Origin: Candidatus Krumholzibacteriota bacterium
GTDB taxonomy: Bacteria; Krumholzibacteriota; Krumholzibacteriia; LZORAL124-64-63
Assembly: GCA_039714075.1 (NCBI GenBank)
Contig: JBDLKA010000025.1
Location: 1-36,699 of the forward strand
Reading direction: 5' to 3'
DNA: 36,699 nt
The stretch's first letter is position 1; each line of letters opens with the position of its first letter. Below the pieces are notes generated by a model, which was not told the DNA's origin, did no database searches, and saw only the letters and a program-made list of their open reading frames with translations. Positions 1 through 36,699 of the stretch are shown one piece after another. The translations under genes were made by a program, and so were the position numbers.

Positions 1-1
1 C

Positions 2-2173
2 CAGGCGGGCTGGTACGTGATGATGACCAACCTGCACGAAACCGCCTGGCACGACTACATGGGCGGTCCCATCAGCGGCTGGCAGCACAAGTATTCGGCC
101 CACATCAAGAACGCCATGATCTACGCCGAGGCCTCACACTGGGCCAACGGGGAATACGTCACCACCACCGATGCCTATGCCGCGGACATCGATAACGACG
201 GCTACCAGGAAACCGTTCTGCACAACGATCACCTGTTCGCGGTCTTCGAAGGGGCGGGCGGCCGGATGACCCATCTGTTCGTCAAGGGATCCGGTTACGA
301 CGACACGGCCATCGGCGTGGACAACGCCTACTGGGCGGACACCGACGGCGACTTCAACGACGTGAACCACGTGGGGGCCTTCAGCGAAGTTTCGCCGAAC
401 TACCAGCACGACGGGTACGGCGTCACCGTGACCGCCGGCGGAACAACCGCCTCGGTGGAACTGATCCACAACGAAGTCACCAAGACGATCAACTTGAACG
501 AAGGCGACAGCTTCTTCGACATCGTCTACGAAGTGGGTCCGGCCACCCACTGGATCCAGGGCGGATTCTCGCCCTCGCTGGTGGACCTGGTCTGGAACGG
601 GGAACTGAACCGCGTATGGCCGACCGATGGTTCCTATATGGGCTTCCGCAATCCCAACACCGGAATCGCCACCTCCTGGGTGCTGGGTTCCGGCGGCGCC
701 GAACATCAGAAAGAAATCAGCGGCACCCTGATGAAGGGTGACGAGATCAAGGGCAGCGGCGTTTTCCAGATCCAGTTGTTCGCTGGTCCCACCAGCGCGC
801 CGGACGGGGCGGGGGACATCGCCGAACTGCGCCTTTTGGCGGACAATCTGACCGACACCCTCGGGCCCGCCGTGGATGCCGCGGCCTATTACCCGGCCAC
901 CGATCGGTTGCGAGTTACGCTGGATCAGGCGGCGGGAACGGTTCTGCCGGCCAGTTTCAGCGTGTATGACGGCCTGGTGCCCCTGTCCTCGATCACCTTG
1001 CCCATGGCGACGCCGGTAACGGAAGCCCTGCCTTCCCAGGTTCTTACCTTTGAACTGGATTCCGCCACCGCGGCGGCCGTCGAGGCCATGACCGGTCCGG
1101 ATCTCTACCTTGTCGCCTCTGCCGGGGCGGTCACCGACGAAAGCGGCAACCCGAGCGATGCGGTGACCACCGGCGACGGCATCGTCATCGAAATGATCCA
1201 GACCGTGATGGCCATCGACGGCAATATCGAGGCGGGCGAATGGGCCGACGCGCAGGCCCTGGCCGACAGCAACGACACCGCCTGGGGTCCGGCCAACGAG
1301 ATCGACAGGCTGCTCGTCCACTGGGACAGCGATTTTCTCTACCTGGCCATCGACGGCCAGGTGACAAGCAACAGTTGGTTGCTCTACCTGGACGTGGATC
1401 CCGGCACCGCCAACGGTGAAACCGACCTGACGGCGATCGACGCCTGGGAACGCGGCGCCTCGTTCACCGCATCGGGTTTCGCCGCTGATTTTCAGTACGG
1501 ATGTTATCAGCACCAATCCGCCTTCGACGGTGACGGCTTCTGGCAACTCCTGTCGCCCACCACCACCCAGGACAGGTCCGGGGATATCCAGTCGGCCTTT
1601 GACTCTTTCCATACCTTCGGGTCCAACAGCGGCAGCGAACTGGCCATTCCCTGGAACACCCTCTACGGCCTGGGCGAGGGCCTGGTGCCGGTCGATGCGG
1701 AGATCTCTCTGGTCGCCTCCATCTGCTGGGACCCCGAACCCGACGGCGTGCTGGGGGGCGACTCGGTTCCCAGCAACGCTGTAGCCGCCCTGCCGGTGAT
1801 CGACAACGTCTGGACCCTGACGGTGGATTCCGACGGGGACGGTTTGCCCGACGTCGATGATCCTTCCCCGGTTCCTTTCGCTCCCGGGACCGCCGCGCGG
1901 CTGTTGCCCAATATTCCGAATCCCTTCAACCCCAGCACCCTGATCCGCTTCGAGATTCCCGGCCCGGCCGCCGCGGACGTGAACCTCGCGGTTTATGATG
2001 TCAGGGGAAACAGAATCAACACCCTGGTCCGGGGTGTCGTCGAACCGGGCCTGCATGAAGTCGTCTGGAACGGGCGCACGGGCGGAGGGCTCCCTGTCGC
2101 TGCCGGAACCTATTTCAGTCAGTTAAGATGCCGCGGCCTGGTGATCAACCGACCGCTCTCGCTTGTCAAATGA
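2..2173 (+). CDS. 5'-truncated secreted GH57-family (4-alpha-glucanotransferase/alpha-amylase-like) protein with DUF1926-like domain, Ig-like and DOMON/CBM9-like modules and a FlgD/T9SS-like C-terminal domain
   Basis: Frame is open from the window edge. NLHETAWHD...DIDNDGYQETVLHNDHLFAVFEGAGG resembles the GH57 AQCNDAYWHG...DIDYDGFEEVLIENDNFYAVF junction. Also IDGNIEAGEW...HWDSDFLYLAID (DOMON-like), DSDGDGLPD (Ca-binding-like) and a PNPFNPST...LSLVK tail. The catalytic barrel would lie upstream of the window. Confidence 0.7.
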   Translation, partial: QAGWYVMMTNLHETAWHDYMGGPISGWQHKYSAHIKNAMIYAEASHWANGEYVTTTDAYAADIDNDGYQETVLHNDHLFAVFEGAGGRMTHLFVKGSGYDDTAIGVDNAYWADTDGDFNDVNHVGAFSEVSPNYQHDGYGVTVTAGGTTASVELIHNEVTKTINLNEGDSFFDIVYEVGPATHWIQGGFSPSLVDLVWNGELNRVWPTDGSYMGFRNPNTGIATSWVLGSGGAEHQKEISGTLMKGDEIKGSGVFQIQLFAGPTSAPDGAGDIAELRLLADNLTDTLGPAVDAAAYYPATDRLRVTLDQAAGTVLPASFSVYDGLVPLSSITLPMATPVTEALPSQVLTFELDSATAAAVEAMTGPDLYLVASAGAVTDESGNPSDAVTTGDGIVIEMIQTVMAIDGNIEAGEWADAQALADSNDTAWGPANEIDRLLVHWDSDFLYLAIDGQVTSNSWLLYLDVDPGTANGETDLTAIDAWERGASFTASGFAADFQYGCYQHQSAFDGDGFWQLLSPTTTQDRSGDIQSAFDSFHTFGSNSGSELAIPWNTLYGLGEGLVPVDAEISLVASICWDPEPDGVLGGDSVPSNAVAALPVIDNVWTLTVDSDGDGLPDVDDPSPVPFAPGTAARLLPNIPNPFNPSTLIRFEIPGPAAADVNLAVYDVRGNRINTLVRGVVEPGLHEVVWNGRTGGGLPVAAGTYFSQLRCRGLVINRPLSLVK

Positions 2174-2184
2174 GGAGGACTCGC

Positions 2185-4605
2185 ATGAACTATCGTGAAC
2201 GAACCACCCTGTGGCTGCTGGCCGCCCTGGCGGTCCTGGTCCTGGGGACCGGCCTGGCAGTCGCGCAGACGGCCCAGACCATCGTCATCGACGGGGTGAA
2301 CGACTTTCTGCCCGGCAACCTCGTCGACGCCGACGGCCTGGACACCCAGTTCACCGAGATCGACCTGGGTGACATCTACATCACCAACGACGCGGTCAAT
2401 TTCTATCTGGGCTTCCAGACCGGACCCGGCTCGTTCGGCACGAACCAGCTGGGATTCGCCATCGACGTGGGAACCGCCGCCGGCGGCTCGGTCGACCCCT
2501 GGGGCCGGGCCATCGAATGGAGCACGGCCGCCAACAAGCCGGACTTCATGTTCTACGTGAACCTGGACAACAACTGGCAGGCCAGCTACCAGTGGGACGG
2601 CGCCGTCTGGCAGCCCGTCGCCTCGGGACCGGGCAGCCTCGGCTGGGCCACCGGCACCGAGTTCCGCGAGCTGGCCGTCATGCTCGGCAGCCTGGGCGTC
2701 AGCCCCGGCAGCATCGTCAACTGGGAGCTTTGGTTCACCCAGGACAGCCCCACCAAGGGACCCCTGGACTGCGCGGCCAACGACGGTCTGCAGCTGAGCG
2801 TCCCGGGCTTCACCCTCTGGGACACCGCCACGCCCATTCCCCTGACCGACTACCACGCCCATACGGTCCTGGCCGCGGCCGATCCGGATCCCCCGACGGT
2901 GGTCCAGGTCCAGCCGACGTCCTTCCCGGTGGACTCGTTCTTCGACGTCTACTTCAACGAACCGGTGGACGCCGCCACCGCGAACGTGCCCGGCAACTAC
3001 GCCCTGACCGGGGCCACGGTCACCGGTGCGGCCCGGGATGCCGGCGATCCCAGCATCGTGCACCTGACCCTGGCGGCCCCCATCGGCGGGTCGGCCGGCC
3101 TGTACACCCTGACGGTCACCAATGTGGAAGATCTGGCCGGTAATCCCATCGTGGCCGACGGCGTGGGCAACACCAGCTGCTTCGGCCTCAAGGATGTCGT
3201 TTTCCGGGGCAAGTTCGGGCCCATGCTGGACAACACCGCCGAGGTGCCTCCCTATCAGTTCTCGGTCGAGGGCGACAAGGCGCCCCTGACCTTCGACCCC
3301 GTGTGCGACACGGGCATGATGACCGACACCCTGGTGGACGACATCTGGGAATATTCCACCACCATGCTCTACGCCGGTGACTGCGTCGGCGGCACGGCCA
3401 GCGAAAGCTTCGAGTGGAAGTTCAACTTCCAGTGCGGGATCTGGGAGCCCCTCGCCGGCAACCGGACCCACACCCTGGACCTGGTCAATGGAGCCGTCGA
3501 CACCCTCGAGTTCTGGTGGAACGACGAGGATCCTTCCCAGTTCACCCTGCACGACATCGACGTGCTGTTTTTCGTGAACATGAACAACACCGCCATCGTG
3601 CCGGGCGACACCGTCAGCATCAACGGTTCGGTCGCGCCGTTGTCCTTCGACGTGCCTTCGCTCAACGAGCTGGTCGATGACGGCAGCGGGGTCGACGATA
3701 CCGCCGGCGATGGCATCTTCTCGACGGTGATCACCTTCCCGGCCGGATCGAACAAGGACGTTGCCTACAAGTTCCTGCTCAACAGCGCCTACGAGTGTGA
3801 AGGGCTGGGCGACCGGGACGTGTTCCTGAACGACGAGCTTTTCGACACGATCGGCGGCACCCTGGGCCCGCTGACCCTGCCGACGGTGAACTTCGACTTC
3901 TGCAACGCCATCTGGCGCGCGGTCGAGGTGGTCTTCCAGGTCGATTTCAACAACACCGCCTGGGAGAACATCGACGAATTCTTCCAAATCGACGACGTGG
4001 TCGGGGTCAACGGCACCGCCAACAACGCCGAGCCTCCGACCTTCGACTGGACCATTCCCTCTTTGAACGAGATGCTGGACGACGGCGTGGCCCCGGACCT
4101 GGTGGCCGGCGACAAGATCTACACCGTCAGCGTCATCTTCCCGGACACCAGCGCCCAGAACGTGGACTACAAGTACCTGGTCAACGGCGAGTACGAAGGG
4201 TCCACGGTGGGGAACCGTTACTTCGCCATCGATCCGGACAACTACGACGCGGTGGGCAATCCCCAGATCCTGCCGGTGGACGTGTACCAGTCCCTGGGCC
4301 TCAGCCCGGTGCCGGAGCGGGGCCTGGCCGGTCTGCTGCTGGAACAGAACAATCCGAACCCCTTCAACCCGAGCACGAAGATTCGTTTCAACGTGGCCCG
4401 GGAGGGAACCGGATCGCTGCGGATCTACAACGTGCGCGGCGAACTGGTCCGGGATCTCCGCTCCGGCAAGTTCGAAACGGGCCCCGGCGTGATCGTCTGG
4501 GACGGTCGTACCGACAGCGGCCGGGCCGTCGGCAGCGGGGTCTACTTCTATCGCCTGGCCGTCGGCGCCGAAGCGGTGACCAAACGGATGGTTCTGCTGA
4601 AGTAG
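2185..4605 (+). CDS. Secreted multi-domain putative starch/alpha-glucan-binding protein (DOMON-like, Ig-like, three CBM20-like repeats with choice-of-anchor-X-like inserts, FlgD/T9SS-like CTD)
   Basis: GAGGAGG RBS then ATG at 2185; signal peptide ending LAVA-Q; DPPTVV...FNEPVD Ig motif; repeats containing LxDDG...AGDxI[FY] and Y/WK[FY]; PNPFNPST...MVLLK tail. Confidence 0.7.
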   Translation: MNYRERTTLWLLAALAVLVLGTGLAVAQTAQTIVIDGVNDFLPGNLVDADGLDTQFTEIDLGDIYITNDAVNFYLGFQTGPGSFGTNQLGFAIDVGTAAGGSVDPWGRAIEWSTAANKPDFMFYVNLDNNWQASYQWDGAVWQPVASGPGSLGWATGTEFRELAVMLGSLGVSPGSIVNWELWFTQDSPTKGPLDCAANDGLQLSVPGFTLWDTATPIPLTDYHAHTVLAAADPDPPTVVQVQPTSFPVDSFFDVYFNEPVDAATANVPGNYALTGATVTGAARDAGDPSIVHLTLAAPIGGSAGLYTLTVTNVEDLAGNPIVADGVGNTSCFGLKDVVFRGKFGPMLDNTAEVPPYQFSVEGDKAPLTFDPVCDTGMMTDTLVDDIWEYSTTMLYAGDCVGGTASESFEWKFNFQCGIWEPLAGNRTHTLDLVNGAVDTLEFWWNDEDPSQFTLHDIDVLFFVNMNNTAIVPGDTVSINGSVAPLSFDVPSLNELVDDGSGVDDTAGDGIFSTVITFPAGSNKDVAYKFLLNSAYECEGLGDRDVFLNDELFDTIGGTLGPLTLPTVNFDFCNAIWRAVEVVFQVDFNNTAWENIDEFFQIDDVVGVNGTANNAEPPTFDWTIPSLNEMLDDGVAPDLVAGDKIYTVSVIFPDTSAQNVDYKYLVNGEYEGSTVGNRYFAIDPDNYDAVGNPQILPVDVYQSLGLSPVPERGLAGLLLEQNNPNPFNPSTKIRFNVAREGTGSLRIYNVRGELVRDLRSGKFETGPGVIVWDGRTDSGRAVGSGVYFYRLAVGAEAVTKRMVLLK
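3193..4233 (+). repeat. Three tandem protein-level repeats of about 100-120 aa (CBM20-like)
   Basis: Units begin DVVFRGKF (3193), DVLFFVNMNN (3559) and EVVFQVDFNN (3925). Units 1 and 2 share G...APL[TS]FD; units 2 and 3 share PSLNE[LM]xDDG; all three end [YW]K[FY]...E...G[ND]R. Confidence 0.7.
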
Positions 4606-4631
4606 TCCGCATGAGTCAGGATGCCTTGTCG

Positions 4632-4668
4632 AAGCCGGCCCCGGAGTATCCGGGGCCGGCTTTATTCT
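4632..4668 (+). terminator. Rho-independent terminator after the two-gene alpha-glucan module
   Basis: Perfect 14-bp stem AAGCCGGCCCCGGA-gta-TCCGGGGCCGGCTT (4632-4662) followed by TATTCT. Confidence 0.85.
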
Positions 4669-4739
4669 GTTGCGCATCGGCGGGCCCTTTTCTAGGATGG
4701 CCGGGTGCAATCCGCGTCGAAGAATTCCCACAGGAGGGT

Positions 4740-5414
4740 ATGGAAATGAATCAGATACTCCGCCGTCCCATCTGGCGGAAAGCCGGGGGGCTGGCTGTTC
4801 TTGCCGCCGCCCTGATCCTGGGTCTGGCCGCCTGCTATCCCGCCGGACCCGAGAACCTGGGAGAGATCGGGGTCGTGGTGACCTTCAGGAATCCCCAGGG
4901 CGACTTCAGCAACCTGAAGACCTACGCCATGGAGGATGTCGTGGCGGAACTGGAGAAGCCGGGAGACGATTCCTCCGAGCCCATAAATCCCGTTTTCATT
5001 CCAATCATCCTTGAGGGGCTCCAGTCCCAGATGGAGGCGGCGGGTTTCACCAGGGAACCAGACCCGGAAACCAACAAGCCAGATGTCTGGCTGAGCGTCG
5101 GTGCGGTCGTGAGCGAAGTTTGGGTCTACTGGTATGATTGGGGTTACGGGGGATACCCAGGCTGGGGATGGTATTATCCTCCTTACGTGGGCACAGCCTC
5201 CTTCCAGCAGGGAACGATCATCTGGCAGCTGCATGATCTGCGCGAGGTCGACGATCCCACCGATCCCGAGGCCAAGCCTCCCTTGAACTGGGTGGCCGCG
5301 CTCAACGGCGCGCTCCGAAATAATCCCGCTTCCACCGAAGCGGACATCACCAGTGGAATCAAACAGGCATTCGCCCAGTCACCCTACGTCGCCGCCACCG
5401 GCGCGGGAAAATAA
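4740..5414 (+). CDS. DUF4136-family lipoprotein
   Basis: AGGAGG RBS; lipobox LAA-C; DFSNLKTY; PDVWL; Y/W/G-rich stretch WYDWGYGGYPGWGWYYP; GTIIWQLHD; final AFAQSPY. The start could be 4740 or 4746. Confidence 0.75.
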   Translation: MEMNQILRRPIWRKAGGLAVLAAALILGLAACYPAGPENLGEIGVVVTFRNPQGDFSNLKTYAMEDVVAELEKPGDDSSEPINPVFIPIILEGLQSQMEAAGFTREPDPETNKPDVWLSVGAVVSEVWVYWYDWGYGGYPGWGWYYPPYVGTASFQQGTIIWQLHDLREVDDPTDPEAKPPLNWVAALNGALRNNPASTEADITSGIKQAFAQSPYVAATGAGK

Positions 5415-5426
5415 GGAGGTCGGGAC

Positions 5427-6017
5427 ATGAAAAGATTCATCGCATTGCTTGGCCTTCTGCTGATCCTGGCGCCCGCCGGCGCCGCCCGGGCGGACAACAA
5501 CTCCTTCGGGATCGCCTGGGGCATCAGCGTGCCCACCGGCGACACGAACGACTTCGCCTCGAAGATGAGTTTCCGGGGCGCCAGCGCCGAATGGCGTAAT
5601 TTCTACCTGAGGGACGCCGCCTACGGGCTGAACGTCGGCTGGAACGTCTTCAACGAGGACGACGTCTCCACCGTGAGCTTCGCCAACGCCGCCGTAACGG
5701 GCAAGCGCTGGAACTACGTCAACGCCGTGCCGGTCTACGCGAGCTGGTTCAAGTACTTCAGCGACGACCGGCGCAGCAGCCGGTTCTACGCCGGCATGAA
5801 CGTGGGTTCATCGTGGATCGAACGCCGCACGGACATCGGCCTGGTGAGTCTCAAGGAATCCAACTGGCATTTCGCCCTCGCTCCGGAGGTGGGGTGGCAG
5901 CTGCCCTGGGATTCCTTCCTGGGATATGTCGGCGTCCGTTACCACTACGCCTTCGAGGCGGGCAACATGGATGCCCAGCAGTGGCTGGAGTTCAAGATCG
6001 GGTTCGGCCTGGACTGA
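5427..6017 (+). CDS. Outer-membrane beta-barrel protein (OmpW/OmpA-like, 8-stranded)
   Basis: AAGGAGG RBS; signal peptide ending ARA-D; alternating aromatic strands; C-terminal LEFKIGFGLD. Confidence 0.8.
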   Translation: MKRFIALLGLLLILAPAGAARADNNSFGIAWGISVPTGDTNDFASKMSFRGASAEWRNFYLRDAAYGLNVGWNVFNEDDVSTVSFANAAVTGKRWNYVNAVPVYASWFKYFSDDRRSSRFYAGMNVGSSWIERRTDIGLVSLKESNWHFALAPEVGWQLPWDSFLGYVGVRYHYAFEAGNMDAQQWLEFKIGFGLD

Positions 6018-6027
6018 TTCCCGTCCG

Positions 6028-7407
6028 CTAGCCGAGTTCGTACTTGTTGATGCGGTAGACCAGCACATGCCTGGGTACGCCCAGATAGGCGGCCGTCCGG
6101 GACCGGTTGCCGCCGCACTTGTCCAGGGCCCGGCGGATCACTTCCTTCTCCAGGGCGATCAGCGACAATCCCCCGGCGGGCAGGGGGCCCAGGGGCAGTC
6201 CCTGCGGCGCTTCATCCGGGGTGGTCGTGGCCGGGGCCAGATCCCCGGCCCGGGGGGCCAGGCGTTCCAGATCCGCGAGGGTCAGAACGTCGCCTTGCCG
6301 CATCAGGACCAGGCGCTGGTTCAGATTCTTGAGTTCCCGCACGTTGCCCCGCCAGGGCCGGGCCTCCAATGCTTCCAGCAATGACGTTTCCGAAGCCAGG
6401 TTCTCTCCGCCGTGAACGCGGGTGAAATGATCCCAAAGCGGCTTGATGTCGGTGGAGCGGTCCCGCAACGGCGGCAGGGCCAGCTGGAGAACATTGATCC
6501 GGAACAGCAGGTCTTCCCGGAACCGTCCGCGTGCGGTTTCTTCTTCCAGGTCGCGGTTGGTGGCGCACACCAGGCGGAAATCCACCTCGACCGGACCAGG
6601 CCCGCCCACCGGGTCAACCTGCCTGGATTCCAGGACCCGCAGCAGCTTGGGTTGCAGATGAAGGGGCAGTTCGGCGATTTCATCCAGGAACAGGGTGCCT
6701 CCCCGGGCGGTCCGGATCCTTCCCGGCGCGGCCCGGCCGGCGCCGGTGAAGGCTCCCTTGGCGTGGCCGAACAATTCGGATTCCATCAGGTCGCCGGGAA
6801 TGGCGGCGCAGTTGACCGTGACGAAGGGCCGGTCCCAGCGGTCGGAGAGGTCGTGGCACGCCCGGGCCGCCAGTTCCTTGCCTGTTCCACTTTCCCCCGA
6901 GATGAGAACGGTCGCGTCGTTGGGCGCCACCCGGCGCAGGTTGCCCATGAAGTCGGACATCGCGCGCGAGGCGTAGACCATTCCGCTGTCGGGGGACCTT
7001 TTCTTCAGGAGGCGGCGCAATCTGGCGTTGTCCTGTTCCAGGGACCGGGTGTGCAGGGCCTGCTCCACCGTCAATTTCAATTCCTCGCGGGCGAAGGGTT
7101 TCAGAAGGTAGGTGAACGCGCCCAGCTTCATGGCCTCGACGGCCTGTTCCACGGTGCCGTGGGCGGTCAGCATGATCACCGGGACGGAGGTCATGGAGGC
7201 GGTTTCGCGGATCCGGCGCAGGACTTCCATGCCGTCGGCCCCCGGCATCCGGATATCGGTGATGACCAGATCGGGGTCTTCCCCAAGGAGCGCAAGGCCC
7301 TCGTTGCCGTCGGCGGCGGTCAATACTTCGTGTCCGGAATCGGTCAGGATGAACTGCACGACCTCGCGTAGGCTGTTGTCGTCATCGATCAGCAGAATCC
7401 GACCCAT
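6028..7407 (-). CDS. Sigma54-dependent NtrC/AtoC/ZraR-family response regulator
   Basis: Receiver domain (LIDDD, TDIRMP, K-P); Walker A GESGTGKE; ESELFGHAKGAFTGA; FLDEI; WRGNVREL; Fis-type HTH. AAGGAG RBS lies 6 nt before ATG 7407. Confidence 0.95.
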   Translation of the reverse strand: MGRILLIDDDNSLREVVQFILTDSGHEVLTAADGNEGLALLGEDPDLVITDIRMPGADGMEVLRRIRETASMTSVPVIMLTAHGTVEQAVEAMKLGAFTYLLKPFAREELKLTVEQALHTRSLEQDNARLRRLLKKRSPDSGMVYASRAMSDFMGNLRRVAPNDATVLISGESGTGKELAARACHDLSDRWDRPFVTVNCAAIPGDLMESELFGHAKGAFTGAGRAAPGRIRTARGGTLFLDEIAELPLHLQPKLLRVLESRQVDPVGGPGPVEVDFRLVCATNRDLEEETARGRFREDLLFRINVLQLALPPLRDRSTDIKPLWDHFTRVHGGENLASETSLLEALEARPWRGNVRELKNLNQRLVLMRQGDVLTLADLERLAPRAGDLAPATTTPDEAPQGLPLGPLPAGGLSLIALEKEVIRRALDKCGGNRSRTAAYLGVPRHVLVYRINKYELG

Positions 7408-7429
7408 GTCCAACTCCTTCCGCCGGGTT

Positions 7430-7981
7430 TCATCTGCTGAGAGACGCGCGCAGGGTCCCGGAAGTGGGGAAAGCGGCGTCGGACTTCTTATCGGTCTCGA
7501 TGGTGGTGTCGATCCATTCCCGCAGGTACCACAGTTTGTCCACCTTCTCGAAAACGAATATCGCCCGCGACCGGTGTTCCTGACCGCCGAAATTCAGGGT
7601 GTAGACCAGGTCCCACTCGGACCGGCCCTTGGATTCGCTGCCCTTTACCAGGACATTGTCCAGCAGCACCAGCGTGGCCCCTTTGTTTGGCGACACCATT
7701 TCCTGGATGAATCCGATCTCCCGCTCACGGTCCCACAGGTCCCATTCCACGGGCGGATGTTCAAGGGTGACCGAGGGGAAGGGGACGAAGCGGAAGTTCT
7801 CGGCCAGGAAATCGCCGTACCGTTTCCAGTCCCTTTCCGCGACGGTCTCTTCCAGGTTGGCGAGCACCTGTTCGGGATCGAAGGCTCCGGTCAAGGGTTT
7901 GGCAGCCTGCGCCACCGCGGGCCCATTGTCCGCCAGGAGCGCCGCCAGGATGACAGGCAGAAAAAAGCTGAGGGGTTTCAT
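7430..7981 (-). CDS. Secreted hypothetical protein, probable NTF2-like fold
   Basis: Signal peptide; PEQVLANL...YGDFLAENFRFV and a terminal FVFEKVDKLWYLREW pattern typical of NTF2-like proteins; ATGA overlap with the kinase stop codon. Confidence 0.7.
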   Translation of the reverse strand: MKPLSFFLPVILAALLADNGPAVAQAAKPLTGAFDPEQVLANLEETVAERDWKRYGDFLAENFRFVPFPSVTLEHPPVEWDLWDREREIGFIQEMVSPNKGATLVLLDNVLVKGSESKGRSEWDLVYTLNFGGQEHRSRAIFVFEKVDKLWYLREWIDTTIETDKKSDAAFPTSGTLRASLSR

Positions 7982-9078
7982 GATTTATCCTCCTTGGGAG
8001 CCGCCGGCAGGACCATCAGGACACGGCCGCCTCCGGTGAAACCGGAGTCTACCTCCAGAGTGCCGCCGAGGTCTTCGACGATGCGCAGACTTGTTGCCAG
8101 CCCGAGGCCGGTTCCATTGCTTTTGGTGGAGAAAAAGGGAGTTCCGAAATTGGCCAGGGCTTCAGCGGTGAACCCGGGTCCGGAGTCGACGACCCCGCAG
8201 CGGATTTCGCCGTCGCCGGCCTCGATCTCAAGTCCGATGTTGCCGTCCGCACCGGTGGCGTCCGCAGCGTTGAGGGCCAGGTTCAGCAGGACCTGGCGCA
8301 CCTGTTCCCGGTTGCCGCGAGCCTCAGGAACGTCGGCCGCGGTGGTGATGGTCAAGGTGTGGGGCTCGGGACGATGTTCCATCAATTGAGCCACCGCGCG
8401 GCATTCCTGTTCCAGGTCGAAAGAGGCCACTTCGCCGGGCTCGCTGCGGGCGAAGGTCAGGAATTTGGAAAGGACCTGGTTCAGCCGGCCGGTTTCCTCC
8501 TGCAGGATGGAAAACATCCGCGACTTGGGATGGTCCCGGGGAAAATCGTCGGCCAGGACTTCGGCCGAGCCCTTGATGCTGGCCAGGGGATTACGGATCT
8601 CATGGGCCAGTCCCGCCGACAGCCGGCCGACGGCGGCCATCCGGGCGGACCTGACCAGTTCGGCTTCCATGGCGGTTTTCTGATCCAGGGTTACGCGAAG
8701 ATCCTCGGCGGTCCGTTTCTGCCGGTCCCGGGCCGCGTTGATCCGGCCCACCAGGGTGCCGGTCAACAGGCCCACCAGCAGGTACAGCAGCATTTCCAGG
8801 ATCTTCTCGACGGTGGTGCCCGGGTCGAAACCGATCAACCCGAAGGCGTGGGGGACGTAGAGTGCGATAACCAGCAAGGCTGCCGAAATGCCGCCGGTCG
8901 GCCCGCCGCGAAAAGCCGCCAGGATGATGGGGAAGTAGTAGAGGCGCCGGTAGATGCCGTGCAGGGCGTGGATGTGCCAGTGGGTGTTGTAATGCAGCAG
9001 GGAAATAACGGCGATCATGGCGAAAGCCAGCCAGTAGCGCCGCAGCAGTTTCAGCCCCTGTGATTTGTCTGCTGTCAC
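7978..9078 (-). CDS. Membrane sensor histidine kinase (NtrB/ZraS type) with His-rich membrane-proximal motif
   Basis: AAGGAG RBS and GTG at 9078; four short TM segments; LHYNTHWHIHALH; H-box AHEIRNPL; N-box NLALNA; DSGPG; PFFSTK; GTGLGL. Confidence 0.93.
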   Translation of the reverse strand: MTADKSQGLKLLRRYWLAFAMIAVISLLHYNTHWHIHALHGIYRRLYYFPIILAAFRGGPTGGISAALLVIALYVPHAFGLIGFDPGTTVEKILEMLLYLLVGLLTGTLVGRINAARDRQKRTAEDLRVTLDQKTAMEAELVRSARMAAVGRLSAGLAHEIRNPLASIKGSAEVLADDFPRDHPKSRMFSILQEETGRLNQVLSKFLTFARSEPGEVASFDLEQECRAVAQLMEHRPEPHTLTITTAADVPEARGNREQVRQVLLNLALNAADATGADGNIGLEIEAGDGEIRCGVVDSGPGFTAEALANFGTPFFSTKSNGTGLGLATSLRIVEDLGGTLEVDSGFTGGGRVLMVLPAAPKEDKS

Positions 9079-9100
9079 CGTCCCAACTCCTTCTTTGCAC

Positions 9101-9128
9101 AATATTCTACGGTTTTTTGGAGAATATT
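9101..9128. promoter_or_regulatory. Candidate enhancer (bEBP-binding) inverted repeat
   Basis: Perfect 8-bp arms AATATTCT-N12-AGAATATT, about 70-95 bp upstream of the -24 element. Confidence 0.5.
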
Positions 9129-9176
9129 CTTCAATGAATTTGCCCCAAATGACCTCGTTTTCCATAAATGGTTAAA

Positions 9177-9189
9177 ATACAACAAGTTA
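9177..9189 (+). promoter_or_regulatory. IHF-like site
   Basis: ATACAACAAGTTA matches the CAA-N4-TTR core of the IHF consensus and sits between the enhancer and the sigma54 site. Confidence 0.5.
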
Positions 9190-9194
9190 AAATC

Positions 9195-9210
9195 GGGCAT
9201 AATTCCTGCC
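9195..9210 (+). promoter_or_regulatory. Sigma54 -24/-12 promoter of the cus operon
   Basis: GGGCATAATTCCTGCC has GG(9196-97)-N10-GC(9208-09), about 30 nt before the TolC start, and is divergent from a bEBP operon. Confidence 0.65.
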
Positions 9211-9240
9211 TTTTGGAGCCCAAGCAAGAAAGGCGCGCCC

Positions 9241-10608
9241 GTGAAAAACCTGATCCCTCTGCAGGAGTATTTCAAACCCCTGGTTCCTCTGCTGTTCCTG
9301 GGGATTTTCCTGTGTCCCGGAAATTCCCTGGCCGAGGCCGGGGACCAAACCGCATTTCCAGCCGATCCCGGGCTCACCGATTACCTGGCCTGGGCCGCGG
9401 ACCACAATCCCGCCGTGGCCGGGGCGGCCGGCAGGATGGAGGCCCTGCGGCACGGCGCCGCAAGCGCGGGGGCCCTGCCCGATCTCCGGTTCGGCTGGGG
9501 AGAAATGATCGTGCCGGTGGAAACCCGGGTCGGTCCCCAGCAGAGGATTTTTTCCCTCAGTCAAACCATTCCCTGGTTCGGCACCCTGGGACTGAAGGAA
9601 ACGGTGGCCGGCAAGCAGGCCGACGCGGCCGCCGAGGCGGTCCGGGGACACTTGTTGAAGGTGCACCACCGGGTTCGGGCCGCCTGGTTCGATCTGGCCT
9701 ACCTGCAGGGGGAAATCGCCATCATCGCGGACAACCTGGCCCTGGCCCGGCAGGCCGAAGCTTCCTCCCGATCTTCCTACGAAGCCGGGGTCGGTTCTTT
9801 CGGTGATGTCCTGGCCGCGCAGATCGATGTGGAACAGCTGGCGGTCCGCCTGACGGGCCTGCGGGACAGGGTCAGGCCCGTGACGGCGCGGTTGAATTTG
9901 GCCACGGGTCTGGACGCCGGTTACCCGACCCCGGCCGCCAAGGCAGCCACCCGGGTAAACCTGGAGTTCGATCTGCCCCCGGATCCGGTTCTGTGGACCA
10001 TGCTCGAGGATAACAACCCGGATCTGGCCGAGCTGCGGCTGGAACGGGAAGGCCGCCGCCAGGGGGTCGATCTGGCCGGCAAGGCGTCTTACCCCGGACT
10101 GACCCTCGGGGTGGACTACATCATGACCGGTCCGTCGGCAATGGAGGGCATAGACGATAACGGCAAGGACCCGGTGATCGCCCGGCTGGGAATCAGCATT
10201 CCCCTGTGGGGCGGCAGGGCGGGGGCGGAAAAGAAGACTTCGGCCGGCCGTCTGGCGGCGGCCGGCGCCGACCTGGCCGACGCGCGGCTGCAATTGAACG
10301 CGAGCTTCGAAAACGCCTTGTACGACTGGCGCGAGGCCGGGCGCAACGCGGAACTCTACGGCGGGGTGCTGCTGGACAGCGGGCGCCAGGCCCTGGAGGT
10401 CACGGCGGCCCGGTACCGGTCCGGCCAGGCGTCCTACGTTGATTTGGTTGCCGCTCGCAAGACATTGTTGGGACTCGAGTTGGCTCATCTGCGGGCGGTT
10501 TCCGACCGCAATCATGCCCTGAATGATTTGGCGACCCTGCTGGGGGTCCCGCTGGCAGAACTGAGACAACGGGGCACCGGAGGCTCCAACCCGGGAAGGG
10601 AATCATGA
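9241..10608 (+). CDS. TolC-family outer-membrane efflux protein (CusC-like)
   Basis: Signal peptide; HNP...LPD...SQTIPWFG; two OEP repeats (NNPDL...YPGL...SIPLW); ATGA-coupled to the adaptor gene. Confidence 0.9.
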   Translation: MKNLIPLQEYFKPLVPLLFLGIFLCPGNSLAEAGDQTAFPADPGLTDYLAWAADHNPAVAGAAGRMEALRHGAASAGALPDLRFGWGEMIVPVETRVGPQQRIFSLSQTIPWFGTLGLKETVAGKQADAAAEAVRGHLLKVHHRVRAAWFDLAYLQGEIAIIADNLALARQAEASSRSSYEAGVGSFGDVLAAQIDVEQLAVRLTGLRDRVRPVTARLNLATGLDAGYPTPAAKAATRVNLEFDLPPDPVLWTMLEDNNPDLAELRLEREGRRQGVDLAGKASYPGLTLGVDYIMTGPSAMEGIDDNGKDPVIARLGISIPLWGGRAGAEKKTSAGRLAAAGADLADARLQLNASFENALYDWREAGRNAELYGGVLLDSGRQALEVTAARYRSGQASYVDLVAARKTLLGLELAHLRAVSDRNHALNDLATLLGVPLAELRQRGTGGSNPGRES

Positions 10609-12428
10609 ACGGAAACATCCTGAGACGAAATTGGCCCGTGGCGGTTTTGCTGGTCGCGGCCTTCGGCCTGGGGTTCCTTCTGCGTGGAGGTGGGGACGGC
10701 GGGGAACCGGACGACTCGAAAACAGCCCTGCCGGAAGTCGCCGCGCCCCAGCGTTGGACCTGCTCCATGCATCCCCAGATCATTCTGCCGACCAACGATC
10801 AGAAATGCCCCATCTGCTTCATGGATCTGATTCCCCTGGAGGAGGAATCGGGGGCCCACGTGGCTCCGGGCGACCTTTCGCTGAGCGAAGCGGCCGCGGC
10901 CCTGGCCGATATCGCCACCGATAAGGTGCGCCGCGAATTCGTGGCCCGGGAAATCCGTCTGGTGGGCAAGGTCAGCGCGGACGAGACCCGCACCCGCACC
11001 ATCACCGCGCGCGTGGGTGGTCGGTTGGACCGGCTTTTTGTCGACGCCACCGGGCAGACGGTCACCCGCGGGATGGAGCTGGCGGAAATCTACAGTCCGG
11101 AATTGTATTCGGCGCAAGCCGAACTCCAGACCGCGGCGGGGGCTTTGGCTGCCGCCGAGAAGGCGGGCGCGGCCACGGCCGGCGCCCGGGCCAACCTCAG
11201 GTCCGCGGCGGAAAGACTGCGGTTGTGGGGGATGGACGAACAGCAGATCCAGGCGATCATGGCCGGCGAGGGTATCAGTGATCACCTGGTGGTGCGGGCC
11301 CCCGTCGGCGGTGTGGTCGTGTCCCGGCAGGCGACCCAGGGGGACTATGTGAAAACCGGCGGCATCCTCTACACCATCGCCGACCTTTCGGGTGTCTGGG
11401 TCACCCTCGACGCCTTCGAATCGGACGTGGCCTGGCTGCGCGAGGACCAGCCCGTGGCGTTCACCGCGCGGGCCTATCCCGGCAGGGAGTTCCAGGGCGA
11501 CATTCTTTTCATAGATCCGGTCCTGGATGAACGGACACGCACGGTCGAGATCCGCGTCGCGGTGGACAACACCGCCGGCCTGCTCAAGCCGGGCATGCTG
11601 GTCACCGGCCGGGTGTCGGTCACGGTCGATGCCTACGGCAATCCGGTGGTCGATCCCGAAACCGCCGTTCCGCCCCTGGTCATTCCCGCGTCGGCGCCGC
11701 TGTTGACGGGTGACCGGGCTGTCGTCTATGTGCGGCTGCCCGGCAACGGGGATCCCGTCTTCACCGGGCGCAACGTGGTGCTCGGGCCCCGGGCGGGCGA
11801 CGTCTACTTCGTGGTCTCGGGTCTGTCCGAGGGCGAGTCGGTGGTGACGCGGGGCAATTTCAAGATCGACAGTGCCCTGCAGATCCAGGCCCGGACCAGC
11901 ATGATGAATCCCGCCGGGCATGAAGCCCTGAACGGTTTGGCCCCCCTGGAACCCGGTCCTTGCTTCGGCCAGGGCCTCAAAAAGGTTCTTCAGGCCTACT
12001 ATCCCCTGCAGACGGCCCTGGCGGCCGACGATGACGCCGCCGCCAGGGCGGCCGCGGGTGAGGTCAAAGCCGCGGCAGACAACCTGGACTGCGATACTGC
12101 GGATCTTCCCCGATCCGGCGCCGAACTCTGGTCACGGCTGGAGACCGCCCTGCGGGACGCGGCGGGCAGGACCGCGTCCGCGGACAACATCGCCCGGCGC
12201 CGCCAAGCCTTCGAATCCCTCTCGGACAATCTCTGGAACGCCCTGGCCCGGTTCGGCGCCGGTTCGGGAGAAACCGTGCGCCGGTTCCACTGTCCCATGG
12301 CTTTCGACAACGACGGAGCATTCTGGATTCAGCAGGAGAAAACCACCGCCAACCCCTACTACGGGGCCATGATGCTGCGGTGCGGTTCGCAGGAGGAAGT
12401 CCTGGGCGGCGAAGGCGGGGGCTCCTGA
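10605..12428 (+). CDS. cusB: Heavy-metal RND periplasmic adaptor with N-terminal metal-binding domain and C-terminal DUF3347
   Basis: WTCSMHPQI...CPICFMDL; IYSPEL; ADLSGVW; LKPGM; C-terminal HCPMA...NPYYGAMMLRCG. Confidence 0.88.
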   Translation: MNGNILRRNWPVAVLLVAAFGLGFLLRGGGDGGEPDDSKTALPEVAAPQRWTCSMHPQIILPTNDQKCPICFMDLIPLEEESGAHVAPGDLSLSEAAAALADIATDKVRREFVAREIRLVGKVSADETRTRTITARVGGRLDRLFVDATGQTVTRGMELAEIYSPELYSAQAELQTAAGALAAAEKAGAATAGARANLRSAAERLRLWGMDEQQIQAIMAGEGISDHLVVRAPVGGVVVSRQATQGDYVKTGGILYTIADLSGVWVTLDAFESDVAWLREDQPVAFTARAYPGREFQGDILFIDPVLDERTRTVEIRVAVDNTAGLLKPGMLVTGRVSVTVDAYGNPVVDPETAVPPLVIPASAPLLTGDRAVVYVRLPGNGDPVFTGRNVVLGPRAGDVYFVVSGLSEGESVVTRGNFKIDSALQIQARTSMMNPAGHEALNGLAPLEPGPCFGQGLKKVLQAYYPLQTALAADDDAAARAAAGEVKAAADNLDCDTADLPRSGAELWSRLETALRDAAGRTASADNIARRRQAFESLSDNLWNALARFGAGSGETVRRFHCPMAFDNDGAFWIQQEKTTANPYYGAMMLRCGSQEEVLGGEGGGS

Positions 12429-12429
12429 C

Positions 12430-15400
12430 ATGTCGGATACCCGCAACCCGACCACCGGCTTGGTGGGTAGACTGGTCGGTTTCTGTCTGGACAACAAGCT
12501 GATCGTATTGCTGCTGGTCGTTTTGTTTCTCGGCTGGGGCGTCGTTGTGTCCCCCTTCGACTGGGAAGCCGGACCGCTGCCCAGGGATCCGGTGCCGGTG
12601 GATGCCATTCCCGACCTCGGGGAGAACCAGCAGATCGTCTTCACCGAATGGGCGGGCCGTTCGCCCCAGGACGTCGAGGACCAGATCACCTATCCCCTGA
12701 CCGTGGCGCTGCTCGGGCTGCCCCAGGTCCGGACCGTGCGCAGTTATTCCTACTTCGGCTTCTCGACCATCTACATCATTTTCGAGGAAAAGGCCGACTT
12801 CTACGATTCGCGCTCGCGCATTCTGGAGAAACTGGGGAGCCTGCCGGGCGGAACCCTTCCCCAGGGAGTCAGCCCCGCGCTGGGACCCGACGCCACGGCC
12901 CTGGGACAGGTCTTCTGGTACACCCTCGAAGGCCGCGACCGGCAGGGGCGGGCCACCGGCGGCTGGGACCTGGCCGAATTGCGCACCATCCAGGATTTCT
13001 ACGTGCGGGACGCCCTGCTGGCGGCCGGGGGCGTGGCCGAAGTGGCTTCGGTGGGCGGTTTCCAGAAGGAATACCAGGTCGAAGTCGATCCGGACGCCCT
13101 GCGCCTGTACGAAGTCGGCCTGGCCCAGGTCACGCGGGCGGTGGCCGAATCGAATCGTGACGTGGGCGCGCGGTCCCTGGAAATCAACCGGGTGGAGTAT
13201 GTGGTTCGCGGCGTGGGGACCATCGAGGACGTCACCGATCTCGAGATGAGCGTCATCAAGACGGTGGACAACGTGCCGGTCCTGCTGCGGGACGTGGCCA
13301 ACGTCACAGTTGGTCCCGCCCTGCGGCGCGGTGCCCTGGACAAGGAAGGATCCGAGGCCGTCGGCGGCGTGGTGGTGGTGCGCTACGGAGAAAATCCGCT
13401 GGCGGTGATCAACCGGGTGAAGGAAAAGATCGCCGAAATCTCGCCGGGGCTTCCGCGCAAGACCCTTCCCGGAGGGACCGAATCCCAGGTGACCGTCGTA
13501 CCTTTCTATGACCGCACCGGTCTGATCCACGAAACCCTGGGCACGTTGAGCGAAGCCCTCGGCCTGGAAATCCTCATCACGGTCATCGTCGTCATCGTCA
13601 TGGTGCGCAACCTGCGCGGCGGTCTGTTGGTGGCCGGCCTGCTGCCCATGGCGGTGCTGATGGTCTTCGTGGCCATGAAGGTTTTCGGGGTCGAGGCGAA
13701 CATCGTTGCGCTATCGGGAATCGCCATCGCCATCGGGACGATCGTCGACATGGGCGTGATCCTGGTGGAGAACATCCTCGCCCGCCACGAAAGGGCTTTG
13801 AAGAACCGGGAGTCCGGTGAAGAGGCGCCCTCTCTGCGCGACAACATTCACTCCGCGGCCAGTGAAGTGGGGGGCGCGGTCGTGACGGCCGTGACCACGA
13901 CGATCCTCAGCTTCCTGCCCGTTTTCACCCTGGTGGCGGCCGAAGGCAAACTCTTCCGGCCCCTGGCTTTCACGAAGACCTTCGCTCTATTCGCATCGGT
14001 CCTGATCGCTTTGGTGGTGATCCCTCCGGTGGCCCACCTGCTGTTGAAAATCCGTGTGGGCAACGTGTCCGCGCCCGCTCTCCGGCCGGTTCCCTGGTGG
14101 CGCCGGAAGTACCTGCGGAACATCATCCTGGCCGTGGCCGCGGGCGTCGTCCTGGCGGGACGGTGGCTACCCCTGGGTGCGGAGCGGAGCCTGGTCGTGA
14201 ACGCCCTGTTCGTCCTGATCGCCACCGGAGGTGTCCTGGGATTGTTTCTGGGCTTCGCCCGGATCTACCCGCGGCTGCTGGCCTGGTGCCTGGACCACCG
14301 GCGGGTCTTTCTGGTCCTCCCGGCCCTGTTGATCCTCTGGGGCAGTCTGGCGTGGTTGGGATTCGATCGCGTTTTTGCTTTCCTGCCTGGCGCCGGCACG
14401 GAACCGGACGGATCCGCCTGGGCGAAAATATGGTCGGGGCCCCGGCACGAATTTCCCGGGTTGGGCAAGGAGTTCATGCCTGATCTGGATGAAGGATCGT
14501 TCCTGTACATGCCGACGACCATGCCCCACGCCTCGATCGGCGAGGCCCGAGACGTCCTTTCCAAACTGGACATGGCCATCGCCACGATACCCGAAGTGGA
14601 CCAGGTGGTCGGCAAGCTGGGGAGGGCGCGCTCGGCCCTCGACCCGGCGCCCATTTCCATGGTCGAAACGGTGATCAACTACAAATCCGAGTACCGGCTG
14701 AACGAAAAGGGCCGGCGCCAACGCTTCCGGTTCGACCGGGACGCGGGGGTCTTCCTGAAGGACGAGCGGGGTGAGCTGATTCCCGACCGGCGCGGCCGTT
14801 TCTACCGGCAATGGCGGGACGAGATCCGCAGCGCCGACGATATCTGGGGCGAGATCGTGCGGGCCGCCAAGCTGCCTGGCACCACTTCGGCGCCCAAGCT
14901 GCAGCCCATCGGCGCGCGCCTGGTGATGCTGCAGAGCGGCATGCGGGCCCCGATGGGGGTGAAGGTCAAAGGGCCCAGCCTGGAGGCCATCGAAGCGGCG
15001 GCCATGGACATCGAACGGCACCTCAAGGACGTGCCCGAGGTGGAGGCGACCACGGTCATCGCCGACCGGGTGGTGGGCAAACCCTATCTCGAATTGAATA
15101 TCGACCGGCACGCCATCGCCCGGCATGGGCTGACCGTAGACGATGTCCAAAGGGTGATTCAGACAGCCATCGGCGGCGTCACCGCCACCACCAGCATCGA
15201 GGGCCGGGAGAGGTTCGCCGTCCAGGTGCGTTACGCCCGCGAGCGCCGCGACGATCTGGAAGAGATCCGGCGCATCCTGGTGACCGGTCCCGACGGCGTC
15301 CACGTGCCCCTGGGCGACCTGGTGGACATCGCATACGTGCGCGGGCCGATGACCATCAAGAGCGAGGACACCTTTCTTGTCGGGTACGTCATCTTCGACC

Positions 15401-16134
15401 GCAAACCGGGCCGGGCCGAGGTGGACGTGGTGCAGGCGGCCCGCAACCATCTGAACATGTTGACCGCGAGCGGAGCCCTGTCCCTGGCGCCGGGCGTGAG
15501 CTATTCGTTCGCCGGCAGCTTCGAAAACCAGGTCCGGTCGGAAAAGACCCTCGCGGTGGTGCTGCCGGTCGCTTTGCTGCTCATCTTCCTGGTCCTGTAC
15601 CTGCAGTTTCGCTCCGTGCTGACCACCGCGATGGTGTTCGCGGGCGTGTTCGTGGCCTGGGCCGGCGGGTTCGTGATGGTCTGGCTCTACGGCCAGCCGT
15701 GGTTTTTGGACTTCTCGTTCCTGGGGGCTTCCCTGCGGGATCTGTTCCACATCCAGCCGGTGAACCTGAGCGTGGCGGTGTGGGTGGGTTTCCTGGCCCT
15801 GTTCGGAATCGCCACGGACGACGGCGTGCTGATGGCCACCTATATGGATCTGACCTTCGCCCGGAAGCGCCCGGCCACCCGGGCGGACATCAGGCGGGCC
15901 ACCGTGGCGGCCGCCACCCGCAGGGTCCGTCCCGCCCTGATGACCTCGGCCACCACCATCCTGGCCCTGATGCCCGTGCTGACTTTGACCGGGCGCGGTG
16001 CCGACATCATGATTCCCATGGCGATTCCCTCGGTGGGCGGCATGCTCATCGCGCTGCTTACCCTGTTCACGGTTCCGGTGTTATATTCGCTGCGCGAAGA
16101 AAGGCGACACACCCAACACGCGGAGCAGGAATGA
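12430..16134 (+). CDS. cusA: CusA-type heavy-metal efflux RND permease (Cu+/Ag+)
   Basis: DAIPDLGENQ; GRSPQDVEDQITYPL; LGPDATALG; FRPLAFTKT. The Met triad equivalents LYMP (14509), ISMVET (14659) and LVMLQSG (14926) are present. Confidence 0.93.
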   Translation: MSDTRNPTTGLVGRLVGFCLDNKLIVLLLVVLFLGWGVVVSPFDWEAGPLPRDPVPVDAIPDLGENQQIVFTEWAGRSPQDVEDQITYPLTVALLGLPQVRTVRSYSYFGFSTIYIIFEEKADFYDSRSRILEKLGSLPGGTLPQGVSPALGPDATALGQVFWYTLEGRDRQGRATGGWDLAELRTIQDFYVRDALLAAGGVAEVASVGGFQKEYQVEVDPDALRLYEVGLAQVTRAVAESNRDVGARSLEINRVEYVVRGVGTIEDVTDLEMSVIKTVDNVPVLLRDVANVTVGPALRRGALDKEGSEAVGGVVVVRYGENPLAVINRVKEKIAEISPGLPRKTLPGGTESQVTVVPFYDRTGLIHETLGTLSEALGLEILITVIVVIVMVRNLRGGLLVAGLLPMAVLMVFVAMKVFGVEANIVALSGIAIAIGTIVDMGVILVENILARHERALKNRESGEEAPSLRDNIHSAASEVGGAVVTAVTTTILSFLPVFTLVAAEGKLFRPLAFTKTFALFASVLIALVVIPPVAHLLLKIRVGNVSAPALRPVPWWRRKYLRNIILAVAAGVVLAGRWLPLGAERSLVVNALFVLIATGGVLGLFLGFARIYPRLLAWCLDHRRVFLVLPALLILWGSLAWLGFDRVFAFLPGAGTEPDGSAWAKIWSGPRHEFPGLGKEFMPDLDEGSFLYMPTTMPHASIGEARDVLSKLDMAIATIPEVDQVVGKLGRARSALDPAPISMVETVINYKSEYRLNEKGRRQRFRFDRDAGVFLKDERGELIPDRRGRFYRQWRDEIRSADDIWGEIVRAAKLPGTTSAPKLQPIGARLVMLQSGMRAPMGVKVKGPSLEAIEAAAMDIERHLKDVPEVEATTVIADRVVGKPYLELNIDRHAIARHGLTVDDVQRVIQTAIGGVTATTSIEGRERFAVQVRYARERRDDLEEIRRILVTGPDGVHVPLGDLVDIAYVRGPMTIKSEDTFLVGYVIFDRKPGRAEVDVVQAARNHLNMLTASGALSLAPGVSYSFAGSFENQVRSEKTLAVVLPVALLLIFLVLYLQFRSVLTTAMVFAGVFVAWAGGFVMVWLYGQPWFLDFSFLGASLRDLFHIQPVNLSVAVWVGFLALFGIATDDGVLMATYMDLTFARKRPATRADIRRATVAAATRRVRPALMTSATTILALMPVLTLTGRGADIMIPMAIPSVGGMLIALLTLFTVPVLYSLREERRHTQHAEQE

Positions 16135-16883
16135 AACTCATCTCATGGAACGTGAACGGCCTACGGGCCTGTATCGGCAAGGGCTTTTTCGATTTCGCGG
16201 CCGGCAGTGACGCCGACGTGATCTGTCTGCAGGAGGTCCGTGCGCTGCCGGAACAGGTGGATTTCGACCTGCCCGGATACACGATGATCTGGAATCCCGC
16301 CCTGAAGAGGGGCTACTCGGGAACCGCCCTGTTGACCCGCGAGACCCCGCGGGCGGTGTTCCCCGGTATGGGGTTGGCCGACCTGGACACCGAAGGCCGG
16401 GTCCTGACCGCGGAGTTCGACGACTATTTCCTGGCCACCGTCTACACGCCCAACGCCCAGCGCGAACTGACCCGCCTGGACTATCGGGAAAACCAGTGGG
16501 ACGTGCAGTTCCTGAAATTCGTGCGGCGCCTGGAAAAAACCAAACCGGTGGTTTTCTGCGGCGACCTCAATGTCGCCCACAAGGAGATCGACCTGGCCAA
16601 CCCCGGATCCAACCGGGGCAACGCGGGATTCACCGACGAGGAGCGCGCGGGCTTCGACCGGATCCTGGCCGCGGGTTTCATCGACACCTTCCGGGAATTC
16701 GAAACCGGTGGCGGGCACTACACCTGGTGGAGCAACCGCAAGGGAGTCCGCGAAAGGAACGTCGGCTGGCGCATCGATTATTTCCTGATCTCAGAAATTC
16801 TCCGGCCCCGGTTGGCCGCCGCCGGGATCCTCGCCGGGGTCCTGGGGTCCGACCATTGTCCCATCACCCTGGATCTCATTTGA
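16131..16883 (+). CDS. xth: Exodeoxyribonuclease III / AP endonuclease
   Basis: MKLISWNVNGLRA; CLQE; GYSG; VYTPN; GDLNVAH; GWRIDY; SDHCP. The true start is ATG 16131, overlapping the cusA TGA. Confidence 0.95.
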   Translation: MKLISWNVNGLRACIGKGFFDFAAGSDADVICLQEVRALPEQVDFDLPGYTMIWNPALKRGYSGTALLTRETPRAVFPGMGLADLDTEGRVLTAEFDDYFLATVYTPNAQRELTRLDYRENQWDVQFLKFVRRLEKTKPVVFCGDLNVAHKEIDLANPGSNRGNAGFTDEERAGFDRILAAGFIDTFREFETGGGHYTWWSNRKGVRERNVGWRIDYFLISEILRPRLAAAGILAGVLGSDHCPITLDLI

Positions 16884-17828
16884 ATCGTAGGGGTGCACCG
16901 GCTCCTCCGGCCAGGGTTGCAGCAACCGGAAGTCGTCACCGAACTGTCCCAGGAATTCCAGGCTCAGAAACTTGGCCAGGGTGTGCAGGGGCAGCGTGAT
17001 CACGGTGCCGATGTAGGGGATGGCCATCAGGATCAAACCGATGCAGCAGGTCAGCAGACCACCGGCCAGATACAGGATGCCGCCGACCACCACGATGCCG
17101 AAATAGAACAGGCCGAACAGGACAAAACTTCCGGGGTGCTCCTTGAACAGGGGCAGGAACCGCCGCCAGGCTTCGGTGGCGGAAATCCGGTGGCGGTACA
17201 TGATGGGCACCACGAACTGGGTCAGGAAAAATTCAACGAACACCAGAGTGGTGATGAGGACGAACATGGCGGTCCCCGCCAGGATGATCAAGGGAACCGT
17301 GGCGACCGGGGGAGTGTCGAGAGCCGCCAGGGGAACGAGCAGCATCAGGCCGCCGACAAACAGGGATCCGATGACCACGAATACAATGATCGAATAGACG
17401 ACCTGCCAGAGAAACAGACTGTCGCCCTGGCTTTGGAATTCCGTCCAGGGGGCTTTGACCTCGGTCCGGGTGTGGACCAGGTTGTCCAGGAACATGAACC
17501 TTCCCCGGCTGCTGATCCACAGCACGAGCAGTCCGATCGCAATAACCCCCAGCATAATCATGCCGGCCAGCAGGAGCGCCCAGGGGTGGCTGAAGACATC
17601 CCCCAGAAAATCAAGGCCTCCGCCGTACCAATCGCGGACCTGGGATTTGTTCAAGTCCTCGGAGATCCGTAATTGTTCGGAGGCGCTTCCTGAGGACCCC
17701 CCGGCCAGATCGGCCAGCCACGCGGTGAAGCCCAGCACGAACCACTTGCCCAGGTCGAAGGGTTGAAAAAGGAAGGCTTTCATGCGGTGCCAGGCATGGT
17801 CCAGGGGTTTGGAATACGAGATCTGCAT
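16791..17828 (-). CDS. Polytopic membrane protein (tentatively DUF7544-like)
   Basis: About six hydrophobic segments; AWHRMKAFLFQPFDLGKW; FVVPIMY; TCC; acidic Pro/Gly-rich tail overlapping xth. Confidence 0.75.
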   Translation of the reverse strand: MQISYSKPLDHAWHRMKAFLFQPFDLGKWFVLGFTAWLADLAGGSSGSASEQLRISEDLNKSQVRDWYGGGLDFLGDVFSHPWALLLAGMIMLGVIAIGLLVLWISSRGRFMFLDNLVHTRTEVKAPWTEFQSQGDSLFLWQVVYSIIVFVVIGSLFVGGLMLLVPLAALDTPPVATVPLIILAGTAMFVLITTLVFVEFFLTQFVVPIMYRHRISATEAWRRFLPLFKEHPGSFVLFGLFYFGIVVVGGILYLAGGLLTCCIGLILMAIPYIGTVITLPLHTLAKFLSLEFLGQFGDDFRLLQPWPEEPVHPYDSNEIQGDGTMVGPQDPGEDPGGGQPGPENF

Positions 17829-18033
17829 GGGGTCACCGGTCCGCGATTTTTCGGGTCCTGGGGGAAAATTCCCGAAGTTCCGTCACCGTACACCGGACGG
17901 AACCGGAATATTCTCGCAAACTTATGGCATAAGGTAAACAGCCCAGAGTATTTCTTCCCAATCAGGTAGATGTATTTGAAAAAACATACGCAACTCGTTG
18001 TGGTATCAGGGATTTTGTCGCAACAAAAATATT

Positions 18034-18061
18034 TTGACACCATTAATAAATTACCTACCAT
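18034..18061 (+). promoter_or_regulatory. Sigma70-type promoter of the porin-flavinylation operon
   Basis: TTGACA-N16-TACCAT within an AT-rich patch, about 60 nt before the porin ATG. Confidence 0.6.
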
Positions 18062-18119
18062 TCGGGTGGGATTGGTGCGGCGTCCAGCCGAAAACCCACT
18101 TACCGGAGGTCCCGGGACC

Positions 18120-19307
18120 ATGCAGACAACAGTTGCCTTCCTTCGCCATGTCGGTTTGTTGACTTTCCTTTTCGCGGCCATTTGCGGGCCGGCCACTGCA
18201 CTGGGTCAGGAGGCCGAAGGGAACCGACCCGAACAGCCGGGAGGGATCAACGACAAGCCCTACCTGACCACGATCGGACAGGGAGCCGTTCTCGGCGGCT
18301 ACATGGACATGGAATTCGAATGGGACGAGAACAACAACACCTTCGACCAGCACCGGTTCGTTCCCTTCATCACGGGCCACGTTTCGGAGCGGGTCACGGT
18401 GTCGGCCGAAATCGAATTCGAACACGGCGGCAACGTGGACGGTGACGGGGAAATCAAGCTGGAATACGCGGTCATGGATTTCGCTTTTTCCGAGGGGCTC
18501 AATTTCCGGGGCGGGGTCATCCTCAGTCCGCTGGGGTCCTTCAACCTTCTCCACGACAGTCCCCTCAACGACCTGACCAGCCGTCCGGTGGTCAGCCGCC
18601 AGATCATCCCGTCGACCCTCAGCGAAGCGGGGATGGGCCTGTTCGGCACCCTGTACCCGGGTGAGGAAGCGGTGCTCAGCTACCAGGCCTTCCTGGTCAA
18701 CGGGTTCGACGGGGGAATCATCCAGGAAGTCGAAGATGACGGAGGCAACGTGATCGACGGCCGGTTGCGGATCCGGGGAGGCCGGGGCAGCCAGAAGAAG
18801 GACAACAACAACGACAAGGCCATCGTCGCCCGGGCGGGGTTCAGCCCCGTCCTGGGGTCCAGCGTGGGGCTTTCCGTCCACAGCGGCAAATACGATGACG
18901 CCGGCAACCATCGGGTCACCATCGGGGCCCTGGACGCCAAGGTGACCTTCGGTTCCATCGAATTCCTGGGGGAGTATGCCCTGGCCGCGGCGGACATCGA
19001 CTACGAAAAGTATCCCACCGCCGCGGAAAGCCAGTCCGGTCTGTATGCCCAGGCCAATTATCACCTGCTGCACGATGTGTTCCTGAACGGTTCGGTGGTG
19101 ACCCTGGTGGCCCGGGGTGACCGGGTCGATTTCGATACGGATCACGATGGTGACACCGAGCAGGGTTTCACCCTGGGCGCCAACTTCCGTCCCACCGAAG
19201 AGACGGTCTTCAAATTCGACTACAACTGGACCTGGGTTACGCCCCTGGATGGTGAAAGAGGAGACGCCGAGAACCGGTTCTTCTTCTCCTTCGCCACCTA
19301 TTTCTAG
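18120..19307 (+). CDS. Outer-membrane porin-like beta-barrel (OprO/P-like superfamily)
   Basis: GGAGGT RBS; signal peptide; GGYMD...HRFV...EIEFEHG...EYA; C-terminal FSFATYF ending in Phe. Confidence 0.8.
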   Translation: MQTTVAFLRHVGLLTFLFAAICGPATALGQEAEGNRPEQPGGINDKPYLTTIGQGAVLGGYMDMEFEWDENNNTFDQHRFVPFITGHVSERVTVSAEIEFEHGGNVDGDGEIKLEYAVMDFAFSEGLNFRGGVILSPLGSFNLLHDSPLNDLTSRPVVSRQIIPSTLSEAGMGLFGTLYPGEEAVLSYQAFLVNGFDGGIIQEVEDDGGNVIDGRLRIRGGRGSQKKDNNNDKAIVARAGFSPVLGSSVGLSVHSGKYDDAGNHRVTIGALDAKVTFGSIEFLGEYALAAADIDYEKYPTAAESQSGLYAQANYHLLHDVFLNGSVVTLVARGDRVDFDTDHDGDTEQGFTLGANFRPTEETVFKFDYNWTWVTPLDGERGDAENRFFFSFATYF

Positions 19308-19316
19308 GGAGGAAAG

Positions 19317-19922
19317 GTGTTGCGCCGACTCGAACTGATGCTGGTCGCCGCGGTCCTGGCTCTTGCCGGGGCCGCGGGGCCGGTCCGGGGTCAGGACCAG
19401 CTGACCGAGAGTCCCGACGGTCCCGAAGCGGTCAAGGTCTACTTCACGCCGGACGAGGCGCTGGCCCGGGTCTTCGCCGAAGCGGATTCCCTGTGGTCCG
19501 AGGAATGGATCCCGACCCCGGGACAGAGGTCGGAGCTGGAAACCCGCCTGGGCTGGGCCGTCACCGGGGAAACGTTTGTCGTCCACCGTGGGATCAGGGA
19601 CGGACAGGACCAGGGCTACGCGATGATCATGGAGGAACAGGGGCGCTTCAAGCCCATCACCTTCATGGTCAAGGTGAAGGCCGACCTGCGGGTGGAAATG
19701 GTCCTGGTCATGGTCTACCGGGAATCGCGGGGTGACGGGGTGAAGCGCCAACGCTTCCTGAAACAGTTCCGCGACAAGGACGAATCGGATCACCTGAGGT
19801 TGAACCGCGACATCGTGGCCGTCAGCGGAGCGACCATGTCCAGCCGCGCCCTGGCCATTGGTGTCAAAAAGGCCCTGGCCATCCTGACCTTGAAGCATGC
19901 CCCACGGAAAGACGGCCCATGA
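19317..19922 (+). CDS. Secreted FMN-binding domain protein (ApbE flavinylation substrate)
   Basis: Signal peptide; PITFMV; YRESRG; FLKQF; AVSGATMSS flavinylation motif with the Thr codon at 19833-19835. Confidence 0.88.
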   Translation: MLRRLELMLVAAVLALAGAAGPVRGQDQLTESPDGPEAVKVYFTPDEALARVFAEADSLWSEEWIPTPGQRSELETRLGWAVTGETFVVHRGIRDGQDQGYAMIMEEQGRFKPITFMVKVKADLRVEMVLVMVYRESRGDGVKRQRFLKQFRDKDESDHLRLNRDIVAVSGATMSSRALAIGVKKALAILTLKHAPRKDGP

Positions 19923-20608
19923 CCGAAAAGCAGATGAAATCCGGCCTGCGCAGCAGCCACCGTTGGGTGGGGGCCCTGGCGGCCGTCCTCCTGTTTCTGG
20001 CGGGCGCCAGCGGTTTCCTGCTGCAGCATCCCTCCTGGCTGGGACCGGCGGCCAACCCGACTTTCGCGGTGGCCGCCGACCCGGTGGTTCCCGGGCGTCT
20101 GCTTCGGGGTACCCACTGGGGTGTCGAGGAATCGACCGATCAAGGCCTTACCTGGCGGGAAATCGATATGCTGGCCCCGCCGACGGATGTGGTCCGGGTC
20201 ATTTTTGCTCCTGATGATCCGCGGTTGGTCCACGCCCTGGGCCGGGACGCGCTGGTTCGCTCCCGGGACGGGGGGCGCATCTGGCAGGAGGTTCCGATCA
20301 ATGCGACCGGGCTTCAACCGGACACCCGTTTTCTCGACCTGGGGATCGCGCCCGGTGGGGTTCTGTATCTTTTGACGGACGACGGTCTGTTGGGCAGTTC
20401 CGACGGCGGCCTTTCCTGGGACCGGCGAGGTACAGCGACCGGGAAGGCCTCCCGGGATTGGCGAGGCCTCATCCACGATCTTCATACCGGACATATCCTG
20501 GGCGCGACCGGCCGCCGGATCGCCGAAACCGGGGCGCTGGCCCTGCTGTTCATCACCGTGACCGGCCTGGTTCTCCTGCGGCGGAACGGAAAGGTGTTCC
20601 GCCGATGA
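19919..20608 (+). CDS. PepSY-associated TM-helix protein (putative b-type cytochrome) with three Asp-box/BNR repeats
   Basis: HRWVG-TM-SG..L.H; DLHTG-TM-TG; Asp boxes STDQGLTW, SRDGGRIW and SSDGGLSW. Confidence 0.8.
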   Translation: MTEKQMKSGLRSSHRWVGALAAVLLFLAGASGFLLQHPSWLGPAANPTFAVAADPVVPGRLLRGTHWGVEESTDQGLTWREIDMLAPPTDVVRVIFAPDDPRLVHALGRDALVRSRDGGRIWQEVPINATGLQPDTRFLDLGIAPGGVLYLLTDDGLLGSSDGGLSWDRRGTATGKASRDWRGLIHDLHTGHILGATGRRIAETGALALLFITVTGLVLLRRNGKVFRR

Positions 20609-21660
20609 TCCGCCTCCTGGCATTGACCTTGTTGGTGTGGTCGGGAGCGGTGGCTTCAGCGGAAGAGCAGGTGTCCCGGGAGCAGGTGCGGTATGTCATG
20701 GGCACCACCGCCACGGTCCGGGCCTGGGCTCCGGATGCGGAGTCGGCCGCCCTGGCCGTCGAGGCGGCCTACGCGGCTTTTGCCCGGACGGACTCCCTGA
20801 TGAGCACCTGGCGCGACGACAGTGTCCTCAGCAGGTTGAATCGTTCCGTGGCCGGCCACTGGGTGGAGGTGGGCCCGGAAGTCTGCGGGGTGCTTGACGA
20901 GGCCAAGAGGGTGGCCGAAGCCAGTAAGGGGGCTTTCGATCCGACCGTGCTGCCTCTCGTCCGGCTGTGGGGCTTTCGGGACGGCGACGTCGCGCTGCCT
21001 GATGCGCAGGTCCTGGACAATGTCCTTCATTCCGTCGGCCATGACCTTTTGGAATTGGACCTGCCTGGGGGTCGCGCGCGCCTGCTTACCCAGGATGCGG
21101 CGGTCGATCTGGGCGGCATCGCCAAGGGGCATGCCCTGGAACAGGCCGCGCGGGCGATGCAAAATGCCGGGGCCGGCAGCGGGGTTGTCGATCTGGGCGG
21201 CAATATCCTGGTTTTTGGTCCGGCGACCGCAAGGCAGGTGGGTATCGTGGATCCTCGCCGGGAAGACCGGCTTCTGGCCGCGGTTCTCTTGACCGACGCG
21301 GCGGTGGCCACATCTGGACAATATGAAAGATTTTTGACCATCGAGGGCCGTCGCTACGGACACATTCTGGACCCGCGCAGCGGTTGGCCGGTGCCCTCGG
21401 GGATAAGCGTTACCGTGGTCGCCGGGCGGGCGATCCTGGCCGACGCCCTGGCCACCGCGGCCGTGGTTCTGGGACCGGACGATGGCCTGGCCCTGCTGGA
21501 GAGGATTTCGGGAGTGGAAGGAGTTCTGGCGGTTCCCGATGGCCGGGGCGGTTTGGGACTCAAAACAACGTCCGGATACGTCCCGGTGCCGGAGTCCCCC
21601 GGGACGGCCCACGGTTTGCAATCTTGTTCAAAGGAGGGGAAAGCACAGCAAACACATTGA
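20605..21660 (+). CDS. apbE: FAD:protein FMN transferase
   Basis: MGT; GAFDPTV.PL..LWGF; DLGGIAKG; ATSGQYER; HILDPRSG; ADALATA. Start ATG 20605 overlaps the upstream TGA. Confidence 0.95.
   Translation: MIRLLALTLLVWSGAVASAEEQVSREQVRYVMGTTATVRAWAPDAESAALAVEAAYAAFARTDSLMSTWRDDSVLSRLNRSVAGHWVEVGPEVCGVLDEAKRVAEASKGAFDPTVLPLVRLWGFRDGDVALPDAQVLDNVLHSVGHDLLELDLPGGRARLLTQDAAVDLGGIAKGHALEQAARAMQNAGAGSGVVDLGGNILVFGPATARQVGIVDPRREDRLLAAVLLTDAAVATSGQYERFLTIEGRRYGHILDPRSGWPVPSGISVTVVAGRAILADALATAAVVLGPDDGLALLERISGVEGVLAVPDGRGGLGLKTTSGYVPVPESPGTAHGLQSCSKEGKAQQTH
21605..21620 (+). promoter_or_regulatory. Candidate sigma54 promoter for the LysM-hydrolase gene, inside the 3' tail of apbE
   Basis: CGGCCCACGGTTTGCA has GG(21606-07)-N10-GC(21618-19) with a canonical TTGCA -12 element. 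Confidence 0.4.
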
Positions 21661-21672
21661 GTTGAGCAACAT

Positions 21673-23109
21673 TTGGCGGTTCCCACATTGCAAATTGCAA
21701 CACGCATCCTGGTTTGGGTCATCTTTATTTCCCTTTTCAGTCTTCAGCCGAACATACCGGGGCTTTTTGCGGGGTCCGGGCAGGCCCGGGCTGAACAGGC
21801 CGACGCGAACTCGCTTTCCTACACCGTTCAGTCAGGCGACACCCTGCTGAAAATCTGTTCCCGCCACCGCCACCTGACCAATCACTATTCCCTGACGGAC
21901 ATGTTGACGGCGATCCGCCGCGCCAATGGTCTGGAATCGAATTTCCTGCGCATCGGACAGAAGCTTCAGATTCCCGTGATTGAAAAAGAGAATTTCAGCC
22001 GGGTGACCCACCGGATGGGTGCCGGAGCGGAAATGCGGGGCATCTACCTGACTGGGCCGGCCTGCGGGGTCTCGACGGTTCTGGCCCGGGTGGACCGGTT
22101 CATCGAGGCGGGCGGCAACGCGGTCGTGTTCGACGCCAAGGATATCGACGGCGGAGTTTCCTACTTCAGCCGCCACGGTCTGGCGTCCTGGGGCGCGGGG
22201 CGTTCGGGGCCGGTCATTTCCTCCCTGGACGACATGATGAGCCGGCTGGACCAGCGCGGCCTTTACGTGGTGGCCCGGATCGCCCTCTTCCTGGACGGCG
22301 AATTGGGCAGGCGGCGGCCGGATCTTGCGCTACACGATTCCACCGGCGCGGTCTGGTCCGAAAGAGGCTGTGTCTGGGTGGATCCCGCCAACCGGGAAGT
22401 CGTCCAGTACAACCTGGCCCTGGCGGGGGAACTGGCCCGGGCCGGGGTGGACGAAATCCAGTTCGATTACGTGCGCTTCCCCACCAACGGCTGGATGGGG
22501 GACGGGCAGGGCGACCTCGAGGCTGTGGCGGTCCGCCGCCGCACGGTCATCGCGGATTTCCTGTCCGCGGCGCGGGATACCCTGGACGGCTACGGGGTGA
22601 AGATCTCGGCGGACCTCTATGGAATCATGGCCTGGGACCAGATTGAAGACCTGGCCCTGACCGGGCAGCATGTGCCGACCATTGCCTCGTTGGTGGACGT
22701 CATCTGCCCCATGATCTACCCCTCCCATTTCGGGCCGGGTTTCGAAGGCCGCAAAAGGCCGGGTGACGATCCGGTGTATTTCATTTCCGAAGGGACCCGC
22801 CGCTTCCTCGATCTGGCCGCCGGTCAGGCCGAGGTGCGCCCCTGGCTTCAGGCCTTTCCCTACCGCGTGACCCGTTTCGACGGGGAATACATCACCGCCC
22901 AGGTCCAGGCCTCCAGGACCGCGGGGGGAGACGGGTGGAGTCTGTGGAATCCTTCCTGCAACTACGAAGTGGCCCTGAATGTCATGCCCGGCATATGCGG
23001 GGACCGGGTCGTCAGCCAGGCGGCCACGGAGACGGGGACCTACGCGGTCGGTTCGGCAGGCGCCGCGGGCCCGACCCGGCCCGGGTTCAGCGACACTCCC
23101 GGACAATAA
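21673..23109 (+). CDS. LysM domain plus putative glycoside hydrolase (DUF4015 / GHL-type TIM barrel)
   Basis: YTVQSGDTL...IRRANGL...IGQKLQIP; RGIYLT; WVDP; DEIQFDYVRFP; PMIYPSHF; RPWLQAF; LWNP. Start codon uncertain (TTG with weak RBS). Confidence 0.82.
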   Translation: MAVPTLQIATRILVWVIFISLFSLQPNIPGLFAGSGQARAEQADANSLSYTVQSGDTLLKICSRHRHLTNHYSLTDMLTAIRRANGLESNFLRIGQKLQIPVIEKENFSRVTHRMGAGAEMRGIYLTGPACGVSTVLARVDRFIEAGGNAVVFDAKDIDGGVSYFSRHGLASWGAGRSGPVISSLDDMMSRLDQRGLYVVARIALFLDGELGRRRPDLALHDSTGAVWSERGCVWVDPANREVVQYNLALAGELARAGVDEIQFDYVRFPTNGWMGDGQGDLEAVAVRRRTVIADFLSAARDTLDGYGVKISADLYGIMAWDQIEDLALTGQHVPTIASLVDVICPMIYPSHFGPGFEGRKRPGDDPVYFISEGTRRFLDLAAGQAEVRPWLQAFPYRVTRFDGEYITAQVQASRTAGGDGWSLWNPSCNYEVALNVMPGICGDRVVSQAATETGTYAVGSAGAAGPTRPGFSDTPGQ

Positions 23110-23207
23110 TTTCACCAGGTTAATAAAATCCCATGGCATCCCTCAGGGCGGCGGTATAAATTCGGCGGATAACCGGAACCGTGAATCCGCCGCCAAAGGA
23201 TGCCGCC

Positions 23208-24416
23208 ATGTCTTTCAGCAAACTAGCCAATGCCATCGGGGCTTCGGTGACCCTGAAACTCAACGCCGAAGCTGCCAGAATGCGGGCCGCGGGGGATCCG
23301 GTCATCCACCTGGGGGGCGGTGAGCCCAAGAGCCTGGCTCCCGAAGCGGCCGTTGAGGCGGGCATCTCCATGCTGAAAACCGGGGAGATCCGCTACACCC
23401 CGGCCGCCGGTACCCCGGCCATGCGCGACGCCATCATCGCCTACACCGAAAAATTCTACGGGCGCAAGGTTGAACGGACCAACGTCATGGCCTCGGCCGG
23501 CGCCAAGCAGGCGATCATGGTGGCCCTGATGGCCCTGGTCGATCCGGGCGATGAAGTGGTGTTTCCGGTGCCCTACTGGGTGAGCTATCCCGACATGACC
23601 CGGCTGGCCGGCGGGATCCCCGTGCCGGTGCGGGCCGCCGACGGTTCCTTCCAACCCTCTTTGGACGAGATGACCGCCGCGATCACTTCCCGGACCAGGG
23701 CGGTGCTGCTGAACAGCCCCAACAATCCTTCGGGCAAGGTATTCGACGGCGAATGGCTGCGGGGGCTGGTGGCTTTTTGCGAGGAACGGGACATCTTCGT
23801 GATGATGGACGACATCTACCACCGGCTGGTTTTCGACGGGCGCAGCGCGGTCCACTGTTACGATTGTACCGATCGTTCGGTGGACGACGCGAAACTGGTC
23901 GTCCTGAACGGCGTGTCCAAGCAGTACGCCATGACCGGGTTCCGTATCGGGTGGGCGGTCGGGCCGGCTGACCTGATCAAGGTGATGGCCAACATCCAGT
24001 CCCATCAATCGGGAGGGCCCTGCAGCCTTTCCCAGACCGCGGCCGTCGCGGCGATCGCGGGCGCCCAGGGTTCGGTCGGCAAGCTGCGCGAGACCCTGGA
24101 AGCCAGCCGCAACGAGTTGATGACCCTGCTGGGAGAGATCCCGGGTCTCAAGGCCGACGTGCCCGAAGGAACCTTCTACTGTTTCGCCGATTTCCGGGCC
24201 TTCGACGAGGACTCGTCCCGTCTGGCAGCGCGTCTGCTGGAAAAAATCCAGGTCGTCACCGTGCCGGGGATCGAATTCGGGATGGAGGGGTTCCTGCGCC
24301 TGAGTTACTGCGGCCCCATCGAGGATGTCCGCGAAGGTGCTCGCCGGATCAAGTGGCTGCTCGACGAGAACGGTGCGCCTGAACTGCGGGTCGGTGATAA
24401 GGTCTTTACCCGCTGA
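23208..24416 (+). CDS. PLP-dependent class I aminotransferase (aspartate aminotransferase family)
   Basis: GEP; AGAKQA; PYWVSY; NSPNNPSG; DDIY; PLP-lysine motif NGVSKQYAMTGFRIG; FLRLSY. Confidence 0.93.
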   Translation: MSFSKLANAIGASVTLKLNAEAARMRAAGDPVIHLGGGEPKSLAPEAAVEAGISMLKTGEIRYTPAAGTPAMRDAIIAYTEKFYGRKVERTNVMASAGAKQAIMVALMALVDPGDEVVFPVPYWVSYPDMTRLAGGIPVPVRAADGSFQPSLDEMTAAITSRTRAVLLNSPNNPSGKVFDGEWLRGLVAFCEERDIFVMMDDIYHRLVFDGRSAVHCYDCTDRSVDDAKLVVLNGVSKQYAMTGFRIGWAVGPADLIKVMANIQSHQSGGPCSLSQTAAVAAIAGAQGSVGKLRETLEASRNELMTLLGEIPGLKADVPEGTFYCFADFRAFDEDSSRLAARLLEKIQVVTVPGIEFGMEGFLRLSYCGPIEDVREGARRIKWLLDENGAPELRVGDKVFTR

Positions 24417-24478
24417 GTCGGGACCGGCTCGTGTCCTGCCCAGGTGGCCGCTTTTGTAAATATTGAATATTATTTTTC

Positions 24479-24494
24479 AGGTACGGCATATGCA
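24479..24494 (+). promoter_or_regulatory. Candidate sigma54 promoter of the GNAT gene
   Basis: AGGTACGGCATATGCA has GG(24480-81)-N10-GC(24492-93), preceded by an AT-rich tract and followed by a GAGGGGGAG RBS. Confidence 0.45.
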
Positions 24495-24517
24495 AACCAC
24501 CATCAGAGGGGGAGACC

Positions 24518-25105
24518 ATGGAGAAGAAGGCCCACCTCAGGGACGGAACCGAGATCCTGATCCGGGAGCTGCGGGAGGATGACGTCGAGCGGTCGTTCGA
24601 GTTCTTCGGCGCCCTGCCGAAGAAGGACCGGCTCTACCTGCGGAACGACGTCACCAAGCGCGAGGTGATCGAAGAGCGCATCCAGAAGATGAAGGCCTGC
24701 AAGTGCATCCGCCTGGTCGCGGTGAACGGCGAGGGCCGCATCGTGGCCGACGGCTCGCTCGAGTCCGAATCCTACACGTGGCGGGACCATGTGGCCGAAC
24801 TGCGGCTGATCGTCGCGTCGGACTTCCAGCGCAAGTCCCTCGGCATGCTGCTGGCGCGGGAGCTCTACCTGGTCGCCGCCAGCAAGGGTGTCGAGGAGAT
24901 CGTCGCCCAGTTCATGGCGCCCCAGAAGGCGGCGTTCAAGATCATCGAGCGCCTGGGATTCACCCGGGAGGCGGTCCTGCCCGGCCACGTCAAGGACATC
25001 GCGGGCCACAGGCACGACCTGATCATCATGCGCTGCAAGCTGCAGGAAGTGCTGGACGAGCTCGAGAACTACGTCGCCCGCTACGACTGGCAGCGCACGC
25101 GCTGA
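24518..25105 (+). CDS. Stand-alone GNAT N-acetyltransferase
   Basis: LRDGTEILIR N-terminus like Pat-type GNAT domains; acetyl-CoA motif V.SDFQRKSLG; ERLGF. Confidence 0.88.
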   Translation: MEKKAHLRDGTEILIRELREDDVERSFEFFGALPKKDRLYLRNDVTKREVIEERIQKMKACKCIRLVAVNGEGRIVADGSLESESYTWRDHVAELRLIVASDFQRKSLGMLLARELYLVAASKGVEEIVAQFMAPQKAAFKIIERLGFTREAVLPGHVKDIAGHRHDLIIMRCKLQEVLDELENYVARYDWQRTR

Positions 25106-25271
25106 GTGAATCACGCGACGTAATCCCCACCGCCATATCCCTTCCTGGGAGCGGATACCGATCCCTTCAACCCCGGTACCCGTTTCTCCTTTGAGACGCC
25201 TGCTGACAGGGATCGTCACGTGGCTCCGGTTCGAAACCGTGTGTGGCGCCAATCCATAATGTAGAGTAATA

Positions 25272-25305
25272 TGGTATGATATTGTGATTCTCCAGTCATT
25301 ATCAT
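25272..25305 (+). promoter_or_regulatory. Extended -10 promoter overlapped by an inverted repeat
   Basis: TGgTATGAT at 25272-25280; ATGATATTG-N12-CATTATCAT with 8 of 9 positions paired. Confidence 0.4.
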
Positions 25306-25325
25306 CAAAAAATTGAGGGGAAACC

Positions 25326-28300
25326 GTGAAAGTCATATCAGTCTGCCTCTGTCTCGCCGTCGGCATCACTGGTCTTTCCTTGGCCGCCGAACCGCGCCTG
25401 GAATCAATCCGTCACGAGGGCGGCTCCCATGCCGATGGCGCCAAGGCTGTTGTCGACACCCTGCTGTTGATGGGAGCCCACGGTGAAGGCGCACCCCACA
25501 TCGGCACCTTCGAGTCGCCAACGGGATCGCCGGACTGGAACGGATGGACCAGCATCGACATTACGCAGGAAACCGAATCCTATTGGCATGTCGACACGTT
25601 CAAGGCCGTCACGGGCACTTATTCGGTATGGTGCGGGTCGATGGATGTCTTATCCTGCTGGCACGATGATCCGGACGGCGGCTATGGTGCCAACTACAAC
25701 GAGCGGCTCGAATGGCGCGGCACCGTCGCTGATCCTGCTTTGCCCTGTACCGTATCCATCTCCACCAATTACCACGTCAGCACCATGCCTGGTTATGACT
25801 TCTTTTTTGTTTCGGTGGAGTTGCCTGACAATGGCCTGGCCAATTTGCTGGCCATAGACGGCCACTACGATGACCTGTCGTTTGCCGGCAACTTCGTTTA
25901 TCAGCCCGAAGATTACGTGGGACCAAACGCCGACGAGGTAGTTGTCCTGTTCCGGGGGACTTCGGACGGCGGTTGGGACGGCGCGGACTGCACCTGGCCC
26001 AACGACGGTATAGCCCAGGTGGACGACGTGGTCATCACCCTGAGCAACGGCACCGGCTACAGTCACGATTTCGAGAACGGCACGCTGGGCGATTTCCAGA
26101 TCGCGTATCCGCCGGGCGTCGGGGATTATGCGCAACTGTGGTCCGGCTTGCCGGATCTCGATCCCTGCGTGACCAATGATTCGCCCCAGGTGGCCTTTAT
26201 CGACGACGGCCTGGTGGTACCGGGCACGGGTGGCTCGTTTTGTATCGACTGGTGTTACGGTCCGAATGGTTATGTCGTCAATTCCACTGGCGGGTTGTCA
26301 AGTTACCCCACACCCTGGCGCGATCGTAACCTGCACAACGCCGTCGAATCACCGCCCATGGCCTGGGACAACCCAGACCATGACGGCGCCCTGCTGTCGT
26401 ACTCGGTCTACCGTCACGAGAATCTGGACCCCGAATCAGCCGGTATTTTCTATACCTGGGCCGTGCGCTCGGTTTCGACCGGTGACCCGGCCGATCTGGC
26501 TGGAGCCGAGTGGCAGGACCATGGATTCGTATATTACGGGGGACCCAACTACCAGCGGGAAACCAAAGACCTGCGTGATCTGCTCGTGCCGGGCAGAACC
26601 CACGTGCAGGTTCAGCTGGGTGCCTACGAACTGGGTTGGGTCTGGGGTTGGGATGGCAACAACACCACGCCGGCGCCCTATTTGGACAATGTGCGCCTGC
26701 AGACTTTTCCGGCGGAAGGCCCCGGCCTGTCGGCGACCACCGAAGGGTTGGCCACGGACGGTTTTCCCGCCAACGGCGGGCTTGACCTGGTGAATCTCGG
26801 TGCCAACAGCGTGCCGTTCGACGCGTCCGCTCACGTTGATGTGCCCCTGGCGCCGCAGGACTCTTTACTGATTACCTGTGTTCCGGTCGGAACGGGCGCC
26901 GTTTTGGCCGGTCCGCCTCGGCTGCACTACAATCTCAGGCGGAATACCCTGTTCGATGCTTATCGCACCAGCGGGTTGCCGGATGTCGGTTCGGTGCCCT
27001 GCGCGCCGACGGGGAACGATTCCACGACCTGGGCCGCCGATCTGCCGGACCAGGATTTCCTGTTTCCCGGCGACAGGCTGCACTACTACTTCGCGGCCGA
27101 CCAGGACATCGGAGGACAGATCGAATCATCGGTCATGCCCGCCGACACGACAGGCTTCTCCGATTTCTCGGATTTCCCCGTGATCAACGGCGGCTACGAT
27201 CCGGCCTTTGCCGTGCGTGGGCTGCCGACCGTCAGCGAGGTTGTCACCGCACCCGGCACCCACGAAACGCCCAGGGTCCTGTTCTGGCACGATTCGGGCA
27301 CGAATGATGACTGGGCGGTCTGGACTTCCGCATTCCAGATGACCGGTCTCAGTGGCGGCGGTGTTGATTTTTTCCATACCCAGGGCGCCTGGTCGGGGCA
27401 TTGGAACGGCCTTGGTAGCCGTGCCACCATTGGCCAACTTTCCAACTACGACGTCATTCTGTATTCCAGTGGTGAGATGCCGGCCAATACGATTGCACAT
27501 GCATACGATGGGATTGCCCGGCCGGGCGTCAACGACATCGACGTGCTTGATGGTTGGCTGAAACTGGGCGACAGGAATCTGCTGGCCTTCGGCAACGATC
27601 TGGCCAGTGACCTTCATTCAGGCACCGCCGCCCAGTCCGATTTCCTGTCCACGTGGTTCGATGTCTCCGCCGCGGTGCGCGATGTGAAGCCGCTGATCGA
27701 TGGACAGAATGCGCCTCTGGTGCTGCCCGAGACCGGCAACCCCGTATTTTCCACGGCAGGCAGCTGGTTGGCTTACGGCAAGGGTTGCAGCTCTTCGCCG
27801 TTTTTCGAAGGCTATGTGCAATACGTTGCCGACCGCTTCGACGCCCTTCTGCCGGGTGTTGACGCCGTCCGGCTGGCCAATTGGACGACCCCGGACCGGA
27901 TTCCGGGATATGTCGAGACGGCGGCGGTGCTCACGACCGATGCGGTCTACAACGCCAGGGTCATCCTGGTCCCCGTGGATTTCAAACTCATCCTTACCGA
28001 CCCGAACGAAACGACGGAGACCGGTTCATCCTATCCGGCACGGGTCCGCCTTCTGAACGATGTGCTGACCTACTTCGGTCACGGCGGTGATCCGTTGGAT
28101 GTGGTTTCGGTACCCGGTGCGTCGGGATTTTCCCTGACACACTATCCCAACCCTTTCAATCCCTCGACGACCATCAGCTACACCGTGGCGCAGCCCGGCC
28201 GATTGTCCATCAAGGTGTACGATTTGCGGGGCCAGCTGGTGCGTAATCTCCACGATGGGCACGCCGCCACTTCCGGGAGCATGGTTTGGGACGGCCGGAG

Positions 28301-28394
28301 GGATGACGGTGAAGCGGCCTCATCCGGCATCTATTTCTACGAAGCGCGCATGAGGGGCGAGGTCCGCGTGGGGAAAATGACGCTGATCAAATGA
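25326..28394 (+). CDS. Large secreted hypothetical protein (jelly-roll-like N-terminal modules, alpha/beta domain) with FlgD/T9SS-like CTD
   Basis: GAGGGG RBS and GTG start; signal peptide; FES..G...W, GYDFF, SDGGW...VDDV and YLDNV jelly-roll-like motifs; YDVILYSSG; PNPFNPST...MTLIK tail. Confidence 0.8.
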   Translation: MKVISVCLCLAVGITGLSLAAEPRLESIRHEGGSHADGAKAVVDTLLLMGAHGEGAPHIGTFESPTGSPDWNGWTSIDITQETESYWHVDTFKAVTGTYSVWCGSMDVLSCWHDDPDGGYGANYNERLEWRGTVADPALPCTVSISTNYHVSTMPGYDFFFVSVELPDNGLANLLAIDGHYDDLSFAGNFVYQPEDYVGPNADEVVVLFRGTSDGGWDGADCTWPNDGIAQVDDVVITLSNGTGYSHDFENGTLGDFQIAYPPGVGDYAQLWSGLPDLDPCVTNDSPQVAFIDDGLVVPGTGGSFCIDWCYGPNGYVVNSTGGLSSYPTPWRDRNLHNAVESPPMAWDNPDHDGALLSYSVYRHENLDPESAGIFYTWAVRSVSTGDPADLAGAEWQDHGFVYYGGPNYQRETKDLRDLLVPGRTHVQVQLGAYELGWVWGWDGNNTTPAPYLDNVRLQTFPAEGPGLSATTEGLATDGFPANGGLDLVNLGANSVPFDASAHVDVPLAPQDSLLITCVPVGTGAVLAGPPRLHYNLRRNTLFDAYRTSGLPDVGSVPCAPTGNDSTTWAADLPDQDFLFPGDRLHYYFAADQDIGGQIESSVMPADTTGFSDFSDFPVINGGYDPAFAVRGLPTVSEVVTAPGTHETPRVLFWHDSGTNDDWAVWTSAFQMTGLSGGGVDFFHTQGAWSGHWNGLGSRATIGQLSNYDVILYSSGEMPANTIAHAYDGIARPGVNDIDVLDGWLKLGDRNLLAFGNDLASDLHSGTAAQSDFLSTWFDVSAAVRDVKPLIDGQNAPLVLPETGNPVFSTAGSWLAYGKGCSSSPFFEGYVQYVADRFDALLPGVDAVRLANWTTPDRIPGYVETAAVLTTDAVYNARVILVPVDFKLILTDPNETTETGSSYPARVRLLNDVLTYFGHGGDPLDVVSVPGASGFSLTHYPNPFNPSTTISYTVAQPGRLSIKVYDLRGQLVRNLHDGHAATSGSMVWDGRRDDGEAASSGIYFYEARMRGEVRVGKMTLIK

Positions 28395-28412
28395 CCGGAG
28401 CAGGCGGGCCGT

Positions 28413-29072
28413 TCAGTTGCGGCTGTGCCTGATGATTTTTCCTTCCACCGTGTAGATCGTGTCCTCGGCTATATTGGTGGCCAGGTCGGCGACCCTCTCG
28501 ATGCTCTTGGCCGCCAGGAGCCAGGAGATCACCGCTTCGGCGCGGGCGGGGTCGGCCGCCAGTTTTTCCTTCAGGATCCCGATGAAATTCCGGTAGTCCA
28601 GATCGACTTCGTCGTCGGCCGCCAGAACGATCCTGGCGCCGGCCGTGTCCATGTTCATCAGGGATTCCAGACTCTGGCGCAGCATGGCCTGCGCCTTTTC
28701 ACCCAGGGACTGCAGGCGTTCCCCGAATATGGGCGGGCATTGGTCACTGTCCAGCCGCGGCTGGATGCCGGCGATGTTCACAGCCAGGTCGCCGATCCGC
28801 TCGAGGTCGTTGTTCATCTTCAGGGCGGCGACCAGGAAACGCAGATCCACGGCCACGGGCTGGTGCAGGGCCAGGACCTTCAGGCATTCCTCCTCGACCT
28901 CCACTTCCAGTTCATCGATTTCGGCATCGTTCCGGCGCACCTTTTCCGCAAGTTCGGAATCGCTGTCCCGCACCGCCCTGATGGCCAGTTTCAGGTTTTC
29001 CTCCACCACGGAACTGAGGTGGAAAAGCTGCTTTTTCAGCCGGTCGAGTTCAGTCTGCAGATGTATCTTCAT
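28413..29072 (-). CDS. phoU: Phosphate signalling protein PhoU
   Basis: Duplicated D.EID.L / DDEVD; QPVAVDLR; DLERIGDLAVNIA; ERVADLATNIAE. Confidence 0.96.
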   Translation of the reverse strand: MKIHLQTELDRLKKQLFHLSSVVEENLKLAIRAVRDSDSELAEKVRRNDAEIDELEVEVEEECLKVLALHQPVAVDLRFLVAALKMNNDLERIGDLAVNIAGIQPRLDSDQCPPIFGERLQSLGEKAQAMLRQSLESLMNMDTAGARIVLAADDEVDLDYRNFIGILKEKLAADPARAEAVISWLLAAKSIERVADLATNIAEDTIYTVEGKIIRHSRN

Positions 29073-30852
29073 TCCGGGCCTCCCGGGGCAGGATGATGGT
29101 AAAGGTGCTGCCAACACCCAGTTCACTTTCAACCGTTACGCGGCCCTGGTGGGCCTGGGCAATGTGTTTGACGATGGCCAGGCCCAACCCGGTGCCGCCC
29201 ATCTGGCGGCTGCGCGCCTTGTCCACCCGGTAGAACCGTTCGAACAATCTGGGCAGATGTTCCGCGGCGATTCCCGGACCGGAATCGGAAACCTCGACGT
29301 GAATCATGTCCTCGGCCTGATTGCAGGAAAGGGTGACCGGAGAGCCTTCGGGGCTGTATTTCATCGCGTTGTCCAGGAGATTGGTCACCGCCTGTTCGAA
29401 CAGGGGAGCGTTGATTTCGGCGCGAATGCTTCCTTGGCAGGCAAGCGAGACACTCAGGTCGGCCTGGGAATGCTTGCCGGTCAAATCCCGCACCACCCGT
29501 TCGAGAACGGGGGCCAGGGGCAGGGATTGCCGCTCGATCCCGCCGTTGAATTCCAGCCGGGACAACGACAGCAGGTCCGAGATGATGGAATTCAGACGAT
29601 CCGCCTGCCGGTTGATGATGCCCAGGAAACGGTCGAAACCCTCGGAATCCTCGGGAGGGTTTTCGATCAGGGTTTCCACATACCCCTTGATGGAGGTGAT
29701 GGGAGTTTTCAGTTCATGGGAAACGTTGGCCACGAAATCACGGCGCATGCTTTCCAGGCGGCGAATCCGCGTGATGTCGTTCAGCACCAGCAGGGCGCCC
29801 AGGGGCAGGTCGCCTTCCTGGATCAGGCCGGTGGCGTGAATCTGGATCCAGCGGTCCGCGGCCGTCCCCAGCCGGATGTCCTTTTCGATGGGTCCGGCCC
29901 CGGCCAGGACATCCTGGGCCATGGAAGTCAACTCGGGATTGCGCCCGATCTCCTGGATGCTGCGGCCGAGGGACTTTTGCCGGTCCTGCCCCAGGAGATG
30001 GGCGGCGGCCTTGTTCAGGCTGATCACGTTTTCGTCCGCATCGATCGCCAGGACGCCTTCGACCATGCTGGACAGCACGGCTTTCAATTCCTTCCGCTGA
30101 CTGTCGATGGTACCTATCCGTTCGCCCAGCTGGCGGGCCATGTGGTTCATGGCGTCGGCCACGGCGGCGATTTCCGTGGTGTCGGCGACATAGAGTTGCT
30201 GGTCGAGATTACCGGACGCGAAGGCTTCGGCGCCATCCTGCAGCCGGCCCAGCGAGCGGCTCAGGGACCGCGACAGCAGGTAGCTGGTCATGCCCGCCAG
30301 CAGGGCGAGAAGGATTCCGGCGAGGATGATCTTGGCGTAGACGCCGCGGATAAGAAGAGCCAGGGAACCCAGGGAGACGGAGGTCCTCATGACCAGGACG
30401 GGTTCCGCAGCGCTTGAACCGGTTCCCACCGGTACGGCGACATACATGCGGAGATGGTCGAGGGTGGAACTGAAGCGCGTGCTGGAACCGGTGCCGCCGC
30501 CCAGGGCGGTCACGATTTCCGGCCGGTCGCCATGATTATCCATGGCGGGGGGGAGTTCATCGGAATCACCCACCACGGTGCCGTCGGGCAGGATCACGGT
30601 CAGGCGCATCCCGCTTACCGTCCCCAGTTCCCGGCAAAGGGCCTGGACGGCTGTCCGGTCATCGGCAGCCATCAGCGGCACGAACCGCGGACCGCTGACC
30701 CGGGCCAGGTTTTCGAGTTCGATGGCGGTGCGCTCCATGAAGAAGTTCCTCATGGACCGGCCGGCGAATCCCGTCACCAGGGCCAGGGTGACCACCAGGA
30801 TCAGCAGCAGGGGTGGAAACAGTGACCACATCAAGGTTCCGCGTCGCATCAT
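29050..30852 (-). CDS. phoR: Phosphate regulon sensor kinase (periplasmic, HAMP, PAS, HisKA and HATPase domains)
   Basis: NHGDRPE; MRRDFVANVSHELKTP; FERFYRVDKARSR; GTGLGL. TGATG coupling with phoB; 23-bp overlap with the phoU start. Confidence 0.93.
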   Translation of the reverse strand: MMRRGTLMWSLFPPLLLILVVTLALVTGFAGRSMRNFFMERTAIELENLARVSGPRFVPLMAADDRTAVQALCRELGTVSGMRLTVILPDGTVVGDSDELPPAMDNHGDRPEIVTALGGGTGSSTRFSSTLDHLRMYVAVPVGTGSSAAEPVLVMRTSVSLGSLALLIRGVYAKIILAGILLALLAGMTSYLLSRSLSRSLGRLQDGAEAFASGNLDQQLYVADTTEIAAVADAMNHMARQLGERIGTIDSQRKELKAVLSSMVEGVLAIDADENVISLNKAAAHLLGQDRQKSLGRSIQEIGRNPELTSMAQDVLAGAGPIEKDIRLGTAADRWIQIHATGLIQEGDLPLGALLVLNDITRIRRLESMRRDFVANVSHELKTPITSIKGYVETLIENPPEDSEGFDRFLGIINRQADRLNSIISDLLSLSRLEFNGGIERQSLPLAPVLERVVRDLTGKHSQADLSVSLACQGSIRAEINAPLFEQAVTNLLDNAMKYSPEGSPVTLSCNQAEDMIHVEVSDSGPGIAAEHLPRLFERFYRVDKARSRQMGGTGLGLAIVKHIAQAHQGRVTVESELGVGSTFTIILPREARNEDTSAD

Positions 30853-31538
30853 CACTCGCCCATCTTGTAGCCGATGCCGCGCACGGTGTGGATCAATTTT
30901 CCGGCCTCGCCCATTTTGCGGCGCAGGGCGGCGATCTGCACGTCGACCGAACGGCCGGTCACCGGATAATCGTCCCCATGGACCGAACGCACGATCTGGG
31001 TCCGGGTGAAGACCCACCCCGGCCTGGAGGCCAGGAAATGCAGGATCCGGAATTCGGTCCGGGTCAGATCGACGATATTTCCCTTCACGGTGACTTCATG
31101 ACGTCCGGGATGGATGGAAATGGTGTCGAATTCAAGGACGTCCTCCTCACCGACCCTGCGGGCGGCCCCGCGGCGCAGGACCGCCTTGACCCTGGCCAGC
31201 AGGATCTTGGGCCGGAAGGGTTTGGTGACGTAATCGTCCGCTCCCGCGTCGAAACCGGCGATGACGTCTTCTTCCTCGCCCTTGGCGGTCAGCATGATCA
31301 CGGGAATTTTTTCGGTACCGGGATCGCCCTTGAGTTTCCGGCAGACTTCCAGTCCGGACAGACCCGGGAGCATGAGGTCGAGCAGGATGAGATCCGGATG
31401 GGCTTCCTGGGACTGGTTAAGACCGTCTTCACCGGTATGCACGGAGGTCGGTATATAACCGTGCCGCTGGAGATTGTATTCCAGCAGTTCAGCGATGTCC
31501 TCTTCATCCTCGACGATCAGGACGTGCTCTCCAGACAT
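30852..31538 (-). CDS. phoB: OmpR/PhoB-family response regulator
   Basis: VEDE; LLDLMLPG; GADDYVTKPF; winged HTH RSVDVQI..LR.K...TVRGIGY; flanked by phoR and pstS. Confidence 0.9.
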   Translation of the reverse strand: MSGEHVLIVEDEEDIAELLEYNLQRHGYIPTSVHTGEDGLNQSQEAHPDLILLDLMLPGLSGLEVCRKLKGDPGTEKIPVIMLTAKGEEEDVIAGFDAGADDYVTKPFRPKILLARVKAVLRRGAARRVGEEDVLEFDTISIHPGRHEVTVKGNIVDLTRTEFRILHFLASRPGWVFTRTQIVRSVHGDDYPVTGRSVDVQIAALRRKMGEAGKLIHTVRGIGYKMGE

Positions 31539-31685
31539 GATTTCCAGCCCTTTCTCCGCTGTGGAAAACTCATGGAATTCTGGTTCATCGTCACAGACGG
31601 TCGGTCCCAAAGGGGGAATGCGCAAGTTAGGATATTGTAAATGAAATTTCCAGACAATGAAACCTAAATACCTTGGAAGACTTAA

Positions 31686-31724
31686 TTTACACAATCTTTA
31701 CAATTGACTGGCAGTTCCCTTACA
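31686..31724 (+). promoter_or_regulatory. Pho-box array (four hexamers at exact 11-bp period)
   Basis: TTTACA (31686), TTTACA (31697), CTGGCA (31708), CTTACA (31719). An opposite-strand TTTACA at 31636-31641 faces phoB. Confidence 0.75.
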
Positions 31725-31828
31725 AACGGTGGTTACCGTTCGGCCCAACAATTGTCCGCCCCATTGGCGGGTGGCGTGTGGGGAATACCACAGACCGGCA
31801 GAGGTCCGTGAACGAAAGGTAGGATCGT

Positions 31829-32842
31829 ATGTTCCGCATCAAGTCCGGCAAGAATTCACGCTCCCGGTTGATCGGGGTTCTGGCCCTGTCACTGGTTCTT
31901 GCGACCAGCGCCGTCGCCGGTGTCTCGGTTGACCCGGCCCTGCCCGGGTACGTGAAGGAAGGCGAGGTCGCCGGCAGCCTCAAGAGCATCGGTTCCGACA
32001 CCATGAACAACGAGATGGCGCTTTGGGCCGAGGGTTTCCGGGGCTTCCACCCCGGGGTCAAGGTTGAAGTCGAAGGCAAGGGCTCTTCCACGGCTCCCCC
32101 GGCCCTGATCGCCGGCACCAGCAACTTCGGGCCCATGAGCCGCAAGATGAAGAGCAAGGAAATCGACGAGTTCGAAAAAAGGTTCGGCTACAAGCCCGTG
32201 CAACTGCGGACCAGCATCGACATGCTGGCCGTCTACGTGCACAAGGACAATCCCATCGCGGGGCTGACCCTGCAGCAGGTCGACGCCATCTTCAGCAAGA
32301 CCCGCAAGGGCGGCGCCACCAAGGACGTGACCACCTGGGGCGATCTGGGCCTGACCGGCGAGTGGAAGGACAAGCCCATCAGCCTGTACGGCCGCAACAG
32401 CGCCTCGGGCACCTACGGCTATTTCAAGAAGCACGCCCTGTTCAAGGGCGACTACAAGGACGAGGTCAAGGAGCAACCCGGCAGCAGTTCGGTGGTCCAA
32501 GGCGTGGCCTCGGACAAGTACGGCATCGGCTACAGCGGCATTGGTTACATGACCAGCGATGTGCGCGCGGTGCCCCTGTCCGCCGAAACGGGTGACGATG
32601 TCGCCTTCATGGCCGCCGAGCCGGACAACGCCTACTCGGGCGACTATCCGCTGGCCCGTTTCCTCTACCTCTCGGTCAACTACAAGCCGGGCAGCCAGTT
32701 GGATGACCTGCGGCGCGAATTCGTCCGCTTCATCTTCAGCACCCAGGGCCAGGAAGTCGTGGTCAAGGACGGCTACCTGCCCGTACCGGCCACCGTGGCT
32801 CGCGAGGAACTCGAAGCCGTCGGCATCAAACCCGGTTTCTAG
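31829..32842 (+). CDS. pstS: Phosphate ABC transporter substrate-binding protein
   Basis: GSDTM; GSSTAPPAL; GPMSR; GRNSASGTYGYF; YPLARFLY. Confidence 0.95.
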   Translation: MFRIKSGKNSRSRLIGVLALSLVLATSAVAGVSVDPALPGYVKEGEVAGSLKSIGSDTMNNEMALWAEGFRGFHPGVKVEVEGKGSSTAPPALIAGTSNFGPMSRKMKSKEIDEFEKRFGYKPVQLRTSIDMLAVYVHKDNPIAGLTLQQVDAIFSKTRKGGATKDVTTWGDLGLTGEWKDKPISLYGRNSASGTYGYFKKHALFKGDYKDEVKEQPGSSSVVQGVASDKYGIGYSGIGYMTSDVRAVPLSAETGDDVAFMAAEPDNAYSGDYPLARFLYLSVNYKPGSQLDDLRREFVRFIFSTQGQEVVVKDGYLPVPATVAREELEAVGIKPGF

Positions 32843-32857
32843 GAATGCTGGAACGCT

Positions 32858-35479
32858 TTGAACCAGATGCCTAAACCAGAAGACCGCCGCAGTATTACCG
32901 GCAAGACCTGGAGCAGGAAGCCCCGCAGGAGCGTCCTGCTCCAGGACGGTATTGCCCGGCGGTTGATCACTCTCAGCGGCATCGGCGGCATCGTGGCCGT
33001 GTCCATGGTGGGCCTGTTCCTGCTGTGGGTCGTCCTGCCGCTGTTGCTGCCCACCAGCCTGGGGGACAAGCGGGAGCTGCCCCGGGTCGCTGAACCGGGC
33101 CCCGGCTCGGGAACACCCGGTCCCCGGGTTGTGGTCCAGGCGGTCGACAACTACGGCAGCCTGTCCTGGAACCTCATGTCCAACGGAACGTTCCTGGTCC
33201 AGGATCTGGATACGGGATCAATCCTGGACCGGGTTTTTGTTGACGAAGGCAGGATCCCCCGCAGCTGGGCATTCGCCGGGCCCGAGGGGAAATGTATTTT
33301 CGGCTTCGCGGACGGGTCGGTGATCCTGGCCGAAGTCTCCTTTGTCACGGAATTCCTCGACGATGATGACGTTCCCGTAAGTTTCCGCGATCTGGAACCC
33401 GGGGATCGCAGGGTCTGGAAAAACGGTTCGCTGGAGAGGACCCCGGAAGGGCAGCTCCGGTTCCAGGAGCTGTCGTTCACCCGGGACGAGGCTTTGCCGC
33501 TGGGTGAAGCTCCCATCGAGCTTCTGGACCTGTCCGCAACATCTTCGGGGTTTGCCCTGGCGGCCCTGGACAGCGTGGGCACCTTCCATTACCGGACCCT
33601 GACCCTGAAGACCAACATGCTCACCGGCAAGGTCAAGGTGCGCAGCCGGGGTGGGGAACTCGAACTGGACACGGAGAGCCGGCGGCAACCCCACGATTAT
33701 CAATACCTCATGCTCAACGACACCGGGGATCTGGCGTTGCTGACGGCCTTCGACGGCTACACCGTCCTGCTCCAGAAAACCGGGTCGGTGTTCGGCTTGA
33801 CCGGCACCCAGGATCTGTCTCCCGAGGCTGGGACCTCGGTGACCAGCATGGCCTTTCTGACCGGGAAGGTTTCGTTGGCAGTGGGAGACAGCGACGGGGG
33901 ATTGACGGTCTGGTTCGCCATCCGGGGAAAGGGCGGGGATCCGGCCCGGATGGTGCCGGCCCACCAACTTGACGCCGGCGGTGCCGCGGTGACGGCCCTG
34001 GGCGCTTCGGACCGCTCCCGCATGCTGGCGGCCGGTTACGCCGACGGCACCGTCAAGGTTTTCCATGTGACGAGCCACCGCGGCCTGGGGGAAGTCACGC
34101 TGAACGAAGGGCCCGTTCTTCAGGTGACCCTCGCGCCGCGTGAAGACATGCTCACGGCCGCCGGGCAAGGCGGCGCCGGAGTCTGGAAGCTGGACGCGCC
34201 CCACGCCGACCTCAGCCTGGGGGTTCTGTTTCGCCCCGTCTGGTACGAGGGCTATCCCGGTCCGGCCTATGTCTGGCAGTCCTCTGCGGCGTCGGACAGC
34301 TTCGAACCGAAGCTGAGCCTGATGCCCCTGATCTTCGGCACCCTCAAGGCCACCTTCTATTCGCTGCTGTTCGGGTTGCCGCTGGCCGTTCTGGCCGCCA
34401 TCTACACCAGCGAATTCCTGGACAAGAAGTCCCGGTCCCGGGTCAAACCGGTGATCGAGATCATGGCCAGCCTGCCGAGCGTGGTTCTCGGATTCCTGGC
34501 CGCCCTGGTCATGGCGCCCCTGGTGGAAAAGGTGGCCGTTGAAATACTCTCGGTGCTGGTGTTGAGCCCCTTCTTCGTCCTGTTGGGGGCCCATCTCTGG
34601 CAGCTCCTGCCACGCGAAACCGCGGCCCGCCTGGACTACTACCGGCCGCTCGCGGTTCTCGCGGCGCTGATCCTGGGGGGATGGGTGGGTTGGCAAATGG
34701 GCCCGGCCCTGGAAAACCTGGGTTTCGCGGGCGATTTCAAGGGCTGGCTCGACGGCAGGATGGGGTCGGGGATCAGCGGCTGGCTTGTGCTGCTCCTGCT
34801 GCCCTGCGGCTTGTTCGTCGGCTGGCTCAACGGTCGCTACGGCCAGGGGTTCATCAGGAACCGGAGTCTCCGCTGGGGTCGCTTCCCGCTGGGTCTGCTG
34901 GACCTGGGCCGGTTCCTGGCTTCGGCGGCTCTGGCGGTCACCCTGGCGTTGTTTCTCGGTTGGCTGCTTGAATCTTCGGGTTGGGATCCGCGCGGCTCGG
35001 TATATGGCACTTATGTGCAAAGGAACGCCCTGGTGGTGGGCATCGCCATGGGTTTCGCCATCATTCCGCTGATCTACACCATCAGCGAGGACGCCCTGAC
35101 TTCGGTGCCCGATCATCTGCGGGCCGCCTCCCTGGGCGCCGGGGCGACCCCCTGGCAGACGGCGGTCCTGGTGGTCATTCCTCCCGCCATGAGTGGTCTT
35201 TTTTCCGCGGCCATGATCGGTCTGGGCCGGGCGGTCGGGGAAACGATGATCGTGCTGATGGCCGCCGGCAATACGCCCATCATGGATATGAACATCTTCA
35301 ACGGGTTCCGGACCCTGTCGGCGAATCTCGCGGTCGAGCTTCCCGAGGCGGTGCAGCACAGCACCCATTACCGGACCCTGTTCCTGGCTGCGCTGACCCT
35401 GTTCGCGATGACCTTCCTTCTCAACACCGTCGCCGAAGGTGTGCGGCTGCATTTCCGGAGAAAGACGAGCCGGCTGTGA
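32858..35479 (+). CDS. pstC: Long-form phosphate ABC permease PstC with a large periplasmic beta-propeller-like domain
   Basis: WD40-like units (LAVGDSDGGLTVW, LAAGYADGTVKVF); WYEGY...WQSS; IEIMASLPSVV; GRAVGETMIVLMAAGN. Start is 32858 (TTG) or 32867 (ATG). Confidence 0.9.
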   Translation: MNQMPKPEDRRSITGKTWSRKPRRSVLLQDGIARRLITLSGIGGIVAVSMVGLFLLWVVLPLLLPTSLGDKRELPRVAEPGPGSGTPGPRVVVQAVDNYGSLSWNLMSNGTFLVQDLDTGSILDRVFVDEGRIPRSWAFAGPEGKCIFGFADGSVILAEVSFVTEFLDDDDVPVSFRDLEPGDRRVWKNGSLERTPEGQLRFQELSFTRDEALPLGEAPIELLDLSATSSGFALAALDSVGTFHYRTLTLKTNMLTGKVKVRSRGGELELDTESRRQPHDYQYLMLNDTGDLALLTAFDGYTVLLQKTGSVFGLTGTQDLSPEAGTSVTSMAFLTGKVSLAVGDSDGGLTVWFAIRGKGGDPARMVPAHQLDAGGAAVTALGASDRSRMLAAGYADGTVKVFHVTSHRGLGEVTLNEGPVLQVTLAPREDMLTAAGQGGAGVWKLDAPHADLSLGVLFRPVWYEGYPGPAYVWQSSAASDSFEPKLSLMPLIFGTLKATFYSLLFGLPLAVLAAIYTSEFLDKKSRSRVKPVIEIMASLPSVVLGFLAALVMAPLVEKVAVEILSVLVLSPFFVLLGAHLWQLLPRETAARLDYYRPLAVLAALILGGWVGWQMGPALENLGFAGDFKGWLDGRMGSGISGWLVLLLLPCGLFVGWLNGRYGQGFIRNRSLRWGRFPLGLLDLGRFLASAALAVTLALFLGWLLESSGWDPRGSVYGTYVQRNALVVGIAMGFAIIPLIYTISEDALTSVPDHLRAASLGAGATPWQTAVLVVIPPAMSGLFSAAMIGLGRAVGETMIVLMAAGNTPIMDMNIFNGFRTLSANLAVELPEAVQHSTHYRTLFLAALTLFAMTFLLNTVAEGVRLHFRRKTSRL

Positions 35480-36699
35480 CGGGAATCCGGGGCAGAGGAA
35501 AACCGCAGCTGGGCGGGTTCTCGCACCAGGCCGCGTCGCTGCTCGCCCGCGGTGAACCCATGGTGTGGCTCACGGGTCTGGGTCTGGTGATCGGCCTGCT
35601 GATGGTGGTCGCGCTGGTCGGGTTCGTGTTCTACCAGGGCCTCGTCACCTTCTGGCCGGCCCCCGTGGTCCGGATCGCCCTGCACGACGGGACCACGGTC
35701 ATGGGCGAGGTGACCCGGACCGAAACCTACGAGCCCGGTCTCGAAGTGATGGCGGGTCTCGACGGCGCCGCAAAAGCGGCCGCCCAGGCAGAGCTGGAAC
35801 AGCGGGACGGGCGTTTGCACCGGCGCCTGGTCCGCACCGGGAATTTTGAAATCACCGGCGAGCACTTCCGGTGGGTGGAGGATTACCTGATCACGCCCTC
35901 CGGGGTCCGGCACCCGGAGTGGGCGTTGATTTTCGAGCGAACCGCCTGGGGCCGGTTTTACGGCGTGCCCCGGGGATTCCTGGTCAACGGCGAGGTCGTG
36001 GCATCGGCAGCGGAGCCGAGTTGGGAACTGTTCAGGGAACATTTCCAGGAAGACCCGCCCCCGGGCCGGTACGCCATCCGGATGCTGACCGCGTCGGGGG
36101 ATACGAAGGATCTCGATCTGGCTGAAGTCGTGCGGGCCTACCCGGCGAACCGGTTGGGGCCGGGCCGCAAAACCGGGATCTACCTGGGCCGGTGGCGGGA
36201 ATTCCTGACCGCCGAACCCCGGGAAGCCAACAGCGAGGGCGGGGTTTTTCCCGCCATCTTCGGGACCGTGATCATGACCCTGGGCATGACGCTGCTGGTG
36301 GTGCCCTTCGGGGTGATGTCGGCCCTCTACCTGCGGGAGTACGCAGGCCAGGGATGGCTGACCAGCATCGTGCGGATTTCCATCAACAACCTTGCTGGGG
36401 TGCCCAGCATCGTTTTCGGGGTGTTCGGACTCGGTTTTTTCAGCTACATCGTCGGTGGGAGCATCGACGCGATTTTTTTCGCGGACAAGCTCCCCAATCC
36501 GACCTTCGGCACCGGTGGCATCATGTGGGCATCCCTGACCCTGGCGCTGCTGACGTTGCCGGTGGTGATCGTCGCCACCGAAGAGGCCCTGGCCGCCGTT
36601 CCGACCTCCATGCGGGAGGGCTCCTTCGCCTGCGGCGCCACCAAATGGCAGACCATCCAAAGGGTCGTGCTGCCGCGCGCCCTGCCCGGGGTCATGACC
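35476..36699 (+). CDS. pstA: Phosphate ABC permease PstA, long form, 3'-truncated (absent from the ORF track)
   Basis: GTG at 35476 overlaps the pstC TGA. Frame 1 reads GEPMVWLTG...FWP...EPREANSEGGVFPAIFGT...NLAGVPSIVFGVFG...TEEAL...ATKWQT, with no stop before the window edge. Confidence 0.93.
   Translation, partial: MTGIRGRGKPQLGGFSHQAASLLARGEPMVWLTGLGLVIGLLMVVALVGFVFYQGLVTFWPAPVVRIALHDGTTVMGEVTRTETYEPGLEVMAGLDGAAKAAAQAELEQRDGRLHRRLVRTGNFEITGEHFRWVEDYLITPSGVRHPEWALIFERTAWGRFYGVPRGFLVNGEVVASAAEPSWELFREHFQEDPPPGRYAIRMLTASGDTKDLDLAEVVRAYPANRLGPGRKTGIYLGRWREFLTAEPREANSEGGVFPAIFGTVIMTLGMTLLVVPFGVMSALYLREYAGQGWLTSIVRISINNLAGVPSIVFGVFGLGFFSYIVGGSIDAIFFADKLPNPTFGTGGIMWASLTLALLTLPVVIVATEEALAAVPTSMREGSFACGATKWQTIQRVVLPRALPGVMT

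Follow-up and report, generated by a model that had tools for sequence, protein, structure and literature searches.

Within the window, by which we mean the whole analysed stretch of 36,699 nucleotides from a Candidatus Krumholzibacteriota bacterium, four genes for a predicted porin, an FMN-binding protein, a PepSY-TM membrane protein and ApbE locate behind a predicted promoter and a palindromic candidate operator (Table 1). The porin and FMN-binding genes are separated by 9 bp (19308-19316). ATGA overlaps connect the FMN-binding gene with the PepSY-TM gene (19919-19922) and the latter with apbE (20605-20608), and the ORF coordinates bear out the tight packing described in an earlier note on this DNA. 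That note had also claimed the lack of a TonB receptor, an iron permease and Rnf/Nqr subunits, none of which was found in a Pfam scan of 30 window ORFs. No Rfam match occurs in 17000-23500.

The porin is missing from five genomes of the same genus, and in all five the flanking genes are adjacent, which delimits the unit as the four genes and their promoter. The LysM-DUF4015 gene was considered as a fifth member and rejected, because it remains at the empty site.

Table 1. Positions in the window of the four genes, the upstream signals and the segment missing at the empty site
Feature	Position	Strand	Remarks
Palindromic operator TTTTGT-N4-ACAAAA	18013-18028	.	Predicted DtxR/MntR-family regulator site
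Predicted sigma-70 promoter TTGACA-16-TACCAT	18034-18061	+	Chance level alone (1 vs 0.8 expected)
Porin	18120-19307	+	ATG start, 395 aa; GGAGG at 18105-18109
FMN-binding protein (FMN_bind)	19317-19922	+	GTG start, 201 aa
PepSY-TM protein	19919-20608	+	229 aa
ApbE	20605-21660	+	351 aa
Block absent at empty site	17945-21603 (approximate)	.	Between DUF7544 gene and LysM-DUF4015 gene, five same-genus genomes

Predicted proteins of the block

The product of the first gene gave no match in Pfam, NCBIfam or the PDB sequences, and two of its close homologues pass the PF07396 threshold. AlphaFold2 models the protein as a 16-strand barrel (pLDDT 85.5), which matches the OmpC, OprP and OprO folds by structure comparison. 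Together with a hydrophobic, signal-like segment at the N-terminus and a C-terminal Phe, this model predicts an outer-membrane porin with a 16-strand barrel of the OprP/OprO/OmpC fold. The conserved positions among 121 diverse sequences comprise 18 acidic residues, 10 basic residues and one His (His145), and strand alternation suggests that the acidic residues face the pore. The family contains 947 representatives at 50% identity (E up to 1e-10).

The second gene encodes a PF04205 domain (33.6 bits, cut-off 22) and a hydrophobic N-terminal segment, in which no lipobox Cys was seen by eye. The SGAT motif of the earlier note is present at residues 170-173, where it aligns with the TGAT of RnfG (7ZC6), and Thr173 is the predicted flavinylation site. 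After one gap row from a mis-called ORF was dropped, the acceptor Thr/Ser is retained in 62 of 63 aligned FMN_bind rows, 55 of which carry the canonical [ST]GA[ST]. The protein is thus predicted to be an exported, RnfG-like covalent flavin carrier. The last gene was correctly recognized as apbE: it is intact and full length (PF02424, 260.6 bits), and the motifs DLGGIAKG, ATSG, YGHILDP and ADALAT are all present. In the source genome (G000, 92% complete) we found one ApbE, one FMN_bind and one PepSY_TM gene, and NqrB/RnfD (PF03116) was not found. The single copies, together with this last result, point to ApbE and the FMN_bind protein as a dedicated pair.

The third protein matches PF03929 (44.8 bits, cut-off 28.8), with additional weak BNR and Sortilin matches, and scores 25.4 bits against PF16357, under the cut-off of 27. 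Two transmembrane helices enclose three Asp-box propeller blades at about residues 50-172. The term 'mini-PepSY' of the earlier note needs correction, as the protein has no PepSY domain match and its periplasmic part consists of these blades. Residues His14 and His189 are kept in 18 of 18 diverse rows and correspond to His9 and His339 in the alignment with FoxB (7ABW), of which residues 7-42 align with the first helix and residues 328-377 with the last His motif plus helix. A single-sequence search of the PDB with the C-terminal helix gave no matches; a 12-row profile of the same helix finds FoxB. On this basis the protein is predicted to bind haem b. It does not have the two-haem single chain of FoxB: two His are invariant in the diverse set, and a homodimer, which we infer, would supply the rest. 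Since His37 and His186 are also retained in at least 90% of close relatives, other haem-ligand schemes are possible.

Neighbourhoods and a shared predicted operator

The earlier note left room for the genes not being conserved together, and the neighbourhood survey spoke against this, because the block is present or absent as a unit. Meanwhile, the degree of conservation differs between its members. The porin and the FMN protein occur together in 65 of 80 porin loci. The membrane slot is occupied by one of three different His proteins in 63 of the 80, including proteins with weak cytochrome b561/DUF4405 matches, and just 42 have ApbE within 7 kb. The complete four-gene set with PepSY as the membrane partner occurs in 6/80 porin loci and in 9/20 loci fetched from the PepSY side; one genome (L134) keeps PepSY alone at the site. 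The FMN protein and the porin are the conserved core, and the PepSY protein is an exchangeable part.

An iron-linked gene lies within 7 kb of the porin in 24/80 loci, a figure that stands without a background rate, and the remaining 56 have none of the searched iron genes in that range. Two loci join the genes: G023 has dtxR-feoA-feoB-porin-FMN-PepSY-apbE on one strand, and L053 has fur-porin-FMN-PepSY-apbE-feoB-dtxR, with the cassette and feoB on one strand.

By comparing orthologous promoters, we found a palindrome whose centre lies some 47 bp before the predicted transcription start. The TTGACA promoter of the earlier note is present, although the hexamer pair alone is no more frequent than chance; 7/19 porin promoters scanned have a comparable -35/-10 pair at this spacing from the palindrome. 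A motif learned de novo from other genomes ranks the site in front of the porin 1st of 4,062,049 positions in G000 and a site in the dtxR-feoAB promoter (G000:C6:31127) 4th. When the motif was trained on porin promoters only, with the same genus left out, the two sites rank 1st and 11th; trained on four dtxR promoters only, they rank 5th and 11th. The porin-trained matrix also has its locus-best site within 270 bp before dtxR in 19/24 loci, where feoA and feoB follow dtxR in 17/24. On the other hand, the raw count of the strict motif (2 vs 0.69 expected, with 0-4 for other spacers) is not significant, and support for the operator rests on location and conservation among related, non-independent genomes. 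Other high-scoring sites in G000 lie inside long ORFs on C71, C15 and C28, and unassigned ones occur on C49, C205 and C223. We regard the palindrome as a predicted operator common to the block and dtxR-feoA-feoB, and thus as part of a putative DtxR/MntR regulon of G000. This common site supports the iron-linked role proposed earlier, and it removes the idea of a self-contained chain, as the distant dtxR-feoA-feoB genes of G000 have the candidate operator too, and in relatives the cassette is joined to feoAB, Fur or imelysin/di-haem genes.

The position of the palindrome varies. It overlaps the predicted start in 14/19 dtxR promoters. Of the 19 porin promoters, nine have it between -29 and +17 relative to the predicted start. 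Seven, this window among them, have it at -47 to -50, before the -35 element, where activation is as possible as repression. The DtxR-family regulator before feoAB carries Asp14 at the position of MntR Asp8, and Mn sensors are among its best solved relatives. Its Cys106 is as in DtxR, which gives a hybrid metal-ligand set, MntR-like at Asp14 and DtxR-like at Cys106. Against the consensus sequences, the window scores low for the 19-mer DtxR site (9/19) and has no Fur box (best 10/19); G000 also encodes two Fur-family genes. In the 71 homologous upstream regions scanned (9/80 loci had no usable one), Fur boxes of 15-16/19 occur in 14, each reached by at most 1/30 shuffles, and in L020, L021 and L120 a Fur box and the palindrome occur together, in a promoter scan that left out L121 because its contig ends inside the porin.

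Comparison with known systems

PepSY-like flavinylation clusters were defined by an ApbE or FMN_bind gene with a signal peptide and a PF03929/PF16357 protein within five genes (Meheust 2021, PMC8238504), and their proposed role is iron reduction and assimilation (Meheust 2021, PMC8238504; Huang 2024, PMC11334425). In the window, PF02424 and PF04205 proteins above cut-off have N-terminal hydrophobic segments, and a PF03929 protein above cut-off lies within five genes. The cassette is therefore a variant of this described class. The earlier view that it departs from classical ApbE contexts stands as far as Rnf/Nqr is concerned. With these clusters the cassette shares the PF03929 protein, ApbE and an exported flavinylation substrate (PMC8238504; PMC11334425 / 10.1101/2024.03.13.584918).

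The published clusters mostly have DUF2271 (2833/3220) and DUF4198, a three-helix PepSY protein and Fur control, sometimes with an NAD-binding domain, VIT1 or a TonB component. The cassette, in contrast, has a porin, an FMN_bind protein as the substrate, a two-helix PepSY-TM protein with three propeller blades inserted, and a predicted DtxR-type operator, and no DUF2271 or DUF4198 match was seen among the cassette and window genes scanned. Our literature search found no publication describing a porin-containing version, the retrieved papers being concerned with other systems. The word 'porin' occurs 0 times in the main text of PMC8238504 and PMC11334425, and supplementary file 1 of Meheust may list such clusters.

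FoxB of Pseudomonas aeruginosa (7ABW) is, with HiuB of Caulobacter (PMC13001220) and VciB, another of the closest known systems. It has 382 aa, a single chain of which carries two haem sites (Huang 2024, PMC11334425; PMC13001220), and it belongs to TonB-dependent siderophore uptake. The PepSY-TM protein is shorter (229 aa), has two helices and carries propeller blades where FoxB has PepSY domains, and its partners are a porin and a flavoprotein. FezC and MsrQ-like cytochromes offer a precedent as half-size His proteins predicted to build haem sites by homodimerisation (Huang 2024, PMC11334425), and they belong to a different family. RnfG and NqrC have the PF04205 domain and the [ST]GAT site in common with the FMN protein, which nevertheless scores far below the NCBIfam RnfG cut-off (23.6 vs 102 bits) in a genome where NqrB/RnfD was not found. 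Functionally, FupA (Francisella) and LbtU (Legionella), TonB-independent outer-membrane iron porins paired with FeoB, are analogous to the cassette; their abstracts mention neither a flavoprotein nor a cytochrome as partner. Membership of the LbtU family is not supported, since among 11 proteins scanned a single one matched it, and weakly (16.5 bits vs cut-off 90).

Proposed function and its alternatives

On the sequence evidence, we lean towards the view that the block is a metal-regulated, TonB-independent iron-reduction unit, which would feed the separately encoded Fe(II) importer FeoAB. Under iron scarcity, the DtxR-family repressor would leave both operators. The acidic porin would let ferric iron or a small ferric chelate diffuse in, and ApbE would attach FMN to Thr173 of the exported protein. 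As a dimer, the two-helix His protein would form a di-haem bundle of four helices like that of FoxB (His14/His14', His189/His189'), and its two three-blade halves would close into a six-blade periplasmic propeller. Electrons would pass from the membrane, probably from the quinol pool because no NAD-binding domain is present, through haem and flavoprotein to Fe(III), and FeoB would import the resulting Fe(II).

An unlikely alternative is that the flavoprotein and cytochrome keep a periplasmic partner reduced, such as a metal-binding protein or enzyme encoded elsewhere, and that the porin just admits Fe(II) or another cation for FeoB. ApbE substrates in the Nos and Pce systems are carriers to enzymes (PMC8238504). 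In some loci the cassette is followed by genes for imelysin, di-haem proteins, cytochrome c peroxidase-like proteins or multicopper oxidases, and the porin homologues of L096 and L097 lie beside imelysin/DHOR with no FMN gene. However, no such partner is conserved with the cassette, tblastn found neither imelysin nor DHOR in G000, and VciB and FoxB, the PepSY-TM relatives that have been characterised, reduce iron or siderophores.

Slightly less probable again is a role in manganese or mixed Mn/Fe uptake, in which an Mn(II)-sensing regulator would control the reduction of Mn(III) chelates for an Mn-importing FeoB. Among solved proteins the regulator comes closest to the MntR type, and it has the MntR-like Asp14; the window has no Fur box despite the two Fur-family genes of the genome, and some FeoB proteins carry Mn. 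This reading has to contend with the clear Fur boxes in orthologous promoters, in three loci next to the palindrome, and with neighbours that include bacterioferritin, imelysin and TonB receptors.

We give little credence to an operon switched on at plentiful metal and working in the oxidising direction, which would oxidise periplasmic Fe(II) so that iron is detoxified or stored as Fe(III), with the electrons going to the quinone pool. A site just upstream of -35, as in this promoter, is typical of activators, but the operator lies around the start in the larger group of nine porin promoters. Covalent FMN carriers are usually low-potential, and in G023 and L053 the cassette shares its strand with the importer gene feoB, both of which argue against oxidation. 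The reversed direction is noted as possible by Meheust 2021 (PMC8238504).

It is very improbable that the block is a respiratory extracellular electron-transfer conduit, with porin and flavoprotein replacing porin and multihaem cytochrome. The block does span both membranes, and iron cycling has been proposed for a Krumholzibacteria MAG (PMC7914226); yet the block offers one flavin site and no multihaem or surface component, and its ties with uptake genes and a metal repressor speak for assimilation. A phosphate starvation-induced operon of the OprP/OprO type, suggested by the top fold matches, the PF07396 homologues and a PhoU, a two-component pair and a phosphate-binding protein/permease 7-14 kb downstream, is hardly credible. 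Acidic residues predominate among the conserved positions, in contrast to the arginine ladder of OprP, the porin neighbours scanned include neither pst nor pho genes, and no Pho-box pattern lies near the promoter (7 window-wide matches vs 6.47 by chance). Neither phosphate nor copper, which the earlier note had named next to iron, finds support.

Returning to the iron-reduction unit, we put forward a broader version with clear reservation. Tentatively, the block may represent a widespread TonB-independent route of reductive iron uptake, in which a cation-selective porin family and a fixed flavoprotein partner work with any of three membrane donors. In this lineage the donor would be a half-cytochrome homodimer, with a di-haem bundle and a six-blade propeller docking the flavoprotein, under a Gram-negative DtxR regulon with the operator TTTGT-N4-ACAAA.

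The cassette is not a new principle, as ApbE and PepSY clusters in iron assimilation are already published as predictions. If our reading is true, a small four-gene system would supply the missing outer-membrane and reductive steps before FeoB in many bacteria from sediment, groundwater and the sea that have not been cultured. A large porin family that lacks annotation would also gain a function, and the interchangeable membrane slot would point to two further candidate cytochrome families.

Layout and boundaries of the four-gene block

The four ORFs lie where the earlier note had placed them, and the 9-bp gap followed by two ATGA overlaps is recovered. The TTGACA promoter is also present, but taken alone it stands at chance level (1 found, 0.8 expected).

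Coordinates of the cassette genes (window) and of the dtxR-feoA-feoB operon (G000, genome under study; C6, contig of that genome; L104 and L105, dtxR-feoA-feoB stretches)
Feature	Position	Basis
Gene 1, porin	18120-19307	ORF call
Gene 2, FMN_bind protein	19317-19922	ORF call
Gene 3, PepSY-TM protein	19919-20608	ORF call
Gene 4, ApbE	20605-21660	ORF call
dtxR-feoA-feoB operon, promoter palindrome TTTGT-N4-ACAAA (L104, L105)	G000:C6:31127-34193	

In all five same-genus genomes without a porin match, the flanking DUF7544 and LysM-DUF4015 genes are about 220-350 bp apart. DNA homology between this empty site and the window ends at 17831-17942 and restarts at 21604-21647; with the flanks adjacent, these limits define the block as four genes plus their own promoter. 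Since the block occupies the same site in other genera, its loss in the five genomes is suggested. The final apbE codons (window 21604-21660) extend into DNA from upstream of the LysM gene that the empty site retains, so the ApbE tail is probably flank-derived. In another genome (L134; G139:C10:112300-121500), whose record is rich in frameshifts, a single PepSY-propeller gene lies between the DUF7544 and LysM genes, and a search of this stretch found no porin, FMN or ApbE gene.

About 2 kb upstream of the cassette, a CusCBA-type heavy-metal efflux operon (window 9241-16134; OEP, HlyD/CusB with HMBD and DUF3347, AcrB-family) is followed by an exonuclease III-like gene. Positions 28413-36660 encode PhoU, a sensor kinase and response regulator, a phosphate-binding protein and a permease with a WD40-like propeller insert. 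Each of the stretches 2128-4605 and 25326-28394 encodes a large secreted protein that carries FlgD-Ig or secretion-tail domains at its C-terminus.

Conservation of the cassette and features of its products

The expectation that the four genes are conserved together was borne out by neighbourhood surveys from the porin side (the best 80 of at least 555 confirmed porin loci) and the PepSY side (20 loci, fetched from 26 places): the complete cassette with a PepSY-type protein occurs in 6 of the 80 and 9 of the 20. The genomes surveyed are kin, and a few are common to both sets. Among the best 80 porin loci, an FMN_bind gene follows the porin in 65 (63 of 75 with at least 800 bp downstream), ApbE lies within 7 kb in 42, and all four parts are found in 35. 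A membrane gene of one of three kinds follows in 63, two kinds never together: PepSY type (18), a 150-190-aa His protein (31) and a cytochrome b561/DUF4405-like protein (14). From the PepSY side, the FMN gene is present in 18 loci, the porin in 16 and ApbE in 12; contig ends explain most of the missing porin and FMN genes, one further case is the solitary PepSY gene of L134, and ApbE is not adjacent in genus g8 and genome G044. The names carried by close homologues indicate Krumholzibacteriota; across 208 genomes from this phylum, the PepSY-propeller protein was found in 25.

The 150-190-aa partner (L042:8537-9034, L048:10470-11006, L063:2264-3219 and 28 more of these 80 loci) has several helices, a conserved His motif and no Pfam match; Campylobacterota and Bdellovibrionota carry it as two tandem paralogues, one often without the His pair. 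The third partner (L084:8625-9134, L095:9547-10047 and 12 more of the 80) gives weak, below cut-off matches to cytochrome b561/DUF4405, and its hosts are Geothrix/Holophagaceae, Methylocystis and Verrucomicrobia.

Gene 1 has no match in Pfam, NCBIfam or PDB sequences. Its AlphaFold2 model, built with 91 homologues, contains 16 barrel strands (mean pLDDT 85.5), and Foldseek matches it to OmpC, OprP, OprO and other porins (TM 0.5-0.6, 10-15% identity). Two homologues (78-80% identity) pass PF07396, and the family is large, with 947 representatives matched at an E-value of 1e-10 or lower. In a set of 121 sequences (the query and those 120 of 150 listed representatives with 340 aa or more), 18 acidic positions, 10 basic positions and one His are kept at 70% or more. 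Glu97, Glu99 and Glu101 alternate along one strand, and the long loop after strand 5 holds His145, Asp146 and Asp151. We infer from the sequence that the pore may favour cations. A repeated 45-codon porin fragment (L026:9423-9557, equal to G014:C36:15368-15505; residues 108-152, 56% identity) directly follows a PepSY gene, at the expected ApbE place.

Genes 2 and 4 exceed the cut-offs of PF04205 and PF02424, respectively. In alignment, SGAT of gene 2 (residues 170-173) falls opposite TGAT in RnfG; of 63 aligned family members, 62 retain the acceptor Thr/Ser and 55 have the canonical motif. ApbE aligns lengthwise to solved FMN transferases. The cassette genes are the only ApbE, FMN_bind and PF03929 matches in the genome under study (92% complete), where NqrB/RnfD were not found, in agreement with the earlier note that the operon lacks Rnf/Nqr subunits. 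On these grounds, ApbE and the FMN_bind protein look like a dedicated pair. In a Brocadiales locus (L048:8735-10504) the two are fused into one ORF; L050:7778-9073 looks alike, but the contig end cuts it. Other Brocadia loci (L046, L051) pair the porin with multicopper oxidases.

Gene 3 encodes hydrophobic helices at 15-37 and 201-221 with three Asp-box blades between them, which match GH74, Ycf48 and sortilin propellers in sequence and fold. In a diverse set of 18, His14 and His189 are present in all, His37 in 14 and His186 in 12; a set of 52 relatives, most of them close, has His189 throughout and each of the other three in at least 90%. His14 aligns with FoxB His9 (E 0.042) and His189 with FoxB His339 (E 4e-6). 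Each of the two haem sites of FoxB has two His (Huang 2024, 10.1101/2024.03.13.584918). As one chain supplies half of the helices and half of a propeller, the working form would most simply be a homodimer.

A palindrome common to cassette and dtxR-feoA-feoB promoters

A Fur box was not found in the window (10/19 against the consensus); by the same consensus, 14 of 71 homologous upstream regions from the best 80 of at least 555 loci score 15-16/19. Orthologous promoters share a palindrome, which in the window reads TTTTGTCGCAACAAAA (18013-18028). In strict form the palindrome is present at two places in the genome, the cassette promoter and about 80 bp before the dtxR-feoA-feoB operon, a count that by itself is not significant (0.69 expected; 0-4 with other spacings). 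When 4,062,049 positions are scored with a matrix learned de novo on 15 promoters, all from other genomes, these sites come 1st and 4th. They rank 1st and 11th with ten porin promoters, the same genus excluded, and 5th and 11th with four dtxR promoters.

A search of 26 genomes gave 24 dtxR loci in 23 of them; the locus-best site of the porin-trained matrix precedes dtxR in 19 of these loci, and feoA and feoB follow dtxR in 17. Of 19 dtxR promoters, 14 have the palindrome across the predicted start, which would suit autorepression. Among 19 porin promoters, 7 (window included) have it at -47 to -50, 9 within -29 to +17 and 3 at other positions, so that control of the cassette may be negative or positive. 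TTTGT-N4-ACAAA is likely a DtxR/MntR operator of this Gram-negative family, as predicted from sequence. Three porin promoters (L020, L021, L120) carry a Fur box (15/19) and a DtxR-type palindrome about 70 bp apart, which suggests dual control; the window has the palindrome only.

One genome (G023) has dtxR-feoA-feoB-porin-FMN-PepSY-apbE on a single strand, and the order at L053 is fur-porin-FMN-PepSY-apbE-feoB-dtxR. Genes for feo, fur, dtxR, bacterioferritin, a TonB receptor, or imelysin or DHOR, both linked to iron, lie within 7 kb in 24 of the best 80 of at least 555 loci, a count without a background rate.

Proposed function and relation to known systems

For the observed genes, block and shared DNA site, we lean, with some reserve, towards DtxR-controlled Fe(III) reduction feeding FeoB, the chemical steps being all proposed. 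Under low iron, DtxR would leave both operators and the porin would admit Fe(III) or a small chelate. The dimeric half-cytochrome would pass membrane electrons to the ApbE-flavinylated carrier, which would reduce Fe(III), and FeoB would import the Fe(II).

It is doubtful that the cassette supplies electrons to another periplasmic protein, and a little more doubtful that it serves manganese. The regulator ligands (Asp14, Glu17, His83, Cys106, Glu109, His110) mix MntR and DtxR features, so that the metal sensed may be Fe or Mn. Operation in the reverse direction under metal excess is unlikely, and respiratory electron export very unlikely. A phosphate-porin role for gene 1 is scarcely credible; no Pho-box pattern above chance was found in the window.

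Meheust 2021 (PMC8238504) defines PepSY-like systems as ApbE or FMN_bind clusters that include PF03929/PF16357, counts 3220 of them and ties them to iron assimilation; the four-gene operon fits this definition. Typical members there differ in having DUF2271 and DUF4198. The word porin is absent from the accessible text of that study and of Huang 2024 (PMC11334425), and HiuABC is described as TonB-linked in that of PMC13001220. The earlier note knew of no characterised porin-containing version; likewise, no paper on the porin-FMN-partner-ApbE cassette was found in the literature searched, which covered few subscription papers. The cassette is real, conserved and bounded, and is a new version of the published PepSY-like flavinylation class, to which the window adds the empty site, the DtxR-type operator predicted for both the cassette and feoAB, and the three-blade half-propeller.
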